Shown: positions 1-64,000 of the stretch, one piece after another | How positions within the stretch are numbered: the stretch's first letter is position 1 | Layout: each line of letters starts with the position of its first letter | Origin: Candidatus Poribacteria bacterium | GTDB lineage: Bacteria; Poribacteria; WGA-4E; JAJDTR01 | Length of the DNA stretch: 64,000 bases | NCBI GenBank assembly: GCA_022827055.1 | Contig: JAJDTR010000165.1 | Location: forward strand, 17,682-81,681 | Direction: 5' to 3' | Position numbers and translations under genes: made by a program | The notes under the pieces: model-generated | What the model was told of the DNA's origin: nothing | What the model saw: only the letters and a program-made list of their open reading frames with translations | Database searches by the model: none

Positions 1-1
1 C

Positions 2-694
2 AATCAATCACTTCAACGAAAAACGGCTGCCTTCTTTGATGTCGATGGCACCATTGTGAAAAGCACCATCGTGCACTACTACGTTTGGCTTCGCTTGCCA
101 ATGCTACATCCCGTATTGCGCCTGTTATGGCTAATCCACTTCATCCCCAAAGTGATTTACTACTTCTTTCTCGATAAAGCCAGCCGCACAAGATTTAATC
201 GAGTGTTTTACCGAAACTACCGAGGTCTTGATGTTGAGCAAATTCAACGGCTTGCCACCGAGAAATTCGACACACTACTTCGCTCGAAGATCTTTCCCGC
301 GGCGTTAAATCGGATTTATGAACATCGTAGCCGGGGCGATCTCATCGTTTTCGTGACCGGGTCTCTCAACTTTATTGTCCAACCGCTTGCTGAATTTCTT
401 CATTGTGACCATGTATTCACAGTGCAACTCCATGAGGAGGACGGAAAATTCACCGGTGAACTTACAACACCCCCGTTGAGCGATGAGGAAAAGGCTCGCG
501 TCATTAAAGAGTTCGCAGAGCAACATGGGGTCGACCTGGCTTCAAGCTACGCATACGGAGATAGCCCTGCAGATTTACCAATGCTGCGAACCGTGAATCA
601 TGCAGTCGTGGTCAATCCCGGCAACGCGTTTCGGCGCATCGCCCTCGAATCTCGCTGGGAGATTCAAGACTGGACACTCGGCGTCAAACCTTGA
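2..694 (+). CDS. HAD-superfamily subfamily IB hydrolase (5' partial; true start upstream of window)
   Basis: The ORF's reading frame stays open to the window edge. The upstream in-frame translation contains the HAD motif I FFDVDGTI before the GTG at 56. A later GDSPADLPML motif is typical of HAD-IB phosphatases. Confidence 0.7.
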   Translation, partial: NQSLQRKTAAFFDVDGTIVKSTIVHYYVWLRLPMLHPVLRLLWLIHFIPKVIYYFFLDKASRTRFNRVFYRNYRGLDVEQIQRLATEKFDTLLRSKIFPAALNRIYEHRSRGDLIVFVTGSLNFIVQPLAEFLHCDHVFTVQLHEEDGKFTGELTTPPLSDEEKARVIKEFAEQHGVDLASSYAYGDSPADLPMLRTVNHAVVVNPGNAFRRIALESRWEIQDWTLGVKP

Positions 695-826
695 GCCCGC
701 GCCCGCGTGTGCGGCAACTCTTATCAGGAGGCGAAAGTCATGAAAGTAATTTGCTACTATGCATCGCTTCTAAACATCACATTCCTAATCTCGTGTCCGG
801 AAGACGGTTGAACCTAGGAGGTACAA

Positions 827-3800
827 ATGAAAGAAAAATATGAGATGTTATACATCGGTATGGATGTCGGATCGACAACCGTTAAGGCTGTCGTTGTCGA
901 CCCAGTCACGGATGAGATTGTCTGGCAGGATTATCAGCGTCATGACACCAAGCAGCCCGAAAAGACGCTGGAACTTCTTCAAAGTATAGAGGAAACTTGT
1001 CAGGTGCCGGTTGACCAGTATCGCATCTTTATCACCGGCAGCGGCGGCAATGCGCTTGCCCCTCGACTCGGTGCCAAGTTCGTCCAAGAGGTGAATGCGG
1101 TCTCACTTGCGGTTGAGAAGCTTTACCCGCAAGCGGGATCGGTCATTGAACTTGGTGGTCAGGATGCCAAGATTATCATCTTCAAGGAGGATCCCGAGAC
1201 GGGAAAAAAGCAGAAAATTCCTTCAATGAATGATAAATGCGCCGGCGGTACAGGCGCGGTGATTGATAAGGTCAACGCCAAACTCCGCATACCGGCGGAA
1301 GAACTTTGCAATCAGGGATATTACGACATCAAGCTGCATCCCGTGGCGGGCAAGTGCGGTGTGTTTGCGGAAACCGACATCAACTCGTTGCAAAAGATGG
1401 GGGTTCCTCAAGATCAACTGATGGCGTCCCTATTCGAGGCGATCGTCGGACAGAATCTGTCGGTGCTCACCCGCGGTAACACGTTGCGTCCCGAAGTGCT
1501 GCTGCTGGGTGGTCCCAATACCTACATTCGCGGCATGGTGGAGGCGTGGAAGTACAACATTCCCAAGGTATGGGAGGAGAGAGAATATCCTCTGCCTGAA
1601 GGAGTAGACCCGAAAGACCTCATCAAAGTGCCGGAAAACGCCCAATACTTCGCAGCCATTGGCGCGGTGGAATTCGGCAAACAGGAAGATGAAAGCATAG
1701 GCACGTACATCGGAACGAAAGACCTGGAGCATTATATTACGTATGGTCGGCTTGAAGAAAAAGCCAAGATGGGTGGATCCGGTTTGAGCGAGAGCGAGGA
1801 GGAACTTTCGGCTTTCAGGGAGCGGTACAAAGAGAAGAAGTTCATCCCTGCCACATTTGAGTCCGGTCAAGTTGTTGAGGGTTTCATCGGACTTGACGGA
1901 GGTTCAACTTCTACAAAGGCGGTGCTCCTCGACAAAGACCGTAATGTCCTCGTCAAGACCTATCAACTGTCTAAAGGCAACCCGATCGAAGACACCATGG
2001 AGGTAATCGACAAGTTACGTCAACAGGTTGAGTCACCGGGCGCAACACTCAAGGTAACGGGCGTAGGAACGACGGGTTATGCCAAGGACATTTTACAGGA
2101 CGTGCTTGGTGCCGATGTGGCGTTGGTTGAAACAGTGGCTCACACAGAGTCCGCGCTTCGGTTCTACGACGACGTGGATGTCATCTGCGATGTTGGTGGA
2201 CAAGACATTAAAATTATCGTCCTGAAGAACCGTCAGGTCAAGGATTTCAAGCTCAACACGCAGTGTTCTGCCGGCAACGGCTACTTCCTGCAATCAACGT
2301 CGGCAGGTTTTGGTATCCCGGTAGAGGAATATGCCGATACCGCCTTTACGGCAGAAACTATGCCCACATTTGGTTACGGCTGTGCGGTCTTCATGCAGTC
2401 GGACATCGTGGACTTTCAGCGTCAAGGCTGGAAGCCGGAGGAGATTATGGCGGGATTGGCGGCGGTTCTCCCCAAGAATATCTGGCTGTACGTGGCGCAG
2501 ATTCCGAACCTCGCGGCATTAGGCACTAATTTCGTGCTGCAGGGCGGCACACAAAAGAATCTGGCAGCCGTCAAAATGCAGGTGGACTTTATTGAATCGC
2601 GCTTCAAGGGCAAAGATGTTCAACCGAGGGTTATTGTGCACGAGCATTGTGGTGAGTCGGGTGCAATCGGGGCAGCTATCGAAGCGGTACGCTTGTGGGA
2701 AAATGGCAGAGAAACGAGTTTCATAGGGCTTGACGCTGTCAATGAAATCTCCTACACGACACACCGCAACGAAAACACGCGCTGCTTCTTCTGCAAGAAC
2801 AAATGTTTGCGGACTTTTATCGATGTGAATGTTGGTTCAGGCAGCGCGGAAGCGGAACCGCCGCGGAAGTCTAAGATACCACTTTTGGAGGGTGCCAAGC
2901 GTCTCATCGTCGGGAATTCCTGTGAACGGGGGCTCGTTGAGGATGTAGAGGCGATGAAGGTGATAAAAAAAGGGATGGACGACGCGAAAGGTGCATACCC
3001 CAATATGCAGGAAATTGCTGCGACAGCGATTTTTAAGTCGTTCAAGCCTGAGCTGGCTGCCGATTCGATTCCGAAACTTTCCATCACCAAAGCACAAAAG
3101 CAGCGTGCGGCGTTGATGAAGAAACGAGAAGAAATTCGTATTGGTATCCCGCGTGTGCTTAACATGTACTCCATGAACCCGGTATTCAGCGCATACTTTG
3201 AGAGTTTAGGTCTGAAACCGCGCAACCTCGTTTACTCGGACTATACCTCAGAAGAGATGTACAAAGAGGGTGCCAAACGCGGTTCGATTGACCCTTGCTT
3301 TCCATCGAAGGTCGCCATTCCGCACGTTCATAATCTGCTTCATACACATCACAAGAAGAAACCGCTTGATATCATCTTCTTCCCAATGATTGATTGCTTG
3401 CCTTCGGATCTGGTCGGCACCCAAGGTTGCCGCTCCTGCCCTACAGTCTCTACCACACCGGCAGCTGTGAAAGCGGCATTCACAAAAGAGGGAGACTTGT
3501 TCGCCGAGATGGGGACACAACTCTTTGATACTTTTGTTAATCTTAGTGAACCGCAGTTGTTCGAACGACAGATGTATGAGCAGTTTAAGGATGTGTTTGG
3601 GCTCTCCGAGGCTGAGAATCGCAGAGCCGTCGAAGCCGGCTATAAGGCACTCGATCAGTACCAAAACGTCATGCTGCGTGGATCGGGTCGCAAAATCATT
3701 GACCAGCTAGAGGCGGAGAATCGTCTCGGCATTGTGCTGCTCGGCAGACCGTATCACAATGACCCTGGAATCTGTCACGAAATCCTGGCAGAGTTCCAAA

Positions 3801-4366
3801 AACTTGGTTACCCCATCCTTACACAGGATAGCCTGCCAATTGATGATGACATTTTGGGCAAACTCTTCGGAGATGAGGTGCGATCGGGCGCAATTTTAGA
3901 TCCAATGGACATCGCTGACGTATGGAAGAACTCCTATAGCGAGAACACGAGCATCAAGGTCTGGGCGGCGAAATATATCGCACGTCATCCGAATCTAGTC
4001 GCGCTTGAACTCTCAAACTTCAAGTGTGGACACGATGCGCCCATCTACACAGTTGTCGAAGAGGTTGTTCAAAACTCCGGCACACCATACTTCTGCTTTA
4101 AGGATATTGATGAAAATAAGCCGACCGGCTCCATCAAAATCCGTGTCGAAACGATTGATTACTTCCTCAGACGATACAGGGAGGATATGGTCAAGAAGGC
4201 GGAGAAAGAACATGCCATTGACGAGCAACTCCTCGAATATGAAACGGAACTTCGACGCCAGTTGACTGCGAATCTTGATACAGAGACGACAATTGCTGCG
4301 GTAGGGACGCTGCCGATGGAGCCACAACCGGAGAAAAAACGTCGTGGCTCAAATGTTAGCGTCTGA
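827..4366 (+). CDS. CoA-substrate-specific enzyme activase (two BadF/BadG/BcrA/BcrD-type ATPase domains) fused to a 2-hydroxyacyl-CoA dehydratase (HgdB/DUF2229-like) domain
   Basis: 1179 aa. Two acetate/sugar-kinase-fold ATPase N-termini (YIGMDVGSTTVKAVVVD and FIGLDGGSTSTKAVLLD) are followed by a Cys-containing C-terminal region typical of dehydratase components. The RBS aggagg lies 6 nt upstream of the ATG. Confidence 0.8.
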   Translation: MKEKYEMLYIGMDVGSTTVKAVVVDPVTDEIVWQDYQRHDTKQPEKTLELLQSIEETCQVPVDQYRIFITGSGGNALAPRLGAKFVQEVNAVSLAVEKLYPQAGSVIELGGQDAKIIIFKEDPETGKKQKIPSMNDKCAGGTGAVIDKVNAKLRIPAEELCNQGYYDIKLHPVAGKCGVFAETDINSLQKMGVPQDQLMASLFEAIVGQNLSVLTRGNTLRPEVLLLGGPNTYIRGMVEAWKYNIPKVWEEREYPLPEGVDPKDLIKVPENAQYFAAIGAVEFGKQEDESIGTYIGTKDLEHYITYGRLEEKAKMGGSGLSESEEELSAFRERYKEKKFIPATFESGQVVEGFIGLDGGSTSTKAVLLDKDRNVLVKTYQLSKGNPIEDTMEVIDKLRQQVESPGATLKVTGVGTTGYAKDILQDVLGADVALVETVAHTESALRFYDDVDVICDVGGQDIKIIVLKNRQVKDFKLNTQCSAGNGYFLQSTSAGFGIPVEEYADTAFTAETMPTFGYGCAVFMQSDIVDFQRQGWKPEEIMAGLAAVLPKNIWLYVAQIPNLAALGTNFVLQGGTQKNLAAVKMQVDFIESRFKGKDVQPRVIVHEHCGESGAIGAAIEAVRLWENGRETSFIGLDAVNEISYTTHRNENTRCFFCKNKCLRTFIDVNVGSGSAEAEPPRKSKIPLLEGAKRLIVGNSCERGLVEDVEAMKVIKKGMDDAKGAYPNMQEIAATAIFKSFKPELAADSIPKLSITKAQKQRAALMKKREEIRIGIPRVLNMYSMNPVFSAYFESLGLKPRNLVYSDYTSEEMYKEGAKRGSIDPCFPSKVAIPHVHNLLHTHHKKKPLDIIFFPMIDCLPSDLVGTQGCRSCPTVSTTPAAVKAAFTKEGDLFAEMGTQLFDTFVNLSEPQLFERQMYEQFKDVFGLSEAENRRAVEAGYKALDQYQNVMLRGSGRKIIDQLEAENRLGIVLLGRPYHNDPGICHEILAEFQKLGYPILTQDSLPIDDDILGKLFGDEVRSGAILDPMDIADVWKNSYSENTSIKVWAAKYIARHPNLVALELSNFKCGHDAPIYTVVEEVVQNSGTPYFCFKDIDENKPTGSIKIRVETIDYFLRRYREDMVKKAEKEHAIDEQLLEYETELRRQLTANLDTETTIAAVGTLPMEPQPEKKRRGSNVSV

Positions 4367-4546
4367 AATGAGAGATGATTTTCATAACTACAATGCACCG
4401 AAGCTGGGGAAAGTTGTCCAATCCCTATCTTCGGTCATTTATTTTTCAGACATAAAATATCAAATCATTGAAGTGAAATTCAAACTTATTGCCGTCATTG
4501 TTGCTTCTGATAGAGATGCTGTTCACTATGTATTTGGAGGGCGAAA

Positions 4547-4822
4547 GTGCTGGAATCAGACAAGATTATGTTTGAAATTTACAAAGAAGGTGCCTATGGT
4601 GAGCGCTACCATGTAGTGTACTTCACAGAACTGGACGACCACGATAAAGATAAGGAAATCGACCGTGCACTCGCAGGGGAACATTTCTACGACGGCTTTA
4701 TCCGGAACGATCAGAGTGAGGAGGCGAAGGAAATTCTCGAAAGCGTCCTTCAGCGGCTCAATGAGGGTGATGTGGTAGAGACGAGCGAGGTAAGTCACCT
4801 CTTAGCCAACTATTTGGCATAA
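4547..4822 (+). CDS. hypothetical acidic protein (91 aa), GTG start
   Basis: ORF with a ggaggg RBS 5 nt upstream of GTG. No recognisable domain. Confidence 0.35.
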   Translation: MLESDKIMFEIYKEGAYGERYHVVYFTELDDHDKDKEIDRALAGEHFYDGFIRNDQSEEAKEILESVLQRLNEGDVVETSEVSHLLANYLA

Positions 4823-4848
4823 CTTTTACAACTTGGAGCATATGAGTT

Positions 4849-5883
4849 ATGTCCGATAGAAAATGGATGTCATCGCGCACGGCGATTAGAGGACTGAAGT
4901 GGTTCATTGTATTATCGATCGCAGGATTACTTTTAAACTTCTTTCTTACCTCTTTTACCGAGAGTATTCGGCACCTCACCCAACTCAACCCCTCATTTCT
5001 TATCGTAGCCCTTGCACTGAACATGCTCGATTGGCTATTGGGAGGTACGCGTCTCCTAGTGCTGGCTACTCAGATTTTTCCTCAGATAGAATTCAAAACC
5101 TGCTTCAAGTCGAATCTGAGCAACGTGTTCTTGGGTGCCGTTACACCCGCTCAAACGGGAGGCGGTGCCGCTCAAATATATGTGTTGTATAAAAACGGTA
5201 TGCCATTTGCTGAAGCGACTGTGGCAAGCATTATCAGCTTTCTAGGTTCAATCTTTTTCCTGATTTCCTGTGCGCTTTATCTCATATTCTTCGGGCATGT
5301 TCCAGCTATGAACCCGTCTTTACTACTCCTCTCCCGAGTGACCCTCTTAGTGTTTTCTGCAGTCATCCTGTTATTCACAGTTGCAGTGGTCAAGCCGCAA
5401 ACCTTTGAAAATTCCACAAAACGATTCTTGAGCATTATCCCCATTTTGAAGAAATTACCGGAAAGCCGAAAATTACAATCTTTTTTTGATTCGATAAAAA
5501 AGTATCAGGACATCATGAAAATCTATGTACTGAAGGGAAAGTTGGTTCTATTAGCTGCGTTTTTGCTGAGTTCGATAACATACCTCAACAAATTCTTCAT
5601 AGCATATATCGTGTTGAAAGGAATGGGATTGGATGTTCCCTTTATCCAGACAATCTTCATACAGATGATTCTCTTCTTGATTTTCTATTTTTCTCCTACG
5701 CCCGGCGCATCCGGTGTGGCGGAATTGTCATCTGCACGGTTGATGGGCAAGATAATCCCCAAGTCATCTCAGGCAGTGTTTGCTATGCTTTGGCGCACAT
5801 TTACCCTTTATATCGGCGTCGGTGTCGGTGGAGTTATAATGCTTAGATACCTGTTGACCCAGGATAGTTCTCCCGATAAATAA
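4849..5883 (+). CDS. integral membrane protein, flippase-like / lysyl-phosphatidylglycerol-synthase TM-domain (UPF0104) family
   Basis: 344 aa with about 8 hydrophobic helices and a GAVTPAQTGGGAAQIYVLY motif characteristic of UPF0104/LPG-synthase TM domains. Confidence 0.5.
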   Translation: MSDRKWMSSRTAIRGLKWFIVLSIAGLLLNFFLTSFTESIRHLTQLNPSFLIVALALNMLDWLLGGTRLLVLATQIFPQIEFKTCFKSNLSNVFLGAVTPAQTGGGAAQIYVLYKNGMPFAEATVASIISFLGSIFFLISCALYLIFFGHVPAMNPSLLLLSRVTLLVFSAVILLFTVAVVKPQTFENSTKRFLSIIPILKKLPESRKLQSFFDSIKKYQDIMKIYVLKGKLVLLAAFLLSSITYLNKFFIAYIVLKGMGLDVPFIQTIFIQMILFLIFYFSPTPGASGVAELSSARLMGKIIPKSSQAVFAMLWRTFTLYIGVGVGGVIMLRYLLTQDSSPDK

Positions 5884-6097
5884 CGAAGGAAACGGTGCGA
5901 CAAACAAGTTGACCAATGGCGTGCAAACCGAGGGGAAAATTTCATCACTGACAGCCGTAGGATATCAAGGTTCACGCAAAGTAATGTGGGGAATGCAATC
6001 TTTTTTGACGAGATGGAAAAACAAGCCCGGTTACATGTATCCTTTCGCGCTTCAGAGGAGTTCTTCAACTCCACCTGAATAAAAAGGAAAATCCACT

Positions 6098-6307
6098 ATG
6101 ATACGGCCCTTGCTCGCCATCTTCATTTTAATTCTTCTTGGCTTGCTCCTTATAATAGGCATATTCCTGATAGTATGGGACGCGGTAAGATCCACCCCTG
6201 GTAGCGAAGATGTAAAGTTTCTAAATTCTCAGGCGTTCATCTATCATTATGAGCAAACTTGGGTATCTTCGGAATTCAAAGAAACTGAACAATGTAGGTC
6301 GGGTTGA
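6098..6307 (+). CDS. small membrane protein (69 aa)
   Basis: A single strongly hydrophobic N-terminal helix (LLAIFILILLGLLLIIGIFLIVW). No known family. Confidence 0.3.
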   Translation: MIRPLLAIFILILLGLLLIIGIFLIVWDAVRSTPGSEDVKFLNSQAFIYHYEQTWVSSEFKETEQCRSG

Positions 6308-6310
6308 ACT

Positions 6311-6710
6311 ATCAAGCGAGTGAAAAATGATTAAAGGAGATAGTATCGACGAATAGACTAGGGAAGATTGGCTGAGTGGCCATAGGGATCAAGTTAAGCG
6401 TTTTAGGGTGCGAGTCACACGGTTTTAATGTTGTAAACTGCCAATTTCCATGTAAACTTGGACGAGGAAATACCGATCCATTGATTGATGGGTGCACCAC
6501 AGAAGATGATTTATGGCACTCGTTTCCGTAAGGGCGTGGCCCGGTGCGGTTGGAAACCGCACCTACCGTATGGGGTGCGAGGAAAACCTCACCAATACTA
6601 GACGAACTCCCTTAACTTGATCCCTATGGGGAAGATTGACTGAGTGGCCAACGAAGGAGGAGCTAACCGATCAACCGAGTGAACAGCGAGGGCGGTAGAG
6701 TTCCCATAGA
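6311..6710. repeat. composite repeat region. Two same-orientation copies of the dispersed GATCAAsCGAgTGaa...GCGATAG element (6311-6345 and 6671-6700) bracket a segment. That segment is flanked by a perfect 19-bp inverted repeat (CCATAGGGATCAAGTTAAG, 6384-6402 and 6602-6620) and a 22-bp direct repeat (GGGAAGATTGrCTGAGTGGCCA).
   Basis: Read directly from the sequence. Related fragments occur at 18050, 25957, 29765, 51541, 58083 and inside the CRISPR array. Confidence 0.6.
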
Positions 6711-6932
6711 AATCTCATTATCCTGTGAAAGCATCGAACGCGCGATTAGCAGCGTGCTTCCCCGTTCCTCAGGCTCCTCCCCCAACCCCCGTCAATCCAC
6801 GCTTTTTTAAGGTAATTAGCATAAAAAACTTGCGTAGGACACCGCCCTGTGATATCATCCTCGTGCCAAGAGATCAGCAGTAACCGGCATATATCGAAGT
6901 TGATTATAGTCTTGAAGCCCCACCGCAACGCA

Positions 6933-7928
6933 ATGAAATCGCAACTCATCGACAATTTCAACCGCGTGCACACAAACCTGCGCATCTCCATAACCGACCA
7001 GTGCAACTTTCGCTGTGTCTACTGCATGCCGGAAGACATGGAGTTTATGGAAGATGAAGAGGTGATGACGTTTGACGAAATTGTCCACCTTGCCCGCATC
7101 TTTGTCGATTTGGGCGTTCGCAAGGTCAGAGTCACCGGCGGAGAACCGTTGGTTCGTCGCGGCGTTCCGGAACTCATCAGCCGACTCAGCCAAATTGAAG
7201 GACTGAAGGACATCAGTTTGACGACAAACGGCATCGGCTTGATTAAACAGGCGGGTGCGCTTTACGACGCCGGGCTTCGGCGCATCAACGTCAGCCTTGA
7301 CACGCTGAACGAATCAAAATTTGAGCAGATGACGCGCCGAAAAGTGCTCTCCAAAGTATTAGAGGGGTTGCGCGAGGCGAAGCGCTGCGGGTTTGACCCG
7401 ATTAAGGTCAACGCCGTGCCGCTGCGAGGGTTTTCGGACGACGAAATCGTCGATTTGGCAGCGTTTGCTCGGGAAAATTCCTATCAACTCCGATTCATTG
7501 AGTTTATGCCCCTGGATGCAGACGACATTTGGGGAAAGAATATGTTTATTCCCGGCGAAGAGATTGTGAATAAAATCAATGCGGTCTTTCCCCTTGTGCC
7601 AGTTCCAAACGAGGGTGACCGGAAGCACGATACGGCAAAGTGTTTCCGTTTCAGAGACAACGGCGGCGAAATCGGCATCATCGCCTCCGTCAGCGAGCCG
7701 TTTTGTGACCAATGCAACCGCATTCGTCTTACATCGGACGGGAAGTTCCGAACATGCCTGTTTTCGCTGACGGAAACCGATTTGCTGATGCACCTGCGCG
7801 CTGGCGCTCCCGACGGCGTGATTGCGGATATGATTGTGGACGCGGTGAAAGCCAAGGGGCCCGGGCACAAGATAAACGCCGCGGATTTTATCAAACCTGA
7901 GCGCAATATGTCGAGGATTGGAGGATAA
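6933..7928 (+). CDS. moaA: GTP 3',8-cyclase MoaA (radical SAM, molybdenum cofactor biosynthesis)
   Basis: CNFRCVYCMPE radical-SAM cluster motif, a C-terminal second Cys cluster (CDQCNRIRLTSDGKFRTC), and about 330 aa from the internal Met MKSQLIDNF. Confidence 0.9.
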   Translation: MKSQLIDNFNRVHTNLRISITDQCNFRCVYCMPEDMEFMEDEEVMTFDEIVHLARIFVDLGVRKVRVTGGEPLVRRGVPELISRLSQIEGLKDISLTTNGIGLIKQAGALYDAGLRRINVSLDTLNESKFEQMTRRKVLSKVLEGLREAKRCGFDPIKVNAVPLRGFSDDEIVDLAAFARENSYQLRFIEFMPLDADDIWGKNMFIPGEEIVNKINAVFPLVPVPNEGDRKHDTAKCFRFRDNGGEIGIIASVSEPFCDQCNRIRLTSDGKFRTCLFSLTETDLLMHLRAGAPDGVIADMIVDAVKAKGPGHKINAADFIKPERNMSRIGG

Positions 7929-7993
7929 CCTCACCTCGGCGAATTCTGTAGAGAAACTGAATTGTAGGACTGTGAAGGGATTTACGCAAAACG

Positions 7994-8827
7994 ATGAGTG
8001 ATGAGTTAGTCATTGATGATTTACACGTGAGCGTTGAAGACAAGCCGATTATCAAGGGGCTTAACCTCAGGATTAAGCAGGGCGAAATCCACGCGCTCAT
8101 GGGACCTAACGGGTCGGGCAAAAGTACCCTATCCAACGCATTAATGGGGCATCCGCACTACGATGTTGACAAAGGTACGGTTACTTTCAATGGTGCGCCC
8201 ATCCTCGAGTTGGAACCGAATGAACGAGCGAGGCTTGGACTCTTTCTCGCCTTTCAGTACCCAACGGCGATTCCTGGGGTTACCATGGCGAATTTTCTCC
8301 GGATGGCGGTGAGTTCCGTGCGCTCCGAAAATTCAAACGGAAGCGAAACTACCGAATTGATTCCCATGCGTGAATTTCGCCGCGAACTTCGAGGAAAAAT
8401 GAAACAGTTGGGTGTTGATGAATCGTTCGCTCGACGCTATCTTAACGACGGTTTTTCGGGCGGCGAGAAAAAGAGGGCGGAAATTCTGCAACTCGCGATG
8501 CTTGAGCCCAAGGTAGCAATCCTTGATGAGACGGATTCAGGATTGGATATTGACGCCGTCCGTATTGTTGGTGAAAGTGTGAACCAGTTGATTGGTCCCA
8601 ACTTGGGAGTCTTAATTATCACACACTACCCGCGCCTCCTCAACTATATCCGACCCGAATATGTACATGTTCTGCTTGACGGTAGAATCGTTGAATCCGG
8701 GGGTTGGGAACTTGCCGAACTGTTGGAGGAGAAGGGATACGATCCAATACGCGAAAAATACGGCATTGCAGCGACAGTACCGGACACTGACGGCGAAGCG
8801 GAAGAATCGAGCGCCTTTCGGGGCTAG
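7994..8827 (+). CDS. sufC: Fe-S cluster assembly ATPase SufC
   Basis: Walker A GPNGSGKST, ABC signature FSGGEKKR, and SufC-typical N-terminus. Confidence 0.92.
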   Translation: MSDELVIDDLHVSVEDKPIIKGLNLRIKQGEIHALMGPNGSGKSTLSNALMGHPHYDVDKGTVTFNGAPILELEPNERARLGLFLAFQYPTAIPGVTMANFLRMAVSSVRSENSNGSETTELIPMREFRRELRGKMKQLGVDESFARRYLNDGFSGGEKKRAEILQLAMLEPKVAILDETDSGLDIDAVRIVGESVNQLIGPNLGVLIITHYPRLLNYIRPEYVHVLLDGRIVESGGWELAELLEEKGYDPIREKYGIAATVPDTDGEAEESSAFRG

Positions 8828-8920
8828 GTTAAAATCGCGGGGAACAAAACGTAAGTACGGTGTGTAAAAACATTCGTTACAAATCATGTGCAACATATCG
8901 CGCGATAAAGGAAAAATACT

Positions 8921-10339
8921 ATGGCAGCTCCAGAAAAGACAACGCAAGATAACTTAGGTATCAGCAGCGACTATAAATACGGTTTTCACGATGATGTCAA
9001 ACCGGTTTTCAAATCACGGAAGGGTTTGGATCCAGAAATTATCAACCAGATGTGCGACATCAAGGGCGAGCCGGATTGGATGCGCCAATATCGCCTGAAA
9101 GCCTACGAGATATTCAAGCAGAAGCCGATGACGAAATGGGGCGGAGATCTGTCCGAACTCGACTTCGACGACATCTACTACTACGTCAAAGCCTCCGATC
9201 GTAGCGAGCGGAGTTGGGATGACGTGCCCGACGACATCAAGAAGACGTTTGATCGGCTCGGCATTCCCGAAGCCGAGCGGAAATTCCTCGCCGGTGTCGG
9301 TGCGCAATACGATTCTGAAGTGGTTTACCACAACATGGAGAAGGAACTGGACCAGATTGGTGTTGTCTTTCTCGATACCGATACCGCGTTGCGTGAACAC
9401 CCCGATTTGGTGAAAGAATACTTTGGCACGGTAATTCCCTCGGCGGACAATCAGTTTGCCGCACTCAACAGCGCAGTCTGGAGTGGTGGCAGCTTTATCT
9501 ACGTCCCGCCCGGCGTCAAAGTCAACTACCCGTTGCAGGCGTATTTCCGCATCAATACCGAGAACATGGGGCAATTTGAACGCACCCTAATTATCGCCGA
9601 CGAAGGTGCCGAGGTGCACTATGTCGAAGGATGTACCGCACCGACATTTTCCAGCGAATCGCTGCACAGCGCCGTTGTGGAAATCATCTGTAAGAAGGGG
9701 TCGCGTGTCCGCTACACCACCATCCAAAATTGGGCGAATAACGTGTATAACCTCGTCACCAAGCGCGCAGTCGCCTACGAGGACGCGCATATGGAATGGA
9801 TTGACGGCAACTTGGGTTCCAAACTCACGATGAAGTATCCCAGCATTTACATGATGGAGCCGGGGGCTCGCGGCGAGATTCTCTCAATCGCTTTCGCAAG
9901 CAGCGGACAACACCAAGACGCTGGCGGCAAGGTCTTCCACTGCGCGCCGCACACCACCTCGCGCATTACCTCCAAGTCGATTAGTAAAGATGGCGGCATC
10001 TCCAGCTATCGTGGTTGGGTCGACGTGGCAAAGCGCGCGAAGGGGTGTAAATCCCACGTTGTGTGCGATGCCTTGATTCTTGATGAAGATTCACGATCCG
10101 ATACCTACCCCGTCATTGAGATTGGCGAGAACGATGTGAGCATTGAACACGAAGCGCACGTCAGCAAAATTGGCGAGGAACAGCTCTACTATCTGATGAG
10201 TCGCGGACTTTCCGAGGAAGCGGCGTCAACCATGATTGTTAACGGGTTTATCGATCCGCTCATCAAGGAGCTACCGATGGAATACGCGGTAGAGATGAAT
10301 CGTTTAATCCAACTGCAGATGGAAGGGTCTGTCGGATAA
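8921..10339 (+). CDS. sufB: Fe-S cluster assembly protein SufB
   Basis: 472 aa with conserved SufB blocks, directly after sufC. Confidence 0.9.
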
Positions 10340-10383
10340 CAGGTGAACCGGTAGAACCGTTTATCACGTTTCAAGAGTGGAGA

Positions 10384-11823
10384 TTGCAATTGAGTTCCGA
10401 ACTGATTCAAACTCGCCCCCGTGCTCATGATGTGCGCACGGGGGACTTTTCACGCGACTTTGTGGAGGAGATATCCAGATGTCAAGATGAACCCAAGTGG
10501 ATGCGTGAGAGGCGGCTGGAGGCGCACGATGCTTACGAGTCCCTCCTAATGCCGCACACCGCTGATGATGACGAATGGCGACGGAAAGTGGACATGCGCA
10601 CGCAGGACTACTGGCGGCGCACAAAGCGGAACATGCGCGGTTTCAATGTGGATGACTACACACCTGTCGCATTTTCGGCATCGGAAACACCCACCTCATC
10701 CGGCATAACGAAAACACGGGCGGAGTCGAAAGAAGCATCATCCGGTGTCATCGCTATGGTGGATGGCTCACCCGTCGAATCCTTCCTGTCAAAGGAGATT
10801 GAACGAAAAGGGGTTTATTTCGCGGATCTGAATACGGCGTTGAAGGAACGTCCCGATTTTGTCAGGTCATGTTTCATGACCAAGGGGGTGACGACCGAGA
10901 CGCAACTCCGAAGCGGCAACATCCCGCTGCGGAACAAATTTGACGCGCTGCACGGCGCGTTTTGGCAAGGCGGATACCTGCTGCACGTCCCCAAAGGCGT
11001 CGTTGTTGAGATTCCGTTGCGTGTCTTCATCGCGCTGTCCGAGTCCGGGCGCGCGGATCTGTCACATACGATCATTGTTGCCGACGCCGACAGCAAGGTC
11101 ACAATTCTTGAGGAGCAAGTGTCGTCAGACGGCGGGGTTGCGGGGTTCCATTGCGGAGCCGTCGAACTGTTTGCCGGACAAAACGCCAACGTCACCTATG
11201 TGCAGGTGCAGCGATGGAATCAGCAGGTCTGGAATTTTTCCACGCAGCGCGCGATAGCCGGAAGGGATTCCCGGTTATGCTGGGTCACCGGCACGCTGGG
11301 AAGTCGCCTGAGCAAACTGAATCAGACCGCTGCGCTTGAAGGCGCGGGAAGCAACGTTCAAATGCTAGGCTTGACGTTCACCCATTCGCGCCAACATGTT
11401 GACGTGAGCACCGCGCAGGAGCACATCGCGCCGCATACTTCGAGCGATCTGCTGTATAGAACCGTGCTTCGGGATAGGTCGCAAACGGCATGGAGCGGCA
11501 ACATCTACGTCTATCCCGACGGTCAGCATACCGACGCTTATCAGAAAAACGATAACCTGGTGTTGAGTGACCGCGCTCATGCAGATACGTTGCCGGGCTT
11601 GGAAATTCAAGCGCACGAAGTGCGTTGCACGCACGGCGCAACCGCGGGACCGATCGACAAAGAACAGGTGTTCTACCTGATGAGCCGGGGGTTGTCGCGC
11701 AGCCAAGCCGAGAAGATGATTGTCGACGGTTTTTTCGAGCCGGTGATGGATAGAATTCCGCTGGATTCGGTTCGCGGTGAATTGCAGGACTCGATTACAC
11801 AAAAACTCACGGCTGCAAAATAA
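10384..11823 (+). CDS. sufD: Fe-S cluster assembly protein SufD
   Basis: SufB/SufD-family beta-helix C-terminal region following sufB. The exact start is uncertain. Confidence 0.8.
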   Translation: MQLSSELIQTRPRAHDVRTGDFSRDFVEEISRCQDEPKWMRERRLEAHDAYESLLMPHTADDDEWRRKVDMRTQDYWRRTKRNMRGFNVDDYTPVAFSASETPTSSGITKTRAESKEASSGVIAMVDGSPVESFLSKEIERKGVYFADLNTALKERPDFVRSCFMTKGVTTETQLRSGNIPLRNKFDALHGAFWQGGYLLHVPKGVVVEIPLRVFIALSESGRADLSHTIIVADADSKVTILEEQVSSDGGVAGFHCGAVELFAGQNANVTYVQVQRWNQQVWNFSTQRAIAGRDSRLCWVTGTLGSRLSKLNQTAALEGAGSNVQMLGLTFTHSRQHVDVSTAQEHIAPHTSSDLLYRTVLRDRSQTAWSGNIYVYPDGQHTDAYQKNDNLVLSDRAHADTLPGLEIQAHEVRCTHGATAGPIDKEQVFYLMSRGLSRSQAEKMIVDGFFEPVMDRIPLDSVRGELQDSITQKLTAAK

Positions 11824-11912
11824 GAGTAACGACTTAGGTTTGTAGTACAATCCATAACCAACCATTAGGAAGTCACTTTTCTGTGCAATTGAAATGTGGT
11901 CAGTGATGATTT

Positions 11913-12004
11913 CACTAGCCACTGTTTTTAGATGCTTTCACTGGTCACTGAACACTGCTTCTAGATGCTTTCACTGGTCACTAGTCACTGACCACTAGCC
12001 ACTG
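11913..12004. promoter_or_regulatory. nested direct-repeat array (CACTrGyCACTG x5 and a 21-bp TAGATGCTTTCACTGGTCACT x2) immediately upstream of the glutaredoxin-like gene; candidate operator
   Basis: Symmetric A-B-B-A repeat arrangement ending about 20 bp before the RBS aaaggagac. Confidence 0.35.
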
Positions 12005-12024
12005 CCTTTAAAGGAGACAACAAA

Positions 12025-12369
12025 ATGAGTCAACCCACAATCACCGCCTACATGAAGCCCGTCTGCGGTTGGAGTAACGGCGTTCGCGCCATCTTCGCCA
12101 AATACGGTTTGGAGTACGAAGACAAAGACATCATCAACAATGCGAACAACTATCGCGAAATGGTCGAAAAGACCGGTCAGCCGATGCAGCCGTGCGTCCA
12201 AATCGACGATGTCATACTCGCCGATGTCAGCGGCGATGAGGTCGAGGCATACCTTATCCAGTCGGGCATTGTCCAACATAGCGAAGCGGCAACCGATGTG
12301 CCCACCGACGAAGCGTGCGCCGATCATGGTCCCGCTTCGGTAAACATCGGCTTCACAAGCGACAGATAA
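12025..12369 (+). CDS. monothiol glutaredoxin-like protein (CGWS active site)
   Basis: CGWS in place of CGFS and a thioredoxin-fold pattern (QPCVQIDD). Located inside the suf operon. Confidence 0.6.
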   Translation: MSQPTITAYMKPVCGWSNGVRAIFAKYGLEYEDKDIINNANNYREMVEKTGQPMQPCVQIDDVILADVSGDEVEAYLIQSGIVQHSEAATDVPTDEACADHGPASVNIGFTSDR

Positions 12370-12451
12370 CCTGAATGGTCAAATCCCGTCTCAATCTCTC
12401 TCAGAAACCGAGTTTCTCTCCGAAACTCGGTTTCTCTTCGTTAAAACACCT

Positions 12452-13714
12452 GTGGTAAAGCACATGCACGTTGATCGAAATGAATTTCATCCACTCGAGG
12501 TGGATCGTATCCGCGAGGATTTTCCCATTTTTGCGGGTGATTCACCCATCGCCTATCTCGACAGCGCGGCATCCTCGCAGACGGCGCGCTGCGTGCTTGA
12601 AGCGATGGATGGCTACTATGAGAGCTATCGATCCAACATTCATCGGGGCATCTACCACATCTCGGAGGAGGCGACCGCGGCGTATGAAGATGCGCGGCAG
12701 AAGATTGCGCGATTTATCAGCGCGCGCCGCGCAAGTCAGGTTGTTTTCACCCGAAACACGACAGAATCCATTAACCTCGTCGCACACAGTTGGGGAAACG
12801 CCAATATCGGTCGAGACGACGAAATTCTCCTCACCGTGATGGAACATCACAGCAACCTCGTACCGTGGCAACTGCTCGCGGAACGAACCGGCGCAACACT
12901 GCGCTTCATTGAGGTGACCGATGAGGGATTGCTGCAATTGGACGATCTCGATCAGTTATTGACGGAACGGACAAAGTTGGTAGCAATCACACATGTCTCG
13001 AACGTCTTGGGAACGATTAACCCGGTTTGGGAAATTACCGCCGCCGCCCATTCCGTCGGCGCCACGGTGCTTATTGACGCCGCTCAAAGCGTGCCGCACC
13101 TGCCCGTCGATGCCCAAGCGCTTGACTGCGACTTCCTCGCGTTCTCGGGTCATAAAATGTGTGGTCCCACGGGCGTTGGCGTGCTTTACGGAAAGCGCGA
13201 ACTATTGGAAGAAATGCCGCCCTTCCTCGGAGGCGGCTCGATGATTCGAGCGGTGCAGCGCGAACGCTCAACCTACGCGGACGTACCCGCAAGATTCGAA
13301 GCGGGGACGCCAGCTATCGCCGAAGCCATCGGTCTCGGTCATGCGGTAGATTATCTTGAGAAGATCGGCTTGGACGCGGTGCACGCTCACGAACAGCAGA
13401 TAATCGACTACGCCCATCAGAAACTGAGTGAGATTGACGGAATCACCATCTATGGACCGAAACCCCGCATGAAGGCGGGAGTTATCACGTTCAATCTTGA
13501 GGGTATCCATCCCCATGATCTTGCCGGCGTGCTTGATACCACCGGGGTAGCAGTTCGAGCGGGACACCACTGCGCTCAACCGCTGATGCAACACTACGGC
13601 GTCATCGCGACGGCGCGCGCCAGTTTTTATCTTTACAACACGATGGAAGATGTCGATAGGTTATACGATGGGGCACTGAAAGCCCAAAACCTATTGGCGC
13701 GGAGACAAGGATGA
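12452..13714 (+). CDS. sufS: cysteine desulfurase SufS (PLP-dependent)
   Basis: Class-V aminotransferase fold, PLP lysine in FSGHKMCGPTG, and an active-site Cys loop. Confidence 0.9.
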   Translation: MVKHMHVDRNEFHPLEVDRIREDFPIFAGDSPIAYLDSAASSQTARCVLEAMDGYYESYRSNIHRGIYHISEEATAAYEDARQKIARFISARRASQVVFTRNTTESINLVAHSWGNANIGRDDEILLTVMEHHSNLVPWQLLAERTGATLRFIEVTDEGLLQLDDLDQLLTERTKLVAITHVSNVLGTINPVWEITAAAHSVGATVLIDAAQSVPHLPVDAQALDCDFLAFSGHKMCGPTGVGVLYGKRELLEEMPPFLGGGSMIRAVQRERSTYADVPARFEAGTPAIAEAIGLGHAVDYLEKIGLDAVHAHEQQIIDYAHQKLSEIDGITIYGPKPRMKAGVITFNLEGIHPHDLAGVLDTTGVAVRAGHHCAQPLMQHYGVIATARASFYLYNTMEDVDRLYDGALKAQNLLARRQG

Positions 13715-14109
13715 ATATCTACGAGGAAGACATTCTCGATCATTACGAAAATCCCAGCAATTACGGGACGTTGGAGAAACCCGATATCTCCTACGAGGAA
13801 GACAATCCCTTGTGCGGCGATCAGATTCGTATGGATCTTGAGGTCGAGGATGGCGTCATCAAGGATGTCCGCTTCTCCGGTCACGGCTGCACAATCAGCC
13901 AAGCGGCGGCGTCAATGTTGACGGAGGAGGTCAAAGGACAAGCATTGGACGACGTAAAAAAATTATCCAAGGACGACATCTTGGAAATGCTCGGCATTCC
14001 GCTCGGCCCGGTGCGCTTGAAATGCGGGCTGTTAGCCCTGAAGGTGTTGAAAGCCGGCGCTTACGGCATCAAAGGATGGCCCGGCGAAGAGGACGACGAG
14101 GAGGAATAA
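13711..14109 (+). CDS. sufU: SufU/IscU-like sulfur acceptor
   Basis: NifU-like N-terminal domain with conserved Cys residues (PLCGD, GHGC). Its ATGA start overlaps the sufS stop. Confidence 0.85.
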   Translation: MNIYEEDILDHYENPSNYGTLEKPDISYEEDNPLCGDQIRMDLEVEDGVIKDVRFSGHGCTISQAAASMLTEEVKGQALDDVKKLSKDDILEMLGIPLGPVRLKCGLLALKVLKAGAYGIKGWPGEEDDEEE

Positions 14110-14111
14110 GC

Positions 14112-14423
14112 ATGGCGGAGTTCTTCAAAGTCGCCAAAGTCAGCGAAATTCCTCCCGGCAAAAAAAAGCTGGTCGAAGTGGATTTTGTACCGGTCGCGCT
14201 CTTCAACGTGGACGGGGAATTCTACGCCATTGAGGACATCTGCACTCACGACGGCGGTCCTCTCGCCCAAGGTGAATTGGACGGTGAAGAGATTGAGTGC
14301 CCTCGCCACGGCGCGCGTTTCAGCGTGATCACCGGAGAACCCCTTTGCATGCCCGCCGTCGAACCCGTCGACTGCTACGAAGTTAAAATCGAAGGCGATG
14401 ACATTCTGGTGAATATTGATTGA
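14112..14423 (+). CDS. Rieske [2Fe-2S] ferredoxin-like protein
   Basis: CTHDGGPL and CPRHGARF Rieske boxes. I chose the ATG at 14112 after the sufU stop rather than the longer tracked ORF. Confidence 0.8.
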   Translation: MAEFFKVAKVSEIPPGKKKLVEVDFVPVALFNVDGEFYAIEDICTHDGGPLAQGELDGEEIECPRHGARFSVITGEPLCMPAVEPVDCYEVKIEGDDILVNID

Positions 14424-14435
14424 CGGCAAACCAGT

Positions 14436-14472
14436 GGGGCACTTGTAGGGTGGGCACTGCCCACCAGCCTCT
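14436..14472. repeat. REP-like palindromic element GTAGGGTGGGCACyGCCCACCAGCCTCT
   Basis: A near-identical copy lies at 19308-19345. It contains the hairpin GGGTGGGCAC/GCCCACC. Confidence 0.45.
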
Positions 14473-14654
14473 GAAAGCGTCGGTGAAGATGCAATGGGCG
14501 AATCGCTAATGCGACAGATAGTTCTGCGCATTAGGATTGCATCTAGATGCATCGTTATTCCCTGCCGCAGCCTGGAAAATAAGATAATTGCGGAACGCCA
14601 TCAATTCTACATTTGCGTAACTCCTGAGGAATCTCAAAGGGAAGGAAATCTCAA

Positions 14655-14954
14655 ATGGTATCCGAAGAGACCGTATTGGAGAATCTGAAACAAATCATAG
14701 ACCCGGAGGTGGGTATCAACATTGTTGATATGGGTTTGATTTACGGTGTAGACATTAATGACGAAACGGTCGGCATTACCATGACTCTGACAAGCCCGGC
14801 CTGCCCTGCCGGTGGACAGCTTGTCAACGGCACGCAACACGTCACCCAACAACTGGAAGGTGTTGACGAGGTCAACATTGATGTCGTGTGGACACCGCCG
14901 TGGTCGCCTGAGATGATGACGGACGACGCGAAGGATGAGTTGGGAATCTTTTGA
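14655..14954 (+). CDS. sufT: SufT-like Fe-S assembly protein (DUF59/MIP18 family)
   Basis: 99 aa with conserved Cys in TSPACP, typical of DUF59. Confidence 0.8.
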   Translation: MVSEETVLENLKQIIDPEVGINIVDMGLIYGVDINDETVGITMTLTSPACPAGGQLVNGTQHVTQQLEGVDEVNIDVVWTPPWSPEMMTDDAKDELGIF

Positions 14955-14966
14955 GCCGGCACAAAA

Positions 14967-15701
14967 ATGAACCTGTCAGCCCAACAATATCAACCGAAAA
15001 CCCTAAAACGGCTTGGTGACACAGGTTTCCTTGTCGAATGGAAGGATGGGCATAGAAGCGAATACCCTTTTCCCTACCTGAGACGTATGTGTCCCTGTGC
15101 CGAGTGTTCGGCAATTCGCCATAAAGGGTTGGATGTTCACTCCCTGTTCGCCCCGGACGGAGAAGGTGATTCCTCCCTAATCCAAGTTTCCGACGATGTC
15201 CTTCCCCTTGATATCCAGCTTGTCGGCCGCTATGCGGTGCAGTTCCGATGGAGCGACGGGCACTCGACCGGCATCTACTCTTTCCAAACGCTTAAAGAAA
15301 TGTGCCCGTGTCCCGAGTGTGCCGCCAACATTGACGAGAACGAGGTAGACCCTACAATGAGCCGTCCAGAATTCCAGCCCGACAAACATGAGATTTCCCC
15401 GCGCGACCTCAAAGACATATTGGACAGTGATCAACAGATCGTGCTGCTTGATGTGCGCGAACCCAACGAATATGAGATTGCCCACCTTGAAGGCGCAACC
15501 TTGATTCCTCTCAACGACCTGCCCCAAAATGCCAACCAGCTTGACCCGCAAACCGAAATTGTGACCTACTGCCACCACGGCATGAGGAGCCTACAAGCCA
15601 CTGCGTTTCTATACCAGAACGGGTTCGACAATGTCATGAGTTTGGCGGGCGGCATCGACCGGTGGGCGGTGGAGATTGATCCGGCGCTCGCTCGTTACTA
15701 A
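14967..15701 (+). CDS. DUF971 (tandem CxxC zinc-ribbon-like) domain fused to a C-terminal rhodanese domain
   Basis: Two CPCxEC motifs, then a rhodanese active-site loop CHHGMRS. Confidence 0.7.
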   Translation: MNLSAQQYQPKTLKRLGDTGFLVEWKDGHRSEYPFPYLRRMCPCAECSAIRHKGLDVHSLFAPDGEGDSSLIQVSDDVLPLDIQLVGRYAVQFRWSDGHSTGIYSFQTLKEMCPCPECAANIDENEVDPTMSRPEFQPDKHEISPRDLKDILDSDQQIVLLDVREPNEYEIAHLEGATLIPLNDLPQNANQLDPQTEIVTYCHHGMRSLQATAFLYQNGFDNVMSLAGGIDRWAVEIDPALARY

Positions 15702-15857
15702 TAAAAACTTACCCACACGAACGCCCAAAGGTTCGTAGTAGGGTAATTAATTGCCCGTTTCTACACAAAGCAACACGGCAGGTCAAGTTCGTGTAAACAA
15801 ACGACCAACCGGACGCGCGATGAATTGCGCTACTACAAACCGATCTGCACGAGCCCT

Positions 15858-16304
15858 ATGAAAACACTGTTGCTCCTATTTTTTGCGTTTATCGGCGCGC
15901 TAGGCAACTCCATGTTCGCTGCGAGTCAAAAGAAAGCCATTGCCCTTGGAAACTCACTAGCATTTCTCGTCATATCAATTTTCGTCTCGTTTATCTTCGC
16001 TTTAATAGTGGCGCCTTTATCGGGACCAACGAAGTACACGACAATCATCAAACAGAGCTGGTTTTGGGTTGTTACAGGCGGTATCGGGCTATTCCTGACG
16101 TTTTTGGGTTTCAATCTGCTCTATATCAACTTTGGAACTTCAAGCTATATGCTCTACGCCGTGATGTCGATCATTACGACGTCGATCATCGTGTCGGTCG
16201 TGATATTCAAAGAGGCGTTTAACGCTTTCCACTGGGCGGCATTTGTCGGCGCAATTGTAACGATTGTCCTGTATACCATCGGCAACAGCATAAGCAAGAC
16301 CTAG
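15858..16304 (+). CDS. small multi-pass membrane protein (SMR/EamA-like half transporter?)
   Basis: Four hydrophobic helices. Start chosen at MKTLLLLFF. Confidence 0.4.
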   Translation: MKTLLLLFFAFIGALGNSMFAASQKKAIALGNSLAFLVISIFVSFIFALIVAPLSGPTKYTTIIKQSWFWVVTGGIGLFLTFLGFNLLYINFGTSSYMLYAVMSIITTSIIVSVVIFKEAFNAFHWAAFVGAIVTIVLYTIGNSISKT

Positions 16305-16655
16305 TAACCATCTTGCCCCGGGGTTGGGGATGATCGAGATTATAGGAGTAAGATCTACTGTTGGAACCCTTTTGGATATCCACTGCGGGTATTCCTATCG
16401 GTCAGATGCTCCGGCCTAATCAGTCTCTTCATCTCGGTTGGTTGTTGGGTTGATCTTCTCCAGAGGGGAGAGTCGTGACCGGGCGGTCGATCCTACAGGG
16501 ACTAACGGGCGGGGGAAACCTGCCCCTACGGTGCCACGGGTCACCCTCTCGTTTGGTCGGTTGATCGTTCCAACCGGGTGTTACACCGCGTAACCGTGTA
16601 AGTCTTAACGAAATAATCACCTTTCTCAATGCACTAATTTTAGAGCAAAATGTCG

Positions 16656-17180
16656 TTACTGCATCGTGAAGCCGAGGACAGTGCCGCCGACGCCTGTTAA
16701 CGTTAGCTTGCTCCCATTTATCGACCACGTACCGTTGATTATGTCGGCAAAATCAAAATCGATGTTCGCTTGGATATTTTCGGTCACGTCCACCCCCGTG
16801 GTCCCCGTGATCGTGATGGAATAGTTGGAACCGGACAGCGAATAGGTGCCCGTGGCTTCAAATGAGCTTGTCTCTACTTCGCCGGCGTCGTTTGGCGCCA
16901 CAAGGGTCGATGCCCTACGCCACATCCCGTCGCTTTCAAATGTCCAGTCCTCGATATAAGAGATTTCTAAATCTTGGCCGAGGGCGGCAGCCAATTGTTT
17001 GAATTGGTCTATTGTTTGCTGAATAGTTGCACCATCGACCGACTCGAGCGTCCATGTGCCCACTAACTCATTGTCATCGTCGCCCTCGCCGCCGCAACCG
17101 ATGATTCCGATAGTAAGAACGATACATAGACTCACCAACCAAGAGGGATAGAGATTTACTCGTCGATTCATGTTTTGCAT
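16656..17180 (-). CDS. hypothetical secreted/lipoprotein with a lipocalin-like beta-rich domain
   Basis: Signal-like N-terminus MQNMNRRVNLYPSWLVSLCIVLTIGIIGCGG at an internal Met of the tracked ORF. Confidence 0.45.
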   Translation of the reverse strand: MQNMNRRVNLYPSWLVSLCIVLTIGIIGCGGEGDDDNELVGTWTLESVDGATIQQTIDQFKQLAAALGQDLEISYIEDWTFESDGMWRRASTLVAPNDAGEVETSSFEATGTYSLSGSNYSITITGTTGVDVTENIQANIDFDFADIINGTWSINGSKLTLTGVGGTVLGFTMQ

Positions 17181-17275
17181 TCTCCTTTCAAAGTTATGAG
17201 ATTTAACTTTTCGTTTCAATGAGGAACGGACGGAATGCAAGTGATCGCCGCCTGCAGTCCATTTCGCCAACCTGT

Positions 17276-17558
17276 TTAATTCCGAATCAATATCTTCCCT
17301 GTCTCGCTGAAATTCCCTGATAGGAACCTGTGTGAGTCTACCAGTAGAATTTTCCTCCATAAAATGGATTTATAAACCGCTCTCAATTTAATCTCTGAGC
17401 ATCTTGAGAATGTGCTTGCCAACGGATCTTTGATTTCCCTATGGCGCGGAATTGGCTGAGAAATACACGTGTTTGGATTTTGAACAATCATGCTTCGCGC
17501 CATGACGAATAAAAATACACCCCATCTTCTCTAACTCACGAATCAGGTCACGTCTTTT
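17276..17558 (-). pseudogene. hicA: hicA-like toxin gene (YcfA/HicA family) interrupted by a 1-nt frameshift
   Basis: From the ATG at 17558, frame A gives MKRRDLIRELEKMGCIFIRHGAKHD and then a stop. The +1 frame continues NPNTCISQPIPRHREIKDPLAS, the conserved HicA C-terminal half. Confidence 0.45.
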
Positions 17559-17749
17559 CATGCAATCTGTAATTGGGCAGCCTTCCGAGCACACGGAATA
17601 GCGCCGCTTGTGAGGTCTGCGTAGATGTCACGAAGATTTTCCTCCAAGGCCTCTACGGATTCGCCTTGCGTCCAATAATCGGGGTACGTTTCAAAAAATC
17701 CGATAAACATCTTCTCATCTTGCCAATAGATGTACGTTTGTGTGTCCAT
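17558..17749 (-). CDS. hicB: HicB-like antitoxin (UPF0150 domain only)
   Basis: 63 aa, YIYWQDEKMFIGFFETYPDYWTQGESVEALEENLRDIY matches the HicB N-domain. Its stop overlaps the hicA ATG (ATGA). Confidence 0.55.
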   Translation of the reverse strand: MDTQTYIYWQDEKMFIGFFETYPDYWTQGESVEALEENLRDIYADLTSGAIPCARKAAQLQIA

Positions 17750-18049
17750 AGTTAATATCCAATAGTGTTATCCAGACGGAGATGGTAGTCTATCCTCGTT
17801 CCTGTGCCGGGCTGTAACTGTGAGGGAGAGTTAATATCAAGCGTTCATGCTCATGTTTGAACAGTTATAACACCGAAGTTCGTACAAATCAAGTTAATCC
17901 TTGAGCTATTCTGTTTACTTATAGTTTGTATCAACATCTTCTGCGTCGCAGAGAAGTCCCCCGCAGCAAGCGTGTAAAAATACACGCCGTTCGCCACGGG
18001 TTCCCCGAAGTCGTTTTTGCCTTCCCAATGGGATTAACCGAACGAATAG

Positions 18050-18135
18050 TGAGGGATCAACTGAGCGATTAGCGAAGGATCAAGGGAACAAATAGCGAAC
18101 GCGATAGAATTCCCATAGAAATCCTGTGCGATAGA
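18050..18135. repeat. three tandem degenerate copies of the dispersed GATCAAsCGA...GCGATAG element
   Basis: gattaaccgaacgaatagtgaggg / atcaactgagcgattagcgaagg / atcaagggaacaaatagcgaacgcgatagaattcccatagaaatc. Confidence 0.5.
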
Positions 18136-18220
18136 GACTTTTTTGCCACTCCCGCAAAGGTGTGGTTCTGTGAGTGGCGAATTCTGTCCGGCTTACCACG
18201 TACAGTTATGTCTTTTCCTT

Positions 18221-19300
18221 TCAAGTTTCCCACAGCGGGTTGACCGCGTTCGCTTTAATCACAAAGTAACATCTCATTCCTACGACGAGGCCAAGCTGGT
18301 TCCGCGCCTCATTCGTTATCTTCACTGACAGCGAGTGCTCTTCAATCTCGGCGGACATCATAATCCGATCGCCGAAAGGATCAATCCCGCGGATCTCCCC
18401 GCTCAACACGTTCCGCGCGCTAATTGGCAAGTCTGGCTCTAGCGAGACGATAATATCCTCCGCTCTGATGCCAATCTGCATCAACTTGCCAACTTCAATT
18501 TCCGTATAGGGGACGAGCAGTTTCTGGCTTCCAATTTCCAATTCTGTCACGCCGCGTACTTGGTCGCAGACTATGACGGGCAGGGCTAGGATATTCTCTA
18601 CACCTGTCATCTGGGCGATGGGCAGCGCGGACGGGGAAGTGAGAAGCCGATGCGGCTCGCCCTGCGCAGTGACGCGCCCCTCGTCCAGCAGAAAGGCTTC
18701 GTCCGCCAACGCCATCGCTTCCGAGATAGAGTGCGTTACATAAAGAATCGGGATGTCGAAAGCCTCTTTGATGTGGTGGAGGTAGGGTAGGATACGATGC
18801 TTTAACCCGGCATCAAGGGCGGCAAGCGGCTCGTCCATCAACAACATTCGCGGACAGATTGCCAAGGCGCGAGCGAGTGCCACCCGCTGACGCTGACCGC
18901 CGGATAACTGATGCGGGTGTCGTTTCAACAGGTCGCCGATTTCCAAGATGTCAATCACACGATTGATGTCAATCTGCTCCCCGTTCCGCGATGTGCTGTT
19001 GTGGCCATAGAAGATGTTTTTTTGGACGGTCAGGTGGGGAAAGAGGAGACCTTCCTGAAAAACGTAGCCGAATCGCCGCTTTTCCGGCGGGAGCCGGATT
19101 CCTTCTTGGGAGGAGTAGAGGATTTCGCCGAGAAACGAGATTACGCCTTCATCCGGGTGCAGGATTCCGCTTATGCAGTTGAGCAGTGTGCTCTTGCCGC
19201 TCCCCGACACACCCAATACCGCCGTCACCGTTTGCGTGATCTCGGCATCAATCTCAAGATGAAAATTCCCGAGCCGCTTATGGAAGCCAAGCCTTAACAT
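18221..19300 (-). CDS. modC: molybdate ABC transporter ATP-binding protein ModC (with C-terminal TOBE/MOP domain)
   Basis: The N-terminus MLRLGFHKRLGNFHLEIDAEI...GVSGSGKSTLLNCISG closely resembles E. coli ModC. It has an ABC signature LSGGQRQRVALARAL and is 359 aa. Confidence 0.85.
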   Translation of the reverse strand: MLRLGFHKRLGNFHLEIDAEITQTVTAVLGVSGSGKSTLLNCISGILHPDEGVISFLGEILYSSQEGIRLPPEKRRFGYVFQEGLLFPHLTVQKNIFYGHNSTSRNGEQIDINRVIDILEIGDLLKRHPHQLSGGQRQRVALARALAICPRMLLMDEPLAALDAGLKHRILPYLHHIKEAFDIPILYVTHSISEAMALADEAFLLDEGRVTAQGEPHRLLTSPSALPIAQMTGVENILALPVIVCDQVRGVTELEIGSQKLLVPYTEIEVGKLMQIGIRAEDIIVSLEPDLPISARNVLSGEIRGIDPFGDRIMMSAEIEEHSLSVKITNEARNQLGLVVGMRCYFVIKANAVNPLWET

Positions 19301-19307
19301 GGACTAG

Positions 19308-19345
19308 TCAACCCGTAGGGTGGGCACCGCCCACCAGCCTCTTAG
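19308..19345. repeat. REP-like palindromic element (second copy)
   Basis: GTAGGGTGGGCACCGCCCACCAGCCTCT. Confidence 0.45.
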
Positions 19346-19407
19346 CTGTAAGGTGCGATCAAATTGATTAGCAGTCCGATGAACGCTGATTCCACCCCAC
19401 AAACACC

Positions 19408-22137
19408 CTACATCGAAAGCCCCAACAACCCTCGCGTAAACTGGAAATCGGTATTCCCTTTCCCGTAGAGTTTGGGGGTATACCGGCGGGAGGCGACGTG
19501 GAGAATCACATCAAGCATCTGGCTCGAAAAAGACTCCGGCGACCAATCGTCACTGGAGGGCACCACATCGAGGTCTTCCTCGTAGATAGAACCCGTCGTC
19601 TCATCCGTCGTCACCTGAACCAGCGGAATCATGCGGTGCGATTGTAGAGGGTGTCCCACAATATGAGCCAGCACAAGGTCCACGCCGGTCGCTCCCAACC
19701 CCGTTAGGGTTTCGACCGGATGATCCGTTGGCGTTTCCATGACGTGCAGTCCTGCACTGCCTATTTCTTGTCCATAGGCAAGCGTGTTTCTTAGTTCTTG
19801 ATCCTGGAGCACCGCCTCCAAATAAACGGGTGAAGTCAAGAATGTTGCGTTGGCAGGGGCGACGACCGTGCCGCCAGCCCCGGCAACTTCCTGAGTCAAC
19901 CGTGCGAGACTCTTAGCAACCCTCTCGGTGACTTTTCCGATTGAAGTCAATCCCAGACGCAAATGCTCCAAGCCCGCGTCGGCGCGGCGGGGCACCGGCA
20001 TTGATTCCAATGCGTCTTCAAACCAGCGCTCCACTTTCTCCGTCACCGCTTCGATCCCGCCGTCCATCTGAATGCTTGCCCAGCCGTAACGGCTGCTGTC
20101 AATTCCGTGCGTTTCAAGCGCGTGCAATACATGGTCGTTGTGCGTCTTTTCACATCCGTGCTCCAAGAGCAATCCGAGGCCGACGGTCGGGTGGGTGAGA
20201 TGTCCCACGAGCGTCCGCGTGTAAATCTCCTCCGTTTGTCCGCTCGACACGCCGCAGCCCTCCGTGTGCACCAACGCGACATAGCGCGAAATCCCTTTGT
20301 CCCTTCCCAGTTCGCGGTCATTGAGACGATTGGCAATCATCTGGGCAATCTGCCCGGAGCAGAGGCTCGTCGGCAGAATCAAGCCGATCTGGTCACTGCG
20401 ATGGCTGTCTTCCACTTGAAGCGCGTGAAATGTGTGGCTCTGGACCGGTGCATCGACCTTGACGGGGATGGATGTGCCGTCTCGCATTTCGGAGACAGCC
20501 GCGACCGAATCCAAATCCGTTGGTGCCGTCTGCTTCCAATCTCTCCACAATGACACTTGGGAATGTCCCGCCCTTTCCCCGACAGACCGTTCGCCGGACG
20601 CAACATCAATCATGAGATTGAGCGTCTCCTCCCCCAGCACTTCCATGGATGTCCCGTCAAGATACGCTCCCGCGTTTACATCCATATCCTTTTCCAGCAT
20701 ATTATATCTGTCGGTGGTGGTCACGATCTTAATTGTCGGAACAAACGGAAAGTTGGTGATTGAGCCGTTGCCCGTCACGAAGAAAATCATGTTTGCCCCC
20801 GACGCCACCTGTCCCGCGATGCTCTCAAGGTCGTTCCCCGGGCTGTCCATAAAGTAGTAGCCCGGATCGGACATCAACTGGCTGTAATCTATTACGTGGT
20901 CCAAGCGAACATCGGGGTTCCGCTTCATTGCTGCGCCGATTGACTTGATGGCGATGTTGTACAACCCTCTAAAATTGTTGCCGCCGCTGGGATTTCCCTC
21001 GGCGGAGTGACCGTGCCAACTGGCGCGCTCTTTGAATCGTTCGATTGTATCCAGGAACTTCGACGCCGTCTCCAAATCCTTGACATTCTGGAGCACATAG
21101 TGTTCCGCCCCCATGAGTTCGTCCGTTTCCGCGAGGTTGGCTGCCCCGCCGTAGCGGATGACCTCTTTGGCGACATACGCGGCGAGCGGATTGCCCGACA
21201 CGCCGGAGAATGCATCTGACCCTCCGCACTGGAGAGCGATCTTGATGTTCGACAGAGGCTGTCTTGTGCGCTTCATCGCATTGACCGGATTCAGCCAACC
21301 CTTGAGGATTGCACTACCGTTCTCCAAGTTCGCGTCAAAACCGCCCCGTATGCTCAGAAAATGATGTATTACATGATCAAGTGGGTAACCCTGTTTGATT
21401 AGATAATCCTGCAGCATCCGATTCGTCACGGCTTCCGATCCGTAGTCAACGGCTAGAACCGCCCCGACGTTCGGATGAACCATGAAACCGGCGAGCGTGC
21501 GCAGCAGCATGTCGAGGTTGTTGGGCGTCCTACCCTCTCCGCCCTCGGTATGTGCCACGGCGATAACCCCGTCAATGTTTTCACAATCCGCGGCGGCATC
21601 CTTCATTCGGCTCACCAAGGCGTTGACGAAACTGGAGGTCTGCGAAGTTGTGCCCATGACCACAATGTAATTTCGCGTTCCAACGCCGCGGTCGCCCTCC
21701 CGCCGGTAGCCTTCGAAAAATTTGATGTCGTCATATCGGGACAAAGACGTACCCGGCCGGAAATTCTCCTCATCAAGATGGTACGTGATAATCTCATCTC
21801 TGAAGTTGGGCTGCGCTGGCAAATCAAAGTCGAGATGCCGCAAGGACAGCGAGTCAATCATCTTCTGATTGCACACATAGTCGCCCGGTTGAATCTGCGA
21901 GATTGCAAAACCGAACGGCAGCCCCCATGAAAGCAGTGCTTCGCTCACCGGAATTCGTTTGATAGCGAACCGATGCCCCTCCAGAATGGTGTGGGACAGC
22001 TTAAAATATTCTCCATTAAAATTTAATCCCGAATTCGCTTCCAATCGACACGTAGCGATTGCCACGTTATCGCTTGGAGCCGGCAGCCGCGCGATGTCGT
22101 TAAAGTTGTATCGTTCGTTCATTTTCCTCTTCTCCAA
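19408..22137 (-). CDS. UxaA/GarD-family (altronate/galactarate) dehydratase-like protein with an extra divergent C-terminal repeat (909 aa)
   Basis: N-terminal SAF domain, then a GD_AH_C-like core (HTEGGEG, LQCGGSDAFSG). A second divergent copy carries HTEGCGVSSG and LEHGCEKTHND. Confidence 0.7.
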   Translation of the reverse strand: MEKRKMNERYNFNDIARLPAPSDNVAIATCRLEANSGLNFNGEYFKLSHTILEGHRFAIKRIPVSEALLSWGLPFGFAISQIQPGDYVCNQKMIDSLSLRHLDFDLPAQPNFRDEIITYHLDEENFRPGTSLSRYDDIKFFEGYRREGDRGVGTRNYIVVMGTTSQTSSFVNALVSRMKDAAADCENIDGVIAVAHTEGGEGRTPNNLDMLLRTLAGFMVHPNVGAVLAVDYGSEAVTNRMLQDYLIKQGYPLDHVIHHFLSIRGGFDANLENGSAILKGWLNPVNAMKRTRQPLSNIKIALQCGGSDAFSGVSGNPLAAYVAKEVIRYGGAANLAETDELMGAEHYVLQNVKDLETASKFLDTIERFKERASWHGHSAEGNPSGGNNFRGLYNIAIKSIGAAMKRNPDVRLDHVIDYSQLMSDPGYYFMDSPGNDLESIAGQVASGANMIFFVTGNGSITNFPFVPTIKIVTTTDRYNMLEKDMDVNAGAYLDGTSMEVLGEETLNLMIDVASGERSVGERAGHSQVSLWRDWKQTAPTDLDSVAAVSEMRDGTSIPVKVDAPVQSHTFHALQVEDSHRSDQIGLILPTSLCSGQIAQMIANRLNDRELGRDKGISRYVALVHTEGCGVSSGQTEEIYTRTLVGHLTHPTVGLGLLLEHGCEKTHNDHVLHALETHGIDSSRYGWASIQMDGGIEAVTEKVERWFEDALESMPVPRRADAGLEHLRLGLTSIGKVTERVAKSLARLTQEVAGAGGTVVAPANATFLTSPVYLEAVLQDQELRNTLAYGQEIGSAGLHVMETPTDHPVETLTGLGATGVDLVLAHIVGHPLQSHRMIPLVQVTTDETTGSIYEEDLDVVPSSDDWSPESFSSQMLDVILHVASRRYTPKLYGKGNTDFQFTRGLLGLSM

Positions 22138-22206
22138 TTCTGTTGTATATTCTTTGCATCAAGATAAGGAATTATGCGTAAACGTCAAATTTGCTCATCT
22201 TACGCA

Positions 22207-22797
22207 TTACGTATTACGCACTATTTTTTTGTAAATGGTGACCTCCATGGCGTCGCGCTTCACCCATGGCAATTCCGTGTCAAACCAGCACGTTTGGCAG
22301 TCGTAGCGGGAACGAACATGCTCAAGGTAATCCGCCATGCTATCCGCGCCAATACCGACATTATCCGCGACGACGGTCGCCCCATCCACGAGACGAGGTT
22401 CTATCGCCTGAAAGCAGGGGAAGTAGTTGCTGAAATTATTATCAAGCAGAAGGAAATCGACAGGAGCGGTGATGGTTTGCAGCACGTCAATAGCGTTGCC
22501 GATTCGAGAATCAACCAGATCGCCGAACCCGGCGCGATCAAAATGTGCCTGCGCATCACGGGCGCGGTCCGGGTCGATTTCCACGGTTATCAATCTACCT
22601 TTGCCCGCGGCTTTGAGTTTCTCTAGCATCCACAATCCCGAATATCCAATCGCCGTTCCGCATTCCACGATAAGGGAAGGTCGTGCCTTTTCGACGAACG
22701 TCGTGAGAAACTCGGCTTTCTCCGGGCCTAACATCGGTATGCCCTCTTCTCGGCATCGTTTGTCTACCTCCTGAAGAACTTCATCGAAGATTGTCAT
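22207..22797 (-). CDS. class I SAM-dependent O-methyltransferase (family 3, caffeoyl-CoA OMT-like)
   Basis: SAM motif LIVECGTAIGYSG plus VEIDPDRA and LLDNNFSNY. Confidence 0.8.
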   Translation of the reverse strand: MTIFDEVLQEVDKRCREEGIPMLGPEKAEFLTTFVEKARPSLIVECGTAIGYSGLWMLEKLKAAGKGRLITVEIDPDRARDAQAHFDRAGFGDLVDSRIGNAIDVLQTITAPVDFLLLDNNFSNYFPCFQAIEPRLVDGATVVADNVGIGADSMADYLEHVRSRYDCQTCWFDTELPWVKRDAMEVTIYKKIVRNT

Positions 22798-22892
22798 CTT
22801 GCGCTCCCATTATCCGAATCAGAATTGTATGGCTATCTTTGTAGGGGCGAACCCCTGTGTTCGCCCTTTTGTAACGGGACGGCACCGGGGCC

Positions 22893-23190
22893 GTCCCCCA
22901 TATCAAATGCGATTGCCTTACTCCTAGGCACAGGGGAAACGCATCTAAATTATTTACTCGACAAAAAAGAGAATCGGGCTAAGTTTGTGATAATTTTCTT
23001 AGGGGTTGTAGGTTGGGTTGAACGGCATTCCGTTAATAATCGCCAATCTTAGAGGAGTTTGCGAGTTCCCGCTTTGCCTTAACGTGCCAAAATTAGAGTG
23101 AAACCCAACATTAATCGTACATTCTTCCACCATGAGACACCCTGTATAATTAGATGCGTTTCCCCTGCTCCTAGGCACAAATCCCGTTGA
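22893..23190. mobile_element. MITE-like element, family 2. About 33-bp terminal inverted repeats TTGTGCCTAGGAGCAGGGGAAACGCATCTAATTA flank a roughly 230-bp core
   Basis: The left TIR sits at 22893-22945 and the right at 23140-23190. A second copy of the core plus right TIR is at 47520-47700. Confidence 0.45.
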
Positions 23191-23268
23191 CTTCCGACCT
23201 GCCTCCTGCTACAATACCATCCAATTCAGACACTCCGACTAAAAGGGTTCGGATTTGCGAATAGGAGA

Positions 23269-23601
23269 GTGAGAATGCCGTCTAAAGAGGAACTTTACGA
23301 TCAAGCGTTAACCCACTTCGGAAACGACGAACTAGATGATGCCGTGGCTGCATTCATCGAATTGATTGAACAATATCCCGACTATATTGATGGGCCTATC
23401 GGACTTGGGCACGCTTACGAACGTCAAGGGAAATACGACGAAGCAATCCAAGCGATAAAAAAAGCTATTGAGATGGATCCTTCGGACCCCTTGGTCTACA
23501 CTAGCCTGTCCGTATGCTATCAGCGCAAAGGCATGATCCAAGAAGCCGAGGACGCTATGGCGAAGTCCCAAGAGTTGCAGATGGCTTCAAATCTGTCTTA
23601 G
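23269..23601 (+). CDS. tetratricopeptide-repeat protein
   Basis: Three TPR-like 34-residue units (AVAAFIELIEQYPDY..., GLGHAYERQGKYDEAI...). Confidence 0.6.
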   Translation: MRMPSKEELYDQALTHFGNDELDDAVAAFIELIEQYPDYIDGPIGLGHAYERQGKYDEAIQAIKKAIEMDPSDPLVYTSLSVCYQRKGMIQEAEDAMAKSQELQMASNLS

Positions 23602-23632
23602 CGAAACGCATTTGGATTGAGCCTGCGTTTTT
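23602..23632 (+). terminator. putative rho-independent terminator after the TPR gene
   Basis: 7-bp stem AAACGCA/TGCGTTT followed by TTTTT. Confidence 0.35.
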
Positions 23633-23637
23633 GACAG

Positions 23638-25905
23638 CTACGCACCGCGCACCGACTTCAGCCGTAAAGAATTCGTTACGACGAACACCGAACTACACGC
23701 CATCGCGCCAGCCGCAACCATCGGATTCAGAAGGAAACCGTTCAGAATCGGATACAACACGCCCGCCGCAATCGGTATACCCAGTACATTATAGAAAAAC
23801 GCCCAAAAAAGGTTCCACCGAATGGTCCGGAACGTTCTGTAACTCAACTTGATTGCAGTAACGACGTTCATCAAATCGCCTTTGATCAGGGTGATGTCCG
23901 CCGTCTCGATTGCGATGTCCGTCCCCGTGCCTATCGCAATCCCCACGTCGGCGTGCGCCAGGGCGGGGGCGTCATTTATTCCGTCGCCAACCATCGCGAC
24001 CACCTTACCCGTCTTCTGCAATTCACGGACACGGTTCGCTTTGTCCTCCGGCAGCACCTCCGCTTGAAACCGATCAATCCCCACCGTCTCTGCAATCGTG
24101 CGCGCGGCATTCTCGTTATCGCCCGTCAACATCACGGTTTCCAATCTCATATCTCTCAGCGCACCCACGGCTGCGGTGGCTTGCGCCGTGAGCGGATCGG
24201 CAATCGCAATCAATCCGGCAATCCGTTTGTCGATGGCAACCCAAACGAGTGTTTTTCCTTCGTGTGACAGTTTAGATTCCATTTTAATGCCGTCCGTGGG
24301 CAATTCCACACCAACATCCTCCATTAACCGACGATTGCCAATATGCACAAGCTGATCGTTGACAGTGGCTCGAATCCCGTGTCCGGCGATGGCTTCAAAA
24401 TCGTGGAGGTTTTCGACCACCTCTTCGTTCGCCAATCGAGCATCCGGGAAACGATTTGCATACGCACGGACGATGGCTTGTGACAGCGGGTGTTCGGACC
24501 TCGACTCAACTGTCGCCGCAATCGACAACATATCTGCTTCTTGATGTCCGGAGAATGTCAGCACCTCAAGGACGGTCGGTTCGCCTCGCGTCAGCGTACC
24601 CGTTTTGTCAAAGGCGATCGTTGTGACGCGATGCACCGTCTCAAGGCTCTCGCCCCCCTTGATGAGGACGCCCAACTCCGCGCCTCGTCCGGTCCCGACT
24701 ACTATAGCCGTCGGCGTTGCCAGCCCTAGCGCACAGGGGCAGGCGATAATCATTACCGCGATGAAATTCTGCAATGCCAACGTGAAACTTGGACCAACCA
24801 ACATCCAAACGACAAACGTCAACGCGGCAATCCCAATGACAATCGGCACGAAGATTCCGGCAATCCGATCGGCGAGGCGCTGCACCGGCGCTTTCGATCC
24901 TTGCGCATCTTCAACCAACGCGATGATTTGCGCCACCACGGTGTCTTCACCAATCTTGGTGGCTTCAAAGACAAAACTCCCCATTTTGTTGACTGTTCCG
25001 CCAATCACCTCGTCCCGCACTTTCTTGGGCACCGGCATAGCTTCGCCCGTCAGCATCGATTCATCGACCGTTGAATTCCCATCCTGTACAACGCCATCGA
25101 CGGGAATTTTCTCGCCCGGACGCACCACGATCCGATCCCCCACCACTAACTTTTCAATCGGAATTTCGATTTCCGAGCCATCGCGCAGGGTGTGTGCGCT
25201 TTTTGGCTGTAGACCGACCAGTTTCTTGACCGCCTCCGAAGTGCGCCCCTTTGCTCGTGTCTCCAAGAATCTGCCGACGAGGATGAGCGTGATAATCATC
25301 GCGGCGGTTTCATAGTAGTTTGCTCCGCTGGGCGTCGACGAAAGGAACGACGCAACCGTCACAATCAAACTGTACCCGTAAGCGGCGAAGGTGCCGACGC
25401 TGACGAGCACGTTCATGTCGGCGGAGAGGCGTTTTAGCGCGTTATACGCCCCTCTATGGAAATGCCAGCCTGCCCAAAACTGGATAGGCGTCGTCAAGAT
25501 AAGGAGGAGAGCTAGTTTCAAACGGAGGGCGGATGGGGCGTCCGGATGATAGAACATTAGCCCCATTGAGAGGAGGGAGACGATTGCACCAACGACAATC
25601 TTCCGCTTCAGTCGCGTAAGTTCAAGACGATGAGCTTCCTCCTGCGCCGCGATTCGTGCTTCCCGCGACTCCATTACCACCATCGGCTCATAGCCCGCGT
25701 CAACGATTGCTCGTCGGAGCGTTTCGAAACCGGATAGCGACTCATCGTAGGTTACGTTTGCCTGTTCCGTGCTAAAGTTGACGTTTGCAGTCGAGACGCC
25801 GGGTACTGCTCTCAGCGCCTTTTCAACTTTCGCCACACAAGCCGCGCAGTGCATTCCCTCAATAGCGATTGTCGCCTTGCGAAGAGAAACCCTCGTATCG
25901 TCCAT
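23638..25905 (-). CDS. copA: copper-translocating P1B-type ATPase
   Basis: N-terminal [18 protein letters not shown] ([11 protein letters not shown]), DKTGTLT and GDGINDAP motifs. Confidence 0.9.
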
Positions 25906-25956
25906 TGGTGTGCGATCATTCGTAATGGATAGCTTTTTTTACGTATTACGATCAAG

Positions 25957-26015
25957 CGACTGAATTAGGAGATCAAGCAAGTGAATAGCGCGCGCGATAG
26001 TAAATCCTGCGATAG
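25957..26015. repeat. two tandem copies of the dispersed GATCAAGCGA...GCGATAG element
   Basis: gatcaagcgactgaattaggag / atcaagcaagtgaatagcgcgcgcgatagtaaatcctgcgatag. Confidence 0.45.
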
Positions 26016-26047
26016 CTACCTTATTACGCATTATTTCTATCCTAAGC

Positions 26048-27136
26048 TCAACTGCCTCGCTTCAAAGGGTGCTCCCGATTCTTAATCGGAAACTCGACGC
26101 GCGAACCGCAGAGCTGCGATTCGTACGCCCCAACAATCATCTCGAGGGCAGCGACGGCGTCTTCGGCGCTGGAAACGGGTTTTCCATCATTCTCGATTGC
26201 ATCAATCAGGTCCATAATGGCGAGCTGGTTGCCGCTAGTTATCCCGTCACCCTCAACCGTAGGTGGATCGCAGATTTGTACAAGTTCCCCCTTTTTCGAC
26301 TCATCGCTCGGCGACCAGCCGGCATCCGGATAGACCGTCACCGAATTTGGTCCCCCGCCCGGAATTAAGACGCCTTCGCTGCCTAGAATCTCCGTACCGC
26401 CTCTACCGAACTGGTCTTTCCGTGAATCGTACAGACCGGACACACCGCTCTTGAAGGCGAAATAGCTATTGACGCAATCGCCAGCCACCGGTCCAACAGG
26501 TTCCGATCCTTCCCAAGCATCGTCTATCGTAATTTCCCTTCCATTAACGGTAATATGCGCATGCATCCAGTCGACATCTCCGACAAGGAAACGCATCATA
26601 TTGAACGTGTGGGTTCCGAGCGTAATCATGTCCTCGCCGCCGCCACGCCCATCCTGCTTGCCGTGCACGTAGATGGCTTGCACATCGCCTATTATGCCCT
26701 CCGCCAGCTTCTTTTTGAGCGCCTGAGTCGCCGGGGCATACACCCCCTGATGCGCCACCGCAATCTTCAACCCCTTCTCTTGTGCGGCGCTGACAATGGC
26801 GTCCCCGTCGGCGAGCGTGGCGGTCATCGGCTTTTCGCAGTAGATATGGCAGCCGGCGTCAAGGCAGGCGGGTACCAGTTCGAGGTGTGCGGGAATCCAG
26901 CGCGGGCACACGCTCACGATATCCAAATCCTCTTTGGCGAGCATGTCGCGGTAATCGGAATAGTCGCGCAGCGCCCCCGTCTCCTCCACCGCTTTCTTCC
27001 GTCCGGCGTCGTCCGGATCGGCGACGGCGATAAACTCGACATTCTCCAAGTTCTTGTAAGCGACATGCAGTCCATGACCGTAATTTCCGGCGCCTGTATG
27101 CCCGATGGCAGCGGCGCGATATGTCTTTTCACCCAT
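26048..27136 (-). CDS. Gfo/Idh/MocA-family NAD(P)-dependent oxidoreductase
   Basis: Rossmann N-terminus AAIGHTGAGNYGHG after an aggagaaa RBS. Start chosen at the internal ATG 27136. Confidence 0.8.
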   Translation of the reverse strand: MGEKTYRAAAIGHTGAGNYGHGLHVAYKNLENVEFIAVADPDDAGRKKAVEETGALRDYSDYRDMLAKEDLDIVSVCPRWIPAHLELVPACLDAGCHIYCEKPMTATLADGDAIVSAAQEKGLKIAVAHQGVYAPATQALKKKLAEGIIGDVQAIYVHGKQDGRGGGEDMITLGTHTFNMMRFLVGDVDWMHAHITVNGREITIDDAWEGSEPVGPVAGDCVNSYFAFKSGVSGLYDSRKDQFGRGGTEILGSEGVLIPGGGPNSVTVYPDAGWSPSDESKKGELVQICDPPTVEGDGITSGNQLAIMDLIDAIENDGKPVSSAEDAVAALEMIVGAYESQLCGSRVEFPIKNREHPLKRGS

Positions 27137-27192
27137 GAAAATTTCTCCTCTAGTTTGTATGAGATTCGTCCCCAAGAAAGCTGGCAAATCTT

Positions 27193-28242
27193 CTAGAACG
27201 GCAATTCAAGATTCTGCGTCCTTACGGCGGCAGCTTTGGGCGTCAATGCGCCGAGCGGTTCCTCTCCATTTAACACGCGCACAAAATCATCCACGATCAT
27301 ATCCGCGACCCTCAGATTCGCATCCTTGGTTCTCCCGGCGATATGCGGCGTGTGCACCACGTTGTCGCGTCCACGGAGCGGGTCATCCACGGGCAACGGT
27401 TCAACGTCGTAGACATCAAACGCTCCCGCCAATTCATCGGCGAGGATACGCTCCCGCAGTGCATCCATATCTACGGCGAACGCACGCGTAATCGCAACAA
27501 CCAAGGCGCCTTTACGCAGGCGATAAATCCGTTCGCGAGAAAGCAGATGGCGTGACGACGGCGTCGGCGGTACCGCTATGAATACGATTTCAGCTTCGCT
27601 AACGAGCATGTCCATATCGACAGAACGTACATCCCACTCCTTGAACAGGGATTCATCCACGAAGGGGTCGTAACCGTCAACTGTTGCGCCAAAAGCCCTG
27701 CACCACTGGGCAATCTTCCTGCCAATCTGTCCCAACCCAACAACCCCGATATGCTTCGTCCCCAAATCTCCGTTCACAAAATCCGGCGCGTCACAGAATT
27801 GACCGTAAGCGTACGTCCACAAAGGTTCCCTGTTCACCATTCGATGATGCCATTGCGCCGTGCGTCTCAGCGACGCCAATGCCAATCCGAAAGCGCACTC
27901 GGCGACCGATTGCGCCCAAGCGCGTGTCGATTCAATAAGCGGGATATTCCTCGCCCGCAACGCGTCAAACGGATCTCTTGTGCCGGTATTGTCCTCCATC
28001 GTGCCTACTACCTGCAGCTTGGGCGCCCTAGCCACACATTCGGCTGTCAAGTTACCGCCAAAACGGGCGATTCCCACGACATTCTCAAGTTCAATCTGTT
28101 GATGAATCGGTTCCTTGCTCTCTGTGTTAAGCACGAGCGTGGTACCCAATTCATCTAGGCGCGTGACCATGCGCTCGTGTAGAAATGGCCAAGATTTCTC
28201 CAATCCGGGGTGACGCGTAAACAGAAACTGATTTTCAGACAT
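27193..28242 (-). CDS. D-isomer-specific 2-hydroxyacid dehydrogenase family protein
   Basis: NAD-binding GVVGLGQIGRKIA with a catalytic His/Glu/Arg pattern. Start chosen at MSENQ. Confidence 0.8.
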   Translation of the reverse strand: MSENQFLFTRHPGLEKSWPFLHERMVTRLDELGTTLVLNTESKEPIHQQIELENVVGIARFGGNLTAECVARAPKLQVVGTMEDNTGTRDPFDALRARNIPLIESTRAWAQSVAECAFGLALASLRRTAQWHHRMVNREPLWTYAYGQFCDAPDFVNGDLGTKHIGVVGLGQIGRKIAQWCRAFGATVDGYDPFVDESLFKEWDVRSVDMDMLVSEAEIVFIAVPPTPSSRHLLSRERIYRLRKGALVVAITRAFAVDMDALRERILADELAGAFDVYDVEPLPVDDPLRGRDNVVHTPHIAGRTKDANLRVADMIVDDFVRVLNGEEPLGALTPKAAAVRTQNLELPF

Positions 28243-28429
28243 TAAGTGAACTCCGTTTCCTAACAAGATAATGTGAAAAACTACGACTGAATTGCGAAAG
28301 TCCTAGCGAAAGAACGTCAACACTCAAGGATTGCGTGGAAGGCGAATCTTCCAACCCTCCACACTTCCATTCTTCCAATCCTACTCTTCCTAACCGCCTT
28401 GGAAGATAAACTTCAACTTGGCGACTTGC

Positions 28430-29485
28430 CTACACCCAACCGTGCTCGCGCGTTATCGGTGAACCGGACGTTTGTGTCGTCCAATTCAAACCGCTCTCCA
28501 GCAGCACTTCCTGTCCTGTTATTGCCGATTCCTCAGCCGCAAACAGGATTTCCATGATGTGACGCCCCCACTCACCGTGAGCGGGTGGCTCTATGTCCTG
28601 TTGAATGGCTTCGACAAACGCTTTCCATTCGTTCTGGAATTGAGCCGGCGGATCGTCAAACGGCACGTCCTCCCATTTGTCGTCCTTACCAACCTTGACG
28701 AACTTTTCGCCGTGCTGGCTGAATCTTAGCGATCCGTTGGCGCAGATAACGTGGCACTCGTAGCTCGGCGCACCGTCCGCGTAGCCTACCGATACGGCAA
28801 CACCCGCCAGTCCATTCTTGTACCGAATGAACGCCGTAGCGGAGTCGTCGCCCGCCTGATAGTGCGCCCGCGTACCGATAGATGCGGATACGGAAACCGC
28901 CTGCGACGCCATCACCCATGTCAGACGGTCGACCACGTGAACACCGTTTGACAGCCACATGCCGCCGCCGTGGTAGCGGCTGCGGTACTGCGGGGGACGT
29001 CCCGAGAATCCCCATTTTTTGGACATGTAGCACACGGCGGTGACCAGTGGTCCCAACTCGCCCGAATCAAGAATCTCTTTCGCCTTTAGGCTTGTTCCAT
29101 AAAAGTGCTGCGTCTGGCCGACCATCAGCTTGACACCGTTGGCAGAAGCGGCTTCGATCATGTCGTCGCACTGCTCCAGGCTAATCGCCATCGGCTTTTC
29201 GACCAACACGTGCTTGCCGGCATTGCAAGCGTCCACGGTAAGGCGGTGATGGAGTTGATGTCCCAACGTGACAGCTACGGCGTCAATGTCATCGTCCTTC
29301 AAGAGTTCGGTATGAGTGCCGTACCCCTTGGGAATGCTGTATTTCTCCATGTACTCTCGCCGCTTTTCCTCGAAGAGATCCGCGACAGCGAGGACTTCAA
29401 CCTGATCGCGGAGCTGCGCGATAGCATCGCAGTGGGAGCGAGCGATTCCGCCGCAACCGATGATTCCAACCCGTAGCTTACTCAT
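28430..29485 (-). CDS. Gfo/Idh/MocA-family oxidoreductase
   Basis: VGIIGCGGIARSH Rossmann motif with an aaggag RBS. Start at MSKLRVG. Confidence 0.8.
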   Translation of the reverse strand: MSKLRVGIIGCGGIARSHCDAIAQLRDQVEVLAVADLFEEKRREYMEKYSIPKGYGTHTELLKDDDIDAVAVTLGHQLHHRLTVDACNAGKHVLVEKPMAISLEQCDDMIEAASANGVKLMVGQTQHFYGTSLKAKEILDSGELGPLVTAVCYMSKKWGFSGRPPQYRSRYHGGGMWLSNGVHVVDRLTWVMASQAVSVSASIGTRAHYQAGDDSATAFIRYKNGLAGVAVSVGYADGAPSYECHVICANGSLRFSQHGEKFVKVGKDDKWEDVPFDDPPAQFQNEWKAFVEAIQQDIEPPAHGEWGRHIMEILFAAEESAITGQEVLLESGLNWTTQTSGSPITREHGWV

Positions 29486-29764
29486 GAATTCTACTTTCTC
29501 CTTGTCTTTTGACTGATTGAAGTGGCAATGACACAAGTTAAAGGATGTACTTTTGTCTGAAAATTTCCGCGTCCAATTTTGAGTTATACTTCACGCTGCT
29601 GGAAGTTGCGTGTTTTCAAGGGATCCTATCCCGATGGCGATTGATTCCCGTACCACGATCTGTTAGATTGTGATCGCATCTGTACGATGACAGATGCCTA
29701 CGTCATGCTATCTGTGCCAGTAAAGCGTCCAAATCCGCTTGGATGAGGCGGAGATAGCTATCAA

Positions 29765-29850
29765 TCATCTGATATCAACCGACTGAACAACAAGCGCGAT
29801 AGGAATCCGATAGCCAATCCTGCGATAGGCCCTTTAGAAATCCCACAGAA
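29765..29850. repeat. dispersed GATCAAsCGA...GCGATAG element copy with trailing GCGATAG/ttagaaatccc motifs
   Basis: atatcaaccgactgaacaacaagcgcgataggaatccgatagccaatcctgcgatagg... Confidence 0.45.
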
Positions 29851-29954
29851 ATCGCTATTCACTGCCCGTCTACGGTTTTAGGGCTTTTACTGACCACTAG
29901 CCACTTACAGGCGTCCGAATGCGCAACTCCTAAATTGTTTGGGCGACCTGTTTG

Positions 29955-30794
29955 TTAAGCGTTCTCCTCTTGGCGGTCAGCGAGTTGCGCACGAAGGCGT
30001 TCTAATTCGGCTTCCGCCTCTCGCCGCCGTTCCGCTTCCTCGCTGGCAAGTGTTTCCGCGGTGCGCCGCCGCTCGGCTTCTTCTGCGGCAAGCGCCTGCG
30101 CTTCCACTCTAAGGCGATGCTCTTCCTTAGATGTTGTAATCGGCGTGTCATCAGGAAGATACGGGCGCAAAAGTCTGACTTGGGTAGTAAGTTGCTCCTC
30201 CCATCGAAACCAGAGATTTAGCGCTTCGCTGAATAAGCCGCCCTGTTCATCTGGTGCGATTTCCTTCATGCCACCCGATGGGTTTCGCCGCCAACCACGA
30301 AATTCCGGGCGCCTCTCCATATCGGGCTGATGGATAAAATATTCTTGAACGCCTATATCAACCATATACAGTCGGGCCTTTCCATGCCGATCCTGATTCG
30401 CTGTCGCGTCGGAAAGGAACTCAAAAACAGCCGTAGGAACGACGCCTTCCGACCAGGTATAAAAACTTCGCCGCTGTGGATTTTTATCAGCGCCTAGGAC
30501 GACGTAAACATCTGGGGCGACGAACTTTGTGATATCTCCCTCGCGATAATAAATGAAACTGTCAATGCCAATGTAGATGTGCGAGTTAATTTCAAAATAT
30601 CGCGAAAGTTGATCGGAAAACGTGGTAATCTGCTCAGCGTGAAATCCTGTCGCTGCCATAGGTTCATCGTCCTCGCACGGGTATCCCTCAATGTAAATCG
30701 TCGGTTTTCCACTCGCTCTTGGAAAGACGGGCATATATTTTCTCTGCTTGAATGGAAACTCATTTGCGGTGTCCATAATTGTCTTCCTTCGCAA
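29955..30794 (-). CDS. Uma2-family (DUF820) endonuclease with a C-terminal Ala/Glu/Arg-rich coiled-coil tail
   Basis: PD-(D/E)xK-like Uma2 core (IEGYPCEDDEPMA...IGIDSFIYY...PDVYVV) and an EEAERRR repeat tail. Confidence 0.7.
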   Translation of the reverse strand: MRRKTIMDTANEFPFKQRKYMPVFPRASGKPTIYIEGYPCEDDEPMAATGFHAEQITTFSDQLSRYFEINSHIYIGIDSFIYYREGDITKFVAPDVYVVLGADKNPQRRSFYTWSEGVVPTAVFEFLSDATANQDRHGKARLYMVDIGVQEYFIHQPDMERRPEFRGWRRNPSGGMKEIAPDEQGGLFSEALNLWFRWEEQLTTQVRLLRPYLPDDTPITTSKEEHRLRVEAQALAAEEAERRRTAETLASEEAERRREAEAELERLRAQLADRQEENA

Positions 30795-31124
30795 AAGCTA
30801 TTTACAGTCCGTCGGAAAATTCGTGTAGTGACGAAACCGAGTTTTTGAAAACGTGCTGCCTTTCTTCTACTAGTCCGTGTAATCTTCTATTTGGGCGGCA
30901 TGATAATCGCTTGTTAATTTTACGCTTGGATGCGACGGTTAGAACTTCCTATTTGAGGCTATCAATGGAATAAAATTTATCAGACAGCACCTCACTTGTC
31001 AAGGATGAATCACCACGGCAATCAGATGCGATTCGCCCAGTGATGGGAACAATGGGGTTGAAAAAGTAATTGGGATTTGGTATAGTTAAAGCACCCTTCG
31101 ATTCCCAAACGCAAAAGGAGACAA

Positions 31125-31664
31125 ATGATGGAAGAATGGATCAAAGTTTTCATTCCGTTAATCGGCTCGTTAGTTGGAATTGCGGCATTGTGGTGGAAAC
31201 TTACCACAAGCATGGCGACAAAAAAGGACATATCAGAACTTCGGGCTGACATGCATCGAGCCGATGATAGCCTCCGTGCGGACATGAGTAAACTGAGCAA
31301 CAGGCTGGACGCGCTTTATGATGCACATCACACGGGAATAAATAAACTTAATGAGAAGATAGATGCCAATTCACGGGCGCATCACAACGACATAAACAAA
31401 CTCAATGAGAAGATAGATGCCAATTCACGGGTGCATCACAACGACATAAACAAACTCAATGAGAAGATGGAGGCTAGCTTTACCCGACTTGATGAGAAGA
31501 TTGACGCCGGTTTAATCCGACTTGACGAGAAGATAGATGCCAATTCACAGGCGCATCATAACGACATAATGCAAGTGATAAACAAAATAGATGGCGTGGC
31601 GAACGATTTACGAGCCGAAATTAGAGAACGGGTACGCGACAAGGTTCACGACGATGAGGGCTGA
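31125..31664 (+). CDS. membrane-anchored coiled-coil protein built from 18-aa HHNDINKLNEKIDANSRA repeats
   Basis: One N-terminal TM helix followed by tandem heptad-rich repeats. No known family. Confidence 0.5.
   Translation: MMEEWIKVFIPLIGSLVGIAALWWKLTTSMATKKDISELRADMHRADDSLRADMSKLSNRLDALYDAHHTGINKLNEKIDANSRAHHNDINKLNEKIDANSRVHHNDINKLNEKMEASFTRLDEKIDAGLIRLDEKIDANSQAHHNDIMQVINKIDGVANDLRAEIRERVRDKVHDDEG
31323..31484. repeat. three tandem 54-bp coding repeats inside the coiled-coil gene
   Basis: CATCACAACGACATAAACAAACTCAATGAGAAGATAGATGCCAATTCACGGGyG repeated in the sequence. Confidence 0.7.
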
Positions 31665-31693
31665 TCACTCGCCAAAATTCCCGAATTCCGACA

Positions 31694-32182
31694 ATGTCAC
31701 GCAAAAAGATTCTTCCATCCGCTCGACTGGCAGTGATTCTCAAGGATGTCAAAACCAAGGGCAAAACCGTCGTTACTACCAACGGATGTTTTGACGTGCT
31801 GCACCTCGGCCACCTGCGTTACCTGCAAGCGGCTCGCGAGGTCGGCGATTTGCTCGTCGTCTGCGTCAACAGCGACGGTTCTGTGCAAGCGTTGAAAGGC
31901 GCAGACCGTCCACTTGTACCGGAAACCGAACGCGCGGAACTGTTGGCGGGGCTTGAATGCGTGGATTATGTCACGGTATTCTCCGAGTTAGACGCAAAGA
32001 CAGTACTGTCACAGCTGAAACCGGACATTCACATTAAGGGCGGGGATTACAAAACTGATGAGGTTATCGAGCGTGAGGTCGTGGAGGCAAACGGCGGGAA
32101 GGTGATGGTTGGGCTGAATATCCCGGGTAAGTCGACTACCAATCTCATAAAAACCATCCGAGAAAAGTACGGCGCGGAGTAA
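31694..32182 (+). CDS. stand-alone cytidylyltransferase-fold nucleotidyltransferase resembling HldE/RfaE domain II (heptose-1-phosphate adenylyltransferase-like)
   Basis: TNGCFDVLHLGH (HxGH motif) and about 160 aa. Confidence 0.7.
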   Translation: MSRKKILPSARLAVILKDVKTKGKTVVTTNGCFDVLHLGHLRYLQAAREVGDLLVVCVNSDGSVQALKGADRPLVPETERAELLAGLECVDYVTVFSELDAKTVLSQLKPDIHIKGGDYKTDEVIEREVVEANGGKVMVGLNIPGKSTTNLIKTIREKYGAE

Positions 32183-32265
32183 ACGGCATCCTTACGTGTA
32201 CGGCCAAGGTTCGATTAGCAAAAACTCATTACATTGAGAATCGAATTCGCTAAGTGATTTCACAA

Positions 32266-33063
32266 TTATCGATCCTGCTCACCAAGCAACTGCTCAAGTT
32301 CATCCAAGATGTCTGTGGCATCGCCATCGTCTCCTTCCTCCTGACGATCCATCCCGTCTTCTTCCTCCGTTCCTTTCTCCACGGACTCAAGATCTGTCCG
32401 GAACTCGATTAGATTCGCTAGATAGCGTTCGCGCGTGATGTTTTCGGCTTCGCCATGGTTCTCGCGCAAACACTCTCCACAGAACTGACCAATCCGCTGA
32501 ATTCCGTCGTTCACTAGATTTAGCGCTTCCACCCGATTGTCCTCCATCAGACTCAATTCCGCGGACGCTATGCTGTTCATCATGAGCATATATCCCTTGT
32601 ACTGGTAGCTCTGCCACGCAATTTCAGGCGGGGCAAATTGCTTCGCCAAGTTCGTCACTGCTAGGTTGGTATCGGTGTCGCGCTTCACGTCATGCCAGCG
32701 TTTAATCCCGGCACAAAGCAGGTAGCGGGTATATCGGTCATACGATTCGTCAAACAGAGTCTGCCACTCTTCCTCTGTTAATTCAAATCCTTCGTCGCTG
32801 CCGTTCGAGTCTTGATAGTCCTCCATTCGACTTTGGATATACTCGTGATACGAACTTTTTCCGTAGGGCTTCCGTCCGTCGGGACGTCCAGAGGTATACA
32901 TGCGCGACACGGTAAACGGGTTTGGCCGCACGGTAATTACCTCCCTACCGTCCGTCATGCGCACGATTTTGATAGGATGATCAATATCAAATTCGAGGTC
33001 ATTCAAAATCTCGTCAAGCGTCTGTATCAGATGTCTGTGGTTGTTGATGGAATTGGTCGTCAT
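32266..33063 (-). CDS. hypothetical protein with an acidic C-terminal tail
   Basis: ORF with no recognisable motifs. The C-terminus is EEEDGMDRQEEGDDGDATDILDELEQ. Confidence 0.4.
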   Translation of the reverse strand: MTTNSINNHRHLIQTLDEILNDLEFDIDHPIKIVRMTDGREVITVRPNPFTVSRMYTSGRPDGRKPYGKSSYHEYIQSRMEDYQDSNGSDEGFELTEEEWQTLFDESYDRYTRYLLCAGIKRWHDVKRDTDTNLAVTNLAKQFAPPEIAWQSYQYKGYMLMMNSIASAELSLMEDNRVEALNLVNDGIQRIGQFCGECLRENHGEAENITRERYLANLIEFRTDLESVEKGTEEEDGMDRQEEGDDGDATDILDELEQLLGEQDR

Positions 33064-33191
33064 AGTTTAATAAGAGGACAAATCGGTAATCCCAACCCCG
33101 CTAGTTGTGGATGCAATTTACAATATGATATAAGATTTTCGGTTGAAAGGTAACAACAATCTAATCACCACTGTCTAGTTCGCGAGACGAG

Positions 33192-36100
33192 CTACATCTC
33201 GTGCTCTTCATAGTAACTTTGAAGAGGCGAAACGGATATTTCGCCACGGCGGAGTGCATCTATGCCGTTGACCGCACCGGAGGCGCCCGCAATCGTGGAA
33301 AACAGGGGGATGTCGTGCTCAATCGCCATCTTCCGAATGAGCCGTTCATTCGAATGGTGCGAATCACCCGTGGGTGTATTGATGATGAGAGCAACCGCAT
33401 GATTTTTGATATAGTCGTAAATGGTCGGTCGTCCCTTGCCGATACTATGCACCAACGTTACATCCATGCCGTTGCGGCGAAGTACCTTTGCCGTCCCGTG
33501 AGTCGCGATGAGTTTGAATCCCATATCCCAAAGTTTCTTGGCAATGAAGAGAATCGCGCGTTTGTCCTTGTTTCTGACGCTGATAAACGCCGTGCCTTCA
33601 AGCGGCAGTTTGTCGCCGCACGCATCCTGCGCTTTGGCAAACGCTTGAGACAGGTTCATGTCGATTCCCATTACCTCCCCGGTCGATTTCATTTCGGGTC
33701 CGAGGCGTGAGTCTGCTCCCGGGAAACGATTGAATGGAAAAACTGGCGCTTTCACGCTGAAATATTCCGGCTCTATCTCCGCCGTAAATCCTAATTCTCT
33801 GAGGGTTCTCCCCGCCATTACCCGCGCCGCCAATTTTGCCAACGGAACGCCGATGGCTTTGCTGACAAACGGGATTGTCCGCGAGGCGCGCGGGTTCACC
33901 TCAAGCACAAAAATTTGATCGTTGCGGATAGCATACTGGACATTCATCAAACCGCACAAGTTGAGCGTCTTTGCAAGTGCGTAGGTGTACTCCTTAAGTT
34001 GATCGATCTGATCTTCAGCCAGCGTATACGGGGGCAGCACGCAGTCGCTGTCGCCGGAATGGATTCCCGCTTCCTCGATATGTTCCATGATCCCGCCAAT
34101 TACGGTGATATTCCCGTCCGAAATCGCATCCACGTCGACCTCAATGGCATCTTCCAGATATTTGTCGATGAGTATGGGGTGCTCCGGCGATGCGGCGACC
34201 GCTGAACGCATGTAGCCCATCAGCAACTCCTCATTGTAGACAATCTGCATGGCGCGCCCGCCCAAAACATACGATGGACGCACGATGACCGGATAGCCGA
34301 GCGACTCTGCAATCGGTGCCGCTTCTTCGATTGAGGTCGCGATTCCGTTTGGCGGTTGAGCCAGTCCACTTTGATCTAGCACCTCTTTGAACAGTTTCCG
34401 ATCTTCCGAGCGAGCAATGTCATCGGGACTCGTGCCGATGATGGGCACGCCGGCCTCCTGCAGTCCCAACGCAAGATTCAGCGGGGTCTGGCCGCCAAAT
34501 TGAACTATCACGCCCTCCGGCTGTTCGCGGTCAACGATGTTCAGAACATCTTCGTGTGTGAGCGGTTCAAAATAGAGCCGATCAGACGTGTCGTAATCGG
34601 TGCTGACGGTTTCCGGATTACTGTTCACCATAATGGTTTCAAAACCGTCTTCCTTAAGCGCCATCGCGGCATGGACGCAGCAGTAATCAAACTCGATACC
34701 TTGACCAATTCGATTCGGTCCCCCGCCCAAGATCATGATTTTTCTTTTCGAAGTTGGTCGAACCTCATCCTCGCTGGAATAGGTCGAATAGTAGTACGGC
34801 GTCTCGGCTTCAAACTCGGCGGCGCAGGTATCCACCGTTTTGAACGTCACTTCAACTCCTGCCGCCTTGCGCCATCTTCTGATATCCGACTCGGAGGCAT
34901 CAGATATACTTGCGAGTTGGCGGTCGGAAAATCCGAATTGCTTTGCCTTGTATACTAGCTTCCGCGTTGATTCCGTTATCGGCTCATTTGGGGTCCAATG
35001 TCCAAGTTTCTCTTCAAGTTCCGCCTCAAAGTCGACAATCTCCTTGATGTTATACAGGAAAAACGGATCTATCTTCGTATAACCGTGAATCTGTTCAACG
35101 CTCATCCGTTGCCGCAACGCCTGTTTGATGTAAAAAATCCGTTCGACGTTCGGCACGGTAAACTTCTGATCGAGTTCGGACAGTGGCAACTCTTCGAGCT
35201 CATGATTATCTAGCCCGTGCCACCCCGTTTCCAGAGAGCGCAATCCCTTCTGCAGCGCCTCCTTGAAGGTTCCGCCAATCGACATCGCCTCCCCCACCGA
35301 CTTCATCTGAATGGTGAGGGTTTCGTCCGTGCCGCGAAACTTCTCGAACGCCCAACGCGGAATCTTGACAACCACATAATCAATCGTGGGTTCAAAGGAT
35401 GCAGGCGTTTGCCGAGTGATGTCGTTCGGAATCTCGTCAAGCGTGTACCCGACCGCCAGTTTAGCTGCGATTTTGGCAATCGGAAATCCGGTGGCTTTGG
35501 AGGCGAGCGCGGAGCTCCGCGAGACCCGCGGGTTCATCTCAATCACCACCTGCCGTCCGTTGGCGGGATGGACGGCAAACTGAATATTGGAGCCGCCCGT
35601 ATCAACCCCGATTTCGCGGATGATCTTAATTGCCGAATCACGCATGTACTGATATTCTTTGTCCGTTAACGTCTGCGACGGGGCAACCGTTATGCTATCG
35701 CCTGTGTGAACTCCCATCGGGTCGACGTTTTCAATCGAGCAGATTATCACGACGTTATCGGCGCCATCGCGCATAACCTCGAGTTCGAACTCCTTCCACC
35801 CGATCACCGACTCCTCAACCAAGACTTCGTTAATCGGGCTTAACGCCAAACCTGCCCCGACCATCTTCTCAAACTCTTCAATGTTGTAGGCGATTCCACC
35901 GCCAGTACCGCCAAGGGTGAACGCCGGTCGAATAATCGCCGGGAATCCGATCATGGAAATGAGGGCGTTGGCGTCCTCCAACGAATGTGCGATACCGCTC
36001 GTCGGTACGCTCAACCCGATTTCCTGCATCGCTTTCTTGAAAAGTTCGCGGTCTTCGGCTTTCTGAATCGCATCAAGTTTTGCACCGATGAGTTCCACGC

Positions 36101-36434
36101 CGTGTTGGTCAAGTACACCCGATTGCGCGAGCGCCACCGAAACGTTCAACCCGGTTTGCCCGCCTAATGTAGGCAGCAGCGCGTGGGGACGTTCCACCGC
36201 GATGATCTGCGCGACGACCTCCGGTGTAATCGGCTCGACATAAGTGCGGTCCGCGACTTCGGGGTCGGTCATAATGGTCGCCGGATTGCTATTGACAAGA
36301 ACGACCTCGTAACCCTCCTCCTTCAGCGCTTTGCATGCCTGCGTTCCCGAATAGTCAAATTCGCAGGCTTGACCGATGATGATTGGGCCAGAACCGATGA
36401 TCAAGATTCGGTTGATGTCAGTCCGTTTTGGCAT
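33192..36434 (-). CDS. carB: carbamoyl-phosphate synthase large subunit
   Basis: Duplicated ATP-grasp halves and a C-terminal MGS-like domain. N-terminus [30 protein letters not shown]. Confidence 0.95.
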
Positions 36435-36507
36435 AATCAATCAGGGATAAAAACTAGGCGTTCAGACACCATCGTATACTCAAGTTGCCGCGGATACGTC
36501 CTAGCCC

Positions 36508-37620
36508 CTACGCTCCTTTCATCAGATCCGTAAATTTCTCAAAAAGATAACTTGCGTCATGCGGACCGGGAGATGCCTCCGGATGGTACTGCACCGAGAA
36601 TATCGGATATTCGGTGTGCCGAATTCCCTCAAGCGTCTGATCATTTAGGTTAATGTGCGTGACTTCCACAGACTTTGGCAGCGACTCGATGTCCACACAA
36701 AAACCGTGATTCTGCGACGTGATTTCCACCTGGCCGGTGTCAAGCCGCTTCACGGGTTGGTTGGCGCCTCGATGTCCAAATTTGAGTTTGAACGATTTTC
36801 CGCCGAACGCAAGCCCTAACAACTGGTGCCCCAGACAGATGCCGAACATCGGCTTTTTGCCGACGAGTTGTCTGATGGTTTCAACCGCATAGTCAACCGG
36901 CTCCGGGTCACCCGGTCCGTTTGACAGGAAGATGCCGTCGGGATTAGCGGCAAGAATATCATCCGCGGAGGTGTGCGCCGAAACCACTTGAACTTCGCAC
37001 CCGTGCCGCGTCAGTTGGCGCAGGATGTTGTATTTAACCCCGAAATCCATGGCAATGACGCGAAACCGCGGTTCGGGTATAGCTTCGGGTTGTTCGCCTA
37101 GCGCGGTGCCGGGATCGCTCCACGAATACGAACCCGAGCAGGTCACCTGTCCGGCGAGGTCCGCTCCGACCAAACCCGGCCAAGCGCGTGCCTTTGCCAC
37201 TAGACTTTCGGGGAGAAGGTCTTCGGTTGAGAGCACCCCGTTCATGACGCCGTGAACGCGCAATCGTCTGGTCAACGCGCGTGTGTCAATATCTTGTATT
37301 CCGATGACGCCGTGTTTTTTGAAATAATCATCAAGGCTCCCGCTAGACCGCCAGTTGCTGTGGCGAGAGCTGTATTCACGCACGACGAACCCTTCAACCT
37401 GAGGCTTGGCGGACTCGATATCAATATCGTTGCACCCATAGTTGCCAATCAACGGATAGGTCATCGTCACAATTTGACTCTTGTACGACGGATCCGTGAG
37501 CACTTCTTGGTAGCCCGTCATACTTGTGTTAAACACAACCTCACCCGATGTCTCGCCGGATGCTCCGAAATGCTCTCCCTCGAATATGGTACCGTCCGAT
37601 AACGCCAATATTGCTTTCAT
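36508..37620 (-). CDS. carA: carbamoyl-phosphate synthase small subunit (glutamine amidotransferase)
   Basis: GATase catalytic triad region GICLGHQLL and CarA N-domain. Confidence 0.93.
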
Positions 37621-37665
37621 AGGGTTACGTTATTTTGAATTGTAGGGAATAACGATCGTTATTCC

Positions 37666-38229
37666 TTACAGAATAGCTTCATTCCTCAAAATCGAATACA
37701 ACTTCAAATCGTGAAACCGATTCTTGGCATACGAATGTTGGCGCAGAACCCCCTCGAACTTCATGCCCAGCTTCTCCATCACGCGCGCCGATGCAATGTT
37801 ATCAAGCATACACGTACCCTCTATCCGATTTAAGCCCCACCGCTTGAATGCGTAGCGAATCATTTCACGCACCGCTTCCGTCGCATAGCCCTTCCGCCAA
37901 TACGATCTCGACAAATTGAACGCCGTTTCGGCTCGCCGATGATGAAAGTTGAAACTGTGCAAAAAACACATGCCAATTACTTTTTTATCCGCTTTGTGCA
38001 CGATCGACCAACTCGCAAAATTCTCGGTCGTCAACCATGCGAGCAAATCCTCGCTATCTGCAATAGAGTGGTGAGCACGCCAGAAAGTGTACTTTGTCAC
38101 TTCAGGGTCTGAAATAAACTCGAACGTATCCGAGGCATCGCTTAGTTCTGATGACCTCAGGAGCAGTCGCTCTGTTTTGAGTATTGGCAGATTCTTGAAC
38201 CGCTCATCTTTTTTCACTTGGGACACCAT
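37666..38229 (-). CDS. GNAT-family N-acetyltransferase (RimJ/RimL-like)
   Basis: Acetyl-CoA-binding pattern RRxxGxA-like (WRKGYATEAVREM). Confidence 0.75.
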   Translation of the reverse strand: MVSQVKKDERFKNLPILKTERLLLRSSELSDASDTFEFISDPEVTKYTFWRAHHSIADSEDLLAWLTTENFASWSIVHKADKKVIGMCFLHSFNFHHRRAETAFNLSRSYWRKGYATEAVREMIRYAFKRWGLNRIEGTCMLDNIASARVMEKLGMKFEGVLRQHSYAKNRFHDLKLYSILRNEAIL

Positions 38230-39496
38230 TACGGAGCACCATTACGGGCCAGCCCGTCAGCTCCCAGCCGTCAAAAGGTGTATTTCGGCTCTTGGAATGA
38301 AACCGTTCCGAATCAACCTTGGCAACCCTCTCCGGATCAATCAGCGTAACATCCGCAACAGCGCCGACCGACAGCGTACCCCGATCTATGTGCAGGATGT
38401 GCGCCGGGATGTATGTCATCTTTGCAATCGCGTCCGCTAGGGACAGCCGATTTGCGCGTACCAGATGCGTAAAAACAAGTGGCACGCAGGTTTCCAAACC
38501 GACGATGCCCGGCGGCGCTTCTATCATGCCCAACGCCTTCTCAGATGGTGCGTGCGGCGCGTGATCCGTGGCGATGGCGTCGAGCGTGCCGTCGCATAGC
38601 CCCTCAATCACCGCCTCGACATCCTTCTCCGAGCGTAGCGGCGGGTGCATCTTGGCATTTGTCCCCTGTGTCTCAATCTCCGAATCGGTCAACGTAAAGT
38701 GATGCGGCATGGCTTCCGCCGTAACGTGGACGCCTCTCCGCTTACCCCAACGCACGAGTTCAACCGACCCGGCGGTGCTGACGTGGAGAATGTGAATGTG
38801 TCCGCTCGTCAATTCGGCGAGCATGATGTCGCGTGCGACGATAATGTCCTCGGCGGCATTTGCGCTCCCCGGCAGATCGAGCTTCCGCGAAGTTTCACCA
38901 AGGTTCATGACGCTGCCGGCGTTTAGATTATGCTCTTCGCAGTGCACCGAAACCGGGAAGTCAAGCTCCGCGCTGAGTGCCAGAGCCTGTCGCATCAGTT
39001 CGGCGTTCATAACCGTTTTGCCATCGTCACTCACGGCGACGGCGCCGGCTTCAAGCAGCGCGGGAATATCGGTCAACTCCTCGCCCGCCAGCTTACTCGT
39101 GATACTCCCCAGCGGAAAAACATTTGCCGATGCGGATTCCTCTGCACGCGTATTGACGTATTCGATCACGTCGGGCGAATCCGATACCGGGTCGGTGTTC
39201 GCCATAGATGCTACTGACGTAAATCCGCCGGTTTCCGCTGCAAGGGTTCCGGTGGCAATCGTTTCCTTATGTTCGAATCCGGGTTCGCGCAGATGCACGT
39301 GCATGTCGATTAACCCGGGCGTGACAAGCAACCCCTCCGCGTCAATAACATCGACGTCTGGGACCTCCGCGACGTCAACCCTTCCGCCAACCCGCTCTAT
39401 TCTGTCATCGGCAATGAGTACATCGCCCGCGACGTCGATTCGATTCGCCGGGTCAACGATACGACCATTCTGGATTAGAATCCGTCCCATCCTCAC
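38204..39496 (-). CDS. pyrC: dihydroorotase
   Basis: Amidohydrolase fold with HVHLREPG and a DHAPH-type metal ligand pattern, in pyr-operon context. Confidence 0.9.
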   Translation of the reverse strand: MRMGRILIQNGRIVDPANRIDVAGDVLIADDRIERVGGRVDVAEVPDVDVIDAEGLLVTPGLIDMHVHLREPGFEHKETIATGTLAAETGGFTSVASMANTDPVSDSPDVIEYVNTRAEESASANVFPLGSITSKLAGEELTDIPALLEAGAVAVSDDGKTVMNAELMRQALALSAELDFPVSVHCEEHNLNAGSVMNLGETSRKLDLPGSANAAEDIIVARDIMLAELTSGHIHILHVSTAGSVELVRWGKRRGVHVTAEAMPHHFTLTDSEIETQGTNAKMHPPLRSEKDVEAVIEGLCDGTLDAIATDHAPHAPSEKALGMIEAPPGIVGLETCVPLVFTHLVRANRLSLADAIAKMTYIPAHILHIDRGTLSVGAVADVTLIDPERVAKVDSERFHSKSRNTPFDGWELTGWPVMVLRNGVPSEKR

Positions 39497-40035
39497 TCGA
39501 CCTCGAAAATGGTGGCTCCATCGCTTCCCCGATCCTCGACCAACTGCACCCGAACAATCTCTTTACGCGATGTCGGGACGTTCTTGCCGACGTAATCTGC
39601 GGCAATCGGCAACTCGCGATGCCCACGGTCGATTAACACCGCCAACTGGATCGCCGCCGGGCGCCCAAAATCCATTAGGGCATCCATCGCCGCGCGTATG
39701 GTGCGTCCCGTATAAATTACCTCATCAACCAAAATAATTCGTTTTCCTGTTATATCGAACGGAATGTCCGTGTGGTTCACCTTAACGTCTTGGTCATACA
39801 GATTTACATCGTCCCGGTAGAGGTAGACATCGATAGCGCCAACGGGAACCGTGATTCCTTCGATTTCGTCCAAGTTCTTGGCTATCCGAAGTGCAAGGTG
39901 ATCCCCGCGGCTCTTGATTCCGATCAACACCAGATTGCCAATCTCACGATGATTCCGCTCCAGAATCTCGTGCGATATCCGGATTAAACCTCGTCGGACA
40001 TCCTCGGCTGTCATGACTCTAGCCTTTTCGCGCAT
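39493..40035 (-). CDS. pyrR: bifunctional pyr operon regulator / uracil phosphoribosyltransferase PyrR
   Basis: PRTase motif ILVDEVIYTGRT and about 180 aa. Confidence 0.9.
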   Translation of the reverse strand: MREKARVMTAEDVRRGLIRISHEILERNHREIGNLVLIGIKSRGDHLALRIAKNLDEIEGITVPVGAIDVYLYRDDVNLYDQDVKVNHTDIPFDITGKRIILVDEVIYTGRTIRAAMDALMDFGRPAAIQLAVLIDRGHRELPIAADYVGKNVPTSRKEIVRVQLVEDRGSDGATIFEVE

Positions 40036-40646
40036 GTGCCTAAAACCTCTTGTCTTCTCTCCAGCAGGAGATCCATGATCTCTTGGATTTGTGCGAACTG
40101 TTTAATGCCCTGCCAGTTCCAGTTGTTTGTCCAGAATTTGTCTAACGAGCGATAGCCGATCTTCTCATACTCATACGCTTGAATCATCAATTCGAGTTTG
40201 TCGGCGGCTCTCACCAATTGTCCCTCTACGGAAGTGTTGCTCTCAAACTCTTCCCAGATATCAATGTACTTCTCCCCGACAGTTCCGAACTCTCCAAACA
40301 TCGACTCGACAGCCACTTTCTCTCCGTGCTCTTTTACATCCTCCGAAATGTACTCAAGCGCCGGAAACGGAACATCGCCAATTCGCGCCTCCGCGACCTC
40401 GTGCAGCAATGCCATCCGCATTACCTTTTCGACGTCCAAGCGCACACCGTGGGTGTTCAGCAGATCCGCCAGGATCATCGACAAGAGCGAAACGCGATAG
40501 CAGTGATCGGCTACACTCTCACCATCCTTGATGCCCTGAAATCGCCAACCGGTGCGCGGAAGGTTTTTGAGCACCGCTATTTCTTCGATAAAATCCAATA
40601 TAGTTTGTGCGTTTAGTGCCAAAACAGTTCGAGTTGAGCGTGCCAA
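40011..40646 (-). CDS. HD-domain phosphohydrolase (YfbR-like 5'-deoxynucleotidase family), TTG start
   Basis: ESVADHCYRV...HEVAEARIGD HD motifs. Confidence 0.65.
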   Translation of the reverse strand: MARSTRTVLALNAQTILDFIEEIAVLKNLPRTGWRFQGIKDGESVADHCYRVSLLSMILADLLNTHGVRLDVEKVMRMALLHEVAEARIGDVPFPALEYISEDVKEHGEKVAVESMFGEFGTVGEKYIDIWEEFESNTSVEGQLVRAADKLELMIQAYEYEKIGYRSLDKFWTNNWNWQGIKQFAQIQEIMDLLLERRQEVLGTCAKRLES

Positions 40647-40683
40647 TGCGGCGAATCTAGCCGTGCGATTGAAAAAATAGGCA

Positions 40684-40716
40684 TAAAAAAACCTCCCCGA
40701 ACGAAAAAGGGAGGCA
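40684..40716 (-). terminator. intrinsic terminator (attenuator terminator) 35 nt upstream of the HD-pyrR operon
   Basis: On the minus strand: GCCTCCC-TTTTTCGTTC-GGGGAGG followed by TTTTTTT. Confidence 0.6.
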
Positions 40717-40751
40717 AACAGAATTTTATGAACGATTGCTGCGGATGTATT

Positions 40752-40795
40752 TGGATGTTTTTTGACATCCCTTTCCTAACCTCGCTGGATTAGAT
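40752..40795 (-). promoter_or_regulatory. PyrR-binding loop and anti-antiterminator hairpin of a pyr attenuator
   Basis: The minus strand reads AAUCCAGCGAGGUU, which fits the PyrR site consensus ARUCCNGNGAGGYU exactly. A GGAUGU-CAAAAAAC-AUCC hairpin lies between it and the terminator. Confidence 0.55.
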
Positions 40796-41056
40796 TAAAA
40801 GGGTTCAGCTACACCTTAGTACAACAATCTTATGGTAACATATTTTGTTATTTAAGACAAGCAAAATTTTTTGGTGAGGTCGATTCTCCAACCCCTACCT
40901 CTTCTCCCTCTCTTCTCTCGCTGCCCACTAACCTTCCTCTCTTCCATCCTTCCTCACTCCCCACCGATCACTGCCACTGCTTTTTGCCCCTTCCCCGCTT
41001 TTGTACTTACTGCCTTCCTATCTTCCGCCCTTGCATCCTTCCTTATTCCGCACGGG

Positions 41057-42445
41057 TCACTGGCCACTAACCACTGGCACTGTCTTTTCACCCCATGGAT
41101 CCCCCCAGACCGGGTACTCATCATCGTCCAGAGACATCACCATATAGCCTTGCGTTGGCGAAATCTCCGTGTCGCCATCCAGCGTACTCTCCAACTGCGC
41201 GGATTCCAACGCCGGGTGATACAGGATTTGCGTTTCTCCGTCAATCATTACCTCAACCCATGCCACACAATCGAATACTACAAAGAAGTCGCTCACGACC
41301 GCCAAATATTCCGAATCTCGAGGCACTCCAATCAAATTCATACCATCCTTAAGATATATTATATCGTACCCATAATTGTACGCATCGCGAATAAACGTAA
41401 CTTCTACTGTCTCCTCCATGTCTATGAGGATACCGCGATAACGAGAAATCCATTCATCATGAACTGAAGGAGAGCTTGATATGATTGACCATAACTGAAC
41501 GGTCGGACGCAGCGCCGCAATCGAGTTGACATTCTCATCTTCCAGCAATTCAAACAGATCGGTGAAATAGAAGGCGATATACGGCTTGAAGGGAAGATGC
41601 AGCGAATTAACCCCCTCCGGGAAAGTCATGGTGTAGGTGAGATACGGCGTTGAGTCGGAACTTTCCCCCGAAGTCTTCTTTATCGGATCGGGAGGAGTTG
41701 TTGAATCGGTTTCGGAATCGTCACCGTCTTCCTCTTCATCATCATCTTCTTCCGTGACCACAACACTCGCAGATGGCCAATGGTTACTCTCTTTCGGTGC
41801 CGAATATCCTTTGCCATCTTCGCACAGCACCGCACTTCCTCCGCTGCCGCTCGTACCACCAGTTGAACGCCCTTGGTTGCCATCGCCACCATTTCCGCCG
41901 TTTTCCCCGTTGCCGCCATTTCCACTTTTACCGCCGTTGCCTCCGTTTCCATCACTACCCCCGTTGCCACCATTCTCGCCATTTCCGTTATTTCCATTGT
42001 TTCCGTCGTTCCCGTTATATTCGTTGTTCCCGTTATTGTCATTGATGTCACTGAATTCATTGATGTCATTGTTGCCATTGAGGCTATTGAGGCTATTGAC
42101 GCCGTTGCTGTTATGGTTGTTATTGTTGTTGTTATTTATGTTATTTACGTTATTCCCGTTGTTTCCCCTGTTTGTCGAGAACTCCCCGCAGTTTCCATCG
42201 GGTAACAGACCATAACTATTTTTCACTTCATTATACGCAGCCACGACACATGGGTCCCAACCCCCCGCTTCACCGTCGCCAAAGTGCCAGTGCAAATTAT
42301 CCGCATCGTTATTAACCACCCAGCGGTGAAAATCCGTGGTCGGAGTGTGAGACTCGTTATTCCTGTAATACGACGGTATATTATGGGCACTTACATTGAA
42401 ACCCATTCCCAGCAGTAGCAAACTGACGATACAGTATTTTCTCAT
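41057..42445 (-). CDS. secreted protein with a central Asn/Gly-rich low-complexity linker
   Basis: Signal peptide MRKYCIVSLLLLGMGFNVSAHN. The low-complexity tracts are NNNNNNHNSNG and (NG)n/(GNGG)n. Confidence 0.5.
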   Translation of the reverse strand: MRKYCIVSLLLLGMGFNVSAHNIPSYYRNNESHTPTTDFHRWVVNNDADNLHWHFGDGEAGGWDPCVVAAYNEVKNSYGLLPDGNCGEFSTNRGNNGNNVNNINNNNNNNHNSNGVNSLNSLNGNNDINEFSDINDNNGNNEYNGNDGNNGNNGNGENGGNGGSDGNGGNGGKSGNGGNGENGGNGGDGNQGRSTGGTSGSGGSAVLCEDGKGYSAPKESNHWPSASVVVTEEDDDEEEDGDDSETDSTTPPDPIKKTSGESSDSTPYLTYTMTFPEGVNSLHLPFKPYIAFYFTDLFELLEDENVNSIAALRPTVQLWSIISSSPSVHDEWISRYRGILIDMEETVEVTFIRDAYNYGYDIIYLKDGMNLIGVPRDSEYLAVVSDFFVVFDCVAWVEVMIDGETQILYHPALESAQLESTLDGDTEISPTQGYMVMSLDDDEYPVWGDPWGEKTVPVVSGQ

Positions 42446-42760
42446 CTCCGCCACTGGCACGATACAGGTCAAAGTCTCGATAGTGATTCATCCAAATTTG
42501 ACACAGATTGTCGCGACAGCACCGATCCTTTTAATCTCAGTAGACAAGCATCAAAACGCAGATTTGCTATCTTTCCTCCTCTGCCGTTTAATGAATAACG
42601 CCTTTTATTCAGTTTGGTAACAAAAACAAGCCTTCGAGTGAAATCTTCCTGCAACTATTGACTCCCCTACCTACCGTCCTTTTCCTGATCCATTCCAATC
42701 TGTGCCCCTCCCAATCTTTCTCCCTACCATCCTTCCACAGAACATGTTGCCGCATTTTTT

Positions 42761-43552
42761 TCAATCATTTTCTGCTCCTTGAACCGTACTAATCTCGTCT
42801 TTGGAAATCTTATGCACACTCTTCGGATTGAACGTCTGTGTGGTATCGACTCGCAGAGCAACCTCAATTCTCCCACCCGTCAGAACGAAGAACTGAATCA
42901 GGAAACCGCCGCCATCCATTGATTCCACTTGATACTCCTCTGAACCAACGCCGTCAAGCCAGAGTGACAACGACTCCCCAAATCTTGGGTTGTCAATCAC
43001 CTCCTGCGGCAAGGCGATGATTAACGTTCCCGGCTCGTCGCCAATCACCTCGCCGATGATTTTCCGCGTCTCAATCATGAAGGGAACAACGCGGCTCGCA
43101 TGCTCGAAATCTTCCTCACTCGTGCGCCGCGGCGGCACAAGCCCCCACGTGAGATGATGAATAAACGGATTCCCGTAACCTTGACTCAACATGTGATTCA
43201 ATGCCGGCTCATCCACGGGATGCACCACCGCCACATAGTCGAACCATCCCCTGCCTCGCGCGGAGCTGTCCTCCGGGAGCCGCGCGGAAACATTGATGTA
43301 GTCGCAACCGTCCACCGGCGACGGATAACAGCGCGCATCCCAGCCGGAGACGTAACCAAGTTGCTTCAGAGGTCCCGCAACCAGATAGGGTGGATCGGTG
43401 AAGATTGCCGCGTGATCGAGGTTCGGGAACAATTCGACACCCCTCGCCGTAATCTTTTCGGCGACTTCGACAGCCTCTCTGAATCTGAGCGCGGCGTTTT
43501 CTATGCTTAAATAGTCGGAAAAATCTTTCGGTAACACAACTGTGCTTGCCAT
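42761..43552 (-). CDS. hypothetical protein (263 aa)
   Basis: ORF with no recognisable family. Confidence 0.4.
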   Translation of the reverse strand: MASTVVLPKDFSDYLSIENAALRFREAVEVAEKITARGVELFPNLDHAAIFTDPPYLVAGPLKQLGYVSGWDARCYPSPVDGCDYINVSARLPEDSSARGRGWFDYVAVVHPVDEPALNHMLSQGYGNPFIHHLTWGLVPPRRTSEEDFEHASRVVPFMIETRKIIGEVIGDEPGTLIIALPQEVIDNPRFGESLSLWLDGVGSEEYQVESMDGGGFLIQFFVLTGGRIEVALRVDTTQTFNPKSVHKISKDEISTVQGAEND

Positions 43553-43952
43553 GATTAGCCTCCGTGTCGTAATCTCTTAAGAGTGCGCCTCAACTGCGGC
43601 GCGTTATACGCGATACAACGAAGTATGATAAACACCGGTGACAGATTCTTGCAGAACTAAATTCACGTGTGGCATAGTAGTAAGTGATAGCAAGCAGTAA
43701 ATCCAACGTCGATTCCAAACCGGTTTCACGGGTTTTCCATTGCACCTAGACGCTCTCGTATGAGATAATGATTGTGTAAGAGAGATACACCGAAAATGGG
43801 ATGAGAGACAAGACTGATTTGAGTTGAACGTCTCAAATATTTACCCCCGAAATGATTTTATCGCAGCCCTTGCCTAAATCCTCTCCATACGAATTTAGCA
43901 CTAATAAAAATGGATGACTATCTGAGAACCCGAGAACCTAAGGAGCTACAGA

Positions 43953-46646
43953 ATGCCGGCATCAACGCATACGCTTTTCGACTCGCTTCAATCCTTTGAA
44001 ACTGCTGGGCGGCAGATTCATTACTATTCGCTCCCCACGTTGGAGGAACGCGGAATCGGACCCATCTCAAAACTGCCAGTCAGCATCAGAGTTTTGATCG
44101 AATCGCTTTTAAGACACTTTGACGACCACCAAGTCACGGAGCAAGACATCACCGATTTGGCAAACTGGAACGCCGCAAATCCGAAAGCTGTCGAGTTGCC
44201 GTTTAAGCCGGCGCGAGTCGTTGCACAGGATTTCACAGGCGTGCCGCTTGTCGTTGACATTGCGGCGATGCGCGCCGCCGTTCAGGAACTCGGCGGCGAC
44301 CCGCTGATGATTGAACCGCTTGTCCCCGTCGATCTGGTTATTGATCACTCCGTACAAGTGGATTCATACGGATCTGCCAACTCGCTGCAAATCAATACAA
44401 AACGCGAGTTTGAACGCAACAAGGAACGCTATGAATTTCTGAAATGGGGGCAACAAGCTTTTGAGAAATTCAAGATTGTGCCGCCCTCGGTCGGCATCGT
44501 ACATCAGGTCAACCTCGAATTTCTGGCGAAGTGCGTAATGGCGGACGAAACCGGCGGGATGACCATCGCCTACTTCGATACCTTGGTCGGCACGGACTCC
44601 CATACGACGATGATTAACGGACTCGGTGTCGTCGGCTGGGGAGTCGGCGGCATTGAGGCGGAAGCCGCCATGCTGGGGCAACCCGTTTACATCTTGACTC
44701 CAGAAGTGCTGGGTGTGCATCTGACCGGTGCCGTCAAGGACGGCGTAACCGCAACCGATCTCGTCCTTACTGTCACGCAGCGGCTGCGGGAACAACAGGT
44801 TGTTGACAAGTTTGTGGAGTTCTACGGCGAAGGCGTGGAGGCGCTCTCGCTTCCCGATCGCGCCACAATCTCCAATATGTGCCCGGAGTACGGCGCGACC
44901 ATCGGTTTCTTCCCGCCCGACGACGAGGCGATGCGTTATCTTCGACTCACCGGTAGGGACGAGGCACACGTGCAGTTGGTGGAAGGTTACCTCAAAAGGC
45001 AATCGCTGTTTGGGATTCCAAAGGATGGAGAAGTCGAATACTCTGACGTTCTGGAGATAGATCTCAACGCAATCGAGCCGAGTATTTCGGGTCCCAAGCG
45101 GCCCCAAGATAGGATCGAGTTGCCAAACGTAAAGGAGTCATTCAGAGACCTGCTGACGCAATCGATAATCAAGGGTGGTTACGGTTTGGCGAGCGACGAA
45201 GTTGAGTCAAATCATTACGAAGTTACGCACGGTGCTGTCGTTATCGCCGCCATCACCAGTTGCACGAACACCAGCAACCCATCCGTCATGATTGGCGCCG
45301 GTCTACTTGCCAAGAATGCGGTTGAAAAAGGTTTATCGGTCCCCGATTACGTCAAAACCAGCCTCGCGCCCGGTTCGCGGGTTGTGACGGAATATTTACA
45401 AAATACCGGTCTCCTGCCCTATCTCAAAAAACTGGGATTCGACGTGGTGGGATACGGATGCACAACCTGCATCGGTAACAGTGGGCCGCTCGACGAGGGG
45501 GTTCAGGAGGCGATTGGCGATCGAAACTTGGTTACCGCGAGCGTTCTCTGCGGGAATCGAAATTTTGAGGCGCGCGTCCATCCCGATGTCAAAGCCAATT
45601 TCCTGATGTCACCACCGCTTGTGGTCGCCTACGGCATCGCCGGACGCATCGACATCAATCTCGTTACGGAGCCGCTCGGACATAACGACGAGGGGGAAGC
45701 AGTCTATCTGCGGGACATTTGGCCCTCCCACTCGGAGATAACCGACCTCATCAGTCAATCAGTGGACGCCGCGACATTCAAGCGGACATACGAGGGCATA
45801 AGCAACCGCGTGCCGGAATGGGATGACCTTGAGGGTGCGGAAGGCGCGCTCTATCCATGGCAAGAGGAAAGCACTTACGTTCAGAAACCGCCGTTCTTTG
45901 AAAACTTCAAGCTGGAACCGGATCCCATCTCCGACATCACGGGCGCACGCATCCTCGGAATCTTCGGCAATTCGGTCACCACCGACCACATCTCGCCCGC
46001 CGGATCAATCGCTGCGGAAAGCCCTGCGGGTCAGTACCTCATCGATCACGGCGTCGAGGGACGAGACTTCAATACCTACGGAGCGCGCCGCGGCAACGAT
46101 CGGGTGATGGCACGCGGCACATTCGCCAACAAACGTGTCAAGAACCTCATGTTGCCGGGGGTTGAAGGCGGATTCACGATTCAATTTCCCGACGAAAAGC
46201 AGACGACCATCTACGAAGCGGCAATGCACTACATGCGAAACGACATACCTACCGTCATCTTTGCTGGGAACGACTATGGCATGGGCAGTTCGCGGGATTG
46301 GGCGGCGAAGGGACCCAAGCTGCAGGGCGTTAAAGCGGTCATCGTGGAGAGCTTCGAGCGCATCCACCGCAGCAACTTGATCGGGATGGGAATCTTGCCG
46401 TTGCAGTTCCAAAATGGCGAGAACGTACGATCCCTTGGATTGGATGGGAGTGAGGTCATCAACATCACCGGCGTCACGGAAGACCTTCAACCGGGACAGA
46501 CGGTTACGATGGAGATTATCGGCGCTTCCGGAGAGAAGCGGAAAACAGAATTGCTCGTCCGAATCGACGCTTCAATCGAGGTTGAGTACTACAAGCACGG
46601 CGGAATCTTGGACTATGTAATCCGCGATCTGATGGGTCGCGCCTAA
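43953..46646 (+). CDS. acnA: aconitate hydratase A
   Basis: 897 aa with aconitase Cys ligands (CTNTSN, GCTTCIGNSG) and a C-terminal swivel domain. Confidence 0.93.
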   Translation: MPASTHTLFDSLQSFETAGRQIHYYSLPTLEERGIGPISKLPVSIRVLIESLLRHFDDHQVTEQDITDLANWNAANPKAVELPFKPARVVAQDFTGVPLVVDIAAMRAAVQELGGDPLMIEPLVPVDLVIDHSVQVDSYGSANSLQINTKREFERNKERYEFLKWGQQAFEKFKIVPPSVGIVHQVNLEFLAKCVMADETGGMTIAYFDTLVGTDSHTTMINGLGVVGWGVGGIEAEAAMLGQPVYILTPEVLGVHLTGAVKDGVTATDLVLTVTQRLREQQVVDKFVEFYGEGVEALSLPDRATISNMCPEYGATIGFFPPDDEAMRYLRLTGRDEAHVQLVEGYLKRQSLFGIPKDGEVEYSDVLEIDLNAIEPSISGPKRPQDRIELPNVKESFRDLLTQSIIKGGYGLASDEVESNHYEVTHGAVVIAAITSCTNTSNPSVMIGAGLLAKNAVEKGLSVPDYVKTSLAPGSRVVTEYLQNTGLLPYLKKLGFDVVGYGCTTCIGNSGPLDEGVQEAIGDRNLVTASVLCGNRNFEARVHPDVKANFLMSPPLVVAYGIAGRIDINLVTEPLGHNDEGEAVYLRDIWPSHSEITDLISQSVDAATFKRTYEGISNRVPEWDDLEGAEGALYPWQEESTYVQKPPFFENFKLEPDPISDITGARILGIFGNSVTTDHISPAGSIAAESPAGQYLIDHGVEGRDFNTYGARRGNDRVMARGTFANKRVKNLMLPGVEGGFTIQFPDEKQTTIYEAAMHYMRNDIPTVIFAGNDYGMGSSRDWAAKGPKLQGVKAVIVESFERIHRSNLIGMGILPLQFQNGENVRSLGLDGSEVINITGVTEDLQPGQTVTMEIIGASGEKRKTELLVRIDASIEVEYYKHGGILDYVIRDLMGRA

Positions 46647-46664
46647 TGCCATAGCGATTTCCGT

Positions 46665-47486
46665 TTATCTTTTATAAATCTCCCGCAAATCGAGCCGCGC
46701 ATCAACGGCGTCCGAGACGGCGTTCGTCCAATTTACATCCTCGATGCTCTGCAGACTCATCAGGGCTGAGTCAACCATAGAATTGGACAGCACAAAGTTC
46801 AACAGAAAACTGTCAAGATCGACACCCTCCATTGCTTTGGAGAAACAGTGGCACATCAGTTTCGGGAAGGCGCCGCTTGTAGTCGACCGCATCAGCACGA
46901 TCCCCATCCCCTGCGCCATTGCATCGGGGATAATGCCGCGATTCCCGAAGGCGTCACACGTGCTCTGATACATCAGATTGTAATGTGTCTGCATCACGTC
47001 GAACTCGCCAGTTGCAATCATGCGCTCGACGCCCGCCGAGGGACCATCCGCTGAAAATCCCAGAAACCGGACCTTTCCCTGATCGCGCAGCCGCCGGTAG
47101 GTCCCCAATCCACCGTCCTCCAGAACCTGTCGCGTCTCCTCCTCGCTGAACCACCCGCCGTGAAACTGAAGTACATCAATCACATCAATCCCTAGCCGCT
47201 TCAAGCTCCCATCCACATCCGCGATGATCCCCTCGGGATCGAAGGCTTCGGTCTTGGTTGCGATGATGCACTCATCTCGCCGCCCCTTGACGGCTTCCCC
47301 TATGATAATCTCGCTGAATCCGCCTCCATAGTCGGGCGCCGTGTCAAGATAGTTCAGCCCAGCCGCAAAGGCGGCATGGAGCATCTCGACTAACGCGCGT
47401 CTGTCCTGGTTGGGATTGACGCGACCGCCGCCGTATCCGACCTCCGAAACCCGCAAACCGGTACGGCCGAGTGTGCGATAGTTCAT
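46665..47486 (-). CDS. aldo/keto reductase family oxidoreductase
   Basis: AKR (beta/alpha)8 motifs (LDTAPDYG, GIDVIDVLQFHG). Confidence 0.85.
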   Translation of the reverse strand: MNYRTLGRTGLRVSEVGYGGGRVNPNQDRRALVEMLHAAFAAGLNYLDTAPDYGGGFSEIIIGEAVKGRRDECIIATKTEAFDPEGIIADVDGSLKRLGIDVIDVLQFHGGWFSEEETRQVLEDGGLGTYRRLRDQGKVRFLGFSADGPSAGVERMIATGEFDVMQTHYNLMYQSTCDAFGNRGIIPDAMAQGMGIVLMRSTTSGAFPKLMCHCFSKAMEGVDLDSFLLNFVLSNSMVDSALMSLQSIEDVNWTNAVSDAVDARLDLREIYKR

Positions 47487-47519
47487 GCTGATTCCTTTCG
47501 TGATGTGAAGATGAAGTGG

Positions 47520-47700
47520 TGCAGCCGTAGGTTGGGTTGAACGGAAATACGTTAGTAATCGCTAATCTTGTAACAGTTTTCGAGTGCCTATTTCGCTTGA
47601 ACGCGCCAAAATTTGAGTGAAACCCAACACGGCCTACCACCATGAGACCTCCTCTGCAATTAGATGCGTTTCCCCTGCCCCTACACATAACTCACCGAAG
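47520..47700. mobile_element. family-2 MITE-like element, second copy (core plus right TIR; left TIR degenerate)
   Basis: About 80% identical to 22990-23190, including CCATGAGACmCCyTGyAwTTAGATGCGTTTCCCCTGCyCCTA. Confidence 0.4.
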
Positions 47701-50700
47701 AACCGTTTGTGCGCTCCCCAACCCGTGTCGTTCGATTGCTGCGCTTGACGCTGTCATTCCCGAAAAGCGCTTCGACTTCCGCCACAAGCTCGGGTTCATA
47801 TGACACATTGTACTTTGGGCTGCATTGGGCTACGACCTCGCCATACCGTGGGTACGGCAGTCTCAAAATCAAGTCGTTGTCCCCGTCGTGCTGGTTACAG
47901 ATCGCTAGTAACCTTTCCATCTTTTCCTGATTTGCGACATCCGCTTCGGGAACTGTGACCTCAACCGCCGATGTCAATCGCTCCACGACCTGACCAATAG
48001 GCAAAATCTCCGACGCTTGAATCTGTCGCACATCCTCTTCTATCTCCCCTTCATCCGTTCTCGCTTGCCCCCGATTCTGGCTCACCGCGCCGCGTACCCA
48101 CACGAAGTTTCCCTCCTCAATGGCATGTTGCGATGTTTTGTATGCCTCTGGAAAAACAACCACATCGAATGCGCCCTCCAAATCTTCAATCACAAGAATA
48201 GCCATCGATTCGCCGGTTCTTCTCGTTTTCGTGAGGCGGAACGAAGATATCTGACCGGCAACGTACACCTCCGTTCCGTTGGGATTCTCGGCGAGAGTTT
48301 GCGACGATGCAGTGGTAAAATAGCCAAGGACATCATCGTAGGCTTCCAACGGGTGCCCGGAGAGATAGAATCCGAGTTGCTCCTTCTCGTTTTTGAGCAC
48401 CTCATCAGGTTCCCACTCCGACACTTCATCAAGAACAGGTTCCGTAACCGGTAGTTCCTGCTCCGCCGCGCCGAACAGATTCATCTGCCCCTTCTCCCGA
48501 TCCGCTTGCGCAGACTGCGCCACCCGCATCACTTGCTCTAAGTTGGCTAAGTGTTGCGCTCTGTGTCCATCAAACGAATCAAATGCGCCAGCCATTACCA
48601 AACTTTCGATTACTCGCTTGCTGACTGCCTTTGTATCAACCCTCTCACAGAAATCTTGTAGCGACGTGAACGAACCATCCTTTTCACGGGTCTTCACTAT
48701 CGATTCAATCGCGCCTTCGTTCACATTCTTGACGGCTGCCAACCCAAATCGAATGTCTTCCCCGTCCACGGTAAAATCCCAACCGCTGCTATTCACGTCT
48801 GGCGGAAGAACGTCCATCTTTATACCCAGAAACTCCGATAGATGGCGGCACTCGGCGATATACTTCACGATCTTATCGCTGGAGCCGGACTCCCCGCTCA
48901 TCATCGACGCCATGAACTCGCGGGGATAGTGCGTCTTGAGATACGCCGTCTGATAAGACATAATCGCATACGCGACGGTGTGTGAACGATTAAAGGCATA
49001 TCGACCAAACGGTTCGAGATAGTCGAAAACCTCACCCGCCTTCTTGTCGTCAATCCCGTTGTTCGCGGCGCCCTCGATGAACTTTTCGCGCTGCATTTTG
49101 AGCACGTCCATCTTCTTTTTGCCCATCGCATCACGGAGCACGTCCGCTTCCCCAAGCGTAAAGCCCGCCATGTCCCGCGCAATCTGCATTACCTGCTCCT
49201 GATAGATACAAACGCCGTAAGTATTCTTCAGCGCTTCTTCCAGCGTCGGATGGAGATAGGTTACCGATTCAACCTTAAGCTTTCGGCGAATGAACTTGTC
49301 CATCATGCCGCTATCCAACGGGCCTGGGCGGTAGAGCGCGGAAATTGGCACAAAATCCTCGAAGTTGTTGGGTTTAATCTGCATCGTGACACGCCGCATT
49401 CCCGGCGAGGTTTCCAACTGGAAAAGCCCCGCTACCAATCCCGCGCTGATCACCTGATATGTTTTTTCGTCATCAAGCGGGATGCCTTCAAGCGTAAGCT
49501 CAACTCCGTGCCGCTCCTTAATCTGCGCGAGACAATGATGTGCCTCGCTCAGCGTCCGCAGTCCGAGGAAGTCGAATTTCACCATGCCTACATCCTCAAG
49601 CGTCTTGAGATTGTATTGCGTCGCAACGCGGTCGTTCTTGTCCTTGAAAAGCGGAACATAGTCCGTCAGTGGACCGTTTGCCAACACAATCCCGCAGGCG
49701 TGAATGGAGACATGCCGCTTCATCCCCTCGATCGACTTGGCGACCTCCATCATATCCCGATTTTCCTCGGATTCGGCAAGCTCGCGGAATCGCGGAACGT
49801 CCTCCAATGACTCGTCGAGCGTCACGCCGGGAACCATGGGAATTAGCTGCGTCACTCGGCGAACGTCCTGCATCTCCATATTGAGCGCACGACCCACATC
49901 GATCACCGCCGCTTTTGCGGCGAAGGTGCTGAAGGTCGCCACCTGCCCGACGCACTCCGAACCATATTTCTCCGTAAGATAATCAATGACAATTTTGCGG
50001 TGTTCGTCTCCGAAGTCAATGTCGATATCGGGCATGCTGATGCGTTCAAGATTTAGGAACCGTTCAAACAGACAATCATACTCAAGCGGGTTGAACGTCG
50101 TGACGCCAAGCGCGAACATCGCCAAACTTCCACCCGCCGATCCACGACCGATAAAAGGGATTTTCTGCTGCCGAGCAAAGTTGACGTAGTCCCAAACAAT
50201 CAGCAGATAACCGGCATACCCCGTCTTCCCTATGACCGTAAGTTCATCGTCAAGTCGTTTTCTCATCTCCGTCGAAATTTCGCCGTACCTCTCGCGCAGC
50301 GCATCCTCGCATAGTTTGGCAAGATACGACTCCGCTGTGTACCCCACGGGAACTTCGTATTTCGGCATAATATGTTCGCCGTAATCGAGTTCAAGCTGGC
50401 AGCGATTCGCAATCTCTAGCGTATTCGTAATCGCTTCCGGCGGAAAATCCTTCAGCGCATCGTGCATCTCGTCAATGTTCTTAAAATAGAATTCGTTGAG
50501 GAAGCGCATGCGATTTTCTTCATCCACCGTGCGTTTCATCTGAATACATAGCAACACATCGTGCATCGTGTGATCCGACCGGCTGAGGTAGTGGCAGTCG
50601 TTCGTCCCAACAATTGGTAGGCCGTGCTCCTGAGCGAGTTGGGTCATCACCGCGTAGGCGCTTTTCTCCTCGGGAATCCCGTGGTTCTGAACCTCGACAT

Positions 50701-51217
50701 ACAGATTGCCACGTCCCATAACGTCCTGCAACTGTTGAAAGTTCTTCACCGCGGCTTCGCGCTGGTTCGCTGCCAACAGTGCCGGGACGTATCCTTGGAT
50801 GCACCCCGTCAGTGCGATGATACCATCCCGATGCGCGCGCAAGATTTCCATATCGATTCGAGGTTTAGAGTAGAATCCCTCCAGATAGCCGAGCGACACC
50901 AACTTCATGAGGTTCCGATAGCCGGTGGCATCCTCCGCAAGCAGCGTCAGGTGATAGGCGCTCCCCTGCTCTCGTCCGCGCTCGTGGCGGTTCTCCGGAG
51001 CGACGTAGACCTCGCAGCCCACGATTGGATTCACACCTTTGTCCTTCGCCTTCTTGTAGAACTCCCACGCGCCAAACATGTTGCCGTGATCCGTCAACGC
51101 CACGGCTTGCACGCTCTGCTCATACGCCCAATCGACGATGCCCTCAATGTGACACGCGCCGTCAAGGAAACTGTATTCACTATGATTATGAAGATGTACA
51201 AATGCGGATGTCGCCAT
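47681..51217 (-). CDS. dnaE: DNA polymerase III alpha subunit
   Basis: N-terminal PHP domain HLHNHSEYSFLDGA, 1178 aa, and the polymerase core. Confidence 0.95.
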   Translation of the reverse strand: MATSAFVHLHNHSEYSFLDGACHIEGIVDWAYEQSVQAVALTDHGNMFGAWEFYKKAKDKGVNPIVGCEVYVAPENRHERGREQGSAYHLTLLAEDATGYRNLMKLVSLGYLEGFYSKPRIDMEILRAHRDGIIALTGCIQGYVPALLAANQREAAVKNFQQLQDVMGRGNLYVEVQNHGIPEEKSAYAVMTQLAQEHGLPIVGTNDCHYLSRSDHTMHDVLLCIQMKRTVDEENRMRFLNEFYFKNIDEMHDALKDFPPEAITNTLEIANRCQLELDYGEHIMPKYEVPVGYTAESYLAKLCEDALRERYGEISTEMRKRLDDELTVIGKTGYAGYLLIVWDYVNFARQQKIPFIGRGSAGGSLAMFALGVTTFNPLEYDCLFERFLNLERISMPDIDIDFGDEHRKIVIDYLTEKYGSECVGQVATFSTFAAKAAVIDVGRALNMEMQDVRRVTQLIPMVPGVTLDESLEDVPRFRELAESEENRDMMEVAKSIEGMKRHVSIHACGIVLANGPLTDYVPLFKDKNDRVATQYNLKTLEDVGMVKFDFLGLRTLSEAHHCLAQIKERHGVELTLEGIPLDDEKTYQVISAGLVAGLFQLETSPGMRRVTMQIKPNNFEDFVPISALYRPGPLDSGMMDKFIRRKLKVESVTYLHPTLEEALKNTYGVCIYQEQVMQIARDMAGFTLGEADVLRDAMGKKKMDVLKMQREKFIEGAANNGIDDKKAGEVFDYLEPFGRYAFNRSHTVAYAIMSYQTAYLKTHYPREFMASMMSGESGSSDKIVKYIAECRHLSEFLGIKMDVLPPDVNSSGWDFTVDGEDIRFGLAAVKNVNEGAIESIVKTREKDGSFTSLQDFCERVDTKAVSKRVIESLVMAGAFDSFDGHRAQHLANLEQVMRVAQSAQADREKGQMNLFGAAEQELPVTEPVLDEVSEWEPDEVLKNEKEQLGFYLSGHPLEAYDDVLGYFTTASSQTLAENPNGTEVYVAGQISSFRLTKTRRTGESMAILVIEDLEGAFDVVVFPEAYKTSQHAIEEGNFVWVRGAVSQNRGQARTDEGEIEEDVRQIQASEILPIGQVVERLTSAVEVTVPEADVANQEKMERLLAICNQHDGDNDLILRLPYPRYGEVVAQCSPKYNVSYEPELVAEVEALFGNDSVKRSNRTTRVGERTNGSSVSYV

Positions 51218-51540
51218 ATTTCTCCTTGATTTTTATCACAACCCTTTTATCAATAAATGCAAGAATTACGACTGTAGATTTTTCCTCCCGGCCTAGGTTC
51301 TGTTGACATTTGAAAATTGAGCCAAAATTGAGTCAATTTCCGTAGGGGTTGGGTTTCCCAACCCGCTGGGCGAGGAGACCTCGCCCCTACGATAGAGACT
51401 TATCGGCGAATTATGGACACACATTACATAAATGTCAACACGCCCTAGCCCTTTTATATCTTGGGCGACCTAGAGATTAGATTCTATTATGAATTCCTTA
51501 GCGTGTCTAGCGATTTGTAATCGCCCCACACGGAAAACGG

Positions 51541-51580
51541 ATGTGTATGTAGGATCAAGCGAATGGATAATGAGCGCGAT
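51541..51580. repeat. solo copy of the dispersed element (GGATCAAGCGAATGGATAATGAGCGCGATAG)
   Basis: Almost identical to the reverse-strand copy at 58083-58125. Confidence 0.5.
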
Positions 51581-51600
51581 AGAGATCCCCATGCCCCGCT

Positions 51601-52515
51601 CTACGAAGAACGCAGAACAGCGTCCACCCTCTCATGTGGTCTGAGCCGTGGATCCACCTCAACGCCGACAGCATGAGCCAAGGCGAGGTGAATCTGTCGG
51701 ACACCCTCCGTCAGAGCCGCAGGACCAGGCTGCAAGATGTAGGTCGATTTTACCTCGTAGACGTGTCCTTGACGCACGGCAGTTATTCCCGACCAACCGG
51801 GTCTAGCCGTGATACGATCTTTATTGACCTTGACGCCGCACCAAGAAGCGATGACCACCTCCGGATCACGAGAGACAACGTTACCGGGATCAAGGATACG
51901 GTCGCGTGCCAACGGTTTCTGGCGTAGTTCCGGGAATACCGGTTCCCCGCCCGCCAACTCGATGAGTTCCTCTACCCACTGAATGCCGCTAATTAACGGT
52001 TCGTTCCACTCCTCGAAGAAAACCCGCGGTCGTCGCGGAAAGCGCCGTGCCGACCCTCGAATCTCCTCCAACCCACTCGTCAGCGCCGAAGCGAGCGCTT
52101 TGCCTTTCTGCGGTGTCCCCACCAAACCAGCCAAGGTCAGAATCATCTGCAGAATCTCGGCGACGCTTCTTTGATTGAAGGCGAGGACGGTCAATCCTTT
52201 TTGGATCAACTCCCGCGCGATTTCGGCTTGCAGATCGGAAAAAGCCAGCACCAAGTCCGGGCGTAATTCCAAAATCTTGTCTATCTTTGCGCTGACAAAA
52301 GCCGAAACCCTCGGCTTGGACCGCGCCTCCTTGGGACGAACCGTGTACCCCGAGACTCCCGCGATTCGGTCCTCCTCACCCAAAAGATAAAGAGTTTCCG
52401 TGGTTTCGTCCGTCAAGCAGACAATGCGGCGAGGATAGCCGCCAAGGCTGTCAACGCTGAGTTTTTCCGGCAATGCCCCCGTCTTTATTCCCAATCTGTC
52501 TTGCTCGTTATTCAT
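51601..52515 (-). CDS. ABC-type substrate-binding protein of the siderophore/cobalamin (BtuF/FecB-like, class III) fold. No obvious signal peptide
   Basis: RIVCLTDETTETLYLL...DLVLAF pattern typical of class III periplasmic binding proteins. Confidence 0.55.
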   Translation of the reverse strand: MNNEQDRLGIKTGALPEKLSVDSLGGYPRRIVCLTDETTETLYLLGEEDRIAGVSGYTVRPKEARSKPRVSAFVSAKIDKILELRPDLVLAFSDLQAEIARELIQKGLTVLAFNQRSVAEILQMILTLAGLVGTPQKGKALASALTSGLEEIRGSARRFPRRPRVFFEEWNEPLISGIQWVEELIELAGGEPVFPELRQKPLARDRILDPGNVVSRDPEVVIASWCGVKVNKDRITARPGWSGITAVRQGHVYEVKSTYILQPGPAALTEGVRQIHLALAHAVGVEVDPRLRPHERVDAVLRSS

Positions 52516-53242
52516 TCGCTTGATCGTAATGCCTCAACACCGTCTCCAGCGCCTTCAAGTGAGCGGCGGTGCGCTGGCGCATTGGTAAACTCGTAGGTGT
52601 TTCGCAAATCATCACGTGGTCGGAGTGAAAAGCGAGTAGGTAAGGGGTAAACCCTTGTAGCCCCCAGCCGGGGTCGACCTTGAACACACCGTCAGCGATC
52701 AGCAAGTCGTTTTCATCGTGCTCCCGATCAATCGGGCAAACGCTCTCGACGTTCTTGGTGACCTCCGGCCCGATCCAGTTTTCACTTTTTCGTCCCTCAT
52801 AGAAGTAAAACCCCGCGGCTTCCCAATCCTCGTGAAAATCTATTGCGAAATCGAATCGTTCGCCAGCCACCGCCGCTTTGACGAGACGAGCTTCCTCTGG
52901 CGGATTGTCGACTTCAAACACACGGTTGAGATCTATCCCCGTTCCGTTTTCGCGGGTATCGTGGACATAGCCGAATGGATTGATGCAAGGCAGGATGAGA
53001 AACCCGAAGTTGCTATAGCGTGTTGCGTCGTATTCGTACAAGAAGCGCAGTACCGATTCCGGTCCCGCCGGTTCATCTCCATGCAGCCCCGCGGTTATTA
53101 GGACCTGACGCTTCGCACGAGGACCTCCCCCTACCATCAGACGATAGATGGCGCAGCCATCAACCTCTCCAAGGGCATCTTGCTCTAGGTTGGGCAAGCT
53201 TAATTCGCGTAATCTCCGCTCAAAATCATCATAATCCCGCAC
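52508..53242 (-). CDS. zinc carboxypeptidase-like protein (M14 / AstE-AspA family)
   Basis: HGDEPAG zinc-binding motif and NPFG motif. Confidence 0.55.
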   Translation of the reverse strand: MRDYDDFERRLRELSLPNLEQDALGEVDGCAIYRLMVGGGPRAKRQVLITAGLHGDEPAGPESVLRFLYEYDATRYSNFGFLILPCINPFGYVHDTRENGTGIDLNRVFEVDNPPEEARLVKAAVAGERFDFAIDFHEDWEAAGFYFYEGRKSENWIGPEVTKNVESVCPIDREHDENDLLIADGVFKVDPGWGLQGFTPYLLAFHSDHVMICETPTSLPMRQRTAAHLKALETVLRHYDQANE

Positions 53243-53308
53243 AGCGACGCACCTTACCTCGTGAAAACCGAAAAGAAATTCTACTACGATGAAATCGAGA
53301 AAACCTTC

Positions 53309-54724
53309 TTAGGGGAAAATTCCGGCTTGCATATAAAACTGTGCCACCTTATTGATAGCAATGAGGAACGCCGCGGTTCGTAAGTGGAATTCACCGCCAA
53401 GCGCTCTTGCTTCCGTTCTTATTTCGTGGTATGCGGTTATCATGGTATCCTCAAGCGCCGCATCCACCAAATCTTCTTCCGTGGCGCCATGCGTCAGTCG
53501 TTCTTGTTCCTCTTCCGGAAAGCGCTTTCCCGAGACGTTTTCCACTGCCTTCAGAAGATTTCTGCGCATATTCTCGTCAAATCGGCTTTCGAGCCGACCA
53601 AACCGCACATGCGAAAGGTTCTTTAGCCATTCAAAATATGAGAGCGTCACGCCGCCGGAATTTAGATACACATCCGGTATAACCATCACCCTTTGTGCCT
53701 TGAGGATGTCGTCGGCTTCGGGGGTCGTCGGACCGTTTGCCGCTTCTCCAATAATTTTTGCTTTGATTCGGGAGGCATTATGGCGCGTGATCTGATTTTC
53801 AAGCGCCGCCGGTACGAGGATATCACAATCCAGTTCGAGGACGTGGGCGGGTTTTGAGAGATTCGTCGCGTCCGGGAAGTTGAATAAGCTACCGTTTTCA
53901 CCCCGATACTGAAAGGCCTCCTCAACATCCAACCCGTTCGAATTGTAGATTGCGCCGCCAATGTCCGCCAATCCAACGACCACCGCCCCACCTTCACTCA
54001 AGAATTTGGCGGCGTGGTACCCGACCTGACCAAATCCCTGAACCGTCACCCGTTTTCCATCCAACCCAGGCTCCAGCCCAAGTGTTTTCATATCTTCCGG
54101 AACATTGCAAGCCTCCCGGATGCCAAAATACACGCCTCTGCCGGTCGCCGCTCTCCGTCCGTGAATCCCGCTCTGTTCGACCGGTTTTCCGGTCACACAT
54201 GCTAACGTGTCCAACGCGCCCGGATTCAATGTGGTGTAGGTGTCGGCGATCCATGTCATTTCACGCTCCCCGGTACCGTAGTCGGGCGCCGGAACGTCTA
54301 TGCCCGGACCGATGAAATTTTTCCGCACCAATTCATACGTGTAACGGCGAGTGATGCGTTCCAATTCGTCGGTGGAATACTTCCTGATGTCGATTTGGAC
54401 GCCGCCCTTTGCCCCGCCGAACGGCACGTCGACGAGAGCGCACTTGTATGTCATCAGGGCGGCGAGCGCCATCACCTCATCCTCATCAACCAACGTACTG
54501 TAACGGATTCCTCCCTTTGTCGGCAGTTTGTGATGACTGTGTTCCGCACGCCACCCATGGATGACCTCAATCGCGCCGTCATCTCTTTTGACCGGAAATG
54601 CCATGTGACAGATCGTATTGCACATTTTGACCTGATCAAGCAGCCCCGACGGGAAATCGGTGTACCGAGCGGCGGTATCGAAATTAAGGTTGACCTGTTG
54701 AAAAAACGGAACTGTTGGCGCCAT
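53309..54724 (-). CDS. gdhA: NAD(P)-dependent glutamate dehydrogenase
   Basis: GGAKGG catalytic motif (VPFGGAKGGVQID). Start chosen at MAPTVPFF, preceded by a gaggagg RBS. Confidence 0.9.
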   Translation of the reverse strand: MAPTVPFFQQVNLNFDTAARYTDFPSGLLDQVKMCNTICHMAFPVKRDDGAIEVIHGWRAEHSHHKLPTKGGIRYSTLVDEDEVMALAALMTYKCALVDVPFGGAKGGVQIDIRKYSTDELERITRRYTYELVRKNFIGPGIDVPAPDYGTGEREMTWIADTYTTLNPGALDTLACVTGKPVEQSGIHGRRAATGRGVYFGIREACNVPEDMKTLGLEPGLDGKRVTVQGFGQVGYHAAKFLSEGGAVVVGLADIGGAIYNSNGLDVEEAFQYRGENGSLFNFPDATNLSKPAHVLELDCDILVPAALENQITRHNASRIKAKIIGEAANGPTTPEADDILKAQRVMVIPDVYLNSGGVTLSYFEWLKNLSHVRFGRLESRFDENMRRNLLKAVENVSGKRFPEEEQERLTHGATEEDLVDAALEDTMITAYHEIRTEARALGGEFHLRTAAFLIAINKVAQFYMQAGIFP

Positions 54725-54822
54725 TTCGGTCCTCCTCTTCATCACGTCATTCGTGGCTACTCTGGTAGGCGCGGTTTCCAACCACGCTGAATGGTTAGAC
54801 CTTCAGTCCCCCTCCATCGGGG

Positions 54823-55011
54823 ATCAACCGAGTGAATAACGAGTGCGATAGCTAATCTTCTTAGGCCTCCAGAAGATACACACCTTTCGGGAATAGAGCA
54901 ATGCTTAAATGGGATATGCCGTTGGAGTCGAGTTAAAAGTTACATGCTTGCTACAGCGATGGGAATTCTATCACCTTCGCTATCAGGATCTCTATCGCGC
55001 TCCTTAATCAG
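54823..55011. mobile_element. MITE-like element copy i (189 bp) inside a CRISPR repeat
   Basis: TIRs are aTCAACCGAGTGAATAACGAGTGCGATAG and CTATCGCGCTCCTTAATCAGTCGCTTGATC. Confidence 0.6.
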
Positions 55012-55122
55012 TCGCTTGATCTGTTCGTTCGTTTAATCTCAGTTGATCCTTTTCGTCGGGGTATAGGTTGCTACCCGGTGCAGGAATTTGTATCAACTCG
55101 CCTCAGAATCTTTCAGTCCCCT

Positions 55123-55326
55123 TTTCGTCGGGAATCAACCGAGTGGACAACGAGGGCGATAGCTAATCCTCTTAGGTCTCCAGAAGATACACGCCTTTCG
55201 GGAATAGTGCAACGCTTAAATGGGATACTGCCATTGGAGTCAAGTTACAATTACATGCTTGCTACCGCGATGGGAATCCTATCGCCTTGGGATCTCTATC
55301 GCACTCGCTATGCACTCGCTCGACTC
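55123..55326. mobile_element. MITE-like element copy ii (about 204 bp) inside a CRISPR repeat
   Basis: About 88% identical to copy i. The right TIR is degenerate and is followed by TTTTCATCAG. Confidence 0.55.
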
Positions 55327-55468
55327 TTTTCATCAGACTCAACCCTCGTAGGCGGGGCATCCTGCCCCGCCTGAAGATGCCCTTCCTAATCAGGGCATGA
55401 GGTGTCACAATCCAAATCGCTCTGATCCGCTCCGGGCCAATCCACTTTCAGTCCCCTTTTCATCGGGG

Positions 55469-55573
55469 ATCAACCGAGTGGATAGCGAGGGCGATAGTAG
55501 TTTTCCTCCCTAATCACACACTTTAGGTCTCTCTTTGGAATCGCTATCGCGCTCCCTATCCGGTCGCTTGATC
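55469..55573. mobile_element. MITE-like element copy iii (105 bp short variant) inside a CRISPR repeat
   Basis: TIRs are ATCAACCGAGTGGATAGCGAGGGCGATAG and CTATCGCGCTCCCTATCCGGTCGCTTGATC. It is flanked by TTTTCATCGGGG and TTTTCATCGCGG. Confidence 0.6.
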
Positions 55574-55674
55574 GCTTTTCATCGCGGCATTCACTGCTAC
55601 AAGTGCGCGGCGCGCTTAGGGAGGTGGGAAAAGTGTTCTTTCAGTCCCCTTTTCGTCGGGGCATAGGTTGCTAC

Positions 55675-56079
55675 GACCTATCGATCAATAGCCGAAACTC
55701 CTCTAAACATAGAAACCACTTGCGTTTGTAAGTCATGCTTGTAATTTTGACACATCGGCACTGCCCTGTCAATTTCAAACGGCGCAGGCGCCAAGTATTC
55801 AGTGTTCATCAGTGTTTGACGGCTTAGCGTGTGGATTTTCGAAAATCGTTAGTTTGTCCCCAAACATCGCTCGGGGCACACGCAACCTCGACGTAGACTG
55901 CCGAAAATCGGGTTGAAATTCACGTGAAATGTAGTACCATCCCGCTGCGTAAATCTTTATTATCCACGGTCGGGACCAAGTCCTGTCTGCGTTCCACGCC
56001 TATATTGGGATTTCGCAAATCGACCCCCGTTTTCCGCAGAAAACGGATTTTCGAAACGCTTCGATTTTAATTGGATGCC
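55675..56079 (-). promoter_or_regulatory. CRISPR leader region with repeated palindromic GATTTTCGAAAmyC / CCGTTTTCCGCAGAAAACGG motifs
   Basis: Lies between cas4 and the first repeat. It is AT-richer than its surroundings and contains three related motifs. Confidence 0.45.
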
Positions 56080-56652
56080 TCACAACACATCGGCGCAGAA
56101 TCGCCGAAATTCGCATTCGACGCATTTTCCGCGCTGCGGCGTCGGTGGCGGCATCCATTCATCCGATAGCATCCGTCGGATGTCCCGGAGCGCGCCGCGC
56201 GTTTTCTCGCGGAGCGACTCTGATATTGCAATCGGCGTGATTCGCCCCGTGGGAATCCGATAGATAAACCCCTGAGTCACCGCGACGCCGAGACATTCCT
56301 CCACCATCATGGCGTAGGCTGTTAACTGGCATTTCGCGTTCAGGTCGAGTCGTCCTCTCGTGCTCTTGAACTCCACGGGGAACGCCCCGGTTTCCGTCTC
56401 GATAAGCAGGTCGAGCACGCCGGTCAATCCCAGTGACTCGGCATGGAGCGGAACGTGGAATTTCCGGCTGCCAGCCTCAAGCCCGTAACAGGCAAGCGTC
56501 CGGCGGCGCTCCAAGACGCTTAACACCTCGTGTTCGTCCGCGCCAAGCTCCATCGGGTGCGTCATCGGACGGTGTACCGGAGTGAAGTAGGTGTGGTAGA
56601 CCACCCGCGGACAGTAGAAATACTGTTTAATGTCGCTGACTCGTATATTCAT
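56080..56652 (-). CDS. cas4: CRISPR-associated exonuclease Cas4
   Basis: N-terminal Cys (YFYCPR), RecB-nuclease motifs (VLDLLIETE...EFKS, QLTAYAMM), and a C-terminal CVECEFRRFC cluster. Confidence 0.85.
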   Translation of the reverse strand: MNIRVSDIKQYFYCPRVVYHTYFTPVHRPMTHPMELGADEHEVLSVLERRRTLACYGLEAGSRKFHVPLHAESLGLTGVLDLLIETETGAFPVEFKSTRGRLDLNAKCQLTAYAMMVEECLGVAVTQGFIYRIPTGRITPIAISESLREKTRGALRDIRRMLSDEWMPPPTPQRGKCVECEFRRFCADVL

Positions 56653-56900
56653 CTTTCAGCATCCCCGATAATAGTGCGTTGGTCGAAATCCTTCGCACAC
56701 ACGCCGATCACCTCTATCTTTCCTTCGGCGGCTCCAAATTCTCGTGTCAGTTTCGCGTCCAACGCTCGGCGGCGCGTGGTATTAATGTCCCCCAAGAAAG
56801 CGCTGTATTGAATCCGTTTCAAACCGTAGTCGAGACAGACATCGGCAATCTTTTTGCGTATTCGGTCTTCGACGATGTCATAAATAACGTATGTGTACAT
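56649..56900 (-). CDS. cas2: CRISPR-associated endoribonuclease Cas2
   Basis: 83 aa, MYTYVIYDIVEDRIRKKIADVCLDYGLKRIQYSAF. Confidence 0.85.
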   Translation of the reverse strand: MYTYVIYDIVEDRIRKKIADVCLDYGLKRIQYSAFLGDINTTRRRALDAKLTREFGAAEGKIEVIGVCAKDFDQRTIIGDAER

Positions 56901-56906
56901 ACCACG

Positions 56907-58016
56907 TCACCAACTCGTCACCAACGGCTGATAATCCCTCTCTCCGCGCAGGAACATCGCCAGATGACGCGCCTGAATCTGGATGATATTGCACAGCTTC
57001 TGGTCTTTACGCTCGAACCGCTCCGTCTCCTGAAGCCGTTCCAGAATCCGGTCGGCGAGCGAGCGCCGCGTGCCTTTGCTCAAATACCGCTGCGTACCCG
57101 CGTCCGGATCCGCATCCGGCTTTGCCGACTGGTGCGCGGATTTGGCGGCGTCGTCATCCGGCTCCTCCCATTCGACCTTAAACTTCTTGTTAATCATCGC
57201 AAACACCACCCGGTCAACAATCGGCTGGCGGAACTCCTCGATGAAATCCAACACCAGCGACGGTTTGCCCGGGCGATCGACATGGAGAAATCCCGCGAAC
57301 GGTTCCAGCCCAGCCAGCGCAAGCGCGCTCCACACTTGGGAATAGAGCATCCCGTAGCCGTAATTGAGCAGCGCGTTCACATCGTCCGCCGCCCCCTGAT
57401 GTTCCCGCGTCGTGAATCGCCCGGTGGGCAGCAGCCGTTGCACACACTCCCAGTAGAGCGCTCCCGCGCGTCCCTCAAGGTTGAGCAACGTGGTTCGGAG
57501 GGCATCAATCGGCGACTCCCCGTTCTCCTCAACCCTCGGCGCTTGGAGAATCTGAATATCGCCCATCAGCTCCTCAATCTTGGTAGCCCGCTCCACCAGT
57601 TCGTCGTACCTCTTGGGCGCGCTTTTCTTGCGGTACTTGCCGAAATAGCGCACCAAGTTTATCTGATTCCGCAGCTTCCCCGCCGCGAACCGCTTGGCAA
57701 TCTCCACTCCGCGCTCATCGTGATACGCGGCGAGTTGCTCCCGCCGGGAGATGACCGTCGCCGTCAACGAAGGGCTGTTGAGTTTGGCGTACGGTTTGCC
57801 GTTGAAACTGAGAAACGAGATTTCAATCCCGCGCTCCGTGCACGCCTCAATCAGGTCCGACGACAAGCTAACCCCGCGCGACGCAATAACAATCTGATCC
57901 AGATCCATGAGGGCGTGCTCCTCTTTCCCCCGCTCCTCATCGCGATAGCGCACGCTGACGCGCTCCGAACGTTTGCCGAGGGAGGTGCCGAAGTCGGAGA
58001 TAGTGAGTTGGTTCAT
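56907..58016 (-). CDS. cas1: CRISPR-associated integrase Cas1
   Basis: Cas1 fold signature regions (ISDFGTSLGKRSERVSV..., NALLNYGYGML, and the E/H/D catalytic region). Confidence 0.9.
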   Translation of the reverse strand: MNQLTISDFGTSLGKRSERVSVRYRDEERGKEEHALMDLDQIVIASRGVSLSSDLIEACTERGIEISFLSFNGKPYAKLNSPSLTATVISRREQLAAYHDERGVEIAKRFAAGKLRNQINLVRYFGKYRKKSAPKRYDELVERATKIEELMGDIQILQAPRVEENGESPIDALRTTLLNLEGRAGALYWECVQRLLPTGRFTTREHQGAADDVNALLNYGYGMLYSQVWSALALAGLEPFAGFLHVDRPGKPSLVLDFIEEFRQPIVDRVVFAMINKKFKVEWEEPDDDAAKSAHQSAKPDADPDAGTQRYLSKGTRRSLADRILERLQETERFERKDQKLCNIIQIQARHLAMFLRGERDYQPLVTSW

Positions 58017-58082
58017 GTTTTTTTCCTTATAAAAAACTTCAGTTGTTTAGTTCAGTCTAGAACTTACGCGACAACAGGAGTT

Positions 58083-58125
58083 CGTGTTCGGAGATCCCTC
58101 GCTATCGCACTCATTATCCATTCGC
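58083..58125. repeat. solo copy (reverse orientation) of the dispersed element in the cas1 / brnT divergent promoter region
   Basis: The reverse complement is GATTAAGCGAATGGATAATGAGTGCGATAGCGAGGGATC. Confidence 0.5.
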
Positions 58126-58268
58126 TTAATCGTAAGCCGTGACACGTATCAATAGGAAGTACCAGAATTGGCAACGATTAGAGATTACTGAGTTTAAAGT
58201 GCCAACCTCAGTTATTTACATATTTTTATCTTGACATCTGTATATACACATTGTATACTATATGTGTC

Positions 58269-58544
58269 ATGGATTTTGAATGGGATTCAATGAAGAACCA
58301 ACATAACATCGAAAAGCACGGCATTGATTTTGCGAATGCGGTGCGCATATTTGGGAATCCAACGTTTGAAGTAGTAGACAATCGCCGCAACTATGGCGAA
58401 AAACGAGTTGTCGCAATGGGCACGGTTGACGACATCATACTTTATGTCGTATACACCACCCGAGGCGGCAATCGACGGATTATTTCAGCAAGGAGGGCAA
58501 ATCGCCGTGAAAGAAGAACGTACCGTGAAGGTTTCTCTCAATAA
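58269..58544 (+). CDS. brnT: BrnT-like toxin (DUF497/COG2929 ribonuclease toxin)
   Basis: MDFEWDSMKNQHNIEKHGIDFANAVRIF...RIISARRANRRERRTY is a conserved BrnT pattern. Confidence 0.7.
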   Translation: MDFEWDSMKNQHNIEKHGIDFANAVRIFGNPTFEVVDNRRNYGEKRVVAMGTVDDIILYVVYTTRGGNRRIISARRANRRERRTYREGFSQ

Positions 58545-58884
58545 CCTCCCGAAAAATACACAAACTGACTGGGAAAAAGTCAAAAATATGACCGAGGCCG
58601 AAATTAATGCGGCAGCGGCATCCGACCCCGACGCCCAACCCACCGATGAGGCGTTCTGGAGAGATGCCCACGTCGTGATGCCGCAGCCTAAACGCGCCAT
58701 CTCAATGCGAGTTGATAGCGACGTGCTTGCGTGGTTCAAATCGCAAGGACGCGGTTATCAAACACGCATAAACGCCGTATTGCGAGCGTATATGGAGGCA
58801 CACCGTTACGAAGATAAATCAGCTACGAATGCAACTGTAATCGCTGAAACTTCGAATCAACCCGAATCGGGTAAGGAAGCATAG
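58507..58884 (+). CDS. brnA: BrnA-like antitoxin (CopG/RHH family)
   Basis: AISMRVDSDVLAWFKSQGRGYQTRINAVLRAYMEAH. A GTG at 58507 follows an aggaggg RBS and overlaps the brnT 3' end. Confidence 0.6.
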   Translation: MKEERTVKVSLNNLPKNTQTDWEKVKNMTEAEINAAAASDPDAQPTDEAFWRDAHVVMPQPKRAISMRVDSDVLAWFKSQGRGYQTRINAVLRAYMEAHRYEDKSATNATVIAETSNQPESGKEA

Positions 58885-59022
58885 CAAGAAAGATGCGTCG
58901 CGGCAACCCGCCACGGACGAGGCAAAACGTTTCTCACTGAAGAATTCGGTTATCACTTGGATTAGCCATGTCGCTCACTATCTATCTTGATACAGTGCTG
59001 GACAGCCGAAATGGCAAATACT

Positions 59023-61407
59023 TTAGTCAAATGTCAATCCCGCCTCCGAGTCGTACGCGGCTTTAACGCGATACGGTTCTTTCCGTTCCCGGGGCAAGAT
59101 TCTATCATCATTTCTTAGAGCGTGATATCTCCTCCAGCTTATCGGGACTAACAGTTCTCCAGCGCGAATTGGCTCATCGTCGCATACGGTTTGGTATTCT
59201 TCATACATTGAATCTGGTAGCACCTCAAGCCCATCAAACGCCTTGAAAAACAGGTTCTCAAGTTCCTCATTTGCCGAAAACGGACGCATTGTTCTCACAC
59301 AAGTTTTGTCAAAGTCTGCGGCGGCGATTTCGTATTCCTCTCGCCAGCGCGCTTCAATCTCACCGCTGTAAATCTCATCCAGCCATCCTCCAATCGCGCT
59401 TTCGTCAATCGGTCGTTCATGTTCGCGCTCAAGAATTACAATCGTCTGTTCCACCAGTTCTGGGTCATAAATCTTTTGCCCGTCGTCGGGTTGGCGGAAC
59501 ACGTGAACTGGTGCAAGGTCTCTCTGTTTCCTGCCGCGGTTAATACGACCAAAGCGTTGCACGAGCGCTTCTAAAGGCGCCGGTTCTGTATAAATTGTGT
59601 CGAGGTCAATATCAAGACTAACCTCAACTACTTGCGTCGCAACGAGAACAATCGGATAGCGCGCGTCGCTTGTTGAGCCTGTCGCTTCTCTGATAATTTG
59701 CTCTTTCTTGGAACGGTCTCGCATGTTAAACCGACCGTGCAAGAGTTCGGTTCGGATATTTACCTCATTCAATTCGTTACGAATCCGTTCATATGCTTCT
59801 TGTGCGCGATCGACCAAGTTGCACACGACCAACACCGATTTCCCTGCCTTCGCATCTCCTGTCACCTTCGCTAGAATTGAATCATCTAATAACTCGCCAT
59901 CGTGTAGCATGAGCCGGTGACGCACGAATTTTTGAAATAACTCGGGAGCAGCTTCAACTGTAGTTGGTGTGTCTAAGGCTTCGGATAGCCACCCTTGAAT
60001 CAGTTTTGGAAAGGTCGCCGACATAACGAAGAAACGCGCGTTGAAATTTACCCTCAAGTATTCGATGGTCTTGAAAATCATAGCCAGTCGACCGACTTCG
60101 TAGGCGTGGATTTCGTCGAAAATGAACGCCGCGTTGTGGTAATCGGTAAGCAACGCCTCGTAACCCTTGAGGCGGTACATCCCTTTAAGCATCTGATACG
60201 GGCTAAACACACGGACGGGTGGATAATTCAGTCGTGAGAGATTCCGCGCCCGTCTCGCAGTGCGTGCCGCCGCTTGTGAGGAATAGTCCCTTTCCAAGAG
60301 ATCTCGGTAAAGAGCAAGTAGACTGCGCCCGTGCTGTAAACCTACACGCTTTGGAAAACTATCATTTAATCGCTTTTGCATAGCATTCATACTTGCTTGG
60401 TAGGGGAGCGTATAAAAAAGTCTGGGCAAACATCCTGTGACTGAAGATTGACGCGCCGCCCAGAGCAGCGCAGCTTCGGTTTTTCCGCTACCGGTAGGCG
60501 CTACCAAAAGTGCTGAATCATTAATTGTTGCGGCTTTTGACTGGTGTTCAAAGAGACCTTCCGGGGACAGGTCGCGGCTAGCTAAAATCGTGTCCGCGTG
60601 AAACTGAGCAAGTGGTATCGGTCCCGCGTGAGCCGAAGCGCTGTGGTCTGCATTGATAATGTAACCACGTACCGTAATTCCCGGCACAACTGCATGAGGT
60701 GCCTCGCCGTCCTCGAAACCTCGATTGAGTCTGCGGTAAACCCTCAGCCAATGCCGAATCCTTTCAACCCCACGCTGCTGAATGGACTCAATTGCAGTCT
60801 GCTCCGCCGGGAGTGTTGGTTCAAAGATGCCGCAATCAATGAGCCCAAGGTCATCTCGCCATGGGATAGCACATTCTGACAACCAACGCCACAATCCGTG
60901 CAAGCCCCCCTCTTTAAGAGACGCGAGTTGTGGTTGCAACGGATCATCGTCGTCGAAGTCAGGGATGGGGTAAATCCGCTGAATTTCCTCGAAATCCCGA
61001 TGATGCGAGACAATACTGGCAACAAGCCACTGCTGTTCTTCTGTCGAAAGATCACCTGCAATCCAATCGACAAACGCGAGCGAAAACACCTCGTGGCGGT
61101 GTCCCCAGACGGTTCCGTCAGAATGGAGCTGGGTTTGAAAGCTGTCCAATGCTTTTCCAAAATCGTGAAGAAACGCCGACCAATAAAGGACGTGCCATAA
61201 ACGCGGCACATTTAGCTGCTGCGGCAAGTTTGGGCGCAACCGGATAAACTCTGCTAACCGTGACAACACGTTCCATGTATGCCGGGCTAACGTCTCCGGT
61301 TGACCGTCTTCACCCAATTCCGCACTTTTTGCCCATACACCGTCTAACCAATCTGGACTTATTGAAGGCTTGCTCGCGACGGATTTAGTCAGCGGTTGCA
61401 TCTTCAT
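59023..61407 (-). CDS. cas3: Cas3 helicase-nuclease with N-terminal HD domain
   Basis: HD motifs (HTWNV, LHDFGKA, HRHEV) followed by DEAD/DEAH helicase motifs (APTGSGKTEAALLWAA, FDEIHAY). Confidence 0.9.
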   Translation of the reverse strand: MKMQPLTKSVASKPSISPDWLDGVWAKSAELGEDGQPETLARHTWNVLSRLAEFIRLRPNLPQQLNVPRLWHVLYWSAFLHDFGKALDSFQTQLHSDGTVWGHRHEVFSLAFVDWIAGDLSTEEQQWLVASIVSHHRDFEEIQRIYPIPDFDDDDPLQPQLASLKEGGLHGLWRWLSECAIPWRDDLGLIDCGIFEPTLPAEQTAIESIQQRGVERIRHWLRVYRRLNRGFEDGEAPHAVVPGITVRGYIINADHSASAHAGPIPLAQFHADTILASRDLSPEGLFEHQSKAATINDSALLVAPTGSGKTEAALLWAARQSSVTGCLPRLFYTLPYQASMNAMQKRLNDSFPKRVGLQHGRSLLALYRDLLERDYSSQAAARTARRARNLSRLNYPPVRVFSPYQMLKGMYRLKGYEALLTDYHNAAFIFDEIHAYEVGRLAMIFKTIEYLRVNFNARFFVMSATFPKLIQGWLSEALDTPTTVEAAPELFQKFVRHRLMLHDGELLDDSILAKVTGDAKAGKSVLVVCNLVDRAQEAYERIRNELNEVNIRTELLHGRFNMRDRSKKEQIIREATGSTSDARYPIVLVATQVVEVSLDIDLDTIYTEPAPLEALVQRFGRINRGRKQRDLAPVHVFRQPDDGQKIYDPELVEQTIVILEREHERPIDESAIGGWLDEIYSGEIEARWREEYEIAAADFDKTCVRTMRPFSANEELENLFFKAFDGLEVLPDSMYEEYQTVCDDEPIRAGELLVPISWRRYHALRNDDRILPRERKEPYRVKAAYDSEAGLTFD

Positions 61408-62110
61408 TTCCTACAAAGTTGTGGAAAATCAATCCGAGATGGCTGCCTCGGTACTCAGGCACCAACGGGTCAATCCAATGTGTGGAGTTCCCATTTGAAG
61501 GTGTCACTCGATCAGTGAGAACCGTATATTGCGAAAACTGTGGTTGACGGTTTCGATTGTAGTCTAGATAGCGCGGCAGCAAAACCGATACTCCCCGCCC
61601 CAATCTTTGCCCCATTTGGTGCGGAATAATTGTGTGCTCAAAGTAGACATTCTCGCTCTGCTGCAATTCAACCACGTTGATTTCTGTGTAAGTGAACAAG
61701 TCTTGCGACGTGCCCAAGGACACGGCATACCGAGGACTTCGGAAAGCCGTTTCCCAGTCGGGACGGTTGATGTAGAGCGTGAGACGCGGCTGAAATAGCA
61801 ATTCGCGTTCAAAGGGGTTTACATTGCCCTCAAGGGCATTAGGGATTTGAGTACCGGGAAACTTGCTACGATTAGATTTAGGTGGTGCTAACACAATGAT
61901 GTGTTCAATATCCCTAACGTGCCCCTGATGCGTGAAATGGTAAGCGAATTGAACCCCGCTTGAATCGAACCATTCCCCTAGTGCGCTACAGATGTGCCCG
62001 TAGATTGTCGCGGGCGGTGGCATCTGAAAACTGGGATGAATCTGTAGCATGAAATGTGGATAGCGAAAAGACGTAGTAAGCCCTTCCGCAACGATTCTAA
62101 GGACTTTCAT
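61385..62110 (-). CDS. cas5: Cas5 (type I-B-like)
   Basis: Internal start MKVLRIVAEGLTTSFRYPHF...PPPATIYGHICSALG, a typical Cas5 N-terminus, preceded by a gggag RBS. Confidence 0.7.
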   Translation of the reverse strand: MKVLRIVAEGLTTSFRYPHFMLQIHPSFQMPPPATIYGHICSALGEWFDSSGVQFAYHFTHQGHVRDIEHIIVLAPPKSNRSKFPGTQIPNALEGNVNPFERELLFQPRLTLYINRPDWETAFRSPRYAVSLGTSQDLFTYTEINVVELQQSENVYFEHTIIPHQMGQRLGRGVSVLLPRYLDYNRNRQPQFSQYTVLTDRVTPSNGNSTHWIDPLVPEYRGSHLGLIFHNFVGNEDATAD

Positions 62111-62177
62111 AGAAAACTCCCGAGTTAAGAATGAGAAACCGAGTTTTTTCGAAAAAAGCTCGGTTTCTTCTTTGCTC

Positions 62178-63266
62178 TCAATCCAACCAATTCGCATTTT
62201 CGGCTTTCTGTAAATCTTCCACAAACCCTTTGAATGCATCGCGTGGATGGCTCACGGTGAGTTTCGCCCCGCAAGCTGCAAAATCGGTTTCTTCATTCAA
62301 TGCCTTCAAAAGTTTAAGCCGTTCATCATCAAGATATCCCTTGACCCAACCAACGTAAATGTCTGAGAGAATGTCGTCCTTGAAAACTGCCAGAGCCTCC
62401 GCAAGCGCATCAACCTTCAATTCAGGCTCGCCGTGCTGATTGGCGCCGACGATGTGGCCGAAAATGTGATTGCCCCCTTTGGTCACTGCCCATATAACCA
62501 ACGCGGGACTTACATCTGTGTAGTGTAAAGACTGTTTCGCGCCGCCTTCAAGGTGTGCGAGACCATCCAACAGCGTGCTGATACGTTGAATCCGAGAGTC
62601 AAACGGTAGTCGATAGGCACTTTCGTCCTCCAAGTGTTCAAGGTTTTGGTCTTTCGCCAATTCAATGCGAACATCGTCAAGATTGCGAAAACCGGTTTTT
62701 TGCCGATAGGAAAATGTCCCTGCTGCATGCAAATCAAGCGAAAGCAGCCCTTTTAGGGTTGTACGATAGAATTGATGTTCGTGCGGAACCGGATCACCGT
62801 CATGCCTTGACATCGTACCGAAATCGTCAACAACGCGTGTCGGCGCAATAGAGACTAAGGTACTCACGCGAAAAGGTGAAACGCGAGTTACTGCGTCTGC
62901 GGTTTCAGTCTCGTTCGCTCGCGATTCGTCTGCTTCTCGTTTCTCCTTAGCGGAAGCCCTCTTTGATGGGGCTCGCATGTAGCCGAAAAGATCGTCGTCC
63001 CAATATTCAATAGGGTTGGCATCGGTATAAGCCACCTTTTCCTCCCGGTAGATTGGAGCAGGTGTCCAATTGAATTCACTCCCGTCTAAGGTTGTACGCA
63101 GCCAGTAGCGAAACGATTGCGCTGACACATAAGGATAAGCGCCCTGCCGTGTGCGAATCATCTTTACGCCTACAGTGTTATCGTTACGCGCACCGGGAAT
63201 GCTTCCGAGATTGTTGAGCGCGGATGCTGGAGCGTCAATGAGCATCAAACCAGTTGCAAAAGCCAT
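62178..63266 (-). CDS. cas7: Cas7 backbone subunit (DevR/Csh2-like)
   Basis: LIDAPASALNN and YVSAQSFRYWLR motifs resemble the Cas7 RRM core. An aaggagg RBS is present. Confidence 0.65.
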   Translation of the reverse strand: MAFATGLMLIDAPASALNNLGSIPGARNDNTVGVKMIRTRQGAYPYVSAQSFRYWLRTTLDGSEFNWTPAPIYREEKVAYTDANPIEYWDDDLFGYMRAPSKRASAKEKREADESRANETETADAVTRVSPFRVSTLVSIAPTRVVDDFGTMSRHDGDPVPHEHQFYRTTLKGLLSLDLHAAGTFSYRQKTGFRNLDDVRIELAKDQNLEHLEDESAYRLPFDSRIQRISTLLDGLAHLEGGAKQSLHYTDVSPALVIWAVTKGGNHIFGHIVGANQHGEPELKVDALAEALAVFKDDILSDIYVGWVKGYLDDERLKLLKALNEETDFAACGAKLTVSHPRDAFKGFVEDLQKAENANWLD

Positions 63267-63299
63267 GATATGAACCTCCTTACTATCCGTAATGATGTT

Positions 63300-64000
63300 T
63301 TAACTGTTTTCAGTCTTGTTCTCTTGGGCGGTCTCCTCAACCACATCGGGATTTTCGCCCAACCAGCCTTTTTCATGCAGCCGTTCGACCATTCTGATGA
63401 AGACAAGGTCACGCGCTAACCACCAGTCTAGCTTCGCCAATTCATAGCCCTCTTCAAAAACCTCAATGTACGGGTCAAATGTGATAATCGGGGCATTGCC
63501 ACGGTTGACATATTCTAGATTGGTGCGAATCAAGAGCGTGCGTACATTGTTCGGGTTTCTCTCACGAAAAAAATTAAGAAAGAAACGTTTGTCATTCTGG
63601 CTACTGACATAGTCCGCAAGTCTGTCGCCCATCTTGCGAATTTCCTCAATTCGTTCTTTTTCCATGTTATATACCCTCCTTAAAAAAGATGCGGTGATGC
63701 CCCACGAAACCAAATCGATACCACCCGTTAATCCGTATTCTGCCCGTGGATCGCCCTGTTCGGTGCGAGCGTAACGGAGTGCTCGACGCAAAAAGTAAGT
63801 TTGCAGGAACGTTTTTGCCTTGTCGGGTAGAAGAAACGTCCCATCATACAGTCCTAGAATATCCTCATAAAGCCAATTCCGACGCGGGTGAAACGGCTTG
63901 TTATCCTTCTGTCCCCTCTTTTTCTGCGGCTCCACTTCCCACGCCCGATGGACGATTCTGCCCCACTGGAATCGGTAATCAGGCTCCCCCATTTCACGTA
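63300..64000 (-). CDS. probable Cas8-family large subunit, C-terminal (small-subunit-like) part; reading frame remains open to the window edge
   Basis: Alpha-helical region directly upstream of cas7-cas5-cas3, matching the cas8b-cas7-cas5-cas3 order. No diagnostic motif, so this is a contextual call. Confidence 0.4.
   Translation of the reverse strand, partial: REMGEPDYRFQWGRIVHRAWEVEPQKKRGQKDNKPFHPRRNWLYEDILGLYDGTFLLPDKAKTFLQTYFLRRALRYARTEQGDPRAEYGLTGGIDLVSWGITASFLRRVYNMEKERIEEIRKMGDRLADYVSSQNDKRFFLNFFRERNPNNVRTLLIRTNLEYVNRGNAPIITFDPYIEVFEEGYELAKLDWWLARDLVFIRMVERLHEKGWLGENPDVVEETAQENKTENS

Follow-up and report, generated by a model that had tools for sequence, protein, structure and literature searches.

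Gene order at the CRISPR-Cas locus

The DNA analysed, a 64,000-nucleotide stretch that we call the window, comes from the genome of a sponge-symbiont Candidatus Poribacteria and carries a CRISPR-Cas locus that profile matches assign to type I-B (Table 1). The assignment draws on the Cas5t and Cst2/DevR models, both of which scored above their cutoffs, and on the presence of Cas3, Cas1, Cas2 and Cas4. The open reading frame at the window's edge, presumed to belong to cas8, matched no NCBIfam family, and no cas6 was seen within the window. The CRISPR array, whose near-extinct state the preliminary description had missed, retains a single intact 37-nt repeat (55638-55674), with the older repeats interrupted by a small element that has inverted-repeat ends; the array region matched the Rfam family CRISPR-DR10 at 28 bits, which is below the gathering score.

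Table 1. Coordinates of the brnTA pair and the surrounding CRISPR-Cas features in the window
Feature	Position	Strand	Basis or remark
Leader and nearly extinct CRISPR array	54730-56079	-	leader at about 55675-56079
Adaptation block cas1-cas2-cas4	56080-58016	-	profile matches
cas4	56080-56652	-	adaptation block
cas2	56649-56900	-	adaptation block
cas1	56907-58016	-	adaptation block
cas1-proximal intergenic part	58017-58230	.	poorly conserved between loci
brnT promoter-like site	TTGACA 58231-58236; 17-nt spacer; TATACT 58254-58259	+	11 of 12 consensus positions
Operator-like palindromes	58236-58265	.	core conserved in all copies
brnT (91 aa, ATG start; DUF497/BrnT ribonuclease-type toxin by family)	58269-58544	+	PF04365
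AGGAGG ribosome-binding site of brnA	58491-58496	+	inside brnT 3' end; conserved in alignment A1
brnA (125 aa, GTG start; antitoxin by family)	58507-58884	+	PF14384
BrnA C-terminal extension (25 aa)	58807-58884	+	alignment A1 and translations
brnA-cas3 spacer (138 nt between convergent stops)	58885-59022	.	without terminator-like structure
cas3 (HD nuclease and helicase, 794 aa)	59023-61407	-	final gene of the interference block
Type I-B interference module (cas5, cas7, presumed cas8)	61385-63992	-	NCBIfam
cas5	61385-62239	-	NCBIfam Cas5t, 103 bits, cutoff 96.7
cas7	62178-63266	-	NCBIfam Cst2/DevR type I-B Cas7, 170 bits, cutoff 72.75
Presumed cas8 fragment	63300-63992	-	assigned by position only; cut by the window end

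Two overlapping genes, brnT and brnA, occupy the interval from the cas3 stop (59023) to the cas1 start (58016). They lie on the strand opposite to all cas genes in the window, are the only cargo of the slot and are exactly where a preliminary description had placed them. On the cas3 side, no terminator was found after brnA: fold z-scores were near 0 on both strands, and the lone terminator-like match was within chance expectation. On the cas1 side, the two operons diverge across a gap of 252 nt, which ranges from about 160 to 355 nt across loci with variable sequence and which in the window holds one copy, on the minus strand, of a 30-nt dispersed repeat (58102-58131).

The BrnT and BrnA proteins and their promoter

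BrnT matches the Pfam family BrnT_toxin along the entire profile (positions 1-77 of 77; E=3e-27, 95.2 bits, cutoff 34.5). We place its start at ATG 58269 and not at TTG 58251, because nearly all homologues are listed at about 90-91 aa, the copies that were read begin M(D/E)FEWD, and the predicted -10 box falls inside the TTG extension. An AlphaFold model of the protein (pLDDT 92.7) comprises helices at residues 7-17 and 21-29, four strands and a C-terminal helix, predicting the BrnT fold of two short helices on a four-stranded antiparallel sheet. By Foldseek, the model superposes over its full length on chain A of 7VD7 (TM-score 0.83, E=4e-8), the toxin of a solved toxin-antitoxin complex from Salmonella Typhimurium, which is also the nearest solved relative of BrnT in sequence (38% identity, E=4e-13). 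The Brucella abortus BrnT (3U97) is a more distant sequence match (E=9e-5) and is absent from the 50 top-ranked Foldseek matches listed.

The ribonuclease activity of Brucella BrnT requires residues Asp6, Glu7, Lys9, Arg41 and Glu78 (reviewed in PMC5086665). Residues D6, K9, R46 and E81 of the window protein align with D6, K9, R41 and E78 of the Brucella toxin and are invariant in 32 homologues; the position of Glu7 is occupied by Ser7 in the window and by alanine in 7VD7.

BrnA matches the Pfam family BrnA_antitoxin (E=1.9e-18, 67 bits, cutoff 26.1), its residues 34-96 aligning to profile positions 23-68 of 68, a stretch that takes in the DNA-binding C-terminal part; by sequence, no solved relative was found in the PDB. 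Its start is GTG 58507, not ATG 58393, as the GTG lies 10 nt past the AGGAGG sequence and agrees with gene calls in relatives, and the overlap with brnT is therefore 38 nt. This arrangement, with the toxin gene first and the antitoxin gene overlapping it, is the BrnTA-type operon layout and is the same in intact copies of relatives. The ancestral brnA stop codon, TAG in four related loci (L001, L005, L007 and L008; L numbers denote relatives throughout), reads TAC in the window, and the resulting C-terminal extension is common to the window, L002 and L006; homology with L001 and L005 stops at the ancestral stop codon. Both genes are under purifying selection, with dN/dS values of 0.08-0.26 for brnT (well-diverged pairs) and 0.05-0.29 for brnA. 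No NCBIfam model matched either protein. The preliminary description, which had called a BrnT-like toxin frame overlapping a BrnA-like antitoxin frame, was therefore right about the families, the strand and the overlap, with the gene starts now placed downstream of TTG 58251 and ATG 58393.

With the brnT start codon 10 nt past the -10 box, the transcript probably has little or no leader. The promoter-like site is kept in all ten brnT copies examined, including L004 and the I-D-linked L005, with the flanking DNA diverging between loci. Two palindromes overlie it: TGTATATACA at 58239-58248, between the -35 and -10 boxes, and ACACATTGTATAC/GTATACTATATGT at 58246-58265, spanning the -10 box. Judged from sequence, they are likely the site bound by a BrnA or BrnA-BrnT repressor, and autorepression has been reported for the BrnTA complex of Brucella (PMC5086665). 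The window pair thus resembles Brucella BrnT/BrnA (3U97; Heaton et al. 2012, via PMC5086665) in its two Pfam families, its gene order, four of the five residues on which ribonuclease activity depends and a palindromic promoter region that fits the reported autorepression. It differs in the distance of the similarity, the serine in place of Glu7, the extension of BrnA and the CRISPR-Cas setting.

Recurrence, breakpoints and decay at the cas1 junction

The Cas1 relatives found in species genomes number 18, all of them Candidatus Poribacteria. In nine of the 18 loci, and in five metagenome contigs, the slot is filled by intact brnTA, toxin-deleted copies or brnA fragments; conservation of the pair at this position, which had been raised as a check on relatives, is thus observed. 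Intact brnTA lies beside cas1 in the window, L001, L002, L005, L006, L007, L008 and L024, and L109 keeps the pair at the same junction with cas1 itself deleted. The effector module next to the slot may be I-B, I-D or Csc2-like, DevR-type, or absent, and the same adaptation block and repeat type adjoin three effector types. The other nine loci bear no trace of brnTA; eight of them retain full-length matches to cas1-2-4, and the ninth, L023, has a cas1 fragment only. Some relatives also hold a DUF5615/PIN-like gene and a glyoxalase gene in the slot, so the earlier concern that the pair might belong to an unrelated insertion with other cargo has some footing there, but not in the window.

Within the clade of at least 79% identity, every context examined was cas-linked or carried a cas1 scar. 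L004 was considered as a copy outside any cas locus and rejected in that role, as the first ~46 nt of cas1, reversed, lie 8 nt past its brnA stop; the scar is present twice, and no intact cas locus surrounds this brnTA. A sister clade (75-76% identity) is found in six contigs at a conserved position flanked by genes for a transaldolase and a DUF6807 protein. Among 80 distant BrnT loci, 64 have BrnA nearby in the retrieved locus and none is linked to cas genes. In a small BrnTA tree the inner-node bootstraps were unreliable, and only the split of the transaldolase-linked clade (100%) was used.

Several rearrangements have their breakpoints at the edges of the pair. L001 keeps brnTA and cas1-2-4 without an effector, its homology ending inside the 3' end of brnA with DnaE2-type genes beyond. 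The L109 deletion takes out cas4-cas2-cas1 and stops 45 nt short of the -35 box of brnT, leaving the leader, brnTA, cas3 and the effector. A comparison of the window with L002 gives a mosaic of identities, at 82% for leader-cas4-cas2, 95% for cas1 and brnTA, and 88% for the effector. Second, broken copies of brnA occur next to cas3 in L002, L006 and L109, and in L002 and L109 these lie in the brnA-cas3 gap.

Where the pair decays, the toxin is lost first. In both L013 and L009 brnT is gone and brnA is full-length; L013 still shows a recognisable brnT promoter region beside brnA, and in L009 BrnA is altered within the conserved GYQTRMN stretch. L022 has an internal deletion in brnT, and L012, L015 and L017 carry brnA fragments only. 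Such an order of loss is expected if BrnT is truly toxic. The cas neighbours of brnTA show no protection over evolutionary time: cas1 of L001 is called as two open reading frames and so is probably disrupted, and cas3 of L006 is down to a fragment next to an intact brnTA.

A proposed self-preserving cassette and the alternatives

We read brnTA as an autonomous and functional type II cassette that preserves itself and is lodged at the junction between interference and adaptation genes, a reading to which we give a probability of roughly 0.6. The cassette would extend from the promoter to the brnA stop, at about 58231-58884 in the window and about 58231-58809 ancestrally. By homology to Brucella BrnTA, a sigma-70-type promoter would drive a near-leaderless brnT-brnA transcript, with brnA translated from the GTG within the 3' end of brnT; the BrnT ribonuclease would be neutralised by BrnA, and the BrnA-BrnT complex would repress the promoter via the palindromes around the -10 box. 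Were the cassette lost or shut off, the labile antitoxin would decay and BrnT would arrest translation. Deletions or module swaps that remove the cassette would then be selected against, so that surviving rearrangements end at its borders, and any stabilisation of the neighbouring cas genes would be incidental and short-range. Autonomy is suggested by the promoter boxes and palindromes, which are conserved in all copies read as DNA, including L004, and by the sister clade, which has been kept at the unrelated transaldolase/DUF6807 site. A role as a deletion barrier is suggested by a handful of natural rearrangements, and breakpoints at gene ends could alternatively reflect recombination between repeated brnA copies.

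Protein toxin-antitoxin pairs among type I cas genes have been described before and read as a coupling of immunity to dormancy, with function unproven (Zhang, Doak and Ye 2013, PMC3936711), and pairs have been noted in archaeal cas loci too (PMC3973734); brnTA therefore adds to a known kind. Like the pairs of PMC3936711, it is a protein pair among type I cas genes. Those pairs, however, belong to Fic/Doc, PIN with Phd/YefM, MazE and other families, not BrnTA, and most have the antitoxin first and lie on the cas strand, whereas the window pair has the toxin first, runs opposite to the cas genes and turns up at the same junction beside several effector types. A different precedent is CreTA, an RNA toxin-antitoxin that makes type I-B CRISPR-Cas addictive; its crRNA-like RNA antitoxin represses the RNA toxin only together with Cascade, so that toxin control depends on Cas (PMC12737573). 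CreTA shares with brnTA a place within a type I-B cas cluster, and it is proposed to stabilise the locus against loss. Unlike in CreTA, both BrnTA partners are proteins with their own promoter, and nothing resembling a CRISPR repeat lies nearby; any addiction would protect the cassette itself and not Cas function. A CreTA-like RNA module was considered and rejected, there being no repeat-like sequence in 58000-59022, no RNA family match there, and a protein antitoxin.

Whether brnTA is instead a dedicated safeguard or abortive-infection partner, retained for its benefit to the CRISPR-Cas locus, is the alternative that we weigh first, and we regard it as doubtful. Loss of cas genes would be lethal, in a protein counterpart of CreTA addiction, or phage shut-off of transcription or disabling of Cas would free BrnT and bring on dormancy. 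The linkage to the cas1 lineage is lineage-specific, long-lived and spans three effector types; even L004, outside a cas locus, bears the cas1 scar. With none of the 80 distant BrnT loci linked to cas, this exceeds what a randomly landing pair would give and leaves room for a real tie to CRISPR. The full-length cas1, cas2, cas3, cas4, cas5 and cas7 frames that persist in the window despite a near-empty array, together with the precedents of PMC3936711 and of CreTA/CrePA (PMC12737573), point the same way. However, the antitoxin is a protein with its own promoter, and nothing resembling a CRISPR repeat or a crRNA lies close to the pair, so that no reliance of the toxin on Cas proteins is visible. 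Eight relatives have full-length cas1-2-4 matches and no trace of brnTA; elsewhere an intact brnTA accompanies a probably disrupted cas1 (L001) or a decayed cas3 (L006); neither protein matched a family of the PADLOC defence-system models at E<=0.01; and the sister clade persists stably at a housekeeping location. Recurring in relatives and outlasting the loss of either block, the pair fits a self-preserving cassette better than a proven CRISPR helper.

Still more tentatively, BrnTA may be a standing component of the junction in Poribacteria, acting as a protein guard or as a regulatory or recombination hinge for the shuttling of cas1-cas2-cas4 among I-B, I-D and DevR-type modules and keeping the cas genes despite a near-empty array. 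If so, bacteria would have, at the protein level, an equivalent of CreTA-type addiction that is tied to module shuffling.

The divergent layout raises the idea that BrnA or BrnA-BrnT controls cas1-cas2-cas4, with stress that degrades BrnA switching on both spacer acquisition and the toxin. With just 252 nt between the two operons, co-transcription of cas1 with cas3 would be possible only via antisense read-through of brnTA, and L013 and L009 retain a full-length brnA directly upstream of cas1, in L013 with a recognisable native promoter region. The search for promoter-like sites gave nothing on the cas1 strand of the intergenic region, so that read-through or shared regulation of cas1 may apply. 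We nevertheless consider such control unlikely, and that negative search also counts against it. The palindromes lie close to brnT, ~215-250 nt away from the start codon of cas1; TGTATATACA has no second copy in the window; and in an alignment of 22 upstream regions only the ribosome-binding site and the brnT promoter core were conserved. That the antitoxin outlasts the toxin is how any toxin-antitoxin pair is expected to decay, and the L009 BrnA is changed in its conserved stretch. Of the divergent promoter region that the preliminary description had assigned jointly to the pair and the cas1 operon, the brnT part stands, as a strong conserved site with palindromes (58231-58265). The cas1 part is not supported, with no site on that strand, the brnT site ~215 nt or more from the cas1 start and the remaining intergenic DNA unconserved.

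That the slot is above all a recombination anchor or hotspot, where brnA or brnTA repeats provide homology for module swaps and the protein functions are secondary, seems to us quite improbable. It would account for the broken second brnA copies beside cas3, the mosaic between the window and L002 with its junctions at the cassette, and the one adaptation block and repeat type beside three effector types, although few junctions were sampled. The synonymous divergence of brnT is also lower than that of flanking genes, but the transaldolase-linked paralogue shows the same against its housekeeping neighbours, at a site where modules do not swap; low divergence therefore does not speak for exchange between cas loci, and we no longer take it to prove recent exchange. 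That both proteins are under purifying selection shows that their coding function is maintained. Lastly, an inert relic, a decaying pseudogene pair without activity, would suit the many decayed copies at the slot and the lost ancestral stop codon of the window brnA, but is very unlikely given two intact frames with dN/dS well below 1, conserved catalytic residues and promoter, a confident structure model and an extended BrnA form common to three loci.

Toxin-antitoxin pairs in cas loci have been taken for addiction devices, for links of immunity to dormancy or for hitchhikers, and little evidence tells these readings apart. The window locus and its relatives provide a small natural experiment, in which the same cassette is kept with adaptation deleted or with the effector missing. 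The cassette outlives either block and decays toxin-first without preventing decay of the cas genes, which favours self-preservation over service to CRISPR. A functional tie to CRISPR, if true, would make this cassette of ~650 bp a protein-based analogue of CreTA in bacteria.

The toxin-antitoxin pair

The interval 58017-59022 holds two + strand open reading frames that overlap each other, with cas genes on the - strand on either side. Both matched their Pfam profiles (see the table), bearing out the preliminary description of a BrnT/BrnA toxin-antitoxin pair (brnTA) that sits between cas3 and cas1 on the strand opposite to the cas genes. Its proposed outer coordinates, 58251-58884, hold for mechanical reading frames but not for gene starts, which lie at ATG 58269 and GTG 58507, so that the genes overlap by 38 nt. 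Nearly all toxin homologues listed are ~90-91 aa long, the copies read start M(D/E)FEWD, and the TTG-extended brnT frame contains the predicted -10 box. AGGAGG lies 10 nt 5' of the brnA GTG, and brnA of relatives is called from the equivalent position. The ancestral BrnA had 100 aa; in the window and the related loci L002 and L006, TAC replaces its TAG stop and adds 25 residues.

The AlphaFold model of BrnT, built with 32 homologues, is confident (pLDDT 92.7) and superposes on the toxin chain of 7VD7, a solved Salmonella toxin-antitoxin complex, with a TM score of 0.83; BrnT also matched Brucella BrnT (3U97) in sequence. Five residues, including Asp6, Lys9, Arg41 and Glu78, have been reported as needed for the ribonuclease activity of the Brucella protein (PMC5086665). 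These four align with D6, K9, R46 and E81 of the window BrnT, giving four of the five required residues, and are invariant across the homologue alignment, whereas Brucella Glu7 is replaced by Ser.

Both genes are under purifying selection, with dN/dS in well-diverged pairs of 0.08-0.26 for brnT and 0.05-0.17 for brnA, alongside 0.04-0.15 for cas1. In the same genome pairs, synonymous divergence of brnT is several-fold below that of neighbouring genes, with a smaller reduction for brnA. At the cas-linked site, dS between the window and L007 is 0.02 for brnT, 0.24 for cas1 and 0.41 for cas3; at a transaldolase-linked site (L025 versus L026), it is 0.19 for brnT and 0.49-0.50 for neighbours, individual brnT values being noisy because the gene has only ~54 synonymous sites. 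Constraint at the nucleotide level, or cassette exchange at a more recent date, could account for this.

Promoter signals and the host CRISPR-Cas locus

A promoter-like site ends 10 nt 5' of the brnT ATG, and the stretch between its -10 box and the start codon contains no ribosome-binding site; the brnT mRNA is thus probably leaderless. A perfect palindrome, TGTATATACA, lies between the -35 and -10 hexamers, and a second runs across the -10 box. This core is kept in all 10 brnT copies examined, but the remaining intergenic DNA diverges. A divergent promoter region shared with the cas1 operon (58017-58268), as first proposed, is therefore supported for its brnT half only, since no cas1-strand promoter-like site was found in the cas1-brnT intergenic region and the portion of the spacer nearest cas1 differs in both length and sequence among 22 loci. 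No terminator-like structure lies between the convergent brnA and cas3. Seven copies of a dispersed 30-nt repeat (GATCAAGCGA..G.ATA.GAGCGCGATAG) occur in the window where 0 are expected, one of them in the cas1-brnT intergenic region; a relative of it breaks up the second copy of brnA in both L002 (10844-10881) and L003.

All cas genes of the window lie on the - strand. The adaptation block (56080-58016) is ordered cas1-cas2-cas4; the usual I-B order is cas4-cas1-cas2. The CRISPR array (54730-55675) is nearly extinct, its sole intact repeat adjoining the leader, and a small element bounded by ~30-nt inverted repeats splits the older ones (e.g. 54822-55021, 55468-55573). The same repeat family is richer in relatives, with 6, 19 and 5 matches (at most 8 substitutions) in L002, L005 and L024, and L002 carries the split-repeat unit amplified in tandem (4243-4946). 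The near-identical L001 (96.6%) lacks exactly one ~68-nt leader-adjacent unit (window 55601-55668), made up of the only intact repeat and a spacer, which points to one repeat-spacer unit having recently been gained or lost. The adaptation block and repeat family of the window are found in relatives next to effector modules of I-B, I-D and DevR type, a sign of module shuffling. Among the long relatives L002 is the closest; past its array lies a type III (Cas10/RAMP) module, and its cas6 fragments flank a PIN-domain gene preceded by a small partner (regions 1-3854 and 17153-17811).

Features of the brnTA locus in the window and in related loci
Feature	Locus	Position	Strand	Details
brnT	window	58269-58544	+	ATG start, 91 aa; Pfam BrnT_toxin E=3e-27, whole profile covered
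brnA	window	58507-58884	+	GTG start, 125 aa; Pfam BrnA_antitoxin E=1.9e-18
brnT promoter-like site	window	58231-58259	+	TTGACA, 17 nt, TATACT; 11/12 consensus positions
cas8 fragment, presumed	window	window end	-	cut by window end; no family match
cas7, cas5	window	between presumed cas8 fragment and cas3	-	above NCBIfam type I-B cutoffs
cas3	window	59023-61407	-	
cas1	window	56907-58016	-	beyond the pair; then cas2, cas4
leader and CRISPR array	window	after cas4		one intact 37-nt repeat, 55638-55674
30-nt dispersed repeat	window	25971-26000, 51553-51582, 54822-54851, 54992-55021, 55468-55497, 55544-55573, 58102-58131		
brnTA	L002			arrangement as in window
IS200-type (Y1 transposase) gene	L002	7773-8381		inserted between cas1 and cas2
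brnTA	L005			between type I-D effector (Csc1, Csc2, Cas3') and cas1-cas2-cas4
brnTA	L024			between cas1 and module ordered cas3, cas8, DevR-type cas7, cas5
brnTA	L001			with cas1-cas2-cas4 beside DnaE2-type polymerase genes; no effector
brnTA	L109			array remnant, leader, brnTA, I-B cas3-cas5-cas7
brnT and brnA intact	L006, L007, L008	5' of cas1		18-locus set
brnT deleted or internally deleted, brnA full length	L009, L013, L022	5' of cas1		18-locus set
brnA fragments only	L012, L015, L017	5' of cas1		18-locus set
no brnTA trace	remaining 9	5' of cas1		18-locus set
extra cargo (DUF5615/PIN-like, glyoxalase-family)	L024, L006, L012, L004; L013, L018	7919-8287, 4258-4626, 5170-5538, 11060-11428; 5043-5477, 5112-5513		effector-cas1 gap
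sister-clade brnTA paralogue	L025-L028, L110, L111	brnT at 8001-8276 or 6001-6276		Poribacteria-like contigs

The brnTA slot in relatives and beyond cas loci

The pair recurs at the same position in related CRISPR loci, L002, L005 and L024 among them, as the preliminary description had asked to be checked; L001, L002, L005, L024 and L109 in the table are loci of the BrnT proteins nearest to that of the window. Cas1 alignment gathered 18 loci from species-level genomes, all Candidatus Poribacteria with Cas1 identities of 78-94%, in which the slot ranges from an intact pair to no trace. This makes a Candidatus Poribacteria sponge symbiont the almost certain source of the window. Full-length cas1, cas2 and cas4 matches are present in eight of the nine no-trace loci, the other (L023) having a cas1 fragment only, and brnTA remnants adjoin I-B, I-D and DevR-type effectors. 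The L004 copy, which initially seemed to have no cas link, has the first ~46 nt of cas1, reversed, 8 nt past the brnA stop, an arrangement present twice.

Homology between the window and L001 (96.6%) runs from the array through cas4, cas2, cas1, brnT and brnA, ending inside the brnA 3' end. In L109, ~350 nt of repeat-like DNA replaces cas4-cas2-cas1, and the deletion stops 45 nt before the brnT -35 box. Against L002, the window is a mosaic, with 82% identity over leader, cas4 and cas2, 95% over cas1 and brnTA, and 88% over the effector. L002, L006 and L109 each have a second, broken copy of brnA in the brnA-cas3 gap. Further cargo in the effector-cas1 gap of some relatives comprises a glyoxalase-family gene and a DUF5615/PIN-like gene, the latter probably a second toxin-antitoxin system; the junction therefore behaves as a small sink for accessory cargo.

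Away from cas loci, a sister brnTA clade (75-76% identity), a separate branch in the tree, forms a second chromosomal paralogue at a different, unrelated conserved position, flanked by transaldolase (TAL_FSA) and DUF6807 genes on six contigs. A further 80 BrnT loci, drawn from various metagenomes, are more remote (41-59% identity); 33 of them span 5 kb or more, and 64 of the 80 have BrnA nearby. A tblastn search with the window's Cas proteins only, which could miss very divergent Cas1 types, found relatives of Cas1, Cas2, Cas3 or Cas4 in none of the 80, and none carried a CRISPR-like array.

A cassette at a module junction

On homology and comparative layout, from which all functional statements on brnTA derive, the simplest account treats brnTA as a type II toxin-antitoxin cassette that is live and regulates itself, with the cassette itself as the unit of persistence. 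It is compact from promoter to stop codon, its own promoter and palindromes are conserved at either kind of site, and it persists where flanking DNA on one side or the other has been deleted or exchanged, in few independent events. Its decay also loses toxin before antitoxin, which would be expected of a toxin that does harm when unpaired. Neighbouring genes are not visibly protected in the long run, since cas3 of L006 has decayed beside an intact brnTA, eight loci keep cas1-2-4 without a trace of the pair, and cas1 of L001 is probably disrupted, although a stop or frameshift of this kind may be an assembly error as the contigs are metagenomic.

The strict lineage-specific linkage of brnTA to the window's cas1 lineage is the main reason to consider a functional tie to CRISPR, as guard, abortive-infection partner or adaptation regulator. 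We regard these roles, taken jointly, as unlikely. No feature connects control of the toxin with Cas proteins. In this brnTA differs from CreTA, the embedded RNA-based toxin-antitoxin system for which CRISPR-Cas addiction is established (PMC12737573). BrnT/BrnA is a family characterised in Brucella (PMC5086665), protein toxin-antitoxin pairs have been described inside type I cas loci (PMC3936711), and such pairs are reportedly common near archaeal CRISPR systems (PMC3973734). A literature search of incomplete coverage returned no paper tying BrnTA to cas1 or reporting the Poribacteria arrangement. The modest added value of the locus lies in the comparative pattern at the module junction.
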